DNA of 38,288 nucleotides from Pseudomonadota bacterium (GTDB lineage: Bacteria > Desulfobacterota > JAZDOA01). How positions within the stretch are numbered: the stretch's first letter is position 1; every line of letters starts with the position of its first letter. The notes below the pieces were generated by a model. It was given only the letters and a program-made list of their open reading frames with translations. It was not told the origin of the DNA and did no database searches. The stretch covers positions 1 through 38,288 of the forward strand of contig JAZDOA010000151.1 of NCBI GenBank assembly GCA_043799175.1, read 5' to 3'. Shown one piece after another: positions 1 to 38,288 of this stretch. Both the position numbers and the translations under genes were made by a program.

Positions 1-355
1 TGGCAAGCGGTGGTTCTTCTTCATAGCCCCTCCAGGACTTTCACCCATTGGGTGAAGCTTTGAAGTGACCATTATGCCAGTAACTTCGCTATTCCACAGC
101 ATAAAATTGCATCTATGTAAATCTTAGCCGGAGATTAGGGAGTAACCGGCCCGCGACATGAAACGGTCAGGAAGGAGACAAGGGGGGATGTCGAACGCCT
201 GCCAGTAGCCGGCGCCAGGCAGAAGCGGCGCGCCAGGCAGGGAGGACGATGACTTTCTCTTGACGGAAGGCGAGGCGGCTACATAAATAGCGATACCGGT
301 TCCACCCAAACCGCGGGCAAGGGTGAGAACGGGAGGCGGTTTAGAGGTAGCCACC

Positions 356-2203
356 ATGAGCGAAGGGAAGAGGGAGAAGGTCGCCAAGACCTCGCCAGAC
401 ATAGTTGCGGAGCGCATCGAAGCGCTGCGGGAGATGTTCCCCGAGGCCGTCAGCGAGGGCAAGGTCGATTTCGACAGGCTCCGGGCCGCCCTGGGCGACA
501 AGGTGGATGACCGGCCTGAGCGCTACTCCTTCTCATGGGCAGGCAAGCGCGACGCCATCCGCCTGCTGCAGGTGCCCAGCCGGGCCACACTGGTCCCCGC
601 CCCCGAGGAGTCAGTCAACTTCAGCGCCACCGGCCACGTTTTCATCGAGGGCGAGAACCTGGAGGTGCTAAAACTCCTCTACAAGGCCTACGCCGGCCGG
701 GTGAAGATGATCTACATCGACCCGCCCTACAACACCGGCAACGACTTCATCTACCCCGACAACTTCGCCGACCCGCTGGACACCTACCTGAAGCTCACCG
801 GCCAGAAGGACAGCAACGGTAACCTGCTCACTTCCAACCCCGAGAAGAACGGGCGGTTTCACTCCGCCTGGCTGTCGATGATGTATCCGAGGCTTTTCCT
901 GACCAGGCAACTGTTGAGGGAGGACGGGGTAATCTTTATTAGCATTGATGACAATGAAGTGCACAACCTTCGTATTGCAATGAACGAAGTGTTCGGAGAA
1001 GAGAACTTTGTCGCTCAGTTGATTTGGAAATCGAGACAAAGCGAGGACACACGAGCCAAGACGGGCGTTTCTACAGACCACGAATACATCGTATGTTACC
1101 GTAAGTCTGATGCAGGCACTCTACGTGGCACGGAAAAGGATTTGGAGAAATTCTCAAACCCGGACAATGACCCACGCGGACCGTGGCGGAGCGCTGATCT
1201 TACCGGCCTTGCCACACGCGACCGGCGACCAAACCTGCATTATGATCTTGTAGACCCCAACGCTAAGAGAATCTATGAATGTCCCCCAAAAGGATGGCGC
1301 TTTGATCCCAGTACCATGAAGAAGAAAATAGAGGAAAAGCGCATTCTGTTTCCATCGAATGGGACAGGGCGACCTCGTCATAAGCTATTCTTAAACGAAA
1401 TGAAAAGTAATTATAAGAACTTTTCTTCTGTATTGTTGGAACCTACAACGGCCGATGGCACTAGAGAGATAAATTGTCTTCTGGAAAATGGGATATTCGG
1501 TTTCCCAAAGCCCTCAGCATTACTGAAGTTGTTAGTACAGCAAGCACCATCTGATAACGATCTCGTCCTCGATTTTTTCGCTGGTTCTTGCACCACGGCT
1601 CAGGCCGTCCTGGAACTTAACCGCGAGGACGGTGGTAATCGCCGTTTCATCATGGTGCAGTTACCCGAGCCCACCGACAGGGAGGACTTTTCCACGATTG
1701 CCGAGATTGGCAAGGAGCGCATCCGCCGGGTTATCGCCAACATGAAGGTGGAGGACGAAGATAAGCTGGCCCTCCAGACTCGCGACGTGCCTGAAGACCT
1801 GGGTTTTGCCGTCTTCAAATTGGCCGAAAGCAACTATCGCCAGTGGGCAGGCGTGGAGGGCAACGACCCCGAGCGCTACGCCGAGGAAATGGCGCTGTTC
1901 GTTGATCCGCTTCTGCTCGGCTGGAGGCCCGAAAACGTCATCTGGGAGGTTGCCCTCAAGGAGGGCTACAGCCTGACGGCCCGCATCGAGCCGGTGGCCG
2001 GGATCAAAGGCAACGTGGTTCACCTTGTCACAGATTCCGACAAGGACCAGAGCTTCCGCATCTGCCTGGACAGCGAGCTAAAACCCGAAACAATCCAGGC
2101 CCTGGGCCTCACCAAGGACGACTTCTTCATCTGCCGCGACGTGGCTTTGACGGACGAACTGGCCGCCAATCTGGCCCTTCAGTGCCGCTTGAAGACGATC
2201 TGA
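356..2203 (+). CDS. mod: Type III restriction-modification system, Mod subunit (N6-adenine DNA methyltransferase)
   Basis: 626-aa ORF (track 323..2203). It contains the beta-class N6-adenine/N4-cytosine methyltransferase motif IV '[15 protein letters not shown]', and a downstream AdoMet-binding-like '[12 protein letters not shown]'. It lies immediately upstream of a Type III Res gene. ATG 356 has an AGAGGT Shine-Dalgarno sequence 7 nt upstream; GTG 323 is an alternative start. Confidence 0.85.
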
Positions 2204-2214
2204 GGGAGGAAGCA

Positions 2215-2517
2215 ATGGGACGGGCGCGAATCGCGATTCCAAAGGAGCGGGTTGCCGAGTTCTGCCGCAAGCACCACATCCGCAGGCTGGCCCTCTTCGG
2301 CTCCGTGCTGCGCGAGGATTTTGGCCCCGGCAGCGACGTGGACGTGCTGGTGGAGTTCGAGCCTGAGCACATACCGGGGCTGGCCTTCTTCAGCATGGAG
2401 GCCGAGCTGTCCAAGATTCTCGGGCACAAGGTGGACCTGAACACGCCGCAGTTCCTGAGCCGCTACTTCCGGGAGGCGGTCTTGGGTGAGGCGGAGGTGC
2501 AGTATGTCGCGGCGTGA
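2215..2517 (+). CDS. MNT-type minimal nucleotidyltransferase (HepT/MNT antitoxin component)
   Basis: 100-aa product with the nucleotidyltransferase signature '[22 protein letters not shown]' (GSx9-13DxD). A GGGAGGA Shine-Dalgarno sequence sits 4 nt before ATG 2215, 12 nt after the mod stop. The gene overlaps the downstream HepT-like ORF. Confidence 0.8.
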
Positions 2518-2692
2518 CGACCTGGTCCGGCTGCCGGGCGTTGCCTGGCCCCAGATAGTCAGCCTGCGCAACCGGCTCATCCACGGCTACGACTCGGTGG
2601 ACATGGACATCCTCTGGCAAATCCTCCAGCAAGACATACCCACCCTCATAGCCGAGATGGAGAAGGCTGTTTCCACGGAGCCCGAGGGCTGA
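2504..2692 (+). CDS. HepT-like (DUF86) toxin fragment, N-terminally truncated (62-68 aa)
   Basis: Contains the HepT catalytic RX4HXY motif 'LRNRLIHGY' followed by a '[15 protein letters not shown]' helix, i.e. the C-terminal half of a HepT. A stop codon at 2456-2458 in this frame means at most 68 aa (GTG 2486) or 62 aa (ATG 2504) are encoded, so the N-terminal half of a normal ~110-130 aa HepT is absent. Its TGA stop (2690-2692) overlaps the Res ATG (2692) by 1 nt. Confidence 0.5.
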
Positions 2693-5370
2693 TGCGCTTC
2701 AAGTTCGACGCCAACCAGGAGTATCAAATCCAGGCCATCGAGGCCGTGGCAAGCCTCTTCGAGGGCCAGCCGCGCATCGAGGTTGACCTGACCTTCGGCC
2801 CTGGCGGCTTCGCCGTGGCCAACCGGCTGGAGATGGCGCGGGACGATCTTCTCAAGAATCTACAGGCCGTCCAGGTTCAGGACTCCATCCCGCCGGACAG
2901 CGCCCTGGCCTGCATCGAGGAGACAATCGAGACGGCCGAGGGAGAGAAGGCGGTCAGTTTCCCGAACTTCTCAGTGGAAATGGAGACGGGCACCGGGAAG
3001 ACCTACGTCTATATCCGCAGCGCCCTGGAGCTATTCCGCCGCTACGGTTTCCGCAAGTTCATTATCGTCGTGCCCTCGGTGGCCGTGCGGGAAGGCGTGA
3101 TAAAGACGCTGAACATCACCCGGGGCCACCTGGCCGAGCTATACGGCAACCTGCCCTATCGCTTCCACGTCTACGACTCGGGCAACCTCTCCCAGGTGCG
3201 CCAGTTCGCCCTCTCGGGCGCGGTGGAGCTGATGGTCATGACCATCGACTCCTTCAACAAGGCCTCGAACGTCATCCGCCAGACAACCGACCGCCTGCAG
3301 GGCGAGACCCCCATCCACCTTGTTCAGACGACTCGCCCTATCCTCATCCTCGACGAGCCGCAAAACATGGAGAGCGAGGCGCGGGTGAAGGCCCTCTCGG
3401 CCCTCGATCCGCTCTTCGCCCTGCGCTACAGCGCCACCCACCGTAATCCCTACAACGTCGTCTATCGGCTTACCCCCCACGAGGCCTACCGCCAGGGGCT
3501 GGTAAAACGCATCGAGGTGGCCTCGGTGACGAAGGAGGACGACGCGAACCAAGCCTTCGTGCGGGTCGAGAGCATCGGCTCCGAGAAGAACACCGTCACC
3601 GCTCGCGTCGCCTTGCACAAGCTCATGAGAAACGGGACGGTTAAAGAGACGGTGCTAAAGGTGCGGCTGGGCGACTCGCTGGCGGAAAAGGCCGAACGGA
3701 CTGAATACAGCGGCTTTGAAGTGGACGAGATAAATCCTGGCGGCGGGTTCGTGCGCTTCGCCAACAACGTCGAAGTGAGGGTCGGGCAGGCCCTGGGGGC
3801 GGACAAGGAAGCCATATTCGAGACCCAGATCGCTTACACAATCGGGGAGCACTTCCGCAAACAGGCACGGCTTAAGGATGCCGGAATAAAGGTCCTGTCG
3901 CTGTTCTTCATCGACAAGGTGGATAACTATGCCGCCGAGGATGGGGTAATCAGGCGGCTCTTCGTCAGGGCATTCGACCAGGCAAAGATGGGGTATGCCG
4001 AATGGAAGGATAAAGACGCGGCTACCATCCAGGCGGCGTACTTTGCCCAGCAGCGCCGCCGCAGCGGGGCGGTGGACATGCTCGAATCGACGGGCAAGAC
4101 GAAGCAGGACGAGGCTGCCTTCAACCTGATCATGAAGGACAAGGAACGGTTGCTTTCGTTCGAGGAGCCGGTGGCCTTCATCTTCTCCCATTCGGCCCTG
4201 CGCGAGGGCTGGGACAGCCCCAACGTCTTCCAGATTTGCACCCTGAATCAGACCGCCTCGGAGGTAAAAAAGCGGCAGGAGGTGGGCCGAGGGATGCGCT
4301 TGGCCATTGACCAGACCGGCGGCCGGGTAAGGGACGAGAAGACCAACGTCCTGACCGTCGTGGCCAACGAGAGCTACGAGCGTTATGTGGCGGGCTTGCA
4401 GTCGGAGCTTGAGGCCGAGTATGGCCAGGAGGGCCTGCCGCCCAAGCCGGCCAATGCCCGCCAGCGGGGCACGGCCAAGCTGAAGCAATTCATGCTCAAG
4501 CCAGAGTTCAAAGAGCTTTGGGAGCGCATCAAGCATAAGACCCGCTACGCGGTGACGATAGACACCGAGAAGGTGCTCCGGGAAGTGGTGCCCGCAATCG
4601 AGAAGGCGGAAATCCGCCCGCCCCGCATCAGCGTGACCAAGGTGCGGGTCGAAGTCGGCCCCGAGGAGGGCCTCAAGGCTCTGCGGGTGAGCGGCGGCAA
4701 GACGGCCCTGACCCTGGCCGGCCGGTACCCCCTTCCCAATCTCCTTGAAACCATGGTCAACCTCATGGAGCACACTACCCCGCCCGTCCGCATGACGCGG
4801 GCCACGCTCCTGGATCTGTTCAAGCGGACGGCCAACAAGGCGGCGGCCACGGCCAACCCTCATGAATTCGCCACCGTGGCCGTTCGGGTGCTCAAGGAGA
4901 AGCTGGCCGACGAGCTGGTGAACGGCATTCAGTACGAAAAGCTCAACCAATGGTACGAGATGACCCAGCTTGAGACTGAAATACCAAGCTGGATGGAATA
5001 CCTGGTCCCGGCGGAGCGCTCACTCTACGACCATGTTGTCTTCGAGTCCGAAGTGGAGAGGGAGTTTGTGCGGGGGCTTGAGAGCCGCGACGACGTGCGT
5101 CTCTACGTGAAGCTGCCCCGGTGGTTCAAGGTGTCAACCCCGGTCGGCGAGTATAACCCTGATTGGGCCATCGTTATGGAAGACCGGGACGCCCATGGGG
5201 AACCCACCGGCAAACCGCTCCTCTACCTGGTGCGGGAAACCAAGGGCAAAAACTGGCAGACCGACCTGCGCCCGGACGAGCGCCGCAAGATTCACTGCGG
5301 CGAGCGCCACTTCGCTGGGGCGCTCGGGGTGGGCTACAAGGTGGTTACGAAGGCGAGCGAACTACCGTAG
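2692..5370 (+). CDS. res: Type III restriction enzyme, Res subunit (SF2 helicase plus C-terminal PD-(D/E)xK endonuclease)
   Basis: 892-aa ORF. The N-terminus '[19 protein letters not shown]' is typical of Type III Res. It has a Walker A-like 'METGTGKTYV' and a DEAH-type motif II 'LILDEPQNM', with a helicase C region. The C-terminal nuclease motif is 'YNPDWAIVMED...LYLVRETKGKN' (PD...ExK). Confidence 0.85.
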   Translation: MRFKFDANQEYQIQAIEAVASLFEGQPRIEVDLTFGPGGFAVANRLEMARDDLLKNLQAVQVQDSIPPDSALACIEETIETAEGEKAVSFPNFSVEMETGTGKTYVYIRSALELFRRYGFRKFIIVVPSVAVREGVIKTLNITRGHLAELYGNLPYRFHVYDSGNLSQVRQFALSGAVELMVMTIDSFNKASNVIRQTTDRLQGETPIHLVQTTRPILILDEPQNMESEARVKALSALDPLFALRYSATHRNPYNVVYRLTPHEAYRQGLVKRIEVASVTKEDDANQAFVRVESIGSEKNTVTARVALHKLMRNGTVKETVLKVRLGDSLAEKAERTEYSGFEVDEINPGGGFVRFANNVEVRVGQALGADKEAIFETQIAYTIGEHFRKQARLKDAGIKVLSLFFIDKVDNYAAEDGVIRRLFVRAFDQAKMGYAEWKDKDAATIQAAYFAQQRRRSGAVDMLESTGKTKQDEAAFNLIMKDKERLLSFEEPVAFIFSHSALREGWDSPNVFQICTLNQTASEVKKRQEVGRGMRLAIDQTGGRVRDEKTNVLTVVANESYERYVAGLQSELEAEYGQEGLPPKPANARQRGTAKLKQFMLKPEFKELWERIKHKTRYAVTIDTEKVLREVVPAIEKAEIRPPRISVTKVRVEVGPEEGLKALRVSGGKTALTLAGRYPLPNLLETMVNLMEHTTPPVRMTRATLLDLFKRTANKAAATANPHEFATVAVRVLKEKLADELVNGIQYEKLNQWYEMTQLETEIPSWMEYLVPAERSLYDHVVFESEVEREFVRGLESRDDVRLYVKLPRWFKVSTPVGEYNPDWAIVMEDRDAHGEPTGKPLLYLVRETKGKNWQTDLRPDERRKIHCGERHFAGALGVGYKVVTKASELP

Positions 5371-5588
5371 GACACTGGCCGGAACGTGCGCCCGGTTCTC
5401 TCAAAGAAGTCCGCGGCACATTCGGCGCCCGCAAAAAACGGCCCTGCCGCCGTGGCGGTATTGTCTCCACGCACGTGGGGGTGAACCGAAAGAGGAAAAG
5501 CCCTAACGAATAGAAGGGGAAGAGAAAATAGAACAGACTTTTGCCAGGCGTTTCTACGCCTTGCCCGCACTTGTCTAGGCCGCGTCAA

Positions 5589-5619
5589 TTGACAAGGGGG
5601 TCCCCTCTGTCGTAAAAAT
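5589..5619 (+). promoter_or_regulatory. Candidate sigma70-like promoter upstream of zorA (TTGACA, 18-19 nt spacer, TAAAAA/AAAAAT)
   Basis: TTGACA at 5589-5594 and an A-rich -10-like hexamer at 5613-5619 in the 260-nt res-zorA intergenic region. The -10 match is weak. Confidence 0.25.
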
Positions 5620-5645
5620 GTACAGTTTGTTTGGCGGGAGGGTCG

Positions 5646-7580
5646 ATGTCCTTAGCTGGTCTGCTCCAATACTCCTGGACGATACTCGGGATTTCTGCTC
5701 CATGGTTCGCCTGGGTAGCAGCCCCAGCCATCTTCCTTCCCGTCGCTTATCTGCTTTGGAAGCTTCGGGACAGGACTCTGACCGCCGGACAACGCTGCTC
5801 GCAGTTCGCAACCAAGCTGGATGAAGTTCGGAGTCGCAGTGCCCGGAGGCCGGGCACTGGGCTGTCAGGCGAGGAGATGGAGGCCATAACACAGGTCTTC
5901 CTTGACAACGAAAGTTTCAAGGAACCCTGGCAAAGATACGAAGCGACCTCGATCATTCGCCTTACTCACGACGGCGCCGATTCCTTCTGGGCCGCCGAAA
6001 GTGCCGCCGATGCCTTCGATGAACACTCGCTCTTCGATGAGGGCATCAACAAGCAATTCTATCAAGCGGTCCCTGGGCTGGCCACAAGCGTGGGCCTCTT
6101 CTTCACCTTCTTGGCCATCCTGGTGGCCCTGATGGAGGTCCGCTCCGATGGTATCAAGGTTGCGGGGTTGTCGGGGCTGATCAACGGGCTTTCAGGCAAA
6201 TTCCTTACCTCCGTCGCCGCCCTGCTTGCGGCATCCATCTATCTGCTGGCCGAAAAACCCGTCTGGCACAGACTGACTCTAGCCCACCGTTCCCTGATCG
6301 ACGCCATCGACCGGAGCGTGCCGCGCCTCACCCCTACCCGCCTGCTCGCCAACCTCGACCGGCAGATGACGGAGCAGACCAACGCCTTCCACAGCTTCAA
6401 CACCAGCTTGGCTATCAAACTGCAGGAAAGCTTCAGCACGAGCATCGGACCCACCCTGGAGCGGATGGTCGAGTCCATTGAAGGCCTCAATCAATTTCTC
6501 AAACAAGCCGAATTGGCCCGCCAAGAAACGACCACTGGGGAAATCAAGCGGCTGCTCACGGACGTGGAACAATCCATGTCCGCTACCCTGGCGAGCATGG
6601 GGAAGCAGTTCTCGGATTCCCTCTCCGGCGACGTGCGGGGGCAGTTCAACGGCATTATCGAATCACTGGATAAATCAGCCTCCGTTATTGACAAGATGAA
6701 CAGCCAGTTGGAAGGCACGCAGGAGGCCATGAAGGCCATAGCGCAGTTGGCGAAGGAGTCCACGCTGGAGCAAATCAGTCAGGGTAGGAAACAGTCTCAG
6801 GACGTCGCCGAAGTGCTGACCGCATTGATGACCCAAATGAAGGAGGCAACCGGAGTCTCGGCCAACAACATGCTTTCGGCCATGGCTGTGGCCACGGAAA
6901 GCCTGGCTCAGAAGGTGGACTACATAAGCGACCGGATGTCTCAGCTCATCCAGGAGAGTACCGGCCAAGTCAACAAGACGGCCACGGAGGTCATTGAAAA
7001 ATCGGACCAGGTTTCAGAAGCCAACATGCGTCGCCTCACCGCGCTGCTGGAAAGGTTGGATAATCACGCCGACCAGACTGCGCGTTTGAAGCTGCTGCTC
7101 GACGAGGCCATGGGCAATCTCACCAAGGTCCTGGTCCAATACGCGGAGATCAGCAAAGATATTTTCGGCGCGACATCCAACTTCAGCCTGACGGCCAACT
7201 ATCTGAAGGGTATATCCTCCGAGGTGAAAGACACCCAGACATCTATTCGCGAGGTCTCGGAGCTCTCCGCCCGCCAGGTGGACAGGCTTGAAACGGCGTG
7301 GAAGCATGTTGACGTGACGACATCCGCAATTTCAAACTCGATGAATGACTATCAAAGGGTGTTTGATGTCGTTAAGGGTTCCTCGCAGAGCCTACTGGAT
7401 ACTATCGCGACTCATATGAATCAGTACTCTGATACCACCCGAAACCACTTTGACAGCTTGGTATCCGTGGCCAATGGACACATGACCGAAGCGGTCGGCA
7501 AACTTCGCAACATAATTGGGGAACTTGACGAGAGCATCAGTGATCTCAGTGATGCATTGTTGAAGGTTCCCAGGCGTTAG
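5646..7580 (+). CDS. zorA: ZorA (Zorya type I; MotA/ExbB-like proton-channel protein with long C-terminal coiled-coil tail)
   Basis: N-terminal TM helices. MotA/ExbB/TolQ-like channel region 'QFYQAVPGLATSVGLFFTFLAILVALMEV...GLSGLINGLSGKFLTSVAALLAASIYL'. About 420 aa of low-complexity heptad-like sequence follow, rich in Q/E/L/S, matching the ZorA tail. ATG 5646 follows a GGGAGGG Shine-Dalgarno sequence; the track ORF begins at TTG 5631. It is the first gene of a four-gene cluster. Confidence 0.7.
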   Translation: MSLAGLLQYSWTILGISAPWFAWVAAPAIFLPVAYLLWKLRDRTLTAGQRCSQFATKLDEVRSRSARRPGTGLSGEEMEAITQVFLDNESFKEPWQRYEATSIIRLTHDGADSFWAAESAADAFDEHSLFDEGINKQFYQAVPGLATSVGLFFTFLAILVALMEVRSDGIKVAGLSGLINGLSGKFLTSVAALLAASIYLLAEKPVWHRLTLAHRSLIDAIDRSVPRLTPTRLLANLDRQMTEQTNAFHSFNTSLAIKLQESFSTSIGPTLERMVESIEGLNQFLKQAELARQETTTGEIKRLLTDVEQSMSATLASMGKQFSDSLSGDVRGQFNGIIESLDKSASVIDKMNSQLEGTQEAMKAIAQLAKESTLEQISQGRKQSQDVAEVLTALMTQMKEATGVSANNMLSAMAVATESLAQKVDYISDRMSQLIQESTGQVNKTATEVIEKSDQVSEANMRRLTALLERLDNHADQTARLKLLLDEAMGNLTKVLVQYAEISKDIFGATSNFSLTANYLKGISSEVKDTQTSIREVSELSARQVDRLETAWKHVDVTTSAISNSMNDYQRVFDVVKGSSQSLLDTIATHMNQYSDTTRNHFDSLVSVANGHMTEAVGKLRNIIGELDESISDLSDALLKVPRR

Positions 7581-7582
7581 TC

Positions 7583-8236
7583 ATGGCTGGTGGCGATCAT
7601 AACTCGGGACTGGCGAATTCCTTCACAGATCTCATGACTTCCCTGGCGGTCATATTCATCCTGCTGTTGTGCGCCTCGCTCAACAACGCACAACAGGAGG
7701 GACAGAACGTCAGGGCCGCCATCATCGCGGACTTGCAACGCGAACTGCAATCGTTCTTCAAGCAAGGGGTGGAGGTCAAGAAAGACCCGCGCGACCCCCT
7801 GGGACTCATCGTGCTCGTGCCGGAAGGGCTGTTGCAGTTTGCCTTGAACGATGACAACATTCCCCAAGAAGGCAGGCGGTTCCTCAACGCATTTATCCCC
7901 AAGCTCGCCTCGACCATGCTTTCTCCAAGGTTTAGAGATGACATCAATTCCGTAGTAGTAGAGGGACATACCGACTCTTCCGGCACCGATGCAATCAATC
8001 TGCCATTGAGCCAGCGCCGCTCGCTGTCCGTGGTCATGGAGAGCCTCGGAGTGCTCGACGGAGACGCCCGAATGTGTTTCCTCAAGCTGCTTTCCGCAAG
8101 CGGCAGGGGCAGCATGGAGCCGTTCATCGACACCAAAACCGGGCATGAAGACATGGGCAAGAGCCGGCGGGTCTTTTTCAAGATAAGGGTTCGCTCCCTG
8201 GAGCAGAAGACAATCTATAAGTATATTGACTCATAA
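7583..8236 (+). CDS. zorB: ZorB (MotB-like; N-terminal TM helix plus OmpA-family peptidoglycan-binding domain)
   Basis: 217-aa ORF starting 3 nt after the zorA stop. TM helix 'LMTSLAVIFILLLCASL'. OmpA-like core 'VVVEGHTDSSGTDAINLPLSQRRSLSVV' (GHTD...G...N..LS..RA pattern). Confidence 0.75.
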   Translation: MAGGDHNSGLANSFTDLMTSLAVIFILLLCASLNNAQQEGQNVRAAIIADLQRELQSFFKQGVEVKKDPRDPLGLIVLVPEGLLQFALNDDNIPQEGRRFLNAFIPKLASTMLSPRFRDDINSVVVEGHTDSSGTDAINLPLSQRRSLSVVMESLGVLDGDARMCFLKLLSASGRGSMEPFIDTKTGHEDMGKSRRVFFKIRVRSLEQKTIYKYIDS

Positions 8237-8255
8237 AGCTTCTTAGGGGCCATGC

Positions 8256-9623
8256 ATGATCAGCCTTGAGACCTTCCGTCAGACCGAACAACTATTGAGG
8301 GCCAACCTGAAAGACCTCTCACCCGAGACTATTGCTAACTGGCCGACGACGCCCGAGACGCGGCTGAAAGACCTGGCGGCCGTGGTCGCCAGTCTCGACG
8401 TCTTGGGAATGCCTTCCCGTCCTCCCCGCACGCCCGATTATTACCTGCGGGAGTGGGCAGACTACATCGGCGGCCGCCATGACCTCAGTCCAGCCGCCTT
8501 TCGCCACCTGTGCTGGGAACCGGACGTGGCCACCTCGGAACCCTTCCTGTTATGCCTTCAGGCCGACAGCAAGAGGGTTTTGTCCCGCAAAGGGCTGCGA
8601 GGACTGGCATACAGCATCCACGCCTTGTGGTCGAAGCGCGGGTCATTGGGCGATTCCGTAAAGCTGATACGGCAGTTCCTGCGCGATTATGCGGGCTTTG
8701 ACACGGCCATCAACAAGTGGCGGACAAACATCGACTCGCTCTTCGACCTTGAGGCCCACCACGCGCTGGCCGCCCGGCTGCTGGAACAGGGCCAGAAACC
8801 AGACGCCTTCTTTCGCGAGCATTCTCTGTTCCCTTACACCGAGTTCTATTGGGCGGTGCTGCAGGCGGCCATAACCAATTCCCTCGAAGCCATGAGGCGC
8901 GCTTTTTTTTGGCACACCCACCGGTTGCCATCTCTGCTTGAGTACTGCCTGGATCTCCTCTCCGAGGAAGAGCTTCCAACCGCACTTTTCAAGAATACAA
9001 TTGCCCAGATCATCCTAAGCCCGGCGATGGAAAACCAACCTCTGGCCGACCGCGTCAAGGAATACGTACTGGATCATAAAAAGTTGGGCGACCCGCGCCT
9101 TCGGCATAACGGCATACATTGGGCCGGAATTGATGAGGCCGCCAAGGACAAGATTGTCCAATGGCTCTCCAGGGCAGACATCATCTTCTTTTTCGAGCAT
9201 GTCATGCAGCGGGGAGAGGACCGCCACGGCCGGAAGGACTTCTGGCTAAGATACGAAAAGAAGTTCCGGAACACCAGATGCCTTCTCTCCCCCAATGACA
9301 AAGCCCGGTTGAGTTCCGTATTCCATCGGCGTGAATCTCGAATAGAGGGTTACGGGAGCGTGCGCGGTGGCCTTAACCAAAGCGCCTTCCTGCTGGACTT
9401 TGGCTCGGTACTGGCCATCGAGTTTCACAAGGTTGGGGCATGCTACGTCTATAAGCGTCCTGCCCTTCCAGACGTACTGCAAAGCGGCTTGAGAAGTTCG
9501 GAGCACTTCTGGGAAGGGGAACTGAAGGACCAAGATGCCGCTGCTGACCGCATTGTTCATCGCCATGGTTGGCAGGAAAAGATGGCTCAGTGTCTCGCCA
9601 GGCACCAGATCTGGGCCGGATGA
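8256..9623 (+). CDS. zorC: ZorC (EH-signature-domain protein of type I Zorya)
   Basis: 455-aa ORF sitting between the MotAB-like pair and the SNF2 protein, as in type I Zorya. It contains Glu-His dipeptides in conserved-looking contexts ('FFREHSLFPY', 'FFEHVMQRGEDRHG'). It has no other recognisable catalytic motif, so the assignment rests mainly on synteny. Confidence 0.5.
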   Translation: MISLETFRQTEQLLRANLKDLSPETIANWPTTPETRLKDLAAVVASLDVLGMPSRPPRTPDYYLREWADYIGGRHDLSPAAFRHLCWEPDVATSEPFLLCLQADSKRVLSRKGLRGLAYSIHALWSKRGSLGDSVKLIRQFLRDYAGFDTAINKWRTNIDSLFDLEAHHALAARLLEQGQKPDAFFREHSLFPYTEFYWAVLQAAITNSLEAMRRAFFWHTHRLPSLLEYCLDLLSEEELPTALFKNTIAQIILSPAMENQPLADRVKEYVLDHKKLGDPRLRHNGIHWAGIDEAAKDKIVQWLSRADIIFFFEHVMQRGEDRHGRKDFWLRYEKKFRNTRCLLSPNDKARLSSVFHRRESRIEGYGSVRGGLNQSAFLLDFGSVLAIEFHKVGACYVYKRPALPDVLQSGLRSSEHFWEGELKDQDAAADRIVHRHGWQEKMAQCLARHQIWAG

Positions 9624-12600
9624 AGAAGATGGCTTTTCAGCACGATACAAGCTCTCATATTCTGGTTTTGGACCGGCCTGCCCCAGGAGTAGAGGTGCAG
9701 GCCCACTCCGATGCCCTGCGCCTGGTTTCGGCCACCTGTGATTTCGGAGACCGTGACCAGCTTGCGGCTCTTTCCGCGTCGTCACGGACTCATCTTGGCC
9801 GTTCACTCCAGTTTCTCCTGCCGCAGATCCTCGAACTGGGCCGGGCCAACCTGGAAGAGGCCGGCCGCATAGCCATCCCCTACAGCGACCTCTACATCCT
9901 TGAGGATGAAGGCCTGCGAGCCTTCGAGCCGTTGGCCGCTTGGGCACCATTCATGGTGGAACTCTCCTCGACCGGGTCGGTGGGAACTTCTTCTTTCCGT
10001 TACATTTGCCGCCTCTACGTAGGGGCCAGGCAAGTCTTCCCTCGACGCGTGGGGGCATTCGTGGATCTTCAAGGACGCCTCTTGCGACTCGACCGCTCCA
10101 GCTACGCGTTGATCGAGGCGGTGGAGGAAGCCAACAGCCTGCCCGCAGCCGAAAGAAACGCGACAGATGCCCTTCGCAGTTTGGCCCAGATAAGAGGCTT
10201 GGCGGAGGAGATCGGCGTCCAGCTCGACCGTTACCTCGCCCAGGAGCGAGTGATCATTCCCGCTGAGGTTGGAGTCGGTATCGAGGAAGATCATAAGGGA
10301 CGCATCTCCTTCGTTCCTCAGATCGACGGAGTGCCCGATGACGCGTTGAAGCGCGACTTCCTCGCCCGTGACGACACGGGCGTCTATTCCCTCACCCATC
10401 CTGACGGAGGCCAGCTGCGGGTTGTCTTGGGACCCAAGCAAAGAGAGGCGCTTAACAGAATGCGCTGGGTCCGCTTGCTTTCCGGGGAAGCCAAAGCCCG
10501 CGTGCTGGCCAACCCGGCCGCCACCTTCGAGGGACTCCTCGATGATGTCATCCGTATGGACGGCCTAGGGCCGAGAGTCAAAGACATTGGCAACTTCCCC
10601 TTCATTGTCCGTCCCCGCATTTCTTACGGCGTTCTCGACGGCATCCTGGGGAGCGCGCAGCCGCAGCACAAGTTGCCGCGCGCTGGCCTGGAAATCGTCT
10701 CAGTTGACGCCTCCACCGGCGAAAGACACACGGAACACGTCGACTTTGCCAACGAGAAGGAACGTCAGGAATTCACTCAGCAGGTGAAGGACGCCGCACG
10801 GACGGGACAAGGCTGTGTCCAGTTTCGAGACCTGACCGTGCAGGTGGAACCCGAACTCCTCAAGGGACTCGATGAATTGGAGCAGCGGCTAGCTCGGCCA
10901 CCACGTGGTCTCAAGGAGGAGCAGGAGGATCAAGGCCGCTATCTGCTGATCTACACGAACGAGGAGGAAGTCGACTATCCCGGGCAGGGAGAAGGAGAAG
11001 CGCCAGGGCCAGTACCCTCCGCCCCCATCTTCGAGCCTCCGCAGGCTCTGCTGGACACTGATACTCTCACCAAATACCAGCAAGCAGGAATCGCCTGGCT
11101 ACAACTTAACTATCGGCTCAAGGGCCGGCGGGGATGCTTGTTGGCCGACGACATGGGTCTGGGCAAGACTCTTCAGATCCTCAACTTCGTGGCTTGGCTG
11201 ATTGAGCAGGGCTCTCTCCTGGAGAAGCCAGGGGACGCCTCAGAACTCCCGCCCTGGAATCCAGTGCTCGTTGTGGCGCCGGTCATGCTGCTCGAGGTGA
11301 AAACCTGGGTCAAAGACATGCAGTGTTTCTTCCGGCATGAAGGCAATGTATTCCAGCCATACCTGGTTCTACATGGACAAGAACTTCAACGGCTGCGCCA
11401 AGACGGGGTCCGTGGCCGGGAAACCCAGCTGGGTGAGCCAATCCTCGACCTGGAGAAGTTGCGTAGCCATCGCGTCGTTCTCACGAACTACGAAACCGTG
11501 GTTAACTACCAACATTCGTTGGCTCGCATCAAGTGGGCAGCCGTCGTGACCGACGAGGCGCAGGAGTTCAAGACGCCCAGCACCAAAATCTCTCATGCTC
11601 TGAAGAGCCTCGATCCTCGCTTCCGCGTGGCCCTTACGGGCACCCCCGTGGAGACCCGTCTTTTGGATGTCTGGAACATATTCGACTTTCTCCAGCCAGG
11701 CCATCTGCGCAGCGCCAAGGAATTCTGCGATGACTACGAAAGACATCTGGAGGATGATAGCGCGTGCTCCGACGCGCTGAACAGGCTAAAGAAGAGTCTG
11801 GCGCATGGGGAGCCTGACGCCTTCATTCTGAGACGCAATAAAACAGAGTTGAAGGATCTGCCTCCCAAACATGAGCACGAGATCTACTGCCAGCTCTCCG
11901 ACATCCAGCGCCAGCACCACCTCGACCTCGTCCGTCAGGCCGGCACGGGAGCCAGTCATCATTTCAGTCTGCTCAGCAGCCTGATGTTCCTCTATCAGCA
12001 TCCTGATTTGGAGTTATCGAGGGATAGGATGCTCGACCTTCCTGCACAGACGCTGGTGGACCGGTGCCCGAAGCTGTCGGCCACCATTGAAGTCTTATCG
12101 AAGATACGGCGTGCCCGTGAAAAAGCGCTCATTTTCACCCGCAGCATCGTCATGCAACAGGCCATAGCCAAGGTTCTTGGGGAGACATTCGGCCTCAATA
12201 TCGACATCATAAATGGGGCCACCAAGCGCCACAGCCCCCGCGCCAGCGTCGCGACGCGCGAACAAATACTCCAAAGATTCCGTGAGCATGTCGGCTTTCA
12301 CGTCCTCGTGCTCTCACCCGAGGTAGCTGGTTTGGGCCTGACTATTGTCGAGGCAAATCACGTCATCCATTATGGCCGCTGGTGGAATCCGGCCAAAGAA
12401 TCACAGGCGACCGACAGGGTTTATCGCATCGGCCAGAAAAAGGATGTACACGTCTACTACCCAATTGCCCAAGACCCACTTGGGCAGTTCAAGACTTTCG
12501 ATGAAAAGCTCGACGACTTGCTCAAACGCCGGCGCCAATTGGCCACCGACTTCTTGATGCCCATTCCGGATGAGGAGCGCCTGAGCAGGGAACTGGCCGA

Positions 12601-13120
12601 AGGAATTCTGTGCGAGCATGAAGGAGATCGGGGCGAGGTCAGGCCCCTCAATATGCACGACATCCCCGACCTTGCCTGGGATAGGTTTGAGGCTTTGGTG
12701 GGGCTGCTTGAGCACAAGCAGGGGCGCCAAGTCATACTGACCCCGCGGGCGGGAGACCAGGGCATAGATGTCATTGCCGCGGACGGCAACGATGTAAGGC
12801 TTATCCAGTGCAAGCACACTGCTGGCTACAATATTCACGACGAAAGCGTAGCCGAGACTATCGAGGCATTCGACGGCTACCGCGCGAGGTACCTGCGCGG
12901 CAAGAGTCCCTGCAAGCTAATCCTCTCCACCAATGGCGGCTTCACGGAGAGCGCTGGCTCCATGGCGTACCTACGCGGCGTTCAGCTTGTTCCAGGCGCT
13001 GATCTGGAGCGGCTGCTTGATGCTTATCCGGTCACTTTCGCCGAAATCGAGACATTCGCCCAACGCCGTTGCAAGACCATGAAAGAGGTGCGTGCGGCCA
13101 TTCAGGGCTGGCGGCTTTGA
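9620..13120 (+). CDS. zorD: ZorD (SNF2-family ATPase with C-terminal Mrr-like PD-(D/E)xK nuclease domain)
   Basis: SNF2 motif I 'LLADDMGLGKTLQ', motif II 'VVTDEAQEFK' (DEAQ box), and a helicase C region 'ALIFTRSIVMQ...GLGLTIVEANHVIHYGRWWNPAKESQATDRVYRIGQ'. The C-terminal ~130 aa 'VILTPRAGDQGIDVIAADGNDVRLIQCKHTAGY' resembles the Mrr catalytic (type IV restriction) fold. ATG 9620 overlaps the zorC TGA as ATGA; the track ORF begins at 9569. Confidence 0.75.
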   Translation: MKKMAFQHDTSSHILVLDRPAPGVEVQAHSDALRLVSATCDFGDRDQLAALSASSRTHLGRSLQFLLPQILELGRANLEEAGRIAIPYSDLYILEDEGLRAFEPLAAWAPFMVELSSTGSVGTSSFRYICRLYVGARQVFPRRVGAFVDLQGRLLRLDRSSYALIEAVEEANSLPAAERNATDALRSLAQIRGLAEEIGVQLDRYLAQERVIIPAEVGVGIEEDHKGRISFVPQIDGVPDDALKRDFLARDDTGVYSLTHPDGGQLRVVLGPKQREALNRMRWVRLLSGEAKARVLANPAATFEGLLDDVIRMDGLGPRVKDIGNFPFIVRPRISYGVLDGILGSAQPQHKLPRAGLEIVSVDASTGERHTEHVDFANEKERQEFTQQVKDAARTGQGCVQFRDLTVQVEPELLKGLDELEQRLARPPRGLKEEQEDQGRYLLIYTNEEEVDYPGQGEGEAPGPVPSAPIFEPPQALLDTDTLTKYQQAGIAWLQLNYRLKGRRGCLLADDMGLGKTLQILNFVAWLIEQGSLLEKPGDASELPPWNPVLVVAPVMLLEVKTWVKDMQCFFRHEGNVFQPYLVLHGQELQRLRQDGVRGRETQLGEPILDLEKLRSHRVVLTNYETVVNYQHSLARIKWAAVVTDEAQEFKTPSTKISHALKSLDPRFRVALTGTPVETRLLDVWNIFDFLQPGHLRSAKEFCDDYERHLEDDSACSDALNRLKKSLAHGEPDAFILRRNKTELKDLPPKHEHEIYCQLSDIQRQHHLDLVRQAGTGASHHFSLLSSLMFLYQHPDLELSRDRMLDLPAQTLVDRCPKLSATIEVLSKIRRAREKALIFTRSIVMQQAIAKVLGETFGLNIDIINGATKRHSPRASVATREQILQRFREHVGFHVLVLSPEVAGLGLTIVEANHVIHYGRWWNPAKESQATDRVYRIGQKKDVHVYYPIAQDPLGQFKTFDEKLDDLLKRRRQLATDFLMPIPDEERLSRELAEGILCEHEGDRGEVRPLNMHDIPDLAWDRFEALVGLLEHKQGRQVILTPRAGDQGIDVIAADGNDVRLIQCKHTAGYNIHDESVAETIEAFDGYRARYLRGKSPCKLILSTNGGFTESAGSMAYLRGVQLVPGADLERLLDAYPVTFAEIETFAQRRCKTMKEVRAAIQGWRL

Positions 13121-13312
13121 GCGAGTTTATTCCAGCGACTCAGCCCCCCGCTGCCTAAACAAGCCGACTACTGCAATGCGAGGATTCTTGGCTCTCTATT
13201 CCTGGGGCTCATCGTAAGCGCTTAACCACTCCCCCCAATGAACCCACAGTAGCAAAATGGTAGCGACGAAGAAGGGCGACCCGAGCCGCCCCTTGGCAAC
13301 CGCTTGATTTTC

Positions 13313-13377
13313 TGGTCATGGGCCAGGCGCGCGCGCCCCTCAGGCACCCTCCTCGGCTAACGGCAGCCCGACGAAGA
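13313..13377. repeat. Direct repeat copy A (65 nt, ~89% identical to 15540..15604); relic of the histidine-kinase 3' end
   Basis: 'tggtcatgggccaggcgcgcgcgcccctcaggcaccctcctcggctaacggcagcccgacgaaga' matches 15540..15604, with 7 mismatches in 65. The minus-strand reading ends '...LPLAEEGA-stop', the same as the C-terminus of the HK gene at copy B. Confidence 0.8.
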
Positions 13378-13492
13378 CCGCACCACCGGAGTGGGCACCG
13401 GCCCCGTAGAATTGCCGCAACCCGAGGACCGGATCTGGTATGTTCCTTGTGAGCTGCAAAATGCCACTTATGTCCGCACACCTGGAGGAATC

Positions 13493-15508
13493 ATGCTGGA
13501 TCTGTTTTATGCTCACCTGACACTGGTCAGCACCGTCGCGACCGGCCTCGTGATTCTCGGCTATTATTCGATCGTCATCGTCTCCGGCAGGGAACTGGCG
13601 GTGCTGGAACGGCGCTGGTGCGGCAGACAGATGCCGCAGGGGCGCGTCGTGGCCATGGGAGACGAGGTCGGCATCCAGGCCCGGACCCTGGGCCCCGGCC
13701 TGCACTTTCTGCTACCCTTCGTCTACGCGGCGCGAAAGTACCCCTTCGCCGAGATCAAGGACGGCGAGATCGGCATCGTGGAGTCTATCGACGGCAACCC
13801 CATCCCGCCGGGTCGGATTTTTGCCCAGGTGGTGGAGGGACACAACGCCTTTCAAGACGGCGAGGTCTTCCTGAAGAACGGCGGCCAGAAAGGCCCCCAG
13901 ATCCAGATCCTTTCCCCAGGGAAGTACCGGATCAACCCCTACCAGTTCAACGTCACCAATGGGGAGGCGGTCGTCGTCGACAAGGGTAAGGTGGGTGTCG
14001 TCGCCGCCATGGACGGCAAGAGCATACCCGCCGGGAGGCTCCTGGGGCAGCGCGTCGCCGAGCACTCCAATTTCGAGAACGGCCAGGCCTTTATCGAGAA
14101 CGGCGGGCAGAAGGGGCCGCAGATCGACATCCTGCAGCCGGGGACCTACCGCATCAACCTAAACCAGTTCGAGGTGGAGATCCACGACGCCACGGTAATC
14201 CCGGCCAACAACGTCGGCCTGGTGACCGCCCTCGACGGCAATCCGCTCCCGGAAACGGAGTACATCGCCAAGTCGGTCTCCGGCCACGAGGACTACCAGG
14301 ACGCCCAAAAATTTCTCTTCGCCGGCGGCCAGCGCGGGCCACAGCTCAACATGCTGCGGCCGGGCACGTACTACATCAATCCCCTCATGTTCAAGGTGGA
14401 GCTCGACGACGTCACCGTGGTGGAACGGGGCCAAGTGGCGGTGGTCATCTCCAACGTGGGGGAAGAGCCGACCGCGGAAATGAAGCGGCGCCTGAGCGCC
14501 TCCCAGACCAATACGCTGACCGAAGAGGAGGCCAGGGAGCGGTACGTGGTTCCCGAGGGGTACCGCGGCATCCAGGAGGAGGTGGCCGGCCCTGGACGCT
14601 ACTACCTCAACAAGCGGGCCTTCATCCCGTACATCATTGACACCACCAACATCACCATAGACTGGGACAGCGCGGCGGACACCCGCTTCGATCCTCTCAA
14701 GGTGATCTCCAAGGACGGCTTCCCGATTGACGTTTCGGTCAAGGTCGTGGTCCGCGTCCGGCCGGATCAGGCCCCGTACATGGTCGCCAAGGTCGGCTCC
14801 GCGGAGAACCTCATCCTCCACGTCATCCACCCCATGATAGACTCCTCGTTCCGCAACCAGGCCTCGTCCACCTCGGCCATGAACTTTCTGCAGAACCGCC
14901 AGGAAGAGCAGGTCCGCGCCGAAGACCGGGCCCGTGCCAGCCTGGAGAAGTACCACGTGGAGTGCGTATCCGTCCTCATCTGCCAAATCAACCTGCCCCA
15001 GGACCTGATGGAGACCCAGACCAGGCGGATCATCGCCGAGCAGCAGAAGGAGATGTTCGCCATGCAGCAGGAGGCCGAGGCGGCCAGAATCTCCACCGAA
15101 AAGACCCGCGCCACCGCCGACCAGCAGGGTGAGCTGGTCAAGGCCGAGATCGGGGTGAAGGTCGCCGACCAACAGAAGCAGAAGACCATCGTCCTGGCGC
15201 AGGGGGATGCCGAGGGGATACGGCTGCGCGGCGAGGGCGAGGCGAGGAAGATCGAGGCCATCGGCCAGGCAACCGCCCAGGCCTACCGGGAGCAGAATGC
15301 CGCCCTTGGTCAGGAGGCGATTACCGCCATCGAGGTGATGAAGAAAGTCGCCGAGGGCAATATCCGCATCACCCCCGATATTCTCGTCGCCGGCGAAAAC
15401 GGGGGCCTCCTCGACGTGCTGCTGGCCCAGTTAGTCAAGAAGGGTTCTCTGCCGGATGCGGTTGAACCCGGCAGGCACTGCAAGGCAAGGGTGATGGAGG
15501 CGGAGTGA
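13493..15508 (+). CDS. Flotillin/SPFH (band-7) family membrane protein with N-terminal tandem ~73-aa repeats
   Basis: GGAGG Shine-Dalgarno sequence then ATG 13493; TM helix 'LTLVSTVATGLVILGYYSIVIV'. Three clear plus one degenerate repeat unit '...G(V/I)V..DG.(P/S)IP.GR.....V.(G/E)H..F..G..F..NGGQ(K/R)GPQ...L.PG.Y.IN...F.V'. The SPFH core is '...KVISKDGFPIDVSVKVVVRV...HVIHPMIDSSFRNQASS'. A flotillin-type EA-rich coiled-coil C-terminus follows: 'QQKEMFAMQQEAEAARISTEKTRATADQQ...'. Confidence 0.7.
   Translation: MLDLFYAHLTLVSTVATGLVILGYYSIVIVSGRELAVLERRWCGRQMPQGRVVAMGDEVGIQARTLGPGLHFLLPFVYAARKYPFAEIKDGEIGIVESIDGNPIPPGRIFAQVVEGHNAFQDGEVFLKNGGQKGPQIQILSPGKYRINPYQFNVTNGEAVVVDKGKVGVVAAMDGKSIPAGRLLGQRVAEHSNFENGQAFIENGGQKGPQIDILQPGTYRINLNQFEVEIHDATVIPANNVGLVTALDGNPLPETEYIAKSVSGHEDYQDAQKFLFAGGQRGPQLNMLRPGTYYINPLMFKVELDDVTVVERGQVAVVISNVGEEPTAEMKRRLSASQTNTLTEEEARERYVVPEGYRGIQEEVAGPGRYYLNKRAFIPYIIDTTNITIDWDSAADTRFDPLKVISKDGFPIDVSVKVVVRVRPDQAPYMVAKVGSAENLILHVIHPMIDSSFRNQASSTSAMNFLQNRQEEQVRAEDRARASLEKYHVECVSVLICQINLPQDLMETQTRRIIAEQQKEMFAMQQEAEAARISTEKTRATADQQGELVKAEIGVKVADQQKQKTIVLAQGDAEGIRLRGEGEARKIEAIGQATAQAYREQNAALGQEAITAIEVMKKVAEGNIRITPDILVAGENGGLLDVLLAQLVKKGSLPDAVEPGRHCKARVMEAE
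13748..14410 (+). repeat. Tandem intragenic coding repeats (about 3 x 220 nt) inside the SPFH gene
   Basis: Three units are visible in the translation: 'GEIGIVESIDGNPIPPGR...NGGQKGPQIQILSPGKYRINPYQFNV', 'GKVGVVAAMDGKSIPAGR...NGGQKGPQIDILQPGTYRINLNQFEV', and 'NNVGLVTALDGNPLPETE...AGGQRGPQLNMLRPGTYYINPLMFKV'. Coordinates are approximate. Confidence 0.55.
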
Positions 15509-15539
15509 GGTGGCAAGGCCGCCCGCCGGACTCCGGCCG

Positions 15540-15604
15540 TGGTCATGAACCAGGCGCGGGATTCCCTCAGGCACCCTCCTCGGCTAACGGCAGCTCGACG
15601 AAGA
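15540..15604. repeat. Direct repeat copy B (65 nt); it is the functional 3' end of the histidine-kinase gene
   Basis: Same 65-nt sequence as 13313..13377. It covers the last 12 codons and stop of the minus-strand HK gene plus about 25 nt downstream. Confidence 0.8.
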
Positions 15605-17174
15605 AGGTGGTTCCCTGAGACGGCTCGCTCTCGGCCCAGATGCGGCCGCCGTGGCGATCCACGATGCTCTTGGCGATGTAAAGCCCCACGCCGAGGCCGG
15701 CATAGACGGCCTGCTGCGGGCCGGGCTTATAGAAACGCTCGAAGATATGGGGCAGATGCTCCGGGGCGATGCCGATCCCCTCGTCGCGCACATCCACGAG
15801 GGCGCGCCCGTCGTGGTGGCGTGCCTGCATCCAGATGCGGCCTCCCTCGGGGCTGTACTTGATGGCGTTGTCGAGCAGATTGGAGAAGACCTGCTCCAGC
15901 CGCACCGGGTCGCCCTTCACCACCAACGGCTCCTCGGGCGGACAGAAGACGAGGCGGTGATCAAGAATGGGCCGTTCGCAGACCGCCCTGACGACCTTGG
16001 TCAGATCGAGTTCCCGGAGCTCGACGGGCATGCGGCCCATCTCCAGCCGCGAGACCTCCAGCAGGTCGTTGACGAGTTGCACGAGCTGATCCGTCTGCCT
16101 CAGCAGCCTGGTCACTATGTCCCGGCTGAGCACCTCGGGCCGGCGCAGGGCCAGCTCGCTGAAGATCTTGATCGACGTCACGGGGGTCTTCAGTTCGTGA
16201 GAGGCCATGGAGAGGAACTCGTCCTTGAGGCGGCTGGCCTCCTCTATCTTCCGCTGGACCTCCTTCTGGGCGGTGATGTCCCAGAAGACGACCACGGCTC
16301 CCGTCCTCTGTCCACCCACGACCAGGGGCAGGGCGGTGCAGATGACGGGCACCAGCCGGCCGTCGGCCCGCACGAGCGTCTCCTCCCAGCCGATCGTGGC
16401 CTCGCCCTGCAAGGCCTTGAAGATGCCGAGCTCCTCCGGCGCCAGCGCCCTTCCCTTCGGGCAGAGCACCTTCCAGGTCTTGCCATAGTTCGTGAGGTCC
16501 TTGACCTCGTCCCGGCTAAGCCCAATCAGCCGCTCGACGGCCTCGTTGACGAGGACGATCCGTCCGTCCGCCGCGGCAATGAGCACGCCCGCGGGCAACT
16601 GGTCGAGGATGGCGGCCAGCCAGTCGGCCCTCTCCTGCTCCCAGAGCGCCAGCTCCTCGGCCTGGCGCCTGGCGTTTGCCAGCTCCTCGGCCCGCCGCTG
16701 TTCGGTGAGGTCGGTCACGACCATGCAAAAACAACTGTTTTCTCCCAGGGGCAGGGGGCTGACCGACACCAGGGCGGGCAACACTCCGTCGCCCCTACGG
16801 AACCGGATCTCGCCGCGGCTGCCGGACGGGCCACGGGAAAGCAAAGCCGACAGGGCAGCCGTCTCTTCCCAAACCGCGTGCCGCTCAAGCGGAGAGCCGA
16901 TCACCTTCTCGATCGGCAGGCCGAGCATCTCGGCCAACCGGCGGTTGCAGTAGAGGATGGTGCCGTCCGCGGCCAGGGTGGCGGCCCCCTCGCTCATGGC
17001 CTCTACCAGAACCTGGTAGGCGCGGTCAGCCCCCTTGAGGGTATAGACCTGGTCGCCCACCACCAGGGCGTCCACCTCGCCACCCCGGATGGCCGCAATC
17101 GTCTCCTCCGCCTCGCGCAGGCGCTCCATCATCTCCTCGATCTCGCTGCGCGGCGTGTCTTCGTTCTCAGGCAT
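15567..17174 (-). CDS. Cytoplasmic PAS-domain sensor histidine kinase (probable output kinase of the KaiBC module)
   Basis: 535-aa ORF with no TM segment. An N-terminal coiled coil is followed by PAS-like segments. The HisKA H-box is 'EFLSMASHELKTPVTSI'. HATPase_c motifs are 'NLLDNAIKY', 'DEGIGI' and 'GLGVGLYIAKSIVDRHGGRIW'. The ATG start overlaps the kaiB stop by 8 nt. Confidence 0.85.
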   Translation of the reverse strand: MPENEDTPRSEIEEMMERLREAEETIAAIRGGEVDALVVGDQVYTLKGADRAYQVLVEAMSEGAATLAADGTILYCNRRLAEMLGLPIEKVIGSPLERHAVWEETAALSALLSRGPSGSRGEIRFRRGDGVLPALVSVSPLPLGENSCFCMVVTDLTEQRRAEELANARRQAEELALWEQERADWLAAILDQLPAGVLIAAADGRIVLVNEAVERLIGLSRDEVKDLTNYGKTWKVLCPKGRALAPEELGIFKALQGEATIGWEETLVRADGRLVPVICTALPLVVGGQRTGAVVVFWDITAQKEVQRKIEEASRLKDEFLSMASHELKTPVTSIKIFSELALRRPEVLSRDIVTRLLRQTDQLVQLVNDLLEVSRLEMGRMPVELRELDLTKVVRAVCERPILDHRLVFCPPEEPLVVKGDPVRLEQVFSNLLDNAIKYSPEGGRIWMQARHHDGRALVDVRDEGIGIAPEHLPHIFERFYKPGPQQAVYAGLGVGLYIAKSIVDRHGGRIWAESEPSQGTTFFVELPLAEEGA

Positions 17175-17532
17175 CCTTACTCTCGCGACCTTTCTTCGGC
17201 CTGATGTCCAGGCCCACCAAGACCCGCCCGGTGTCGGACATGTCTCCGATCAGCTTGCGCAGCGGGGCCGGGAGTCTCTTGACCAGCGTGGGGACGGCGA
17301 TGATCTGTTCCCCCTCGAGCAGCACCGGCTGCTGATAGATGTCGATGACCTCCAGGTCGTAGCGGCCCTTCAGGTGCTCCTCGCAGATGACCTTGATGTT
17401 CTCGATGGCCTGCCTCGACCGAGGGGTGGCCCCGGCTACATAGAGACGCAGGATGTAGGTCCCGCCCTGCCCTTCCTCTCCGGCGAGGGCAGACTCGAAG
17501 CGCCTGGTGGAATCGGGGTGGTCGTAGGTCAT
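17167..17532 (-). CDS. kaiB: KaiB-like protein (copy 1, thioredoxin-like fold)
   Basis: '[83 protein letters not shown]' is a canonical KaiB core. Its ATG (17532) forms an ATGA overlap with the stop of upstream kaiB copy 2. The track ORF, which begins at 17610, appears over-extended. Confidence 0.8.
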
Positions 17533-17822
17533 GGTCTGTCCCCTTTCGGGCGCGGGTCGAGGCCGACCAGCACGCGCTCGGTGTTCGACAGGTCGCCGAT
17601 GATCTTGCACAGCGGCGGAGGGAGCTTCCGGACCAAGGTCGGGATGGCCACGATCTGGTCTCCCGCGGCGAGCTGGGGACGCTCAAGCAGGTCTATCACC
17701 TCTATGGTGTACTGGCCCTTCAGGTGCTCCTCGCAGAGCTTCTTCAGATTGGCGAAGGCGGCCAGTGACCTGGGAGTCTGCCCGGCCACGTAGAGCCGCA
17801 GGTGCCACTGCTCCTTCTCCAT
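17529..17822 (-). CDS. kaiB: KaiB-like protein (copy 2)
   Basis: 97 aa, '[72 protein letters not shown]'. It is a paralogue of copy 1 and shares a 22-nt identical DNA stretch with it ('cccttcaggtgctcctcgcaga'). It lies 7 nt downstream of the kaiC stop. Confidence 0.8.
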
Positions 17823-17828
17823 ACCGCG

Positions 17829-19574
17829 TCAGCCCTCCTTTTGGGGGCCGGAGGGCAGCTCCTCCCGGAAGCACGTCTCCCTCCGCTCGACCATGGTCCG
17901 CCGCTCCTTGGTTTCAAGCTCCCCTCGCAGCCGCACCTCATCGAGGAAGCGGTCCATTTCGTCCTCTTCGGCCGCCAGCGCGGCCTCCAGCGCGGCCATC
18001 CGGGTCCGTATGGCCAGGCGCCGGCGCTCCAGGGCACGCCCGCGGCGCGCGACTTCCTGCTCGCGAGCGGCGACCTCGGCCCGCTCCTTGGCCTCCTGGA
18101 CGGCCCGCGCCGAGCCGGAGAGCACACCCCGCGGCCCGACATAAACCGGGGACAACTCGATACCCCGGTCGGTGAGCAGGAACTCGCGCATCTGGTTGGA
18201 GTGCTTCATGCCCCGTGACTTAAGGACGTGGATGTGGCGGTTGCGCTCCCCGTCGGTCTCGACGTCACCCAGCACGATCCAGGTGTCCATCAGCGAGGAG
18301 ATGCCCACCTCGGTGGCCTCGAGGGCCAGCCCACCGGATGTGAGGTTGGTGAACATGCCCGTGATCTGGTGCGTCTTGAGAAAGTCGATCAGCCGCACGA
18401 GCATGGACTTGACGTCCAGAGTTCCGTCACCCGCCGCGAGGCTGCTGATGGGGTCGATCGCGACCACCGCCGGCTTGAACTCCGTGGCCACGCGCTGCAT
18501 CGAGAGCAGGTGCTGCTCGATACCCGTGAGGCTGGGGCGGGTGGCCTCGAAACGCAGCAGGCCGGCCTTGACATGGCGTGGGAGGTCGAGTCCGATCGAG
18601 GCCATGTTGCGCATGATCTGGGCGGGAGATTCCTCGAAGGTGTAGTAGACGGCCCGCTCGCCCCGCTGGCAGGCCGAATCGACGAAGCAGACCGCCAGGC
18701 TGCTCTTGCCCGTGCCCGCCGTGCCAGACACCAACACGCTCGAGCCGCGGTACCAACCCCGCCCCCCCAGCATTTCGTCCAGGCCCAAAACACCCGTCGA
18801 GACGCGGTGGCGCGAGACCTCGTAGCAGAGACCCAGCGAGGTGACGGGCATGACCCAGACGCCGTCCTCGCCGATGAGGAAGGGGTACTCGTTGGTGCCG
18901 TGTACGGAGCCACGGTACTTCGCCACGCGCAGGCGCCTGGTCGAGACCTGCTCGTGGACGCGGTGGTCGAGCAGAATGACGGCATCGGAGACGTACTCCT
19001 CCAGGCCGTGGCGGGTAAAAGCGGCCGAATCGCGACCCCGTTCGGCGGTGATGATGGCCGTGATGCCCCGGTCCTTGAGCCAGCGGAAGAGGCGCCGGAT
19101 CTCGGCCCGCAGGATCATCTCATTCGGCAGCCCGGAAAAGAGGGCCTCCAGGGTGTCGAGCACGACGCGCCTGGCCCCGATGGAGTCTATGGCGTGGCCC
19201 AGGCGCACGAAGAGGCCCTCGAGGTCGTACTCGCCCGTCTCCTCGATCTCGCTGCGCTCTATGTAGATATAATCTATCAGGAGCTTCTTCCGCGCCACCA
19301 GCCCGGCCACATCCCAGCCGAGGGAAGAGACGTTCCTGACCAGGTCCGCGGCCGACTCCTCGAAGGCGACGAAGACCCCCGGCTCCTCGTACTCTTGGGC
19401 GCCGCGCACCAGGAACTCCATGGCCATGAGGGTCTTGCCCGAACCCGCCCCGCCGCTCAGGAGGGTGGGCCTGCCCTGGGGCAGTCCGCCGAAGGTGATC
19501 TCGTCAAGGCCCCTGATGCCAGTCGGGGTCTTAGGCAGCCCCCGCTCCGAGGGGGTGATGGACTCCTCCGCCAC
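17829..19574 (-). CDS. kaiC: KaiC (double RecA-like P-loop ATPase/autokinase)
   Basis: 581 aa. CI Walker A 'LLSGGAGSGKTLMAMEF' and CII Walker A 'VLVSGTAGTGKSSLAV', in the typical duplicated KaiC architecture. GTG start 19574 is preceded by a GAGGAGG Shine-Dalgarno sequence. Confidence 0.9.
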   Translation of the reverse strand: MAEESITPSERGLPKTPTGIRGLDEITFGGLPQGRPTLLSGGAGSGKTLMAMEFLVRGAQEYEEPGVFVAFEESAADLVRNVSSLGWDVAGLVARKKLLIDYIYIERSEIEETGEYDLEGLFVRLGHAIDSIGARRVVLDTLEALFSGLPNEMILRAEIRRLFRWLKDRGITAIITAERGRDSAAFTRHGLEEYVSDAVILLDHRVHEQVSTRRLRVAKYRGSVHGTNEYPFLIGEDGVWVMPVTSLGLCYEVSRHRVSTGVLGLDEMLGGRGWYRGSSVLVSGTAGTGKSSLAVCFVDSACQRGERAVYYTFEESPAQIMRNMASIGLDLPRHVKAGLLRFEATRPSLTGIEQHLLSMQRVATEFKPAVVAIDPISSLAAGDGTLDVKSMLVRLIDFLKTHQITGMFTNLTSGGLALEATEVGISSLMDTWIVLGDVETDGERNRHIHVLKSRGMKHSNQMREFLLTDRGIELSPVYVGPRGVLSGSARAVQEAKERAEVAAREQEVARRGRALERRRLAIRTRMAALEAALAAEEDEMDRFLDEVRLRGELETKERRTMVERRETCFREELPSGPQKEG

Positions 19575-19880
19575 GCTTCTTCCTCCTCTCTTCGCCTGAG
19601 TAGATAATTAATTGAAGCACATAATGAACGAACCGCAAGCCCCGCGTGACCGTTCGCGCTACTCCCGAACCCTTGTCGGCGGGGAGGAAGACGGGAGAAG
19701 TGCCCCCATGGTGCCCCCGCGCGCGGGTGGTTTGTTGTTGCCGTCCGTTTGTTCGCCGTGATACGTAGCAGTAAATTGCCAATGATTGCGGCAGCTACGG
19801 CCGCGCCCGGAGGGATCCCCGCAAGCCGTGGCCCGGTCCTCGTCGCGGCTCTTTAGCAGACGGCCCGTGACTGGAAGTTA

Positions 19881-20261
19881 ATGCCTGGAGGTCTTTCTTT
19901 GTCACCGGAAGAAGCGAAGTCAATCATCGAAGCCCTTGCGAACGGTATAGATCCCGAGACCGGGGAGGTCCTTTCCGGTGAGGGCGTTTTCAACCGTCCC
20001 AAGATCATTCGCGCCCTCTTCCTTGCTGCAAAGGCCCTTGATGATCTGGTCAAAGGGGAGAACCGCGTAAAGGCTCTCCCGGGCAATGCCGGCAAGGCGT
20101 GGTCCGAGACTGAAGACAGCGAACTCCTCGCCGCCTTTGACGGTGGCCTTCCCATCAAAGAGATTGCCGCCAGGCATGGGCGCACCGGCGGGGCAATTAC
20201 GTCTCGGTTGATTCGTCTTGGGCGCATCAAGGAACGCGCGGAGGCCGGGGCCAGCGGATGA
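19881..20261 (+). CDS. Hypothetical small protein with C-terminal helix-turn-helix-like segment
   Basis: 126 aa, divergent from kaiC. The C-terminal 'WSETEDSELLAAFDGGLPIKEIAARHGRTGGAITSRLIRLG' resembles the sigma-70 region-4 or Myb-like HTH. An alternative TTG start at 19899 has a GGAGG Shine-Dalgarno sequence 7 nt upstream. Confidence 0.4.
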   Translation: MPGGLSLSPEEAKSIIEALANGIDPETGEVLSGEGVFNRPKIIRALFLAAKALDDLVKGENRVKALPGNAGKAWSETEDSELLAAFDGGLPIKEIAARHGRTGGAITSRLIRLGRIKERAEAGASG

Positions 20262-20452
20262 TGCGGCGGAATAAATACTCAGGCGCTTTTTGGCCACAGT
20301 GACGGCTGACCCTACCTGAATGACCAGGAGTGAATCTCTTGGGGCGCCAACCGGGGCACTTGAACAGGCTGTCTCCCAGGGCCAGCGGCGGTCTCGGGGA
20401 GGTATTTTTACCGGTCGGGCCGGGGAATGAGTAGCGTGAAAGTCGCTAAGGA

Positions 20453-20878
20453 CTACTTGACCTTTTCGGGGTCCCGTGCTTTTTTCCCGCCGTTCGGCCT
20501 CCATTCGCACGCAAGCCGCTGGGCCTCCGCGATCTGGGCCGGTGTCATTTTCGCGGCCAGATCTTTCCGGTTCTCAAGGGCCAAGTCGAATTCCTCGGCA
20601 TCCGATATCGCGAAGCATACGGCGGCAATACTGTACCACTTGTGTGCCTGCACGTAGTCCCGCGGCACGCCCTGGCCTTCATCATACATATAACCGAGCC
20701 TGCTCTGCGCCTTGGCGTCGCCCTGGTCGGCTAGCGGACGCCAGAGCCGGACGGCGGTCGCGTAATCCTTTTGAAGGAAGGCGGCCTCGGCATCTTCAAG
20801 CTGCCCTGCCGCTGCCGGCACGGTAAGGTTTACGGACAAGAGAAGGGCCACAAGCCCAGCCTTAATCAGATGTCTCAC
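20453..20878 (-). CDS. Secreted Sel1-like (TPR-family) repeat protein
   Basis: GTG start 20878 after a GGGGGGTGGGAG Shine-Dalgarno sequence. Signal peptide 'RHLIKAGLVALLLSVNLTVPAAAG'. Sel1 repeats 'DAKAQSRLGYMYDEGQGVPRDYVQAHKWYSIAA' and 'DYATAVRLWRPLADQG'. The track ORF, which begins at 21031, appears over-extended. Confidence 0.6.
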   Translation of the reverse strand: MRHLIKAGLVALLLSVNLTVPAAAGQLEDAEAAFLQKDYATAVRLWRPLADQGDAKAQSRLGYMYDEGQGVPRDYVQAHKWYSIAAVCFAISDAEEFDLALENRKDLAAKMTPAQIAEAQRLACEWRPNGGKKARDPEKVK

Positions 20879-21293
20879 GCTCCCACCCCCCGTTATTCGT
20901 GTTTGCGATAAGAAAGAAGCATTATCGCAAGCAAGATAACAAATGCCCCCGCCTGTTGGCAAGCCCTGTTCCGCCGGGGATGGGGGGCCTTGGCGTATAC
21001 GTTGCCGGAGAGACCGCTCGCCGGCGGTCACTCTCTAGCACCCTCCCTGCCATCAGGACCCGGCTCAGGCGCTCACGCTGAATCCCTGTTCGGAGCCAGC
21101 GCCCGCCGGTAACGCCGCTGTTCTTCTGCTGTTCTGAGCGAAGCCACTATTTCGCCTCATTCCGAGGCGTGGTGGCCGCCGTTGCTACCAGCAAGGCCGC
21201 TCAGCCCCGCTGCTGACGCTGACGCTGCCCCATGCCCCTGAGTTTTACGACCTGCCCGAGGAGGAGCGGGCGAGTATTTCCGTCAGCGAGAAC

Positions 21294-22385
21294 GTGGACG
21301 GCACCTTTACCGTCACGGCCCCCGTACTCAGCCGGGACGCGGAAGACCTTATCGTGGCCACCAATCCTGCCCAGGAAGACGAAATCCGCAGGACGGCCAG
21401 CCTTCACCGGGTTAGGGTGCGTGCGGCCGGGCCGCCTTCGCCTGCTCAGCGTGGCGAGGTGTTCCGGGTTCCTCAGCTTTCCTTTGAACTTTGGGGCTCA
21501 CGGGAACTGCTGGAGCATGAAGCCGTGCTTGTGGCTGCCGCCTGGTCTCCAGTACGCTTTTCCTGCGGATTCCTGCCAGGCGAGTTTGATTATGACGAAA
21601 AAGCCCGCACCTTCGTCTTTGACCTCGAAGGCGAGCAGATGCGCTTTCGACAGGCCGAAGACCAGGTGCAGTTTACTCTGCTGTCGGCCCAGCCCCCGTC
21701 AGATGCCTTTGGGCTTTCGCGGTGGCTGGTAGGACATGGCGGGGTTGAAGATAAGTTTGTGAAATTACCTGACCTCCTGGAGTTTTGCCGCCGTTGCATC
21801 GACTCCCTTCTCAAGCGCGGCCAGTTTGATCTAGCCACCTTGTTTCGCGCCAAGTATGCCTTGGCCGCCGCCCTCAAGGCCAAACTGGCCAGCAACCGGC
21901 AGGAGGCCGTCCGGGAAGGAGTGCAGCGGCTCTTGACCCCGGAATTTGGACTGGCGGCAACCTTCGACTTCTTCCCGCACACCTTCCCCAAGGGCGACTA
22001 TGCCGAGAGTATTCCGGCTTACTCTGGTCACTACCGATTCCCCAAGCACTATTACAGGCAGGTGCGTGACCTGAAATCCAAGGGCGAGGAATTCGACTGC
22101 GCGCGCATGCTTGACCGCCACCCGCAGGTCAGGTGGTGGGTCCGCAACGTGGACAGGCAAGCCGGTTCGTTTCGTCTGCCGCTCTCGAACGGCCATTACT
22201 TCTATCCAGACTTTGTGGCTGAGTTGACGGACGGGCGCCTGCTCGTGGTGGAATACAAAGGCGAGCATCTGGTAAGCGCAGACGAGGCCAGGGAGAAAGA
22301 GAACATCGGCAAGCTTTGGGAAGAACGCAGCGGGGGGAAGGGTGTGTTCAGGATGCTTGGGCAGGGGCAGGCCCTCGGAATCTGA
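21294..22385 (+). CDS. Stand-alone paralogue of the Type III Res C-terminal region (PD-(D/E)xK nuclease-like), no helicase domain
   Basis: 363 aa from a GTG start. The upstream frame is open to 21138 without an ATG. Its C-terminal ~250 aa align by eye with the C-terminus of the res product in this window. Examples: 'EEFDCARMLDRHPQVRWWVRNV' matches 'SEVEREFVRGLESRDDVRLYVKL', and 'YPDFVAELTDGRLLVVEYKGEHL' matches 'YNPDWAIVMED...LYLVRETKGKN'. No Walker or DEAH motifs are present. Confidence 0.5.
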   Translation: MDGTFTVTAPVLSRDAEDLIVATNPAQEDEIRRTASLHRVRVRAAGPPSPAQRGEVFRVPQLSFELWGSRELLEHEAVLVAAAWSPVRFSCGFLPGEFDYDEKARTFVFDLEGEQMRFRQAEDQVQFTLLSAQPPSDAFGLSRWLVGHGGVEDKFVKLPDLLEFCRRCIDSLLKRGQFDLATLFRAKYALAAALKAKLASNRQEAVREGVQRLLTPEFGLAATFDFFPHTFPKGDYAESIPAYSGHYRFPKHYYRQVRDLKSKGEEFDCARMLDRHPQVRWWVRNVDRQAGSFRLPLSNGHYFYPDFVAELTDGRLLVVEYKGEHLVSADEAREKENIGKLWEERSGGKGVFRMLGQGQALGI

Positions 22386-22483
22386 TACGCCTGACGAACA
22401 TCCAAGTATCTTAGACGGTTACGAAGGCAGGCGGGTTGCCGTAGAATACTGCCTATGAGTAACTGGACCTTTGAATATTCGGG

Positions 22484-22511
22484 TTGACCTTACTTATAAA
22501 CACGTTAGAAT
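22484..22511 (+). promoter_or_regulatory. Sigma70-like promoter (TTGACC, 16-nt spacer, TAGAAT) upstream of the Panacea-domain gene
   Basis: TTGACC at 22484-22489 and TAGAAT at 22506-22511 in a conspicuously AT-rich 200-nt intergenic stretch. It sits about 87 nt upstream of GTG 22598. Confidence 0.4.
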
Positions 22512-22597
22512 TGTAGCTCTGAAGCAATGCAGACTGCCTTGGTAGAGGGTGGCAGGGACAGTGCGAACGGTGTATTCTTTGCATGTGGGTATGATTT

Positions 22598-23401
22598 GTG
22601 GAGCCTGACCGAGTGGACAACATAATCCAGTTCTCGCTGGCCACGGCGCGCTGCGTCCATGACGACGACAAGATGCTCCAGGACCTGGGGCCAATCCATC
22701 TGATCAAGTATGTGTACCTGGCCGACCTGGCATATGCCGAGAAGCATGGTAGAACCTATACTGAAACCAATTGGGTATTTCACCACTTCGGCCCATGGGC
22801 CGCCGAGGTTTATCAGCGTCTCGACCTAGCGACACAGGCTATCCATGCGGATAAGAAGCAGATCGAAAGCCGCTATAGTGAGGATTTCACCCGTTGGCGT
22901 CTCGATAACTACGAAGACGCCGTTCGTGTAAGAGAAGAGCATTCCAAGAACTTGCCTTTTGAGATTACAAGCGTCGTTCAACACGCCGTGAAGGAATATG
23001 GCAATGCAACAACTGACCTTCTTCACGACGTCTATCTCACATTTCCGATGTTACACGCAGCGCCTGGCGACGAGCTGGACTTCCGCAGCGTGCAGGAAAG
23101 ACCTGAGCCTGAGCCACCTGCTGCTGAGCCTGTACAGGTCAGCCGGAACGCAATGAAGAAGCGCAAGCAGCGCCTGGAAGAAGCACGCCGCCGCTTCGCC
23201 CAAAAGGCTGCCGAACGTTCACGCGAGAAGGCGGCAAGGAGGGCAGCTCAGGCCCCCCCGCGCTACGATGATGTTTTCGATGAGGGAACACGGGTTCTCG
23301 ATGAGCTTGCAGGCCCGCCGCTTGAGGTTCAAGACGGAATTCTGGAATTCAGCGACGAGATATGGAAGTCACCGATACGCACGGGTGAGGATGACGGGTA
23401 A
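22598..23401 (+). CDS. Panacea-domain (DUF4065, SocA/PanA-like) putative antitoxin with charged low-complexity C-terminal region
   Basis: The N-terminal ~130 aa 'NIIQFSLATARCV...PIHLIKYVYLADLAYAEKHGRTYTETNWVFHHFGPWAAEVYQRL' fits the Panacea consensus (..LKLQKLLY.A......G......F.A...GPV...vY). The C-terminal half is a K/R/E/A-rich linker-like sequence. GTG start. Confidence 0.55.
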   Translation: MEPDRVDNIIQFSLATARCVHDDDKMLQDLGPIHLIKYVYLADLAYAEKHGRTYTETNWVFHHFGPWAAEVYQRLDLATQAIHADKKQIESRYSEDFTRWRLDNYEDAVRVREEHSKNLPFEITSVVQHAVKEYGNATTDLLHDVYLTFPMLHAAPGDELDFRSVQERPEPEPPAAEPVQVSRNAMKKRKQRLEEARRRFAQKAAERSREKAARRAAQAPPRYDDVFDEGTRVLDELAGPPLEVQDGILEFSDEIWKSPIRTGEDDG

Positions 23402-23410
23402 CTGCCACAG

Positions 23411-24103
23411 GTGAACACGATCCAGGACCTGGTAGATCCATGGTGGGAGGTTGCCGAGCCAGCCAAGCTTCAGGCTGGTCGCCTTGCGAGGACTTTTGTG
23501 CCCGTCCCGGACGTTGTTACCCGTGGGGTGGTCCTGGAGGGTCGCGAAGACGCCCGTAATCACACCACTGCAAGGTTCAGGGTCGAGCCCATTCAGGCAG
23601 GTCGGTCACCAAGCTTGTCATCACTACCCGTTGCGGCGCTACCTGCGCACCCTGGGGAGTCCTATATCGCCCAACGAGGAAAGAGGCGACCTGTGCTCAT
23701 TCTCTCCATGGGCGGCTTGGAGATTCCGAAAGCCGTGTCTCACGGTGGGCCTGGGTACCAGCGAAAGCCGTGCGTGCTTGTAGTGCCTTTTTATGGCGGA
23801 GACCAGGACGGCAGCAGAGCTGGCTTCTCGCCGGAATTCGTGGAGCGCATCAAACGGATAGAGTATCCGCAGTATATCGCCGACACGCTACCCCTCGGCA
23901 ACCTAGCCATGTCCATCATGCGGCTTGACCACGTCTTGGCAGTCGGATGCGCTCCAAGCAATTTTGAGCTGATGCCGCACCGGCTGAGTAACGATGCCTT
24001 GGAACTGGTCCTGGATTGGTTCCGTTGGCTGGTTGAGGGGTCTCTCCCAACCGGAAGTCTTCTTGAGTGGGCTCGTTCCGAGCTGATGAAGATGAATGCA
24101 TAA
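23411..24103 (+). CDS. Uncharacterised 230-aa protein coupled to the Panacea gene; possible MazF/PemK-like (SH3-barrel) toxin fold
   Basis: Starts 10 nt after the Panacea gene stop, with a GTG start. Segments 'GRLARTFVPVPD', 'KRRPVLILS', 'CVLVVPFYGG' and 'SIMRLDHV' are spaced like MazF/PemK strands ('GdIwlVdfdP', 'khRPalVlS', 'vvvvPiTs'), with a ~50-aa insertion. This is a weak by-eye similarity only. Confidence 0.35.
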   Translation: MNTIQDLVDPWWEVAEPAKLQAGRLARTFVPVPDVVTRGVVLEGREDARNHTTARFRVEPIQAGRSPSLSSLPVAALPAHPGESYIAQRGKRRPVLILSMGGLEIPKAVSHGGPGYQRKPCVLVVPFYGGDQDGSRAGFSPEFVERIKRIEYPQYIADTLPLGNLAMSIMRLDHVLAVGCAPSNFELMPHRLSNDALELVLDWFRWLVEGSLPTGSLLEWARSELMKMNA

Positions 24104-24288
24104 GGGAGTACAGTTCTTCCCATGTATTCTGTGATCCTATCCTCTGACCTTCCGGCCCAGGTGCAGTCCTTCTTTTCGCGCCCTGACAACACAATACCCC
24201 CGGCAGTTTTTCACCGCCGAGGGTAGCACCGAAGTAGCACCATGTTTTCTGTTGGGTTCACTCTGGCCACCCAACTACTTGTTTTTAT

Positions 24289-24364
24289 TGGTAGGCCGCC
24301 GGGGGCTCGAACCCCAAACCTACTGATTAAGAGTCAGTTGCTCTACCAGTTGAGCTAGCGGCCC
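24289..24364 (-). tRNA. tRNA-Lys (anticodon CTT), with encoded CCA
   Basis: Minus-strand read: GGGCCGC-TA-GCTC-AACTGGTA-GAGC-A-ACTGA-CTCTTAA-TCAGT-AGGTT-TGGGG-TTCGAGC-CCCCG-GCGGCCT-A-CCA. All four stems pair, the T-loop is TTCGAGC, and the anticodon loop is CT-CTT-AA. Confidence 0.85.
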
Positions 24365-24514
24365 AAAACAGCATCAAAAAAACACGCCAAGGATTAAGGA
24401 TTTCGACACGCCTCGCCGCGCCAAATTGCTGCACCATGAAAGGCGCAACGAATTTGAAATTCTACCCGCGCCCCCGCCGTCTGGCAAGTAAAAAAGCCCG
24501 CGTCGCGCACTAAA

Positions 24515-25579
24515 ATGCCTTTTGACAACCGCCGCGTTCTGCTAGCGTGTGCCTCCATGCTTCTTGGAAGAATTGTCAGGTTCGCCGTTGGGGTCGTGGT
24601 GCTCGTCTTCGGCGCCGCCCTCGCCCTATGGTTGACCGGCCCGGACGTTCGCCCGCTGGCTGACCGCAGTTGCAACCTCGCGGTGCAGGTGCGGGACTGG
24701 AAAGGCAACTATCATCCCTTCACGGTCGGCCCCGAAAACCCCCGCTGGCTTTATCTCAACCAGATTTCGCCGTACATGACGGCCGCCGTGGTATCCAGCG
24801 AGGACGCCAGGTTCTACCGCCACCACGGCTTCGACGTCGAGGCGCTCAAGCAGGCCGCCCTGAAGGACATCGAGGAGCGCAGGTTTTCGCGCGGCGGCAG
24901 CACCATCAGCCAACAGGTGGTCAAGAACCTCTTCCTGAGCCGCGAGAAGACCCTGGTGCGAAAGCTCCGGGAGGCCATGATCACCTGGCAGATCGAGCGC
25001 GCGCTGAGCAAGCGGCGCATTCTGGAGCTGTATCTTAATCTGGTCGAGCTGGGGCCAGACGTGTATGGGGTCGATAGGGGGGCGAGGTTCTATTTCCAGA
25101 AGAGCGCTCGCCAGCTCAACCCCAAGGAGGCCGCTTTCCTGACGGCCATGCTGCCGGGACCCAAGGTATTCAACCCTTACAAGAACCTCCGCCGGGTGGA
25201 GCGCCGCTCCCGGCTCGTCCTGAAGAAGATGGTGCAGGCCGGCTTCATCACCCGATCCGCTTACCGGGCCTGGCGTTCGGCGGCCCTGAATATCAGGGGC
25301 CTGGAGCGCAAGATCGAGACCATTACCGGTGAGGCGCAGGAAACCGTGATTCCACCGGAAGAGGCACTGGAGGAGTCTGAACAGATTGAGGCGCAGCCTG
25401 CCTCGGAAGGAAGCGGTGGCGAGCCGGCGGACGCCCAGGGGGCCGGAACCGCTGTCGGCCAGGATTCTTCGGATCAGCAAGGCGTTGCGCCCCAACCGGC
25501 CGAGGAAGACACCTCGCCCGCTGCCGGCCCGGCGGAGGCGCCGCGACAGCATGAGATGCAGCACGAGACTCCACAATAG
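24515..25579 (+). CDS. mtgA: Monofunctional biosynthetic peptidoglycan transglycosylase (GT51)
   Basis: N-terminal TM helix followed by GT51 motifs 'VVSSEDARFYRHHGFD', 'GGSTISQQVVKNLFLS' and 'KRRILELYLNLVELG'. The C-terminus is a low-complexity Ala/Glu/Pro-rich tail. Confidence 0.85.
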   Translation: MPFDNRRVLLACASMLLGRIVRFAVGVVVLVFGAALALWLTGPDVRPLADRSCNLAVQVRDWKGNYHPFTVGPENPRWLYLNQISPYMTAAVVSSEDARFYRHHGFDVEALKQAALKDIEERRFSRGGSTISQQVVKNLFLSREKTLVRKLREAMITWQIERALSKRRILELYLNLVELGPDVYGVDRGARFYFQKSARQLNPKEAAFLTAMLPGPKVFNPYKNLRRVERRSRLVLKKMVQAGFITRSAYRAWRSAALNIRGLERKIETITGEAQETVIPPEEALEESEQIEAQPASEGSGGEPADAQGAGTAVGQDSSDQQGVAPQPAEEDTSPAAGPAEAPRQHEMQHETPQ

Positions 25580-25778
25580 TCCGTGGCAGCGCTGACTCAG
25601 CAGCGTGCTGTCGCGCTTTGCCAGCGTGGAAATAGGCAGGCGATAGGGAAGTTTTTTCTGCCGCGGGCCTTCCCGAAATGGCGGTTTTGGCCTCTCGGCC
25701 CGGCCCGAGGCTGCCGCAACGTTGCCCTAGGCCTGGGACCGCCTTTCCTAACACTCCGCGGTCGAAAGAAATACCAGA

Positions 25779-25973
25779 CTAACCCTTTGGAGATGGGTGT
25801 GGCTCCAGGTTAAACTCGGGGAAATTCCTTTCCTGCCCCAGTCGTCTGACGTGGGCCGCCAGCCCACCCAAACCCATAACCACCGTGGTGACAAAGAACG
25901 CGGTGGCCAGCAATCCCGCCCAAATGGCCGTCGCCCAAGTGGCAGTCGTCAGAAAAATGTCTATCCAGGCCAT
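25779..25973 (-). CDS. Possible small two-helix membrane protein (hypothetical)
   Basis: 64 aa 'MAWIDIFLTTATWATAIWAGLLATAFFVTTVVMGLGGLAAHV...'. Two hydrophobic helices, with a GGGGAGAG Shine-Dalgarno sequence 7 nt upstream of the ATG. No similarity anchor. Confidence 0.3.
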   Translation of the reverse strand: MAWIDIFLTTATWATAIWAGLLATAFFVTTVVMGLGGLAAHVRRLGQERNFPEFNLEPHPSPKG

Positions 25974-26091
25974 CCCGTAACTCTCCCCGTAGCGAAGAAT
26001 TGACGCAACACCTGAGGAATCAAGCCCCCCGCAGGCAGTGCATGCAATGTTGGCGCCTTCAGCGCCCCAAGCGGCCGGGCGCCGAAAAAAC

Positions 26092-29000
26092 CTACGCCAA
26101 CCGCTGAACGGCCGCCACGCCCTCGCCCAACCTTTTTTCGGCCAGCTCCACTAGGCGCGCATGGTGGGTAAAGAAGATGACCTGTGTTTTCTCGGCCGAG
26201 AACTCCGCCAGCACCCGGAGGGTGGCCTCCGCCCGGCCGTCATCGAGGCCGATGAGAATGTCGTCCACGATAAAGGGCAGGGGTTCGTTCCTCTCCCGGT
26301 ACCTCTCGAGGCTGGCCAGGCGCAACGAGAGGTAGAGCTGGTCTCTGGTACCGTCCGACATGCCCTCGACGCGAACCAGCCCGCCCGAGGGGCGCACGCC
26401 TGCCAGAACCAGGTCGTCCTTGTCGTTGAAACTGGTTTGCAGGCCCGAGAACGACCCCAGAGTGAGCAGCCGGAAGATCTCGGCCGCCCGCAGCAGCAGC
26501 GGCCCCTGGTTGCGTTCGCGGTAGCGGTCTATTTCGCGCCGCATTATGACCGACGCCGTCTTGAGAAGGGTGTAGCGGCGCACGTGCCGTCGCAGCTCGG
26601 CCAGGATCGCCTGGGCCTTCTCGGCGGCCTCGGCGGCCTGGGAGTTGCCGTTCATCCCCTCCAGGGTGGTCCTGAGACTGCCTATTGCCTCTCCTCGGGC
26701 GGAGAGGGCCGCGTTCGCCGCGTCTATGTCTTGTGACAATTGCCCGATGCGCGCCGGCAGTTCGTCGGCGCTGATCTCGCGCACCTCCGCCAGCAGGTCG
26801 TCTATGCTCGCCCCGCCGCTGAGGGCGGCCAGCCGGTCGTCCAGCTCCTCGAGCTTCAGAACGATGTCCTGGCGCTCGAAGGAGCGCGCCTCCACCGCGG
26901 CAAGCTCCGAAGGATGAAGACACCCCGCCTGGGCGCACAGGGCGCCGAGCCGTTGTTCGGCGTCGGTGCGATCTGCTTCCGCCTCGCGCAGGGCTTCCTT
27001 GGTCTCGCCAATCTGCTTCTCCAGACCGGCGAGCCGGGCCGAGTCCTTTTGCGCCTGGGTCAGGCGGGCGTGCAGCGAGGCCGCGGCCTGCTCCACGGCC
27101 TGCCCGGCAAGATCCAGGGCAAGGCGGGCCACCAGAGCCTCGACCTCTTGCGCGAAGGCCTCCGCCTGCTGGTCTATGCCCGCCAGGCGACCGTCGATCC
27201 CGGCCATTTCGCGCAGACTGGCGAAGAAGTCTTCCAGCCGCTTGAGGGCCGCGTTCGCCTCGGCCGGCAGCGCCCCCGCCCCAAGACCGAGCACCGCGAC
27301 GGCCATGGTCCACCGCCCGCGCCACTCCTCCAGCCTGGTGCCTGCCTGGGCCAGCCGCTCCGCGGCCTCGGAGGCCTCGCCGCTCAGATCCTCGATTCTC
27401 TTGCCAAGCTCCTTGCGCCGCCGCTCCACGTCCAGGACTGCGTCCAGGACGCCTTTCCCCCGGCCCAAGAGCGGGGCCAAAAAAACCTCACCGGGGGCGC
27501 TATCCGGCCAGCCGAGCGACGTCAAAAAAACACCTGAGACCGCCTCGCGGTGGCGGCGGATTATTGCCTCCAGGCGCTGGACCTCCTGCTCCCGCTCCCG
27601 CGTCCGCCGTGAGCAGCCAGTGATCTCTTCGCGGCGGAGCAGCCAAAAACGCATCTCGCGGGGCGGCAGGGGATCGATTGCCGCTGCCGCCCAGAGGGAG
27701 CGCCACTCCGTCTGAAGACAGGCGGCCTTGGCCTCGGCGCCTTCGGTCTCCCGAGCAAGCTCGAGCGAAATCTTGCCCGCCTCCGCCCGCCTGGCCACTA
27801 GCCCGGCCCGTTGCGCCACCCGGTCGGCCTCCCGCCGCAGCCGGTCGGCTACCTGGTCGGCGGCGTTCACGCTCTTCTCGTAGGCCGCGCTCAGGCCGTC
27901 TTCGGCGCCGTAGGCCGCCTTCTCGGGGGAAACATCCTCCCCCAGCAGCCACTCCCGCCGGATGAGCCGCCAACCTTCCTCCCGGCGTGCCCTGGCCGCG
28001 GCCAGATCCTCCTCGGCGGGTACGGCCCCCGTCAGTTGCATCTCCTCGATCTGCCGATCAAGGTCGCTCAGAACAGTCTCGGCCCGGCTCAGGCGCTCAG
28101 TGAGGCTGGCCAACTCCTCGGCGGCCCGTGCCATCTCCCGCTCGAAGCGCTCGACGCTCTCGGCGGGCGGCACGGGCAGAGCTTCAATCTCCTCCAGGCT
28201 TCCCAAGTACAGGCCGAGTGCCCGCAACCTGAGGTCCGCCTCCTTGCGGCTGCCCGCGAGGACCAGGGCGGTCTTCTGGAGGGCGAGGTCGAGGTCACCC
28301 TCGCGCCCGGCCTCTTCCAGCGCCAGGCGAAGGGGCTGGCTGTCTCGGGGAGGCGGCAGGCCGTCGAGTTCGGCTCGGGCGCCGCCCAGTTTACGCTCCG
28401 CCGCCGCGACGTCCTTTCGCGCCCGCTCCAGGCCCTCGGTCAGGGCCAGATATTGGCTGGAAAGCTCCGGAATTCGGGCACGCTGCGCGGCCGTGAGGCG
28501 CATTGCCTCCGCCTGACCGACGTCGAGATCGGGCCGCAGCTCCGCCAGGAGCTCGTGGGTCGCCCGCTCCGCGCGGAGCCTTCCCTCCCGGAGAGCGATT
28601 CTGTCGCCGGTGCCCTTCAGGTGCAACCCCAGGCGCTGGTGCAGGGCGATTATGGCCTTTTCCTGGACCAGCAGCACCTCGGGCAGGCGGATGCCTCCGG
28701 CCTCCTTCTCCAGCCCTTCCAAACTCTGGGCGGCACGCCTGGCGGTCTCCCCCGCGCTGGCCAACGAATTGAGGGCCGTGAGCCTGGCGGTGGCAAAATC
28801 GCGGTCCAGCACAGGGGCCTCACCGATCTCGGCCAGCCGGGCCAGCAGACTGCCGCGCCGGACCACCTCGGGCAACGCGGCCCGCAGGCGCCCAAGCCGG
28901 GCGCGTTCGGCATCGAGGATCCTGATTCTCTCCCGAAGACCCGCCCTCCCGGCAAGGGCCTGATCGAGCCTCTCCTGACATTCCGTCCACTCCCGGCCCG

Positions 29001-29601
29001 GCAGCGAGGCCTCCGCCACCGCCTCCTTGGCCTGATTGAAGTCGTTGACGGCCCGGTTGATGACCTGGTTCCGGCCCCGGGGGAGAAACAGCTCCGCCGC
29101 CTCCTGCTTCAATCCTTCGATAAGCCCGTGAAGGCCGCTTCCCCCGGTGCCGGCGGCGAAGATACTCTCCCCCACTCCACCCCCGGCGCGCAGGATCTCA
29201 TCTCCTCCTCGGGCCAGGGCGTCATGATCTATGGCAAACATGGTCAGGAACCGGTCCAGCCCCACTCCGCCCAGGAATTCCGCCAACGACGAGTCCGCCA
29301 CAGGTCTGCCGTCGGGGTCCAGCAGGGTGTTGCGCGAGCCCTTTCGGCGCTGGAAGGCCAGCTCGGCTCCGCTGGAGTGCCGCAACCGACCGGCGAGGCG
29401 CATCCGGGCGTAGTCGTGGACGAAGTCATCGGGGGTGCGCGTCGGTATGCCGTAGAAGAGGGCGGCCAGTGCCCGCCGCGCCGAGGTCTTGCCAGCCTCG
29501 TTGGGGCCGTAGATGACGTGGAAGCCGTGGCTGGAATCCAGCTCCAGCACCAGGTCGGTGAAGGGGCCGAAGGCAAGCAGGCCGAGCTGAAGGATCCTCA
29601 C
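26092..29601 (-). CDS. sbcC: SbcC/YhaN-like SMC-family DNA repair ATPase (long coiled coil)
   Basis: 1169 aa. N-terminal Walker A 'VIYGPNEAGKTSARRAL'. About 900 aa of Ala/Glu/Leu/Arg-rich coiled coil. C-terminal signature/Walker B/D-loop 'LPFIVDDILIGLDDGR'. The GTG start overlaps the sbcD stop as GTGA. Confidence 0.8.
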   Translation of the reverse strand: MRILQLGLLAFGPFTDLVLELDSSHGFHVIYGPNEAGKTSARRALAALFYGIPTRTPDDFVHDYARMRLAGRLRHSSGAELAFQRRKGSRNTLLDPDGRPVADSSLAEFLGGVGLDRFLTMFAIDHDALARGGDEILRAGGGVGESIFAAGTGGSGLHGLIEGLKQEAAELFLPRGRNQVINRAVNDFNQAKEAVAEASLPGREWTECQERLDQALAGRAGLRERIRILDAERARLGRLRAALPEVVRRGSLLARLAEIGEAPVLDRDFATARLTALNSLASAGETARRAAQSLEGLEKEAGGIRLPEVLLVQEKAIIALHQRLGLHLKGTGDRIALREGRLRAERATHELLAELRPDLDVGQAEAMRLTAAQRARIPELSSQYLALTEGLERARKDVAAAERKLGGARAELDGLPPPRDSQPLRLALEEAGREGDLDLALQKTALVLAGSRKEADLRLRALGLYLGSLEEIEALPVPPAESVERFEREMARAAEELASLTERLSRAETVLSDLDRQIEEMQLTGAVPAEEDLAAARARREEGWRLIRREWLLGEDVSPEKAAYGAEDGLSAAYEKSVNAADQVADRLRREADRVAQRAGLVARRAEAGKISLELARETEGAEAKAACLQTEWRSLWAAAAIDPLPPREMRFWLLRREEITGCSRRTREREQEVQRLEAIIRRHREAVSGVFLTSLGWPDSAPGEVFLAPLLGRGKGVLDAVLDVERRRKELGKRIEDLSGEASEAAERLAQAGTRLEEWRGRWTMAVAVLGLGAGALPAEANAALKRLEDFFASLREMAGIDGRLAGIDQQAEAFAQEVEALVARLALDLAGQAVEQAAASLHARLTQAQKDSARLAGLEKQIGETKEALREAEADRTDAEQRLGALCAQAGCLHPSELAAVEARSFERQDIVLKLEELDDRLAALSGGASIDDLLAEVREISADELPARIGQLSQDIDAANAALSARGEAIGSLRTTLEGMNGNSQAAEAAEKAQAILAELRRHVRRYTLLKTASVIMRREIDRYRERNQGPLLLRAAEIFRLLTLGSFSGLQTSFNDKDDLVLAGVRPSGGLVRVEGMSDGTRDQLYLSLRLASLERYRERNEPLPFIVDDILIGLDDGRAEATLRVLAEFSAEKTQVIFFTHHARLVELAEKRLGEGVAAVQRLA

Positions 29602-30875
29602 CCCGCCTCCCCTTTGTCCAACAGCCGGGCCAGGATGAGTTGCTTCACCCCGGCGCGTGCCCAGCTCATGCCCTCGGGGCGCGTGAGGTCGGGGGCGTCA
29701 TCTCCCAGGCGCAACTCGGCGGGCAGCTTGTGGCGCAGGCTGCCCAGCTCGGCGAGCACCTCCGCCCGCAGGTTTTCTTCGTCCATCGCCCAGCCGTCGA
29801 TGCCCCGCAGGAGGCTGCCCAGGGCATCGTCCCTGGCCAACATGGCCTCCAGGTCAGTCGCGGCCTGGGTCTCCAGGATGATCTCCTCCAGCCAAAAAAC
29901 CCTCGGGCCGCTCAGCTCCGCCGCGGCGGCCCGGATCTCATTCAGCCAGTGCTCGGTAGCCGAACCCAACTCGGCGTGCGCCCGGCAGGGGCCGCTGATC
30001 CGCAGCCGTACCGCCAACGGCCTTCCTCCGCCGGCCTCCTGCTCCGCCTCCAGGGCCTGGGTGACGCGCGAAAGCAGGTCGTCGCCGGTATCGGCGCCCG
30101 AGGCGTCTACTCGGCACTGGGACCAGCGGAGCACGTCAAGCTCCCGGTGCTCCACCGAGGTGACCCTGCCATCTTCCACCGTCACCAGGGTGCAGCCCTT
30201 GGCCCCCGTTTCCCGGGCGTGGCGGCCCTGAATGTTCCCGGAAAAGACCACCCAGGGGTTTTCGTGCAGGACCTCGCGCTGGTGGACGTGCCCCAGCGCC
30301 CAGTAGTCATATCCCTTGGAAAGCAGGCCGCTCAGGGAACAGGGGGCGTAAGGGTCGTGGCCGGAACGCCCCTCGCCGCAGGTGTGCAGGAGGCCAATGT
30401 TGAAGGTATGCGGGAGCGCCAGCGGATAATCGGCGGACAGATCCTCGGTGACGGCCCGGACGGGGAAGCTCCGGCCGTGAACAGCCACCCCGAGGTCGGG
30501 CAGGTCGATGGTTTCGGCCTCGCGGGAGGAGAACAGGTGCACATTTTGGGGCAGCCGCAGGTGCCGGGTCATCTGGCTGGCGGCGTCATGATTGCCGGCG
30601 ACGGCGAAGACCCTGATGCCTGCCTCGGCCAGCCCGCGCATCCGCGAGGCGAAGAACAGGCCGGTGTTGTAGTCCCGCCAGTCGCCGTCATAGAGGTCTC
30701 CGGCAAGCAGGACGAAGGAGACCTCCTCCGAGACGGCCAACTCCGTCAGGTTGCGGAGTGCCTGGCGCGTGGCTCCGCGCATGGCCTCGACGGGGGCGCC
30801 GGGGTAACGTGCCAGCCCCACCAGAGGGCTGTCGAGATGAACGTCCGCGGCGTGAATGAACTTGATCTGCGGCAT
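29598..30875 (-). CDS. sbcD: SbcD/Mre11-family metallophosphoesterase (DNA repair exonuclease)
   Basis: Calcineurin-like phosphoesterase motifs 'IHAADVHLD', 'LAGDLYDG', 'AVAGNHD' and 'GHVH'. ATG at 30875; the track ORF begins 17 codons upstream. Confidence 0.85.
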   Translation of the reverse strand: MPQIKFIHAADVHLDSPLVGLARYPGAPVEAMRGATRQALRNLTELAVSEEVSFVLLAGDLYDGDWRDYNTGLFFASRMRGLAEAGIRVFAVAGNHDAASQMTRHLRLPQNVHLFSSREAETIDLPDLGVAVHGRSFPVRAVTEDLSADYPLALPHTFNIGLLHTCGEGRSGHDPYAPCSLSGLLSKGYDYWALGHVHQREVLHENPWVVFSGNIQGRHARETGAKGCTLVTVEDGRVTSVEHRELDVLRWSQCRVDASGADTGDDLLSRVTQALEAEQEAGGGRPLAVRLRISGPCRAHAELGSATEHWLNEIRAAAAELSGPRVFWLEEIILETQAATDLEAMLARDDALGSLLRGIDGWAMDEENLRAEVLAELGSLRHKLPAELRLGDDAPDLTRPEGMSWARAGVKQLILARLLDKGEAG

Positions 30876-31183
30876 GGCCACCAGCCCGTCCCGCCGGCAA
30901 GGCGGTGGGAGGCCACCCCAAGTCACTCAAGGCATTGTTGACTCCGGGGCGGACAAAACTTAGACTTGCGTTGCCCCGGCAGCATCAAGCCGGGCAGGGG
31001 TGGGTCCGCAACGGCGCGGCCGCCCACTCCTTCAAGAAAATACCCGCAACGACGCGGGTCCAATGCGTTACTGCTCGCAACGAGGCGGGCGATACATCAG
31101 CCTCGCCCCGCACGGCCGCGGAAATACTTCCAGGCAACGCCGCACTTCTTTTGGGGCGGCGTTCATCAGGAGCAGTGACGCCA

Positions 31184-32858
<1,675 letters not shown>

Positions 32859-32878
32859 GGGCTGGAAACCACAACGGC

Positions 32879-33355
32879 ATGGGCGGCTCAGAAAAAAGAG
32901 CCGCCCCCCCTGGCAGGGAGGCGCCCTTGCAACGCAACAAACACCCGTTGCCCACTGTTGACATCATTATTGAAACCCCAGGAGGCATCGTCCTGGTAAA
33001 ACGGCTGTACCCTCCGGAGGGCTGGGCCATACCTGGAGGCTTCGTGGAGTACGGGGAGTCGGCGGAGGCCGCCGCGCGCCGCGAGGCCCACGAGGAAACA
33101 TCCCTCTCGGTGACTCTGCTGGGCCAGATGGGCACCTACTCCGATCCTCGGCGGGACTCCCGCGTCCACACCATCAGCACCGTCTTCGTGGCCACGGCCA
33201 CGGGCAACCCACAAGCGGGCAGCGACGCCGGCTCCTGCGGAGTATTCACCGAGGGCGCCCTGCCCCAGCCACTCGCCTTCGATCACGCCCGCATCCTCAC
33301 CGACTACTTCGCCATGAAGCGCGCGGGGCGAACGCTTATTCCAGCCAAGGACTAA
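32879..33355 (+). CDS. NUDIX hydrolase
   Basis: Nudix box '[24 protein letters not shown]' (GX5EX7REUXEEXGU). Confidence 0.8.
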
Positions 33356-33364
33356 AGGAGTCCC

Positions 33365-33943
33365 ATGGAGCTGAACCAGGCAGAGCGGCGGGAGCTGCTC
33401 GAAATTGCCAAGGAGGCCATAGCGGCGCGCATCGCGGGCCGGGAGCTGCCTCAACGCACTCCATCCTCGGCCAGGCTCACGGCACCGCGAGGCGTTTTCG
33501 TCTGCCTGAAGGTAGGAGGCCGGCTGCGCGGCTGCATCGGCAACATGACCGCCTCGACCCCTCTTTGGCAGGCCGTTCGCGACATGGCCGCGGAGGCCGC
33601 CTTCGCGGACCCCAGGTTCATGCCCCTCACCAAGGCTGAACTGCCCCAAATATCACTCGAAATCTCCGTGCTCTCGGAGCTGCGTCTGGTAGACGACCCC
33701 GGAGAGGTGGTGGTGGGCGAGCACGGGCTTTATGTGGTCTCCGGCCGCCACCGAGGCGTGCTGCTGCCGCAGGTGGCCACGGAGTGGGGCTGGGACCGCG
33801 ACACCTTCCTGGCCGAGACCTGCCTCAAGGCCGGGCTCGCGGCCGATTCCTGGAAGAAGGGCGCGCGGATCCACGTCTTCACCGCCACGGTGTTTTTTGG
33901 AGATACATCAGGCAAGGACAAGGAAGCGGTGGGGCGCGGTTGA
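33365..33943 (+). CDS. AMMECR1-domain protein
   Basis: 'GVFVCLKVGGRLRGCIGNM' matches the AMMECR1 conserved core. 192 aa. Confidence 0.75.
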   Translation: MELNQAERRELLEIAKEAIAARIAGRELPQRTPSSARLTAPRGVFVCLKVGGRLRGCIGNMTASTPLWQAVRDMAAEAAFADPRFMPLTKAELPQISLEISVLSELRLVDDPGEVVVGEHGLYVVSGRHRGVLLPQVATEWGWDRDTFLAETCLKAGLAADSWKKGARIHVFTATVFFGDTSGKDKEAVGRG

Positions 33944-33978
33944 CGGCCGGCTTCGACAGACCGACCCGGCGGGGGGCA

Positions 33979-34476
33979 TTACTTGCCGCCAAACCTCTGC
34001 CGCAGCCGCTCCGCCACCCCCTTGGGCACCAGGCCCTCCACCGAACCGCCCAGTCTGGCCGCCTCTTTGATGATGGTAGAGCTGATGAAGAGCCATTTGT
34101 AGTCGGTCATCATGAAGACCGACTGGATCTCCCGACTGAGGCGACGGTTCATGAGGGCCAACTGGAACTCATATTCAAAGTCCGACACCGCGCGCAGACC
34201 ACGCAGTATCACCCTGGCGCCCACCGCCGCCGCGTAGTCCACCAGCAGCCCGTCGAAGCTCTCCACCCTTACCTTGGGGTTGTCTCCCACGGCCTCGCGG
34301 GCCATGGCCAGGCGTTCCTCCACCGTGAAAAACGGCGTCTTCTCGGGGTTATTGGCCACGGCGACGATCAAGTGCGAGAAAACCTGAAGCCCCCGCCGCA
34401 CCAGACTGAGATGCCCGTTGGTAATGGGATCGAACGAACCCGGATATATGGCCGTACACTGACGGGGTCTGGGCAT
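33979..34476 (-). CDS. coaD: Phosphopantetheine adenylyltransferase
   Basis: 'AIYPGSFDPITNGHLSLVRRG' (HxGH nucleotidyltransferase motif). 165 aa, in a typical rsmD-coaD arrangement. Confidence 0.9.
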   Translation of the reverse strand: MPRPRQCTAIYPGSFDPITNGHLSLVRRGLQVFSHLIVAVANNPEKTPFFTVEERLAMAREAVGDNPKVRVESFDGLLVDYAAAVGARVILRGLRAVSDFEYEFQLALMNRRLSREIQSVFMMTDYKWLFISSTIIKEAARLGGSVEGLVPKGVAERLRQRFGGK

Positions 34477-34477
34477 G

Positions 34478-35074
34478 TCAGGAATTCTTCAGGAAAAGCC
34501 TGTAGAAAAAAGTCACCCTTACGTCTCCGTAGCGCCTGCTGTCCGTCCGGCTCAGCGGCCCGGCGGTTTGGGGGGGGGGAATTTTTTCATCAGCGGGGCC
34601 GTGCTCGGCAACGACCGTGGCCATTGGGGCCAAAAGCGCCGCTCCTGCCAGTTCGGTCAGGGTCTTGGCCACCAGGCCCTGGCCGTAGGGCGGGTCAAGG
34701 AAGACCAGATCGTAGAGCCGTTCCTCTTTCAGAGGGGCAAACCCGCGCCTTTTCAGCCGGGCTAGGTCGCGCGTGGGGTCGGCCCTGACGACCGCCAGGC
34801 TCTGGAAGCCGCACAGGGCGGCGTTGCGATTGATGAGCGCCAGTGCCTCGCGGCCGTGATCCACGAACGTGACCCAGGCCGCGCCCCGGCTCAGGGCCTC
34901 CAGGCCCATGGCGCCAGTGCCGGCAAAGAGATCCAGCACCCGCGCCCCGACAACGTCCTCCCCCAGAATGGAAAAGACGGCCTCCCGCACCCGGTCGGGC
35001 GTGGGGCGGATGTCTTTTTGGCCCTTCGGCGTGGCCAGCCTCCGCCCCCGCGCGACTCCGGCAATGATCCTCAC
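34478..35074 (-). CDS. rsmD: 16S rRNA (guanine966-N2)-methyltransferase RsmD
   Basis: 'RPTPDRVREAVFSILG', 'VLDLFAGTGAMGLEALSRGA' and 'DPPY'. GTG start. It lies immediately upstream of coaD. Confidence 0.85.
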   Translation of the reverse strand: MRIIAGVARGRRLATPKGQKDIRPTPDRVREAVFSILGEDVVGARVLDLFAGTGAMGLEALSRGAAWVTFVDHGREALALINRNAALCGFQSLAVVRADPTRDLARLKRRGFAPLKEERLYDLVFLDPPYGQGLVAKTLTELAGAALLAPMATVVAEHGPADEKIPPPQTAGPLSRTDSRRYGDVRVTFFYRLFLKNS

Positions 35075-35078
35075 CTAC

Positions 35079-36167
35079 CTAGCGCCTCGCCAAAACCTCC
35101 ATGACCGCCGAGCCCGTGCCTTCGGCCCGGAAGGCCATGATGAAGCGCCGAGCCTCCTCACGCGCGGCCTGCTCTATGCGCAGACGGCTGGCTTCGTCTA
35201 TGGTGTCGATTCTGTCCCTGAACTCCCTGGTGGCCAACTTGATATCCTTGCCCTTCTCGGCCGCCCAGGCGCGCATGTCCTTCATGAGGTCGGCCGGCAG
35301 CCCCTGGTGGGCGATGTTCTGCCACTGGGTGCCCACGTTGGCCTTGCGGATGCCGTGGTCGGCAAAGCGCCCCAACAGATGCATCGGCGTACCCGTAACG
35401 CCGTGCTGGGCCAGGACCATCCCAAAAGAACCCCTTATGGCCTGGTAGATCCGGCCGGTGCGCTCCAGGTCGATGGAAATCTCCTCGCCCGCGAGGTAGT
35501 TGCCGTGCTTGGAGCCGTTGTTGATGGCCAGCAGGTCGGCCGCTATGTCGTGGTCACGCAGGCCGGTGACGAACTCCACCGCCTCCTCCACCGTGGTAAG
35601 CTGGGCCTGCTGCCCGGTGGACTTGATCTCGCCCACCTCCACCTCAAGCCCAAGCCCGCGCTCCACGATGGGTCGGGCCAGGTCGGCCGTAATGCGGATG
35701 TTGTCGGGTATGGGGTTGAAGGAGGCGTCTATGGCGAAAGAGGTATAGCCCGCCTCGATCTCGGCCGCGATGAGCCTGCGGCCAGCCTCGATGGATTTCT
35801 CGGTGTTGTCCTTGATGGTGATGTGGTCGCCATGAATGAAGAAGGGGCGGCTGAACCCCATGGCCTCCGCCGCCTCCATGATGGCCTGGGCAAAGGTCGC
35901 GGGCACAAAACCCGTATAGCCACCCTCCACGTCGCACTCGCTCTTGGCCAGCTCGAAGGCGACCACGGCGTCCAGTTCCTCGGCGGCCCGCATGATGCCG
36001 GGAATGACGTGCTTAATGCGGGTGTTGCAGGCCATGACGATGACCTGCTCGTCCTTCAGGGCCGATATAATATCCTTCGAGCTGAGCAGAAGTGCCCGGC
36101 TGCCGCTCCATTTTCGGGCCGCGTGCGCCGGCCTGAGGTCGAGCAAGCTCTGCGCCACTTTCGCCAT
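35079..36167 (-). CDS. fba: Class II fructose/tagatose-bisphosphate aldolase family protein
   Basis: Motifs 'FELAKSE', 'FFIHGDH' and 'AINNGSKHGNY' of Zn-dependent class II aldolases. ATG 36167 is preceded by an AAGGAAGGGGA Shine-Dalgarno sequence. The track ORF is over-extended. Confidence 0.7.
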   Translation of the reverse strand: MAKVAQSLLDLRPAHAARKWSGSRALLLSSKDIISALKDEQVIVMACNTRIKHVIPGIMRAAEELDAVVAFELAKSECDVEGGYTGFVPATFAQAIMEAAEAMGFSRPFFIHGDHITIKDNTEKSIEAGRRLIAAEIEAGYTSFAIDASFNPIPDNIRITADLARPIVERGLGLEVEVGEIKSTGQQAQLTTVEEAVEFVTGLRDHDIAADLLAINNGSKHGNYLAGEEISIDLERTGRIYQAIRGSFGMVLAQHGVTGTPMHLLGRFADHGIRKANVGTQWQNIAHQGLPADLMKDMRAWAAEKGKDIKLATREFRDRIDTIDEASRLRIEQAAREEARRFIMAFRAEGTGSAVMEVLARR

Positions 36168-36269
36168 AATCCGTGTTCCCCTTCCTTGGTGAGTGTATGC
36201 GCCAGGCCGAAAAAAACCTGATGAGATGCACATCCAACAACCTGCCCCCAGAAGGAAGCGGGAGCAACC

Positions 36270-37304
36270 CTAAATGTAACGTTCGGCCAATATCTCGGCG
36301 ATCTGCACGGCGTTGGTGGCCGCGCCCTTGCGGATGTTGTCGGCGACGATCCACATATTTATACCGTTCTCCACGGATTCGTCCGCCCGGATGCGCCCCA
36401 CCAGGGTTTCGTCATGGCCGGCGGCCTCCGTCGCCAGCGGGTAGACGTTGGCGCCGGGGTCATCGACCACCCGCACCCCAGGGGCACTGGAGAGCAGTTG
36501 CCGCACCTCCTCGGGGGTTATCTTCTTTCGGGTCTCGATGTTCACGCTTTCGGAGTGGCTGCGGAAGACCGGCACCCGCACCGTGGTGGCCGACACCCCG
36601 ATGGTCTGGTCGTGGAGTATCTTGCGGGTCTCATTGACCATCTTCATCTCTTCCTTGGTGTAGCCGTTCTCCAGGAAGACGTCTATGTGGGGCAGGCAGT
36701 TGAAGGCGATGCGGTGGGGATAGACGTTGCACGTCACCCCCGCGCTCCCCCCCCCGCTCATCAGGGCACGGCTCTGCTCTTCCAGCTCCACGATGGCCTT
36801 CCAGCCGGTGCCCGAAACCGACTGGTAGGTGGAAACCACGATGCGCCTTATGCCCACGGCGTCGTGAATGGGCTTTAGCGCGACCACCATCTGGATGGTG
36901 GAGCAGTTCGGATTGGCGATAATGCCCTTGGTCTTATAGAGGGCGATGTCCTCGGGATTGCACTCCGGCACCACCAGGGGCACGTCGGAATCCATCCGCC
37001 AGGCGCTGGAGTTGTCCACCACCACGCAGCCCTGCCTCCAGGCCGCCGGGGCAAAGGTCCTGCTCACCCCGCCACCCGCCGAGAAGAGGGCCAGGTCGCA
37101 GCCCTTGAAGCTTTCCTCGGTGAGCCGCTCCACCGGCAGATCTTCGTCACGGTAGGGGATGCTCACCTTGCCCGCCGAGCGCTCCGAGGCCAACAACTTC
37201 AGCCTGGCCACGGGGAAGTTGCGCTCTTCGAGCACCCTGGTCATCATGCGCCCCACGTTCCCCGTAGCACCGCATACGGCCACGTTGAACTGTCTCACCT
37301 GCAT
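36270..37304 (-). CDS. asd: Aspartate-semialdehyde dehydrogenase
   Basis: 'FNVAVCGATGNVGRMM' (NADP-binding), the active-site Cys region 'IANPNCSTIQMVVALKP', and the 'ATNAVQIAEIL' C-terminus. Confidence 0.9.
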   Translation of the reverse strand: MQVRQFNVAVCGATGNVGRMMTRVLEERNFPVARLKLLASERSAGKVSIPYRDEDLPVERLTEESFKGCDLALFSAGGGVSRTFAPAAWRQGCVVVDNSSAWRMDSDVPLVVPECNPEDIALYKTKGIIANPNCSTIQMVVALKPIHDAVGIRRIVVSTYQSVSGTGWKAIVELEEQSRALMSGGGSAGVTCNVYPHRIAFNCLPHIDVFLENGYTKEEMKMVNETRKILHDQTIGVSATTVRVPVFRSHSESVNIETRKKITPEEVRQLLSSAPGVRVVDDPGANVYPLATEAAGHDETLVGRIRADESVENGINMWIVADNIRKGAATNAVQIAEILAERYI

Positions 37305-37328
37305 GTCTCCTTCCTACCCACAAGCCAC

Positions 37329-37646
37329 TCAGCCAGTCTGACTATTTACCCACAAGTCCAAGGCCGCTGTATACATACCAATTCTGGTGGAGTTGCAATT
37401 ATAGTAACATCCCCAGCAGCATTCGTATGCTCTCGCGCTCTCCTTGCCGTTCCGGTAGAACTTTATGACTCGACGGCCTTCACGAGTAAGACCACCTTTT
37501 GCGGTAAAAGGTGTGCCCCTGCTTGCTGTAGCCAACTCGATGTCTCCCGCATCAAGCCGTGAATAAGCGTCATCGAAAGTATGCAGGAGACTTACACTAC
37601 CCTGGTGTGCGAGCTTAGCCATCTTCCCTAGGAAACCTCTGAACAA
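37329..37646 (-). CDS. Hypothetical small Cys-rich protein in a low-GC islet
   Basis: 105-aa ORF (alternatively starting at 'MAKLAHQGS'). Contains 'CCWGCYYNC'. Local GC content is clearly below that of the flanking genes. No family assignment. Confidence 0.25.
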   Translation of the reverse strand: MFRGFLGKMAKLAHQGSVSLLHTFDDAYSRLDAGDIELATASRGTPFTAKGGLTREGRRVIKFYRNGKESARAYECCWGCYYNCNSTRIGMYTAALDLWVNSQTG

Positions 37647-37787
37647 GTCCCCGCGTTGCCTGCCGTTCGCCCTGAGGTATCGAAGGGCGAGTACTCAATT
37701 GCCTATAATTACTCGCCACATCGATATTCGTGCTTCGATACCTCAGCACGAACGGAGCAATTCAAGCGTTCAGACCTTCTCCGCGCC

Positions 37788-38288
37788 TCACAACGCCCTG
37801 GCGACCAGATCGCCCACCTGTGAGGTAGAATAGCCCATTTTGCCCGCCGACAGGCTCTTGAGCTTCAACACCGTGGCCTTCACCGCCGACTCTATGCGCC
37901 GGGCCGCGCCGTCTTCGCCCAACTGGGCCATCATCATGGCCGCCGCCCCAATGGCCGCCAGGGGGTTGATGACCCCAAGGCCGGTGTACTTTGGGGCCGA
38001 GCCGCCGATAGGCTCGAACATGGAAGTGCCTTCCGGGTTGATGTTACCGCCCGCGGCGATGCCCATGCCGCCCTGGATCATGGCCCCCAGGTCGGTGATG
38101 ATGTCGCCGAACATGTTGTCAGTGACGATGACGTCAAACCACTCCGGATTCTTCACCATCCACATGCAGGTGGCATCGACGTGGGCATAGTCGCAGGTTA
38201 TGTCCGGGTATTCCACGGCCACCTCATGGAAGGCGCGCTCCCAGAGATCAAAGGCAAAGGTCAGGACGTTGGTCTTGCCGCACAGGGT
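37788..38288 (-). CDS. leuB: Isopropylmalate/isocitrate dehydrogenase family protein, probably 3-isopropylmalate dehydrogenase; 5' end beyond window
   Basis: C-terminal 166 aa '...NMFGDIITDLGAMIQGGMGIAAGGNINPEG...SAPKYTGLGVINPLAAIGAAAMMM' is typical of the beta-decarboxylating dehydrogenase family. The reading frame is open to the window edge. Confidence 0.6.
   Translation of the reverse strand, partial: TLCGKTNVLTFAFDLWERAFHEVAVEYPDITCDYAHVDATCMWMVKNPEWFDVIVTDNMFGDIITDLGAMIQGGMGIAAGGNINPEGTSMFEPIGGSAPKYTGLGVINPLAAIGAAAMMMAQLGEDGAARRIESAVKATVLKLKSLSAGKMGYSTSQVGDLVARAL

Follow-up and report, generated by a model that had tools for sequence, protein, structure and literature searches.

We propose that a type VII toxin–antitoxin cassette was captured in the gap that separates mod from res in an operon for Type III restriction and modification (R-M) and that its toxin gene then lost 162 nt in frame, a reading to which we give a probability of about 0.7. 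The analysis covers a window of 38,288 nt (the whole stretch of DNA studied) of JAZDOA010000151.1, one metagenome-assembled contig. The order mod–MNT–HepT-like ORF–res, as stated in a sequence-only reading of this DNA, is borne out by the ORF calls and domain matches, and all four ORFs are co-oriented on the + strand (Table 1). The toxin–antitoxin module named in the same reading turned out not to be intact, because its toxin lacks 54 residues and matches only positions 75–119 of the 120-position PF01934 profile.

Table 1. Features of the mod–res locus (positions in the window)
Feature	Position	Strand	Evidence or remark
mod, Type III DNA methyltransferase, 615 aa	356..2203	+	PF01555, PADLOC MTase_III
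mod–MNT spacer gggaggaagca, 11 nt	2204..2214	+	carries Shine-Dalgarno-like GGGAGGA
MNT, MntA-type minimal nucleotidyltransferase, 100 aa	2215..2517	+	PF01909, PF18765, PADLOC PDC-S09
GSX10DXD catalytic motif of MNT	2299..2343	+	regular-expression match
HepT remnant, 62 aa	2504..2692	+	PF01934
Deletion junction, ..DDLVRL / PGVAWPQ..	2533..2534	+	162 nt (54 codons) of intact relatives missing
RX4HXY motif (RNRLIHGY), remnant residues 22–29	2567..2590	+	motif match
res, Type III restriction endonuclease/helicase, 892 aa	2692..5370	+	PF04851, PF19778, PADLOC REase_III
Terminator-like hairpin with T-rich tail, 3' of res	5444..5468	+	consensus scan only

In Type III R-M systems, ATP-dependent cleavage requires two inversely oriented unmethylated sites, and Mod hemimethylates. 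Both host genes are apparently intact, as judged from their translations. The mod product contains the DPPY and FAGS motifs, matches PF01555 at 7.7e-35, and aligns by its residues 7–609 with positions 3–609 of the 621-position MTase_III profile of PADLOC (PDLC03634, 4.3e-185); no simple-sequence repeat of the kind suggesting phase variation was found in the gene. The res product matches PF04851 (3.2e-11), PF19778 (4.1e-35), and REase_III of PADLOC (3.2e-241), and its residues 1–892 align over the full length to 160 relatives. Its score against NF012027 (1.7e-85, 287.8 bits) is under the 564-bit equivalog cut-off, so that it is regarded as a relative of the EcoP-type Res and not as an equivalog. 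The locus thus holds a full-length Mod, an N6/N4 DNA methyltransferase of the Type III kind, and a Res with an SF2 helicase/ATPase and a C-terminal PD-(D/E)XK endonuclease domain, and mod lies upstream of res on the same strand despite the two small ORFs between them.

The four ORFs are packed tightly. The stop codon of mod (TGA, 2201–2203) and the ATG of MNT (from 2215), both read from the sequence, leave a spacer of 11 nt and not the 12 nt claimed before, whereas the two overlaps downstream were correctly described: the HepT ATG at 2504 precedes the MNT stop codon at 2515–2517 (14-nt overlap), and the TGA of the HepT remnant (2690–2692) shares 1 nt with the ATG of res (2692–2694) in the sequence TGATG. 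The first spacer resembles those of 1–12 nt that separate mod from res in uninterrupted relatives. A Shine-Dalgarno-like purine run of its own stands before each downstream start, with GAGGG lying 3 nt 5' of the res ATG. A consensus scan found no + strand terminator-like site between mod and res but placed one behind res, at 5444–5458, and the operon likely ends at this hairpin. The spacing of the ORFs suggests that their translation may be coupled, as was claimed earlier.

In type VII HepT/MntA systems, the toxin arrests growth and the antitoxin neutralizes it by oligo-AMPylation. The reference pair is SO_3166/SO_3165 of Shewanella oneidensis (Protein Data Bank [PDB] IDs: 5YEP and 6M6U), and the GSX10DXD motif of MNT antitoxins was defined in the same work (PMC7641770). 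The MNT here matches PF01909 (2.5e-13) and also PF18765, PDC-S09 of PADLOC (1e-26), PDB 1WOT (2.9e-07), and, below the curated cut-off, MntA_antitoxin of NCBIfam (2e-10). It aligns in full length with its relatives, and its GSX10DXD stretch is identical to that of a free-standing relative (L081). The MNT gene is intact and retains its catalytic motif. Its dN/dS values against relatives are 0.05–0.17.

The toxin gene is in a different state. According to the alignment with intact HepTs of 111–120 aa, the remnant joins the first 10 residues of a HepT RNase toxin to its last ~52, and 54 internal residues of ~116 are absent when it is compared with nine intact relatives. Were translation to begin at the GTG at 2486 instead, the product would have 68 aa. 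The match to PF01934 (8e-14) is confined to the C-terminal positions given above, and that to HepT_toxin of NCBIfam covers positions 84–117 of 120 with a score below the equivalog cut-off; a complete HEPN/HepT domain, a helical bundle of about 110–135 aa, is not present. At the deletion point, the intact gene of L167 reads DDLVRL[RHMLDH...ARNRH]AGIAWPQ, and the closest embedded relative (L084) runs on as DDLVRLRH. The deletion is exactly in frame, an outcome that has a one-in-three chance for a deletion anyway, its ends share microhomology of ≤1–3 nt, and collinearity is otherwise kept on both flanks. The RX4HXY helix, which carries the RNase active site and the AMPylation site of HepT, is kept. 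When a profile of intact relatives is aligned with the solved S. oneidensis HepT (6M6U/5YEP), this stretch corresponds to residues 91–121, whereas the remnant alone as the query matched no solved structure. Among 5.8 billion clustered proteins, the exact 62-aa protein occurs in this contig only. The extent of the loss implies that the remnant very probably has no RNase or toxic activity and therefore that the MNT–HepT pair would no longer be an addiction module. In the 40 C-terminal codons of the remnant, the dN/dS against intact relatives is 0.09–0.26; this lies within the range between intact HepT pairs (0.06–0.37), so there is no positive sign of decay. Because dS is 0.6–2, the purifying signal is mostly older than the deletion, and the values would fit a recent deletion and equally a remnant that is still under constraint.

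The relatives of the cassette suggest where it came from. The closest free-standing MNTs (82–87% identity) occur as MNT–HepT pairs with HepTs of 111–119 aa in housekeeping contexts, next to rodA, ATP synthase, glmS, or a copper ATPase gene. The 14-nt overlap of MNT and HepT is common to L081, L165, L167, L169, and the pair here. In L084, an MNT of 91% identity likewise follows the mod of a related Type III system; the junction is almost identical to that in Table 1, and the mod ends are 87–88% identical in DNA. The HepT of L084 is undeleted at its 5' end, which supports the deletion here as the derived state. The MNTs of six other embedded pairs are just 40–68% identical to the MNT here and 33–77% identical among themselves. 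These six pairs fall in at least four places of the Res neighbor-joining tree, and L104 carries such a pair with its nearest neighbors in the tree having no insert at all; these placements support independent captures. Loss of the toxin with an intact MNT was also found elsewhere, by a nonsense codon (L171), a frameshift (L174), and a deletion (L168), and keeping the antitoxin after toxin loss is common in the MNT–HepT family.

The mod–res gap was compared in 139 homologous Type III loci, a comparison that the sequence-only reading had proposed. In 84 of them mod directly abuts res with a spacer of 1–12 nt, and the spacer is at least 72 nt in the other 55 (40%), 48 of which (~35% of the 139) contain co-oriented ORF cargo. 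The cargo belongs to about 20 unrelated families, among them PD-(D/E)XK (seven cases), MNT–HepT (six cases, of several lineages), DUF4160, DUF559, PIN, RhuM, Schlafen/AlbA_2, GmrSD, CBASS, and PLD. All cargo ORFs with a Pfam assignment in the relatives lie on the strand of mod and res. Usually, the cargo comes to within ~10 nt of the stop codon of mod on one side and of the start of res on the other. The flanks are conserved across phyla, over ~42 nt at the 3' end of mod and ~35 nt at the 5' end of res. The mod–res gap is a recurrent slot for unrelated co-oriented accessory genes in this widespread Type III clade. In 29 of the 48 cargo-bearing relatives, the end of the last cargo gene lies between −4 and +9 nt relative to the start of res, and a gap of 19–934 nt separates the two in the remaining 19; tight spacing is common but not obligatory. 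Given these loose junctions and a split cargo gene in L023, an unbroken reading frame upstream is no strict requirement for res. The sequence-only reading was silent on this slot and on the truncation of the toxin.

Here, we propose a course of events at the locus. A mobile MntA–HepT type VII cassette would have entered the mod–res gap, and the 162-nt in-frame deletion would then have taken away three quarters of the HEPN fold from its N-terminal side, stopping just before the catalytic helix. All four ORFs may share a single mRNA whose promoter lies upstream of mod, and ribosomes that end the remnant ORF at TGATG may reinitiate on res with the aid of the GAGGG Shine-Dalgarno. An in-frame deletion would preserve the TGATG arrangement, unlike a frameshifting one; in the other two frames, translation after the deletion would end 40–175 nt before the res start. 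MNT would persist as an orphan antitoxin, and one possibility is that it neutralizes incoming HepT toxins. The earlier suggestion of an insertion remnant is backed by the 84 abutting loci, the free-standing nearest MNTs, and the low identity of the embedded ones; tuning of Res translation by the cassette, also suggested, is possible.

The sequence-only reading had further suggested that the cassette could stabilize the R-M locus, which for an active HepT/MntA pair would occur by post-segregational killing. Gene order, overlap, GSX10DXD, and RX4HXY are all as required, and six related loci hold intact pairs at the same position; nevertheless, a type VII pair requires a folded HEPN RNase (PMC7641770), the HepT here has lost nearly half of its residues, and 84 of the 139 related systems are maintained without any insert, which leaves this explanation unsupported and very improbable here. 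The intact and tightly spliced pairs of L001, L039, L086, L087, L104, and L112 speak for a two-layer defense as in PrrC, in which a HEPN RNase stays inactive as long as the restriction enzyme works and is freed once a phage puts restriction out of action. This logic was proposed for a recognized pattern, the presence of HEPN genes inside R-M operons (Anantharaman et al. 2013, PMC3710099): at least 16 HEPN clades are linked to such operons, and the anticodon nuclease PrrC is encoded within the EcoprrI Type Ic hsd locus. The likeness to PrrC consists in a HEPN-superfamily RNase gene within an R-M operon. However, PrrC is an ABC-ATPase–HEPN fusion regulated by the restriction enzyme, and the locus here has a Type III host and a truncated minimal HepT accompanied by an MNT antitoxin, the closest relatives of this cassette working outside any R-M context. 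A Pfam search of the 62-aa ORF found no ATPase domain that could correspond to the ABC-type ATPase sensor fused to HEPN in PrrC/RloC, and this explanation is very improbable for the present copy.

The remains of the cassette might instead be kept for function, with MNT acting alone (as a PDC-S09-like single-gene defense candidate or as an anti-addiction antitoxin against incoming HepT toxins) and the remnant ORF serving as a translational bridge that brings ribosomes to res. The full-length MNT with its catalytic motif, low dN/dS, and match to PDC-S09 agrees with this, as do the remnant free of excess nonsynonymous change, the saved TGATG, and the tight cargo–res junctions in 29 of the 48 cargo-bearing relatives. 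We nevertheless consider it unlikely, since most of the purifying signal is older than the deletion, the 62-aa form is known from one contig only, 19 relatives have loose junctions and one a split cargo gene, and the literature consulted yielded no experimental support for PDC-S09 activity. Dependence on one contig with no second observation, together with an undeleted closest relative (L084), also raises the question of an assembly artefact, the true locus having an intact hepT. This is improbable: no collapsible repeat bounds the missing segment, the internal 12-nt repeat CTGGTCCGCCTG of intact genes would yield a different junction, and the deletion is exactly in frame with collinear flanks.

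The cassette agrees with the S. oneidensis system in that MNT lies upstream of and overlaps the HepT gene, GSX10DXD and RX4HXY (including the AMPylated tyrosine) are present, and the profile of intact relatives retrieves solved HepT toxins (PMC7641770). It differs in that the toxin has lost its N-terminal helices, both proteins score below the NCBIfam equivalog cut-offs, and the pair does not stand alone but lies inside another operon. Embedding of this kind has been described in a guilt-by-embedding study for Type I RM, BREX, DISARM, and Hma, and Type III RM is not among the hosts analyzed in the accessible text of that source; here, it is observed in Type III. As far as that text goes, the shared features are co-oriented accessory genes nested between core genes, highly diverse cargo at one position that is mostly non-embedded elsewhere, known defense genes (GmrSD, CBASS, PIN, and Schlafen/AlbA_2) among the cargo, and PDC-S09, which the MNT here matches. 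Unlike the hosts described there, the Type III operon has two genes with a single slot, and its cargo is usually within about 10 nt of both neighbors. The genes here are nested and co-oriented, relatives of the host carry no insert or other inserts, and homologs of the cargo are free-standing, so the locus is best read as an ordinary, partly decayed case of a known embedding habit of defense operons. Given the truncation of the toxin, anti-phage activity of this cassette copy is unlikely. We raise only tentatively, at somewhat less than even odds, that the gap cargo is swapped by recombination across the ~40-bp flanks and co-translated with res, the operon being an expression platform for second-line defense. 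If these readings are correct, Type III operons are a new hunting ground for unknown defenses, and in-frame toxin deletion is a form of toxin loss that the mod–cargo–res architecture tolerates.

In the mod–res operon, four co-oriented ORFs lie on the + strand in the order mod, minimal nucleotidyltransferase (MNT), HepT-like ORF, and res (Table). As read from the sequence, the TGA of mod (2201–2203) is followed by an 11-nt spacer (gggaggaagca) and the ATG of MNT at 2215. The ATG of the HepT-like ORF is 14 nt inside MNT (stop codon at 2515–2517). The HepT TGA (2690–2692) and the ATG of res share one A in the sequence TGATG, with a GAGGG 3 nt upstream. The gene order and junctions of the sequence-only reading are essentially right, except that the mod–MNT spacer was given as 12 nt. 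The terminator scan found no + strand terminator-like hairpin in the mod-to-res interval, and one is present 3′ of res. The internal promoter scan gave one weak sigma-70-like match (2067–2094), and shuffled sequence gives as many. Inspection by eye found a promoter-like pair ~70 nt ahead of the mod start codon, possibly the operon promoter; it is absent from the consensus scan because its second hexamer fails the scan's rules. No phase-variation repeats were found in mod.

Coordinates of features in the window and in related loci or contigs (L numbers)
Feature	Sequence	Position	Strand	Remarks
Promoter-like pair (candidate)	window	260-288	+	TTGACG (260-265), 16-17-nt spacer, CATAAAT
mod	window	356-2203	+	615 aa, full-length Type III methyltransferase; PF01555 7.7e-35; PADLOC MTase_III 4.3e-185, profile 3-609/621
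MNT	window	2215-2517	+	100 aa; PF01909 2.5e-13; NCBIfam MntA antitoxin 2e-10; PADLOC PDC-S09 1e-26; PDB 1WOT
HepT-like ORF	window	2504-2692	+	62 aa; Pfam HepT-like 8e-14
res	window	2692-5370	+	892 aa, full-length Type III restriction subunit; PADLOC REase_III 3.2e-241; ResIII helicase and C-terminal endonuclease domains
Terminator-like hairpin	window	5444-5458		3′ of res
ZorA	window	5631-7580	+	
ZorB	window	7583-8236	+	
ZorC	window	8256-9623	+	
ZorD	window	9569-13120	+	PADLOC ZorD 3e-210
SPFH/Band 7 protein	window	13391-15508	+	705 aa; PF01145 2.9e-26
SocA/Panacea-domain protein and ORF	window	22598-24103	+	267-aa antitoxin-domain protein (PF13274 6.6e-08), 10 nt, 230-aa ORF
AAA_27/SMC-like ATPase and phosphoesterase	window	26092-30926	-	1169 aa, overlapping calcineurin-like phosphoesterase of 442 aa
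mod–MNT region	L084	1514-3809		closest relative of the locus
Broken hepT	L171	440-790		nonsense codon; intact MNT upstream
Broken hepT	L174	2200-2560		frameshift; intact MNT upstream
Broken hepT	L168	5285-5640		internal deletion, catalytic motif lost; intact MNT upstream
Cargo	L091	2223-3759		SMODS + Cap15 CBASS
Cargo	L147	2099-3991		GmrSD-like enzyme
Cargo	L163	2915-3997		PIN_12 protein
Cargo	L160	2162-3649		Schlafen/AlbA_2 ATPase
Cargo	L049	5531-6001		PDDEXK_3, flanking repeats
Cargo	L011	5246-6001		PDDEXK_3, flanking repeats
ORF just 5′ of res	L063	5839-5994		51 aa

The HepT-like ORF is a truncated toxin gene. Its Pfam match spans only profile positions 75–119 of 120, and its NCBIfam HepT_toxin match only 84–117 of 120. 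Compared with intact HepTs (111–120 aa), the first ten residues are kept, 54 residues are absent, and the remainder is collinear to the C-terminus; in the DNA alignment, a clean 162-nt in-frame gap falls between window bases 2533 and 2534. The RX4HXY motif is kept (RNRLIHGY), in a stretch that a profile of intact relatives aligns to residues 91–121 of the solved S. oneidensis HepT toxin (6M6U/5YEP), and the helices N-terminal to the motif are gone. The catalytic helix of HEPN toxins requires a helical bundle and a dimer, and because the preceding helices are missing, the remnant is probably inactive. A PDB search with the remnant alone as query gave no match. The 62-aa protein, annotated as a DUF86 protein, occurs once in a collection of 5.8 billion clusters, on the window's own contig.

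The retained 40 C-terminal codons show 77–79% identity to two intact HepTs (L167 and L169) and dN/dS values of 0.09–0.26, compared with 0.06–0.37 among intact pairs themselves. Both measures lie inside the intact-pair range, with no relaxed selection seen on the remnant; they would fit a recent deletion and are not proof of one. Repeat-mediated deletion was rejected, as the deletion ends share at most 1–3 nt, and a 12-nt repeat inside intact hepT genes does not account for it. An assembly artefact of the metagenome-assembled contig as the source of the deletion is unlikely, as no repeat explains the 2533/2534 junction.

The closest relative of the locus, L084, places the deletion in time. It carries the best MNT relative (P0002, 91% identity) downstream of a Type III mod, with a mod–MNT junction near-identical to that of the window (…AAGACGATTTAGGGAGGGAGCAATGGG). 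The L084 contig stops 24 nt into hepT; its bases read DDLVRLRH, past the deletion point of the window and as in intact genes. The embedding is thus older than the divergence of the two loci, and the hepT deletion is the derived state. The two mod genes have 87–88% DNA identity at both ends and an unalignable central target-recognition part, with 61% amino acid identity overall, which looks like a target-recognition domain swap between otherwise near-identical Type III systems. L084 is the only close relative of the locus, and no Res more than 73% identical to that of the window was found in either the genomes or the metagenomes scanned.

The full-length MNT carries an exact GSX10DXD, the motif with which MntA AMPylates HepT (PMC7641770). 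It is present in the clustered database as P0001; an exact-sequence look-up gave no match, and homologues were used in its place. Its relatives in the clustered database number thousands, and those placeable at 82–87% identity are free-standing MNT–HepT pairs, with HepTs of 111–119 aa and the same 14-nt overlap as in the window. These pairs have housekeeping genes as neighbors, lying between rodA and ATP synthase genes (L081, L165, and L166), after a copper ATPase gene (L167), or after glmS (L169). Around the window cassette, the search for flanking repeats or a target-site duplication gave only short, chance-sized matches. The embedded MNTs of Type III loci share 33–77% identity with each other and 40–68% with that of the window. 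The embedded pairs occupy at least four places in the Res neighbor-joining tree, and the nearest Res relatives of one of them, L104, have no insert; they belong to more than one lineage. Toxin loss with the antitoxin kept is frequent in the MNT–HepT family. Three further loci have an intact MNT upstream of a broken hepT (L171, L174, and L168), inactivated independently of one another and of the window. A conserved "mini-HepT" family was rejected, because its ~61-aa entries come from gene calling on the 3′ half of a broken hepT (the nonsense copy of L171 and the frameshifted copy of L174).

Homologous Type III loci were compared for the presence or absence of an insert, the check proposed with the sequence-only reading, and both states were found. 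The sample comprised 160 loci with Res relatives at 56–73% identity, taken from one-genome-per-species contigs and metagenomes and covering many bacterial phyla and some archaea; in 139, the 3′ end of mod and the 5′ end of res were both present. mod abuts res in 84 loci (60%). Measured exactly from stop to start, the spacer is 1–12 nt (commonest, 9 nt) in 81 of the 83 loci below 40 nt, and the other two have a 4-nt overlap and a 16-nt spacer; tblastn-based gap estimates run ~3 nt higher than exact distances. The gap is at least 72 nt in 55 loci (40%), and 48 of these contain ORFs.

Cargo families were assigned by clustering, followed by Pfam scans of cluster representatives. PD-(D/E)XK proteins (PDDEXK_3) are found in seven loci, MNT + HepT in six (L001, L039, L086, L087, L104, and L112), an unassigned family of 190–241 aa in four, and DUF4160 in three. 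Two loci each carry DUF559, PIN_12, RhuM, an AAA_21 ATPase with a partner gene, an extra methyltransferase, Schlafen/AlbA_2, and DUF3800. Single loci carry a different NTase + HEPN (PF05168) pair, DUF6602, Bro-N, PLD, AAA_14/DUF4143, GmrSD, and a SMODS + Cap15 CBASS pair. Known defence genes thus occur in the gap (L091, L147, L163, and L160; Table). Cargo ORFs without a Pfam match, in several loci including L054, L094, L123, L139, L140, and L108, might encode new functions. Wherever Pfam assigned a cargo ORF to a family, the ORF has the orientation of mod and res. The distance from the mod stop to the start of the first cargo gene is usually 3–16 nt; starts at "−22" reflect a mechanical first-start rule that takes an upstream codon within mod, also in the window. 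The last cargo gene ends −4 to +9 nt from the res start in 29 of the 48 loci and 19–934 nt away in the other 19. The flanks, ~42 nt at the mod 3′ end and ~35 nt at the res 5′ end encoding MQFKFDANQEYQ, are conserved in DNA across phyla and would therefore allow cargo exchange by homologous recombination. In L049 and L011, short tandem and inverted repeats lie on either side of the PDDEXK_3 cargo (in L049, copies of GCGCAGATT after the mod stop and the complement ahead of res), which suggests that this cargo type is itself a small mobile element. The 51-aa ORF of L063 starts MMAFRFDANHEFQ and partly duplicates the Res N-terminus; recombination that inserted cargo at the 5′ end of res may have left it as a scar.

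Capture in a cargo slot with later in-frame loss of the toxin is the best-supported explanation of the window locus. A mobile type VII toxin–antitoxin cassette would have been captured in a recurrent cargo slot of the Type III clade, and the toxin would have been inactivated later by the in-frame deletion. An intact MNT and a short remnant ORF would then have been left behind, with the seamless junction to res kept. Of the sequence-only reading, the observation is confirmed in part and the interpretation supported in part. An active addiction module stabilizing the locus is not supported for the window copy, because its toxin has probably been inactivated. The remnant ORF may, from the reading frames, act as a translational bridge to res: the other two frames stop at 2515, 2556, or 2649, 40–175 nt short of the res start. 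However, an in-frame outcome has a one-in-three chance, and junctions are loose in 40% of the cargo-bearing relatives. A guarded RNase like PrrC was rejected, because an ATPase sensor is absent, the cassette has its own antitoxin, and its closest relatives function outside R-M loci.

A 2013 catalogue of HEPN genes embedded in R-M operons covers at least 16 clades, with PrrC as the paradigm (PMC3710099). A study of gene embedding reports that 96.7% of embedded genes are co-oriented with the host system, and the PDC candidate models matched by the window MNT come from that study (bioRxiv 10.1101/2024.01.29.577857; PMC12988326). Embedding is documented for Type I RM, BREX, DISARM, and Hma, and Type III is not among the systems analyzed in the text consulted (bioRxiv 10.1101/2024.01.29.577857). 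Our literature search turned up no account of Type III systems with cargo in the mod–res gap, which does not prove that there is none. The window feature is a decayed new instance of this known embedding, and the seamless, clade-wide slot in Type III systems extends it modestly. Alone, the window locus carries little weight, as a Type III system that is ordinary apart from its decayed passenger cassette; the main value lies in the comparative picture. Embedding also takes place in a Type III operon, which has two genes and only one junction, with high occupancy and unusually seamless splicing. The mod–res gap offers a simple, clearly bounded place in which to look for new defence genes, and its cargo is a tractable case for translational linkage between embedded genes and the downstream restriction subunit. 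In addition, four independent cases of toxin loss with the antitoxin kept are added in the most abundant prokaryotic toxin–antitoxin family.

A complete type I Zorya system (5631–13120) lies directly downstream of res, which makes the Type III locus part of a defence island. The SPFH/Band 7 protein after ZorD, which has no PADLOC match, might be a further island member. The SocA/Panacea-domain protein and the adjacent 230-aa ORF, the latter without Pfam or PADLOC matches, may form a Panacea-type toxin–antitoxin pair. The SMC-like ATPase and the phosphoesterase show an SbcCD/YhaNO-like arrangement, and the G+C content of their region is ~70%, compared with 53–63% in the defence island.

What the first reader, a model, noticed from the sequence alone, without database searches (positions are those of the whole stretch)
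13313..15604. SPFH/flotillin gene is a 2.2-kb cassette bracketed by 65-bp direct repeats that duplicate the 3' end of the KaiBC-associated histidine kinase
The 65-nt segments at 13313..13377 and 15540..15604 are 58/65 identical. Copy B is the true last 12 codons, stop and 3' flank of the minus-strand HK gene. Copy A, read on the minus strand, ends with the same '...LPLAEEGA-stop' but is not preceded by kinase sequence. Exactly one gene lies between the copies: the repeat-containing SPFH gene. A duplication this long is unlike an IS target-site duplication (2-14 bp) and looks more like attL/attR from site-specific integration at the HK 3' end, with no integrase retained. If that is right, DNA left of copy A (Zorya, Type III RM) may be a second island integrated in tandem at the same site, with its far att copy outside the window. 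I know of no described mobile cassette consisting solely of an SPFH protein.
Basis: seen in the sequence. Interest (0 to 1): 0.75.

Follow-up and report, generated by a model that had tools for sequence, protein, structure and literature searches.

The report
Kinase-tail duplication flanking an acquired SPFH gene
A 65-base copy of the end of a histidine-kinase gene sits on each side of one horizontally acquired membrane-scaffold (SPFH) gene; it looks like the scar of a single insertion that rebuilt the kinase's tail, not a new kind of mobile cassette.

Summary
Segments 13313-13377 and 15540-15604 are a 58/65 direct repeat with a 31-nt exact core, the strongest non-genic repeat in the contig. 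Copy B is the working 3' end of the KaiC-KaiB-KaiB-linked histidine kinase (HK). Copy A is a discrete stub with no kinase sequence beyond it. One gene, SPFH, lies between them.

SPFH is foreign. It is 86% nt identical (dS 0.6) to Geobacteraceae genes. KaiC and HK reach at most 65% aa identity to anything, and the housekeeping Asd falls to about 72% beyond a few 79-82% relatives.

The cassette idea does not generalise:
- Homology to relatives stops at the CDS.
- Seven related SPFH loci have no flanking repeats.
- 0 of 80 KaiC loci carry SPFH nearby.
- 0 of 48 loci with an HK-like 3' end show a duplicated HK tail.
- The window has no integrase, transposase, terminal inverted repeats or third copy.

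No close relative exists in any collection searched, so no empty site could be examined.

Best reading: a one-off insertion scar at a gene's 3' end, like icd/icdC around prophage e14. It was probably made by recombinational integration of an element now decayed to one cargo gene. The mechanism is inferred, not shown. Interest is low to moderate.

The parts
13313..13377 (-). Copy A. A displaced, non-functional stub of the HK 3' end: 27 nt of 3' flank, a stop at 13340-13342, and 35 nt of coding sequence (...FVGLPLAEEGA*). No kinase sequence lies beyond it.
13337..13367 (.). The 31-nt core in copy A, identical to 15564-15594.
13378..13492 (+). A 115-nt leader between copy A and the SPFH start codon, with GGAGGA 5 nt upstream of the ATG. 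It has no homology to HK or to the upstream regions of related SPFH genes.
13493..15508 (+). The SPFH/Band 7 gene (671 aa). It has an N-terminal helix, four tandem 74-aa units, an SPFH domain at about residues 352-530 (386-564 of the 705-aa ORF scanned), and a long C-terminal helix. It is horizontally acquired, and it nests in a clade whose named members are Geobacteraceae.
15509..15539 (+). A 31-nt, 84% GC tail between the SPFH stop and copy B.
15540..15604 (-). Copy B. The working 3' end of the HK (its last 11 2/3 codons and the stop at 15567-15569) plus 27 nt of 3' flank.
15567..17174 (-). PAS-PAS-HisKA-HATPase_c histidine kinase (535 aa), intact. It is the last gene of the kaiC-kaiB-kaiB-HK cluster.
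17167..19574 (-). Context: two tandem kaiB genes (17167-17610 and 17529-17822) and kaiC (17829-19574).
323..13120 (+). Context on the left of copy A. Type III RM (Mod 323-2203, Res 2692-5370) and Zorya type I (ZorA 5631-7580, ZorB 7583-8236, ZorC 8256-9623, ZorD 9569-13120). GC3 is about 0.70 for Mod and ZorA-D (Res 0.84), against 0.87-0.89 for SPFH, HK and KaiC.

Best explanation
This is the scar of one insertion of foreign DNA into the last 12 codons of the histidine kinase (HK) gene.

Shown:
- The HK is intact because copy B supplies its last residues, stop codon and 27 nt of flank.
- Copy A is a dead C-terminal stub, cut off from any kinase body.
- The DNA between the copies carries a single gene, an SPFH membrane-scaffold protein.
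- That gene came by horizontal transfer from the clade whose named members are Geobacteraceae.

Inferred:
- The incoming DNA already carried a short imitation of the HK 3' end, taken from a related strain's HK.
- It recombined with the resident HK inside the 31-nt identical core. This would have been a Campbell-type integration, through either a site-specific recombinase or RecA.
- That recombination gave an attL/attR-like pair, as with icd and icdC around prophage e14.
- The recombinase and the rest of the element were later lost or lie off the contig. What remains is an immobile one-gene remnant, comparable to a cis-mobilizable element (CIME; an element that keeps its att sites but has lost its own recombination genes).
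- The repeat has no present function beyond keeping the kinase whole.
For: - The repeat is real, discrete and unique in the window.
- The stub has the HK-specific tail AEEGA*, the stop codon and a flank. Four paralogous kinases in the same MAG lack this tail.
- SPFH is foreign:
  - It is 86.2% nt identical to L001 and L087. That is closer than the Geobacteraceae genes L001 and L002 are to each other (84.2%).
  - dS is 0.58-0.60, which is unsaturated.
  - Asd reaches only 79-82% aa in a handful of relatives and about 72% beyond them. None of the top 120 hits that carry a name is Geobacteraceae, though most are unnamed.
  - KaiC reaches at most 65% and HK at most about 60% aa identity to anything.
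- SPFH is not a partner of KaiBC-HK operons. None of 80 KaiC loci has it within 10 kb.
- The mismatch pattern fits two copies of different origin better than an in-situ duplication that then decayed:
  - 6 of 27 flank positions differ against 1 of 38 coding positions (Fisher P = 0.017).
  - The mismatches are clustered (P = 0.009).
  - Given the flank divergence, 5-7 mismatches are expected in the coding half of a decaying stub, and 1 is seen (P = 0.005-0.04).
- Known precedents: the icd/icdC pair flanking e14 (PMC13626634), and CIMEs and tandem accretion at gene 3' ends (PMC5704250).
Against: - No integrase or other recombinase was found in the window.
- There is no third repeat copy.
- No empty site or circular junction is available. 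No database sequence carries the 22-nt core.
- A 2.2-kb, one-gene 'element' is far smaller than known integrative elements. Heavy decay has to be assumed.
- The imitation includes HK-specific tail and flank sequence. The incoming DNA must therefore have visited this same locus in a relative, which is an extra assumption.
- If the clustered flank mismatches are counted as about three events, the statistical case against in-situ duplication disappears (and my reasoning).
- The whole case rests on a single MAG contig without read support.
Confidence: 0.45

Rival explanations
1. The duplication arose in place. Foreign DNA carrying SPFH was captured at a break in the HK 3' end whose two nicks lay 65 nt apart. 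Alternatively it was copied in by replicative template switching, or by a transposase acting in trans. Fill-in synthesis duplicated the 65 nt, and the copies then diverged by mutation.
For: - Both copies carry HK-specific tail and flank sequence, which is what a duplication of this very locus predicts.
- Both ends of the repeat are sharp.
- No recombinase is needed in the insert.
- The single coding difference removes the family-invariant Glu of VELPLA from the stub, as expected if the stub is decaying.
Against: - The mismatches are concentrated in the flank and clustered: 6/27 against 1/38 (Fisher P = 0.017), with clustering P = 0.009.
- A freely decaying stub should have about 5-7 coding-half mismatches.
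- The insert ends have no terminal inverted repeats, and there is no transposase.
- From my own knowledge, target duplications of tens of bases are exceptional in bacteria. IS1634-type elements are the example I recall.
Confidence: 0.25
2. Copy A came in with the Zorya/RM block, not with SPFH. A donor strain had that block directly downstream of its own HK. A transferred fragment ended 38 nt inside the donor HK. It was joined illegitimately just upstream of a resident SPFH gene (homology-facilitated illegitimate recombination). Copies A and B would then be alleles from two strains.
For: - The composition break lies between ZorD and SPFH, close to copy A. GC3 is about 0.68-0.72 for Mod and ZorA-D, against 0.87-0.89 for SPFH, HK and KaiC.
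- A conserved coding part with a diverged flank is the pattern expected of orthologues from diverged strains.
- No recombinase is needed.
Against: - The donor block and the recipient's SPFH would both have had to sit exactly 27 nt downstream of the HK stop. That again implies a site-specific hotspot.
- SPFH itself is clearly foreign.
- No relative of ZorD or of the spacer was found for comparison.
Confidence: 0.12
3. It is an assembly artefact. The contig would be a chimera of strain variants joined through the shared 31-mer, and the duplication would not exist in any one genome.
For: The contig comes from a metagenome-assembled genome, and no reads were available. The two copies differ, as strain variants would.
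Against: - The junction GACGAAGA|CCGCACC to the right of copy A matches neither HK nor any other part of the window. A real molecule must carry a partial HK tail next to the SPFH leader.
- Similarity continues for 10 nt past the exact core.
- From my own knowledge, a 31-nt exact repeat is shorter than the final k-mers of the usual assemblers.
Confidence: 0.05
4. The repeat is functional. Copy A in the SPFH leader would be antisense to the 3' end of the HK mRNA, or would share a protein-binding site with it. This would couple SPFH expression to the KaiBC-HK output.
For: If copy A is transcribed with SPFH, it would be complementary to the HK mRNA tail at 58 of 65 positions, 31 of them contiguous. 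This follows directly from the sequence.
Against: - No promoter-like site lies upstream of copy A.
- Folding energies are no better than shuffles.
- There is no Rfam match.
- SPFH and KaiBC-HK are never linked elsewhere.
- Related SPFH genes have no such leader.
Confidence: 0.03

Closest known systems
icd / icdC around cryptic prophage e14 of E. coli K-12 (integration into the 3' end of a protein-coding gene)
   Same: The inserted DNA is flanked on one side by the intact target gene, whose 3' end runs into the element. On the other side is a short C-terminal pseudogene fragment with a few substitutions (PMC13626634). Here the intact gene is HK with copy B, and the fragment is copy A.
   Different: e14 is about 15 kb and encodes its own integrase and excisionase. 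Here the insert is 2.2 kb with a single cargo gene and no recombinase. The duplicated piece is 65 nt, much shorter than the icdC fragment. Excision is documented for e14 and unknown here.
CIMEs (cis-mobilizable elements) and tandem accretion at gene 3' ends, as with ICESt1/ICESt3 at fda
   Same: Both are segments bounded by direct repeats at the 3' end of a gene, without integration or transfer genes, and possibly next to another island (definition in PMC5704250).
   Different: A CIME is recognised by its relationship to an autonomous element that has the same att sites. No such element, integrase or third att copy is seen here. In the accretion model the newcomer usually lands next to the target gene. 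That would make the recombinase-less SPFH segment the newest arrival.
Target-site duplications of IS elements and transposons
   Same: Direct repeats of target sequence immediately flank the inserted DNA.
   Different: The repeat is 65 nt, not 2-14. There are no terminal inverted repeats and no transposase, and the copies are only 89% identical.
SPFH/Band 7 proteins of the YqiK/flotillin-like type (for the cargo gene)
   Same: It has a Band_7 domain (PF01145), an N-terminal membrane helix and a long C-terminal helical region. Some source databases name homologues YqiK or HflC-like.
   Different: It has four tandem 74-aa units before the SPFH domain that match no Pfam model. It has only weak similarity to HflC (E about 1e-5 to 1e-3) and matches no PADLOC defence model.

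Membership tests
Integrated element bounded by attL/attR at a gene's 3' end (prophage, genomic island or ICE; e14/icd type) | Direct repeats bracket the insert. One repeat completes the target gene and the other is a displaced stub. | tested here: met
Integrated element bounded by attL/attR at a gene's 3' end (prophage, genomic island or ICE; e14/icd type) | A tyrosine or serine recombinase is encoded inside or next to the element. | tested here: not met
   Pfam scans of the main ORFs across the window found no integrase, recombinase or transposase domain. The insert encodes only SPFH.
Integrated element bounded by attL/attR at a gene's 3' end (prophage, genomic island or ICE; e14/icd type) | The enclosed DNA is foreign to its flanks. 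| tested here: met
   SPFH is 86% nt identical to Geobacteraceae genes with dS 0.6. Asd falls to about 72%, and KaiC and HK reach at most 65% aa identity to anything.
Integrated element bounded by attL/attR at a gene's 3' end (prophage, genomic island or ICE; e14/icd type) | An empty site in relatives, or an excised circular form. | not testable with these tools
   No close relative of HK, KaiC or ZorD was found, and the core 22-mer is absent from all collections. The nearest genome (Asd 82%) loses synteny at about 32.8 kb. No reads were available.
CIME (cis-mobilizable element) | attL and attR are retained while integration and transfer genes are lost. | tested here: inconclusive
   Repeats are present and such genes are absent. 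Whether the repeats work as att sites is unknown.
CIME (cis-mobilizable element) | A related autonomous element uses the same att sequence, in tandem or elsewhere. | tested here: not met
   The window has only two copies and no integrase. The core is not found in any collection. The other contigs of the MAG could not be read.
IS or transposon insertion | Transposase, terminal inverted repeats, and a short (2-14 bp) target duplication. | tested here: not met
   No transposase. No inverted repeat at 13378 or 15539. The duplication is 65 nt.
Integron gene cassette | An attC site (imperfect palindrome that folds as a hairpin) next to the gene, and an IntI integrase nearby. | tested here: not met
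   Folding of both copies is no better than shuffles. No integrase was found. Copy B is coding sequence.
   Seven loci (L001, L002, L003, L087, L088, L089, L091) have no bracketing repeats. Homology is confined to the CDS. Two of these loci share a stable Trx-AhpC-SPFH-peptidase C13 context.
SPFH/Band 7 superfamily (the cargo gene) | A Band_7 domain above Pfam's gathering score. | tested here: met
   PF01145, 93 bits against a cut-off of 23.6.
Zorya type I (the left neighbour) | ZorA, ZorB, ZorC and ZorD, in that order. | tested here: met
   PADLOC hits: ZorA 9e-21, ZorB 5e-38, ZorC 1e-25, ZorD 3e-210.

The most novel reading that the evidence does not exclude
The HK 3' end would be a genuine attachment site for an unsampled family of recombinase-driven islands. 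This SPFH clade would be single-gene cargo moved in trans, like a CIME, among defence-island neighbourhoods. The Zorya/RM block would be a second element accreted at copy A. In the same vein, close SPFH homologues lie near candidate defence genes in other genomes, so the gene may itself have a role in phage defence or membrane protection.
Probability: 0.07. Interest if true: 0.55.

Novelty: new member of a known kind. Interest (0 to 1): 0.25.

Why it matters
If the reading is right, this is a tidy example of how accessory regions are assembled. A foreign gene entered the last codons of a signalling kinase without destroying it, because the incoming DNA or the repair event replaced the kinase's tail. 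That is useful for annotation: the stub at 13340-13377 should not be called a gene, and the HK is intact. It also dates and orders acquisitions in a mosaic region that holds Type III RM, Zorya, SPFH and KaiBC. It does not reveal a new mobility mechanism or a new class of cassette. The wider point, that this SPFH clade moves between unrelated genomes as a lone gene and often lands near defence genes, may deserve a systematic survey.

Tried and rejected
- Chance repeat: rejected.
- Larger HK pseudogene: rejected. Neither DNA nor protein homology extends past the 65 nt.
- Origin from a paralogous kinase: rejected for the four paralogues of the same MAG that I could see. Their tails differ after VELPLA. 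The family does share DNA-level conservation of ACCTTCTTCGTCGAG, even with another genome.
- Structured RNA or terminator element: no Rfam hit, and folding is no better than shuffles.
- Integron attC, or IS with terminal inverted repeats: rejected.
- Dispersed repeat or third copy: none in the window. The core 22-mer is absent from genome, metagenome and viral collections, and there is no plasmid match to 13100-13520.
- Empty-site search:
  - The HK has no homologue above about 60% identity.
  - KaiC reaches at most 65% in 80 GTDB loci.
  - ZorD has no relative in the metagenome scan.
  - The nearest genome (Asd 82%, GCA_040961035.1) is syntenic only from Asd to NUDIX.
- Recurrence of kinase-tail duplication: 0 of 48 KaiC loci with an HK-like 3' end.
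- tRNA-Lys island boundary: no second copy of the tRNA 3' end in the window.
- A second 'gene-tail' repeat, Res 3' end 5343-5377 against 22417-22451: at chance level.
- Structure prediction of SPFH: mean pLDDT 51, too poor for a fold search, so none was run.
- Literature: no paper links SPFH with Zorya or with defence islands.
Full report
**What the window is.** The 38,288-base window is an entire contig of an NCBI metagenome-assembled genome labelled 'Pseudomonadota bacterium'. Its genes run as follows:
- Type III methylase (323-2203) and restriction enzyme (2692-5370).
- A complete Zorya type I system: ZorA 5631-7580, ZorB 7583-8236, ZorC 8256-9623, ZorD 9569-13120.
- An SPFH/Band 7 gene (13493-15508).
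- On the opposite strand, a PAS-PAS histidine kinase (HK; 15567-17174), two tandem kaiB genes and kaiC (17829-19574).
- A low-GC3 patch with a SocA/Panacea protein, then tRNA-Lys (24289-24364).
- Housekeeping genes out to asd (36270-37304).

None of the ORFs scanned has an integrase, recombinase or transposase domain.

**Checking the observation.** The repeat is as described (full numbers are in the observation check).
- It is 65 nt and 58/65 identical, at 13313-13377 and 15540-15604, with a 31-nt exact core.
- It scores 51 in a self-comparison where chance repeats and shuffles reach 17-21.
- Its ends are sharp on both sides.
- Copy B is the HK's last 11 2/3 codons, its stop codon and 27 nt of flank.
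- Copy A ends ...FVGLPLAEEGA* and has no kinase sequence behind it at DNA or protein level.
- Only SPFH lies between the copies.

**Where copy A comes from.** The HK family has a conserved C-terminal motif, STFFVELPLA, which is even conserved at DNA level with a kinase from another genome. Four paralogues in the same MAG (accessions in the same MFH08 series) diverge straight after VELPLA. None ends in AEEGA*. Copy A also shares the stop codon and most of the 27-nt non-coding flank. It is therefore a copy of this HK's own 3' end, or of an allele of it.

**Is SPFH foreign?** Yes.
- The protein has many homologues at 83-88% identity. The named ones are Geobacteraceae, including Geomesophilobacter sediminis and Geomonas.
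- At nucleotide level the window's gene is 86.2% identical to L001 and L087. That is closer than L001 is to L002 (84.2%) or to L003 (84.9%).
- dS is 0.58-0.60, which is unsaturated.
- By contrast, Asd reaches 79-82% aa in only a handful of relatives and about 72% beyond them. The named hits there are Desulfobacterales, Syntrophales and 'Deltaproteobacteria', though most of the top 120 are unnamed.
- KaiC reaches at most 65% in species-representative genomes, and the HK at most about 60% in 5.8 billion proteins.
- GC3 of SPFH (0.87) matches both the host genes and the donor-clade genes, so composition says nothing on this point. The Zorya and Mod genes stand out at about 0.70.

**Is there a recurrent SPFH cassette?** No.
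- Nucleotide homology to relatives covers only 13510-15444, inside the CDS, and drops to background in both flanks.
- Seven related loci have no direct repeats bracketing the gene.
- Two of them share a stable chromosomal context of thioredoxin, AhpC, SPFH and peptidase C13. The others all differ.
- None of 80 KaiC loci has an SPFH gene within 10 kb.
- None of 48 KaiC loci with an HK-like 3' end shows a duplicated kinase tail.

The structure in this window is a one-off.

**Comparative tests that could not be done.**
- The 22-nt core is absent from the genome, metagenome and viral collections.
- The region from the ZorD end to the SPFH start (13100-13520) has no plasmid match.
- ZorD has no relative in the metagenome scan.
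- The closest genome (GCA_040961035.1, Asd 82%) keeps the order Asd, FBA, RsmD, CoaD, AMMECR1, NUDIX. After that it continues with HSP20, TilS and FtsH. Everything in the window left of about 32.8 kb therefore has no counterpart there.

No empty site, third copy or circular junction could be looked for.

**Internal clues to mechanism.**
- Six mismatches fall in the 27-nt flank and one in the 38-nt coding part (Fisher P = 0.017).
- The mismatches are clustered (P = 0.009).
- Suppose the two copies had started identical and the stub decayed freely. The flank divergence then predicts 5-7 mismatches in the coding half, against one observed (P = 0.005-0.04).
- This modestly favours two copies of different origin, meaning an imitation of the target on the incoming DNA or an allele from another strain. 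It argues against an in-situ target duplication.
- If the clustered flank changes are counted as about three events, the argument loses its force.
- The single coding difference replaces the family-invariant Glu of VELPLA with Gly in copy A, which fits a non-functional stub.
- There are no terminal inverted repeats at the insert ends, no Rfam match, no promoter-like site around copy A, and no folding signal.

**Interpretation.** The layout matches a known pattern. DNA that integrates into the 3' end of a protein gene leaves the gene intact and displaces a short C-terminal fragment to the far side. The example is icd and icdC around prophage e14 (PMC13626634). Segments that keep such repeats but lack recombination genes are called CIMEs, and they can sit in tandem with other islands (PMC5704250).

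I therefore rank the explanations as follows:
- About 0.45: recombinational, Campbell-type integration of an element since decayed to one cargo gene.
- About 0.25: an in-situ 65-nt target duplication.
- About 0.12: import of the Zorya/RM block together with a donor HK stub.
- About 0.05: an assembly artefact.
- About 0.03: a regulatory role for the repeat.

The defining features of an integrative element that could be tested gave mixed results. The repeats, the foreign cargo and the restored target gene are met. The recombinase is not. Excision or an empty site is untestable.

**Verdict.** The suggestion of a novel 'SPFH-only mobile cassette' is not supported. This is a new instance of a known kind of scar and is of low to moderate interest.

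Noticed in passing
window 17167-17822 (- strand): There are two tandem kaiB genes between kaiC and the HK: 17529-17822 (97 aa) and 17167-17610 (KaiB domain at residues 55-136). They are 69% identical over 258 nt, which makes them the strongest repeat in the window. The operon is therefore kaiC-kaiB-kaiB-HK.
   Followed up: partly
window 13700-14420 (SPFH residues about 70-310): The N-terminal half of the SPFH protein is four tandem units of 222 nt (74 aa) with a conserved motif (...DG..IP.GR...H..F.NG..F..NGGQKGPQ...L.PG.YRIN...F.V). They match no Pfam model. Longer homologues of about 830 aa exist, presumably with more units. AlphaFold2 gave only pLDDT 51.
   Followed up: partly
L002 12582-15032; L091 7671-13205; L003 437-1471: Close SPFH homologues (82-86% aa identity) lie in six different contexts across eight loci, several of them beside defence-type genes. 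These include a full-length PDC-S06 candidate (E = 0), a 1779-aa DpdF/GajB-like helicase next to a NACHT protein, and an OmpA/MotB-like protein directly upstream. This hints that the clade travels as lone cargo in defence-island neighbourhoods.
   Followed up: partly
L085 6001-8193; L086 6001-8283 (IMG/VR contigs): SPFH homologues at 56% identity occur on two viral contigs, one of them 110 kb. Their neighbours include MazG, radical SAM, SprT-like, TROVE and PcfJ-like genes.
   Followed up: partly
window 5343-5377 and 22417-22451: A 35-nt, 77% direct repeat aligns the last 8 codons and stop of the Type III Res gene (VTKASELP*) with an orphan VTKAGGLP* sequence 17 kb downstream. It brackets everything from Zorya to kaiC. 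Its score (19) is within the range reached by shuffles (17-20), so it is probably chance.
   Followed up: yes
window 20453-24364: A low-GC3 patch (0.61-0.70) holds a Sel1-repeat protein, two unassigned ORFs and a SocA/Panacea antitoxin-like protein. It ends at tRNA-Lys (CTT), which looks like an island boundary. No second copy of the tRNA 3' end is in the window.
   Followed up: partly
window about 24500-32870 versus L090: Synteny with the nearest available genome (Asd 82%) holds for Asd, FBA, RsmD, CoaD, AMMECR1 and NUDIX, then breaks. The window continues with AmtB, SbcCD-like genes and a transglycosylase. The relative continues with HSP20, TilS and FtsH.
   Followed up: partly
window 37663-37755: A 31-nt inverted repeat (84% complementary, 31-nt loop) lies just past asd near the right end of the contig.
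   Followed up: no
window 15600-15660 versus L004 9790-9860: The last 130 nt or so of this HK family are conserved at DNA level between unrelated contigs (for example CACGGCGGCCGCATCTGGGCCGAGAGCGAG and ACCTTCTTCGTCGAG). The right edge of the 65-nt repeat falls inside this conserved motif.
   Followed up: partly

Follow-up and report, generated by a model that had tools for sequence, protein, structure and literature searches.

The gene at 13493..15508 (+ strand) of the window, by which we mean the whole 38,288-nt stretch of DNA that was analysed, encodes a membrane protein of the SPFH family, 671 aa long and containing five vault-like beta repeats. In our view the protein probably acts as a membrane-anchored SPFH scaffold that faces the cytoplasm, forms cages with a vault-like wall and has a housekeeping or stress role, and it probably has no part in the Zorya system encoded next to it. 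Direct support for this reading comes from the anatomy of the protein, the homology of its repeats, the similarity of its predicted fold to the fold of major vault protein (MVP), the size and architecture of its family, and the absence of conserved or defence-enriched neighbours.

Anatomy of the protein and its repeat array

The translation of the open reading frame, whose coordinates include the stop codon, is identical to an NCBI entry named 'SPFH domain-containing protein'. We take ATG 13493 as the start since a Shine-Dalgarno-like GGAGG, read from the sequence at 13484..13488 (+), lies 4 nt before it and homologues begin at the equivalent methionine; a longer version starting at a GTG at 13391 was rejected on the same grounds. 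A scan for sigma-70 promoters around the gene gave no match. The protein starts with an N-terminal anchor, which is followed by the repeats, then by an SPFH/Band_7 domain and last by a long helix at the C-terminus. The open reading frame, the Pfam match and the motif spacing together bear out the original prediction of a flotillin-like membrane protein with an extra repeat array between anchor and SPFH core. The anchor (approximately residues 4–31, 13502..13585, +) was located by Kyte-Doolittle windows above 1.6 and is the single hydrophobic segment in the hydropathy profile; the structural model places a helix at residues 2–26, and the segment overlaps the start of the first repeat. It may be either a transmembrane helix or a re-entrant hairpin.

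The motif GGQ[KR]GPQ is found three times, at residues 130, 204 and 278, so that its period is exactly 74 aa (222 nt) in place of the roughly 73 aa first estimated, and PG.Y.IN recurs at residues 142, 216, 290 and 367. The period can also be seen in the DNA (family D2 in the DNA repeat search, spacing 222/222). Each 74-aa unit combines a short helix with the conserved motif DG...H...GGQKGPQ...PGxYxIN. Three units are canonical, with pairwise identities of 41–47%: R1 (residues 85–158, 13745..13966, +, GGQKGPQ at 130), R2 (residues 159–232, 13967..14188, +, GGQKGPQ at 204) and R3 (residues 233–306, 14189..14410, +, GGQRGPQ at 278). Two diverged copies recognised by hhalign bring the count to five, where three to four had been proposed. 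R0 (residues 27–84, 13571..13744, +; MAFFT and hhalign) is a short first unit, all-beta in the model, that is devoid of the 17-aa helical insert, and R4 (residues 307–391, 14411..14665, +) is the last unit and carries a longer, helical, low-confidence insert. When aligned to the unit profile over clean columns, R0 scored a probability of 76% (E 2e-5) and R4 84%; with a diverse alignment the values were about 92–99.5% (R0 96–99.5%, R4 97.6–98.3%), while the SPFH2 part of the protein, used as a control, scored at most 1%.

The only Pfam match above its cut-off is Band_7 (PF01145), which covers residues 352–530, scores 93.3 bits where 23.6 are required, and begins, at residue 352, with profile position 2. 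The C-terminal strands of R4 are the start of this match and are equivalent to the SPFH1 subdomain. As R4 overlaps the start of Band_7 in this way, the array looks like an amplified N-terminal beta subdomain of the SPFH domain. It is therefore not foreign material, contrary to the view that it had been inserted before SPFH; the repeats resemble SPFH's own subdomain. No Pfam, NCBIfam or PADLOC model covers the units, and their profile found chance-level matches only among PDB sequences (NagJ and ColH, E >= 0.1). The thought that they might be a domain already annotated in flotillins thus holds in structure, where they are of the SPFH1/MVP-repeat type, but not in sequence, where they form no annotated family.

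Beyond the array lie an SPFH2-type alpha/beta core (residues 392–502, 14666..14998, +), a long C-terminal helix or helices (residues 503–621, 14999..15355, +; AF2 helices 503–604 and 610–621) and a low-confidence tail with pLDDT below 50 (residues 622–671, 15356..15505, +). The predicted structure thus pairs the SPFH alpha/beta fold with a long coiled-coil helix behind it. Confidence in the helix falls below pLDDT 70 beyond approximately residue 540; its sequence matches the helices of HflC and flotillin-2 in the PDB (E 5e-4 to 0.02), and it corresponds to CC1/CC2 in SPFH cages and to the cap helix in MVP. The last ~20 residues of the tail are not common to the closest relatives, and DNA similarity to these ends at approximately 15444–15449. 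On average, 3.8 lysines and arginines are found in the 20 residues after the anchor versus 0.2 before it, and this enrichment recurs in 178 of 179 single-anchor members of the family. By the positive-inside rule alone, this predicts that the bulk of the protein is cytoplasmic.

Predicted fold and comparison with MVP and other SPFH proteins

An AF2 model built from 94 diverse sequences had a mean pLDDT of 86 and a pTM of 0.69, with 10-residue block means above 90 across residues 11–330. An earlier run with 44 close homologues (pLDDT 53) was set aside, the gain being due to the divergent representatives. When this model, a monomer prediction by a network that had been trained on MVP structures, was compared with the PDB using Foldseek, ranks 1–11 were all MVP (E 6.5e-15 to 3.5e-12, ~720–810 aligned columns), and prohibitin, HflK/C, erlin, stomatin, flotillin and QmcA ranked behind. 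The R1–R7 fragment of MVP on its own (3gf5_B) gave E 2.4e-6 and TM 0.48, and about five successive repeats superpose on MVP R1–R7 at 4.3 A. This superposition implies that the inter-repeat geometry is common to both proteins as well as the domain fold, and is still compatible with convergence. The predicted model also follows the order of MVP, with a tandem MVP-repeat fold, then a shoulder, then a cap helix.

These structural matches bear on a further possibility, namely that the repeats form an extracytoplasmic, adhesin-like stalk of Ig-like or CshA-like surface repeats that displays the C-terminal part outside the cell. Its attraction lies in weak Pfam matches of the 671-aa protein to Big_14 and DUF1236 (E 0.06–0.08) and in summed, individually weak CshA_repeat matches in many-repeat relatives (whole-protein E 1.6e-13), some of which carry a C-terminal VWA domain. 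We rejected all three models as annotation, since the matches are either below curated cut-offs or sums of sub-threshold stretches, no single one of which passes. We saw neither a signal peptide nor a cell-wall anchor, the charge bias points to the cytoplasm, and the structural matches are to MVP and SPFH proteins rather than to Ig-like adhesins. Altogether, we regard a surface stalk as highly improbable.

In sequence, the 671-aa protein has no detectable similarity to MVP of the eukaryotic vault (PDB 4V60, 3GF5, 9Z4W, 9R86). Neither the Pfam Vault models (PF01505, PF17794-6) nor MVP_shoulder (PF11978) matched it at E <= 1 or any of 60 relatives at E <= 0.1, whereas true MVPs match all five. 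Comparisons using the whole protein, a single unit, a 930-unit profile, each of R1–R9, the pooled repeats and the shoulder, with an MVP profile made from vertebrate sequences only, gave hhalign probabilities below 3% and hmmsearch scores of ~0. Since the SPFH core was negative against the MVP shoulder as well, the sequence test of MVP kinship has low power. The proteins also differ in their dimensions: MVP has nine repeats of ~55 aa, and the present protein five of 74 aa. The vault is a soluble, membrane-free particle of two half-shells, while the 671-aa protein and most of its relatives have an N-terminal hydrophobic anchor; in this the vault has been cited as exceptional among SPFH assemblies, being the one without membrane association (PMC12624060). 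The MVP vault closes into a two-half particle with RNA and partner proteins, of which there is no sign for the 671-aa protein.

It is a serious possibility, with a chance a little short of even, that the vault likeness is parallel evolution and not specific kinship with MVP. In that case the protein's SPFH1 subdomain would have been amplified within the lineage to give the array, and the function would be the one proposed above. Both R0 and R4 show detectable homology to the canonical units, and R4 is where Band_7 normally starts; moreover, the copy number in the family ranges from 2 to 14, which shows that units are still being duplicated internally. The lack of a sequence signal between the unit and MVP repeats agrees with this. 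In ECOD, the 'MVP repeat' group also takes in the one N-terminal domain that ordinary archaeal SPFH proteins possess, giving them a repeat-shoulder-tail architecture (PMC13607799), so that any amplified SPFH1 would look vault-like. Set against such parallel evolution are the first rank of MVP in the whole-chain Foldseek search and, albeit compatibly with convergence, the superposition of about five repeats.

Several MVP homologues have been reported in prokaryotes. Those of bacteria, in Moorea/Lyngbya (F4Y3B4) and Saprospira (H6L4P8), are described as few (PMC3595041, PMC3762200, bioRxiv 10.1101/872010), and ten from Asgard archaea, including one whose model has five repeats, were recently put forward in support of a prokaryotic origin (PMC12962969). 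These homologues resemble the 671-aa protein in combining multiple repeats with a shoulder and a helix, and the Asgard case has the same number of repeats, five. They differ in that BLAST or Pfam recognises them as MVP, or a reciprocal best structural hit revealed them, whereas the present family is invisible to MVP sequence models. With 1302 clusters at 50% identity and a usual membrane anchor, it is also set apart from the Asgard MVP-like proteins as these have been described.

Among membrane SPFH proteins, HflK/C, QmcA, stomatin, prohibitin, erlin and flotillin have one SPFH1 subdomain each, in contrast to five in tandem here and up to 14 in relatives. HflK/HflC and Flot1/2 are paired paralogues, and the present protein is encoded by a single gene. 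The bacterial flotillins FloT/FloA and YqiK (SPFH2 subfamily; Hinderhofer et al. 2009, PMC2636767) share with it an N-terminal anchor, a predicted cytoplasmic bulk, and an SPFH domain with an Ala/Glu/Gln-rich helical tail. No flotillin- or YqiK-specific Pfam or NCBIfam model was among the matches at E <= 1, and in the literature we found no repeat array described for FloT or YqiK. Proteins of the flotillin/YqiK type are found in an operon with an NfeD-type gene (YqiJ/YuaF; PMC2636767), and no such gene flanks the SPFH gene in the window.

Family members and their gene neighbourhoods

The unit profile matched 1302 clusters at E <= 1e-3, and 697 of these at E <= 1e-10. In full-length members that also match the SPFH profile, the units always lie upstream of SPFH, usually after an N-terminal anchor, and Band_7 was matched by 58 of 60 diverse members. 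In a collection with one genome per species, the family was found at 411 loci from many bacterial phyla. This is a large, unnamed bacterial family that MVP sequence models do not detect. Some sources name relatives 'YqiK'.

The window also holds a type III R-M system (323-5370), a type I Zorya system, ZorABCD (5631-13120), and, on the minus strand, genes for a PAS histidine kinase (15567-17174) and KaiC (17829-19574). The gene had been placed between Zorya and KaiBC; Zorya and KaiC were confirmed, and KaiB was not detected in the window. The SPFH gene lies directly 3' of zorD on the same strand, a position that counts against our reading. We considered whether it could be an accessory for defence or abortive infection that works with the Zorya or the type III R-M system next to it, for example by scaffolding ZorAB in the membrane or sensing envelope damage. 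The evidence argues otherwise. The SPFH protein gave 0 matches in PADLOC (PADLOC-DB 2.0), and of 80 homologous loci examined across many phyla, none had homologues of the window's ZorA-D or type III R-M genes within 8 kb of the gene. When the open reading frames within 6 kb were clustered across these 80 loci, no conserved neighbour family emerged, the largest cluster being present in 15. The 145 immediate neighbours matched 155 Pfam families, none of them in more than three neighbours, and the PADLOC families matched at E <= 1e-10 accounted for one or two proteins each. In our judgement, from a small census of raw counts, defence genes are not enriched among these neighbours. The closest relatives are located among thioredoxin, AhpC and haem-biosynthesis genes. 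A terminator-like hairpin lies at the zorD stop (13101-13121), although such matches are no commoner than in shuffled sequence (4 against 2.1 expected). The proposed defence role is thus not supported: the neighbourhoods of the homologues show no defence-island association, no conserved link of the family to phage defence emerged, and Zorya adjacency in one genome is no evidence of a defence role. A part in either adjacent system seems quite improbable.

The same neighbourhoods speak to the idea of a periplasm-facing, HflK/C-like or stomatin-like protease regulator, in which the repeats would be a spacer holding the SPFH ring off the membrane and gating a membrane protease. The protein matches HflC weakly and falls far under the curated NCBIfam equivalog cut-offs (24.6 versus 427 bits and 20.5 versus 134.4 bits), and there is no paired hflK or hflC gene. 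The 25 commonest of the 155 neighbour families do not include NfeD, FtsH or Peptidase_C13, a ranking that leaves room for rare cases; a Peptidase_C13 gene follows the SPFH gene in the two closest Geobacteraceae loci only, and is absent from the window. Since the charge distribution additionally predicts a cytoplasmic bulk, we think regulation of a protease from the periplasmic side improbable.

Finally, the gene had been described as a mobile-looking cassette. The 65-nt direct repeat behind this description is real: copy 1 (13313..13377) lies upstream of the SPFH gene and duplicates the 3' end of the histidine-kinase gene together with its downstream flank, and copy 2 (15540..15604) overlaps the true 3' end of that gene (stop codon 15567-15569, minus strand). 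The copies (family D1) are 89% identical at a spacing of 2227, and their 31-nt exact core occurs twice in the window, with 0 occurrences expected; no third copy of the repeat was found there. Mobility itself is not supported, as neither a recombinase nor an empty site nor any other sign of it was found. In the search for an empty site, relatives of the histidine kinase in metagenomes were at most 35% identical. The DNA flanking the SPFH gene is not common to any relative.

A putative membrane-attached cage

From the observations above, we infer an oligomeric cage, a cytoplasmic orientation and a ruler role of the repeat number. The protein belongs to the SPFH (stomatin/prohibitin/flotillin/HflK-C) superfamily and is tethered by its N-terminal anchor. 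The SPFH1 beta subdomain, normally single before the SPFH core, would have been amplified to the five tandem copies R0–R4, and the alpha/beta SPFH core and long helix that follow complete the repeat, shoulder and cap-helix order of MVP. By analogy with solved SPFH proteins, all of which form rings or cages (PMC12624060), protomers may associate laterally to give a closed ring or cage. For such assemblies, subunit number has been related to the length of CC1 (subunits = 0.1782 x CC1 length + 10.22; PMC12624060). A helix of ~100 residues would then suggest some tens of subunits, ~28, an estimate that carries the uncertainty of the helix length, as the helix has pLDDT 50–70 and the monomer model may merge CC1 with CC2. 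The cage would stand on the inner membrane's cytoplasmic side. Its stacked repeats would build a tall beta wall that reaches from the membrane to the SPFH ring, as R1–R9 do in the vault barrel, and the number of repeats, 2–14 in the family, may set the height of the enclosed space. Most likely, then, the protein scaffolds a membrane compartment in a housekeeping or stress-related role and does not belong to the Zorya system beside it.

A bolder proposal, which we consider rather unlikely, is that the family forms membrane-attached 'half-vault' cages, with an MVP-type barrel wall, an SPFH ring and a helical dome as cap. In such cages the vault architecture would have its prokaryotic sister or precursor, and they would supply the intermediate that is missing between SPFH cages bound to membranes and the free vault of eukaryotes, with repeat number as a ruler of compartment height. 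The vault has been described as being without clear prokaryotic ancestry (PMC12962969). Compared with the ten Asgard homologues, the family described here is a much larger, bacterial one with the same architecture of repeat, shoulder and helix, and with 2–14 repeats. If its members do form cages, they would provide a tractable bacterial model, in cultured Geomonas, Oryzomonas or Paludibacterium for example, of how a vault-like wall is built from stacked repeats. They would also offer a direct test of the origin of vault-type barrels from membrane SPFH cages, and a natural series of repeat numbers with which to test size control.

Repeat array and SPFH domain

The SPFH gene (13493–15508, + strand) encodes a 671-aa protein. 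Its ORF can be extended upstream to a GTG at 13391; this start was rejected because homologues start at the ATG-equivalent position and a GGAGG lies 4 nt upstream of the ATG. Hydropathy gives one hydrophobic segment (approximately residues 4–31), and the sole Pfam match is Band_7/SPFH (residues 352–530, 93.3 bits against a cut-off of 23.6). The motif GGQ[KR]GPQ is found at residues 130, 204 and 278 and PG.Y.IN at residues 142, 216, 290 and 367, a spacing with an exact 74-aa period that is mirrored as a 222-nt period in the DNA. The three canonical units (R1–R3) are 41–47% identical in pairs and are flanked by two diverged copies, R0 (residues 27–84) and R4 (residues 307–391). R0 aligns with the unit over its whole length, except that it lacks 17 aa where the unit has its helical insert. 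When compared by hhalign, R0 and R4 matched the unit with probabilities of 76% and 84% from clean shallow alignments and 92–99% from a diverse alignment; SPFH-core controls gave ≤1%. The original prediction of three to four tandem units of ~73 aa before the SPFH domain was right about the tandem array, with the number corrected to five and the period to exactly 74 aa. Its reading of the array as an extra insertion did not hold: the Band_7 match begins at the last strands of R4, and therefore the array consists of the beta element with which an SPFH domain normally starts, present five times in tandem, rather than of inserted foreign material.

Across diverse units (alignment A2, window residues 85–306), 13 positions are invariant: D16-G17, V30, H33, F42, G47, G50-P51-Q52, P58-G59, Y61 and F68. 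The conserved His and the GGQxGPQ loop, which have no obvious counterpart in major vault protein (MVP) repeats, might correspond to a lateral interface or to a site for a ligand.

Predicted fold and relation to known proteins

AlphaFold2 gave a poor model with 44 close homologues (pLDDT 53), and a mean pLDDT of 86 and pTM of 0.69 with 94 sequences that took in representatives down to 26% identity; in the latter, 10-residue block means exceed 90 over residues 11–330. In the model, every canonical unit folds as a small beta domain that includes a single short helix, and after the units come an alpha/beta SPFH core (residues 392–502) and a helix of ~100 residues (503–604, with lower confidence after residue 540). 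In a Foldseek search of the PDB, MVP entries rank first (E 6.5e-15 to 3.5e-12, ~720–810 aligned columns), followed by prohibitin (4e-12), HflC (2e-10), erlin and stomatin (7.5e-10 and weaker), flotillin (~2e-8) and QmcA (5e-8). Chain 3gf5_B, a crystal structure of MVP repeats R1–R7 only, matched at E 2.4e-6 with a TM of 0.48. The vault-like fold is a prediction by a program whose training set included MVP structures.

Sequence profiles did not recover this likeness. True MVPs were retrieved with a query matching primate MVP at 100% identity, and against the resulting profile, which holds vertebrate sequences only, the whole family and the single unit gave profile-profile probabilities of 1.4% and 0.4%. 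The unit compared with each of MVP R1–R9, the pooled repeats and the shoulder gave ≤2.3%, and a 930-unit HMM scored ~0 against 120 MVPs. The same procedure also left the SPFH core and the MVP shoulder unlinked, although these share one Pfam clan (PMC12962969); since it misses this known kinship, the profile test has little power. We conclude that the window protein belongs to the SPFH superfamily, is not an MVP by sequence criteria and resembles MVP in fold and module order. Its only NCBIfam matches are to HflC and lie far below threshold, so that an HflK/C identity was rejected; nor is it a canonical flotillin/YqiK, as no specific model matched and no NfeD partner was seen. Reported bacterial MVP homologues, such as those of Moorea and Saprospira, can be identified as MVP with BLAST or Pfam (PMC3595041, 10.1101/872010), which sets them apart from the present family. 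What distinguishes the family from the Asgard MVP-like proteins (PMC12962969) is its very large membership, its bacterial distribution and its mostly membrane-anchored members. In the literature, of which our coverage was incomplete, we found no description of bacterial SPFH proteins with tandem vault-like repeats.

Genomic setting

The SPFH gene follows a type III R-M system and then Zorya type I. In this stretch (323–13120, GC 53–62% as against 65–71% in the housekeeping part at 26–35 kb), Mod (323–2203) and Res (2692–5370) directly precede a complete ZorA–D set (5631–7580, 7583–8236, 8256–9623 and 9569–13120). The ZorD ORF as listed (TTG start at 9569) shares 55 nt with the 3' end of zorC, and its real start therefore probably lies further downstream. 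On the far side, a PAS-PAS histidine kinase gene (15567–17174, − strand) faces the SPFH gene, followed by one for a double-domain KaiC-like ATPase (17829–19574, − strand); of the earlier label KaiBC, KaiC is present and KaiB was not detected. Between them, a 169-aa ORF (17177–17686) matched no Pfam family, even with the E-value relaxed to 0.05.

A defence-island setting had been proposed, and it is real in the window, where R-M and Zorya adjoin; the association is absent from 80 homologous loci, none of which has homologues of these Zorya or R-M genes within 8 kb. Clustering all ORFs within 6 kb at the 80 loci revealed no conserved neighbour (largest cluster, 15/80). Among 145 immediate neighbours, PADLOC families matching at 1e-10 account for one or two proteins each, and the Pfam content is heterogeneous and housekeeping, with no family in more than three proteins. 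From these low counts, taken without a genome-wide background, we judge that defence genes are not enriched near the family. No PADLOC model matched the window protein itself, and a defence role is not supported.

In the closest relatives, the SPFH gene lies between thioredoxin/AhpC/haem genes and a Peptidase_C13 gene. This legumain/caspase-clan protein (~490 aa) is encoded directly 3' of the SPFH gene in the two closest Geobacteraceae relatives, after a 56-nt gap at locus L001 (12093–13556) and with an 8-nt overlap at L004 (7116–8594); the window has no such gene, and other loci rarely do. The protein may act as a protease partner, in a manner analogous to the stomatin-NfeD or HflK/C-FtsH pairs.

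A 65-nt direct repeat (13313–13377 and 15540–15604, 89% identity) has a 31-nt exact core that occurs only twice in the window, with 0 expected. The convergent kinase gene has its real 3' end within the downstream copy; therefore the SPFH gene is bracketed by a duplicated kinase terminus, the upstream copy being the duplicate. DNA similarity to relatives is confined to the coding region (13484–15449), and GC steps from 53–62% in the R-M and Zorya genes to 61–64% in the SPFH gene and 66–67% in the kinase and KaiC genes. These features fit acquisition of the SPFH gene by recombination at this site, and the duplicated terminus suggests that it was inserted there in this way. Of the mobile cassette proposed earlier, the repeat is thus confirmed and mobility is unproven: no recombinase was found and no empty site was retrieved.

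Further along, a SocA/Panacea-domain protein (22598–23401) and an unannotated 230-aa ORF (23411–24103) adjoin tRNA-Lys(CTT) (24289–24364, − strand). The stretch (22598–24364) is possibly the edge of a tRNA-linked island, and the two could form a toxin-antitoxin pair there; an integrase was not seen. The genes for an AAA_27/SMC-like ATPase of 1169 aa and a metallophosphoesterase of 442 aa (26092–30926, − strand, GC ~70%) have a 4-nt overlap and are arranged much like SbcCD/YhaNO.

Family spread and a possible cage

A whole-protein search returned >5000 matches, generic SPFH proteins among them. The closest relatives are Geobacteraceae proteins of ~675 aa (78–88% identity), likewise with three canonical and two diverged units (3+2). 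Relatives of ~770 and ~835 aa, found in Geomonas, Syntrophus, Paludibacterium and Chitinilyticum, have 4+2 and 5+2 units, and the 74-aa period is always kept; database names are only 'SPFH domain-containing', 'YqiK' or 'HflC'. When searched against 1.84 billion cluster representatives, the unit profile matched 1302 clusters at E ≤ 1e-3 (697 at ≤ 1e-10, 153 at ≤ 1e-30), with 2 to 14 matched stretches each. Wherever a full-length member has an SPFH profile match as well, the units lie upstream of that match, and they are usually preceded by one to three N-terminal hydrophobic segments. Giant relatives with 12–14 units before the SPFH domain are P0121 (1802 aa, from the cyanobacterium Symploca sp.), P0122 (1793 aa) and P0123 (1638 aa), of which P0121 and P0123 carry a C-terminal VWA domain; their Pfam CshA_repeat score is a misleading whole-protein sum over many units, no single stretch being significant. 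A scan with one genome per species confirmed 411 loci in Desulfuromonadota, Nitrospirota, Bacteroidota, Ignavibacteriota, Acidobacteriota, Verrucomicrobiota, Myxococcota, Spirochaetota, Planctomycetota, Chloroflexota, Bacillota and others, with cross-phylum identities to the window protein of 59–68%.

Every SPFH protein of solved structure assembles into a ring or cage, with lateral packing of the SPFH domains and a dome built from the long helices (PMC12624060). ECOD files the one N-terminal domain that ordinary archaeal SPFH proteins have under its 'MVP repeat' group, which gives these proteins a 'repeat-shoulder-tail' architecture; on that view the eukaryotic vault would be an elaboration with tandem repeats (PMC13607799). 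On this analogy, we infer that the window protein would form a homo-oligomeric cage with a wall five beta domains tall. By the positive-inside rule, the bulk of the protein is predicted to be cytoplasmic (mean K+R of 3.8 in the 20 residues after the anchor versus 0.2 before; 178 of 179 family members). A published regression (subunits = 0.1782 × CC1 length + 10.22) gives ~28 subunits for the 102-residue helix, a rough figure since the helix is of low confidence and the monomer model may merge CC1 with CC2. As the family varies from 2 to 14 units, the data suggest that repeat number would tune cage height. Finally, one Nitrospirota MAG (MFD00991.bin.2.105) has two separate family loci (L022 and L024); some organisms may thus have two paralogues, making hetero-oligomers possible, as in HflK/C or flotillin-1/2.

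Follow-up and report, generated by a model that had tools for sequence, protein, structure and literature searches.

Two consecutive open reading frames on the forward strand, 22598..23401 and 23411..24103, are the subject of this analysis; the window is the whole 38,288-nucleotide stretch of DNA that was analysed. The first is a panA-like antitoxin gene (267 aa), and the second is a putative toxin gene (230 aa) that is shortened to 136 aa in the source annotation. Both were confirmed as delimited in an earlier, sequence-only reading, and the three peptide segments quoted there (GRLARTFVPVPD, KRRPVLILS, and CVLVVPFYGG) are all present in the 230-aa translation. The two genes both start with GTG and share one frame, with 9 nt between the panA-like stop and the toxin start. 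That reading described the downstream gene as coupled to panA, and the short gap bears this out, as does the overlap of 11–20 nt between the toxin start and the 3' end of the PanA gene in most homologous loci. Right after the toxin stop lies a weak terminator-like hairpin (24104..24121, forward strand), the 5-bp stem of which is not above chance.

The stretch 22400..22597, which is intergenic and forms the cassette's 5' leader, is moderately AT-rich, with a GC content of 0.43–0.48 against about 0.56–0.66 in the flanks. The GC content over 22400–22600 is thus higher than the 'sharply' AT-rich stretch of the sequence-only reading would imply. The same reading took the AT-rich promoter as a sign of recent horizontal acquisition, which does not follow, since such AT-richness is ordinary for a promoter region. 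The near-consensus promoter that it proposed is present as a sigma-70-like candidate (TTGACC-16 nt-TAGAAT; 22484..22511, forward strand), which matches the consensus at 10 of 12 positions, lies 87 nt 5' of the PanA start codon, and is the sole such site within 22300–24400. Shuffled sequence yields 1.1 ± 0.9 promoter-like sites per 2.1 kb, compared with the one observed, and the candidate alone is therefore not above chance. Its position is nevertheless sensible, for it falls in the only long intergenic gap. Among the homologous loci, sites scoring at least 9/12 are found upstream of PanA in 17 of 75, compared with none of 75 coding control windows. A search of the leader region for an operator-like palindrome gave none that was convincing.

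The toxin gene is the final gene before a tRNA-Lys(CTT) gene (24289..24364, reverse strand), with no gene intervening, and the pair is indeed the last module before the tRNA, as had been claimed. The tRNA gene itself is outside the module, with its 3' end pointing toward the cassette, and gene content on both sides shows that defence genes give way to housekeeping genes there. Left of the cassette, the window contains a complete type III restriction-modification (R-M) system and a type I Zorya system, and this lower-GC defence island ends with the cassette. No att-like direct repeat of the tRNA-Lys 3' end was found across the window, and no integrase among the window ORFs scanned; the island boundary is therefore drawn from gene content and GC only. 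This lower-GC location, together with the variable neighbourhoods of the cassette in other genomes, is better evidence for horizontal acquisition than the promoter composition. Adjacency to a tRNA was rejected as a trait of the family, because a tRNA of any kind occurs in the retrieved flanks of only 5 of 60 homologous loci, and these tRNAs differ. An Rfam scan of the region detected nothing besides tRNA-Lys, and there is thus no sign of an RNA antitoxin. A similarity of 35 nt (77%) was also observed 3' of both type III Res genes (5343–5377 and 22417–22451); it was dismissed as chance, because the alignment does not extend into the flanks and the two Res proteins are not related to each other.

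The upstream protein matches PF13274 (SocA_Panacea, formerly DUF4065) at aa 35–143 with an E-value of 6.6e-8 and 33.9 bits, which exceeds the gathering cut-off of 25.7 bits and upholds its assignment to the Panacea-domain proteins. SocA, of the Caulobacter SocAB system, is the founding member of this family, and the NCBI record for the ORF reads 'type II toxin-antitoxin system antitoxin SocA domain-containing protein'. The protein has 767 homologues, nearly all of about 260 aa. Most of its relatives in the family score below the PF13274 threshold. For example, a precomputed match is carried by 20 of 120 PanA homologues among the matches listed, and the homologues at loci L002 and L005 give E-values of about 0.01. 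The AF2 model of PanA is confident (pLDDT 90.1). Its best PDB match is to chains B and D of 7yk3, the M. tuberculosis DarTG complex, with a probability of 0.97–0.99 but an E-value of 0.05 and a TM score of 0.42–0.47; no solved structure emerged as a clear-cut PanA reference.

The Panacea domain (aa 1–160; 22598..23077) is the most conserved part of PanA, with a mean column conservation of 0.57–0.74 and the motif LGPIHLIKYVYLADLAYAE...WxFHHFGPW. It is followed by a C-terminal extension of ~110 aa, composed of a long basic helix and then a conserved acidic/aromatic motif. The helix (aa 183–217 in the AF2 model; 23144..23248) has low sequence conservation (0.39), but its net charge is +8.8 ± 2.3 over 68 PanA homologues, i.e., the charge is kept while the sequence varies. 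The acidic/aromatic motif (aa 218–262; 23249..23383; PPRYDxVFxEGxxWLDxLAG...FSDxIWKSxxR) has a net charge of -3.2 and is modelled with helices at 223–238 and 253–257; its residues R222, D224, G230, L234, W256, S258, and R261 are each conserved in at least 95% of the sequences. When the extension was compared with named domains, the single match was to DUF6643 and was below threshold (E 0.044). It is proposed that the acidic/aromatic motif is the element that would neutralise the toxin. Alternatively, PanA may act like SocA, as a proteolytic adaptor that passes the toxin, itself stable, on to a protease such as ClpXP and does not block it directly. Membership of its domain in the SocA_Panacea family is in keeping with such a role, and the basic helix and the C-terminal motif might serve as adaptor elements or degrons. 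The adaptor role is nonetheless very unlikely, because the C-terminal motif, co-inherited with the toxin at every locus, fits a binding interface, and because the PanA antitoxins assayed by Kurata et al. 2022 are found in complex with their toxins (PMC8832971), which points to direct neutralisation.

The downstream protein has no match in Pfam, NCBIfam, PADLOC, or PHROGs, in agreement with the earlier view that it carries no nameable motif. The PF02452 (PemK/MazF) profile does not match it at E-values up to 1, a PDB profile search returned only chance matches (enolase), and hhalign against a MazF alignment gives a probability of just 4.9%. The predicted fold, in contrast to these searches, is a CcdB/MazF SH3-like barrel, and the higher-ranked structural matches of the model are RNases without exception. 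The model thus bears out the MazF/PemK-like barrel with a large insertion that had been suspected from the peptide segments. Added to the barrel core are an N-terminal WW segment, a 50-residue insertion, and two additional helices at the C-terminus. The insertion is at the position of the MazF beta1-beta2 loop (aa 32–84; 23504..23662) and is predicted to form a beta-hairpin (aa 38–60, with strands at 38–47 and 50–60) and then a flexible loop, with lower pLDDT across 61–84, which contains a conserved LPVAALP motif and E83.

Several polar residues are invariant in the family. R45 and H51 in the insertion hairpin are found in 68 of 68 toxin sequences, as are K91, R93, R146, E151, Y152, and S168, whereas E83 and P94 are each present in 67 of 68. 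The K91-x-R93-P94 motif (23681..23692) opens a strand that aligns, at low hhalign probability but with consistent topology, with the strand bearing the catalytic Arg25-Pro26 of MazF. In this statistically weak alignment RRPVLILS of the toxin is paired with VRPVLVIQ of MazF, so that R93-P94 falls on the catalytic Arg-Pro at the start of beta2 (R25 in B. subtilis, R29 in E. coli); S168 falls on MazF S73, and D173-H/Q174 on MazF E78-Q79. The segment P126-F127-Y128-G129 (23786..23797) closes the strand paired with MazF ..AIT48 in the alignment, and Tyr would here replace the catalytic Thr. MazF has its catalytic Thr/Ser where beta3 ends (T48 in B. subtilis, T52 in E. coli); the aligned toxin position, 128, is Tyr in 64 of the 68 sequences, Phe in 3, and His in 1, and never Thr or Ser. 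Catalysis by B. subtilis MazF requires Arg25 and Thr48 (PMC10893535). Because no sequence method ties the toxin to PemK/MazF, all these correspondences are derived from the weak alignment together with the topology.

If the barrel is that of a toxin, its CcdB/MazF fold might be turned on a target other than RNA, e.g., by poisoning DNA gyrase in the manner of CcdB or, via the insertion, by binding or modifying another nucleic acid or a protein. Such a non-RNase toxin is distinctly unlikely when it is considered that the higher-ranked structural matches are all RNases, that the Arg-Pro and several positions aligned with RNA-contact residues of MazF are conserved, and that the PanA-associated MazF-like toxins assayed to date inhibit translation (PMC8832971).

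The homologous loci show how closely the two genes are tied to each other. A full-length PanA homologue lies immediately 5' of the toxin gene and on the same strand in all 82 testable loci out of a total of 86, the remaining four being interrupted by contig ends. The pairwise identities of PanA and the toxin co-vary (Pearson r 0.88; 2,278 pairs from 68 loci). No third conserved gene was found in the flanks, which for most loci were retrieved over only 3 kb; the next real cluster occurs in at most eight loci. PanA and the toxin are an obligate unit. They are two small, coupled, co-directional genes that are inherited together in variable contexts, as is general among type II toxin-antitoxin (TA) systems, and a conserved pair of genes arranged as in TA systems, one of them for a putative toxin, is also the pattern of the PanA family. 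The analysis establishes which domains are present, what fold is predicted, that the two genes pair obligately and diverge together, and which residues are conserved.

The toxin family is present in 85 species-representative genomes and in >600 representative clusters over several phyla, and the homologous loci span Acidobacteriota, Desulfobacterota, Gammaproteobacteria, and others. The neighbourhoods vary among the genomes and contain resolvase, PIN/HicB/Uma2, and acetyltransferase genes. A tblastn search with the toxin found nothing in the plasmid and phage collections, and only three IMG/VR contigs carry the family. In a segment-wise mirror-tree comparison of PanA with the toxin, the signal was dominated by shared phylogeny.

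A conserved two-protein module may of course have a non-toxic role, for example as a nucleic-acid-binding regulator and its partner. Several predicted PanT proteins are indeed non-toxic in E. coli, including a MazF-like one from Flavobacterium xanthum (PMC8832971). However, an architecture like that of TA systems, genes that overlap and are strictly paired, a patchy spread across phyla, and a toxin-type fold make it highly improbable that the present pair is something other than a TA system.

Taken together, the locus is probably a type II TA cassette of the PanAT kind that comprises two genes, is complete in itself, and moves horizontally; in it, PanA would neutralise an enlarged and very divergent MazF-fold RNase toxin in a linear manner. 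From the features described above we infer the toxicity and the RNase activity of the downstream protein, the neutralising part of PanA, and any role of the pair in defence. In the antitoxin, a flexible linker would join the N-terminal Panacea domain to the long basic helix, with the acidic/aromatic motif following at the C-terminus, and the toxin, the gene of which would be translationally linked to panA, would have a MazF/Kid/CcdB-type SH3-like barrel as its core. Its likeliest activity would be sequence-specific endoribonuclease cleavage, leading to inhibition of translation. The Arg-Pro catalytic motif of MazF would be retained as R93-P94 in a remodelled site, where Tyr128 takes the position of the catalytic Thr and R45, H51, E83, and K91 are contributed by the insertion. 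Neutralisation would most likely be 'linear', with the C-terminal extension of PanA binding and blocking the toxin, much as the C-terminal tail of MazE acts on MazF and Phd-C acts in C. doosanense PanA, and the Panacea domain would then be a regulatory or sensor part. Such a scheme agrees with published work, in which MazF-like PanT toxins block translation and PanA, their partner, neutralises them (PMC8832971), and in which Panacea may be accessory, with an appended C-terminal element neutralising (PMC10440598).

The location at the end of a defence island raises the possibility that the cassette is an abortive-infection module. It would then serve mainly against phages, with Panacea sensing a phage cue and freeing or activating the MazF-fold effector from a stable complex. 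This overlaps the TA reading and differs from it in biological role and trigger only. The cassette is the last module of a cluster with the complete type III R-M and type I Zorya systems, it moves as a unit into variable neighbourhoods rich in TA systems and mobile elements, and Ernits et al. 2023 propose Panacea as a sensor where another element neutralises (PMC10440598). On the other hand, PADLOC is without a model for PanA or the toxin, and many TA pairs in islands are without a demonstrated defence role; a mainly anti-phage function is possible, if on balance doubtful. Carried further, the toxin might be an expanded MazF/CcdB offshoot with an active site rebuilt on R45, H51, K91, R93, and Y128 and with a non-canonical substrate or chemistry, the PanA extension an unnamed neutralising domain, and Panacea a phage sensor. 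This combination is unlikely. If true, the pair would be a new PanA-linked abortive-infection effector, beyond another MazEF-like pair.

The interest of Panacea lies in the pairing of one domain with dozens of unrelated toxins, in its mode of neutralisation, and in the cue that it senses. Since a MazF-fold toxin is here always accompanied by an extended PanA, the family is suited to testing 'linear' against 'conformational' neutralisation as well as the sensor idea, and the extension, both conserved and separable, makes it a clean natural case. Surveys based on Pfam or on annotation miss the family, because its PanAs are mostly sub-threshold and its toxin is without a family model and annotated at 136 aa. 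The sequence-only reading saw a possibly undescribed PanA-type toxin partner. As to the kind of system this does not stand, because pairs of PanA and a MazF-like toxin have been catalogued, described, and validated (Kurata et al. 2022, PMC8832971), but the particular toxin/PanA family and its architecture appear undescribed. With the combination established, the gain is incremental and not conceptual.

Among the known systems, the closest are those in which PanA is paired with EndoA/PemK/MazF-like toxins, catalogued as PanT clusters T5 and T6 (Kurata et al. 2022, PNAS, PMC8832971). The T6 member of Pseudomonas moraviensis is an experimentally validated translation inhibitor, and T5 is exemplified by Steroidobacter cummioxidans and Chryseobacterium bovis (PMC8832971). 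The accession of the P. moraviensis PanT is WP_083201923.1, and that of a Steroidobacter T5 protein is WP_116809181.1. As in T5 and T6, a Panacea antitoxin without an N-terminal accessory domain precedes, with a tiny gap or an overlap, a toxin that is tied to EndoA/PemK/MazF by profile or structure methods only. The T5 representative, however, has an HHpred probability of 99.5% to EndoA, compared with 4.9% in hhalign for the present toxin family, and none of the T5/T6 genera (Pseudomonas, Halomonas, Rhodanobacter, Photorhabdus, Bacteroides, Prevotella, Chryseobacterium, and Steroidobacter) is among the 85 species-representative genomes of the family. Conversely, no isolate genus of the present family appears in the compared part of Dataset S1 of Kurata et al. 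2022 or in the Ernits et al. 2023 supplements. These genus lists and profile scores, rather than sequences, suggest that the present family differs from T5 and T6.

The toxins of MazEF, PemIK, and Kis-Kid are about 110 aa in length, whereas the present toxin is twice as large (230 aa), with a 50-residue beta1-beta2 insertion, Tyr for the catalytic Thr, and no PF02452 match; their antitoxins have an AbrB or RHH DNA-binding domain in place of the Panacea domain. With CcdAB of the F plasmid, the CcdB of which poisons gyrase and is without the Arg-Pro and Thr RNase site, the toxin shares the fold only. The Nostoc plasmid pNLP1 (WP_104910153/WP_104910154; locus L087) carries a PanA gene followed 1 nt later by that of a 200-aa MazF-family toxin, labelled by NCBI as a SocA-domain antitoxin and a PemK/MazF family toxin. 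Unlike the present toxin, the pNLP1 toxin is picked up by Pfam PemK_toxin (E 1.3e-10), and the PanA next to it consists of a Panacea domain alone (159 aa). The pNLP1 toxin has no detectable similarity to the present toxin family (hhalign probability 0.2%). The C. doosanense PanA with Phd-C, PAD1-PanA, and ZBD-HTH-PanA (PMC10440598) likewise combine Panacea with an extra family-specific segment, and in these as in the present PanA the extra segment is a likelier toxin binder than Panacea itself. The present extension, a basic helix with PPRYDxVF...IWKS, corresponds to no named domain, and where their partners are Doc, toxSAS, and MqsR, the partner here is a toxin of predicted MazF fold.

The antitoxin gene ORF1 (22598..23401, plus strand, GTG start, 267 aa) and the putative toxin gene ORF2 (23411..24103, plus strand, GTG start, 230 aa) were found where the sequence-only reading had placed them, and the peptide segments it had quoted are present. 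It appears fairly probable that they form a PanAT-type type II toxin-antitoxin cassette, in which the toxin would most likely be an endoribonuclease of expanded MazF fold with a remodelled catalytic site, and the ORF1 product, PanA, would most likely neutralise it through a conserved C-terminal extension, the Panacea domain being regulatory.

The TAA stop of ORF1 and the GTG of ORF2 are nine nucleotides apart. The two genes share a frame, with three sense codons between stop and start (23399-23413), so that reading through the single stop would yield a PanA-toxin fusion. On the other side, tRNA-Lys(CTT) (24289..24364, minus strand) follows with nothing between it and the cassette. The promoter that had been proposed upstream exists as a site, TTGACC-16-TAGAAT, at 22484..22511 with 10/12 positions matched, but shuffled sequence gives one such site per 2.1 kb. 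Likewise, the AT-rich stretch around it, which had been taken as a sign of recent acquisition, is real (GC 0.43-0.48 over 22400-22600; flanks 0.56-0.66) but ordinary for an intergenic promoter region. Among homologous loci, promoter-like sites matching at least 9/12 positions occur upstream of PanA in 17/75, compared with 0/75 coding control windows. Therefore, it appears that the cassette often brings its own promoter.

ORF1 matches Pfam PF13274 (SocA_Panacea) over aa 35-143 with 33.9 bits, exceeding the gathering score of 25.7, and is a Panacea-domain protein as had been proposed. Its detectable homologues number 767 and are nearly all about 260 aa long; among the matches listed, only 20 of 120 homologues have a precomputed PF13274 match, which puts the ORF1 family at the margin of what that Pfam model captures. 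From the homologue alignment and an AF2 model (pLDDT 90.1), four parts of PanA may be delimited: a strongly conserved Panacea domain (aa 1-160), a linker that varies and is partly disordered (aa 161-182), a long helix (aa 183-217) of variable sequence in which a positive charge is kept (+8.8 ± 2.3), and a conserved C-terminal motif of acidic and aromatic character (aa 218-262; PPRYDxVFxEGxxWLDxLAG...FSDxIWKSxxR). In this motif R222, D224, G230, L234, W256, S258, and R261 are each at least 95% conserved. The extension matched no named domain, the sole match being a sub-threshold one to DUF6643. For a protein with a SocA_Panacea match, action as a SocA-style proteolytic adaptor was also considered and is judged quite improbable; the preferred reading assigns neutralisation to the conserved extension.

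ORF2 has no match in Pfam, NCBIfam, PADLOC, or PHROGs, and its profile search against PDB sequences returned chance matches only. A word-indexed search found 31 homologues, while an exhaustive profile search found 624 representative clusters with E ≤ 1e-3, 200 of them with E ≤ 1e-30. On these comparisons ORF2 belongs to a real protein family. Carriers of the family include Acidobacteriota, Desulfobacterota, Geobacter, Binatia, many Gammaproteobacteria (Solimonas, Sinimarinibacterium, Methylomicrobium, Sulfuricaulis), one Bacteroidales MAG, and one Bacillota MAG. The plasmid and phage collections searched contain no member, and in IMG/VR the family is rare (3 loci).

The predicted core of the toxin comprises strands at residues 24-31, 85-99, 121-129, 155-158, 168-171, 176-179, and 186-192, after which comes a helix at 194-209. 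Added to the core are an N-terminal segment carrying a conserved WW, an insertion at the position of the MazF β1-β2 loop (a predicted β-hairpin, 38-60, and flexible loop, 61-84), one helix at 141-148, and a further helix at the C-terminus. The proposed 'MazF/PemK-like barrel carrying a large insertion' is supported at the level of the predicted fold. In the NCBI record, a MAG contig labelled 'Pseudomonadota bacterium', ORF1 (P0180) is named 'SocA domain-containing antitoxin', and the annotation of ORF2 (P0005, locus V2A77_08175) is limited to its last 136 codons, given as a hypothetical protein starting at Val95. That shorter call loses the insertion together with the first strand of the barrel; the 230-aa reading is favoured, because the homologues from the exhaustive search, in more than 600 clusters, are nearly all 230-250 aa long.

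The toxin family was compared by hhalign with a MazF/Kid/ChpBK alignment of five sequences, which a PDB search confirmed as belonging to the MazF family (E down to 6.5e-49). The probability was 4.9%, which is not significant, and sequence therefore does not place the family in PemK/MazF. The non-significant alignment nonetheless agrees with the barrel topology: it places RRPVLILS over VRPVLVIQ, with R93-P94 on the catalytic R25-P26, CVLVVPFYG over TAIVAAITA, with Y128 on the catalytic T48, and S168, D173, and H/Q174 on S73, E78, and Q79. Catalysis by B. subtilis MazF requires Arg25 and Thr48 (PMC10893535). Over 68 non-identical members from several phyla, R45, H51, K91, R93, P126, R146, E151, Y152, and S168 do not vary and E83 occurs in 67; position 128 holds Tyr, Phe, or His, with Thr or Ser in none. 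As judged from this comparison, the family retains Arg-Pro, one half of the MazF site, and lacks the other half, Thr. The inserted hairpin contributes two invariant residues of catalytic type, R45 and H51. The most economical reading would be an RNase whose site has been remodelled. The fold alone is also compatible with a CcdB-like or other activity, and a toxin of this fold that is not an RNase is considered unlikely.

Consistent linkage of toxin homologues to Panacea genes, as the proposed pairing implies, was surveyed in 86 loci, 80 from species-representative genomes and 6 from metagenome assemblies. By tblastn, a full-length PanA homologue including the extension lies directly upstream on the same strand in 82, and at the remaining four the contig ends right at the toxin gene. 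At most loci the toxin gene begins within the 3' end of PanA, the overlap being 11, 14, 17, or 20 nt, and in about 60 loci other than that of the window the overlapping start is in a different frame from PanA. The in-frame spacing of +9 in the window is unusual, yet compatible with coupling. Pairwise identities of PanA and toxin are strongly correlated (r 0.88); co-variation between the two did not pinpoint an interface. Clustering of all flanking ORFs revealed no third conserved gene, and the neighbourhoods vary between genomes (among them resolvase, primase-like, PIN/HicB/Uma2, acetyltransferases, UvrD). That so closely linked a pair is a non-toxic module is regarded as very unlikely.

At loci L020 (a 162-aa PanA), L050 (a 38-aa toxin ORF), L051, L078, L079, and L086, PanA or the toxin gene is truncated or frameshifted, which points to decay of the cassette in certain lineages or to errors of assembly.

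To the left of the cassette lie a complete type III R-M system (323-5370), with Mod (323-2203; MTase_III, 4.6e-185) and Res (2692-5370; REase_III, 3.2e-241; C-terminal RE_endonuc domain), and a complete type I Zorya ZorABCD (5631-13120; PADLOC E-values 9e-21 to 3e-210), with ZorA (5631-7580), ZorB (7583-8236), ZorC (8256-9623; EH_Signature domain), and ZorD (9569-13120; SNF2 helicase and Mrr nuclease domains). An SPFH/Band-7 gene follows at 13391-15508. Between Zorya and the cassette are also a PAS/HisKA/HATPase histidine kinase (15567-17174, minus strand) and a double-domain KaiC-like ATPase (17829-19574, minus strand; weak PADLOC 'mad8' match, 2.3e-12), and a Sel1-repeat protein gene is likewise on this side. 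An abortive-infection role for the cassette is plausible from this setting. Directly upstream of the cassette promoter, an orphan ORF (21294-22385) covers only the C-terminal 40% of another type III Res family (PDLC03650 positions 529-875 of 898, E 4.5e-51, PADLOC); no helicase part precedes it, it shows no resemblance to the intact Res, and it probably represents a gene remnant.

The SPFH/Band-7 gene lies between two direct copies of a 65-nt sequence (13313-13377 and 15540-15604; 89% identical). Since the stop codon of the kinase falls within the second copy, the first resembles a duplicated 3' end of the kinase gene, left behind on insertion of the SPFH gene.

On the right side, past the tRNA, come housekeeping genes (transglycosylase, ammonium transporter, NUDIX, aldolase, aspartate-semialdehyde dehydrogenase), and GC is 0.63-0.71, against 0.52-0.60 on the left. 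Gene content and GC thus mark the tRNA as the passage from a defence/accessory region to core genes, which agrees with the proposed tRNA-Lys island boundary, but the window ORFs scanned included no integrase, and a search of the window for an att repeat was negative. Adjacency to a tRNA as a family trait was rejected on comparison of homologous loci.

At least 88 toxin domain types, PemK matches included, occur as partners of Panacea antitoxins, and some toxin clusters without a CDD match were related to EndoA/PemK/MazF by HHpred (Kurata et al. 2022, PMC8832971). Of the MazF-like clusters T5 and T6 of that study, T6 contains the P. moraviensis PanAT, a validated translation-inhibiting toxin-antitoxin system, and T5 a toxic Chryseobacterium bovis member (PMC8832971). 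Panacea either neutralises directly or is accessory to an appended Phd-C, PAD1, or ZBD, and a sensor role has been proposed for it (Ernits et al. 2023, PMC10440598). PanA and PemK/MazF pairs are also already annotated by NCBI, for example on the Nostoc plasmid pNLP1. With these precedents the kind of system is already known; of the claim to a new PanA partner, the pair is real and the structural inference accurate, but not the novelty of kind. By genus lists, no T5 or T6 genus is among the 85 genomes carrying the toxin family, and the compared part of Kurata Dataset S1 has none of the family's isolate genera. No later paper on the family was found in the literature. The Nostoc pair (NZ_CP026693.1, 70085-71168) differs from that of the window in its PanA, a stand-alone domain of 159 aa, and in the 200-aa toxin that follows, a Pfam-recognisable PemK/MazF without similarity to the window's toxin family. 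That toxin also has an insertion past the first strand, rich in Cys and His (CKLGHVH...CQTC), and the Nostoc pair is an independent case of an enlarged MazF with a Panacea partner.
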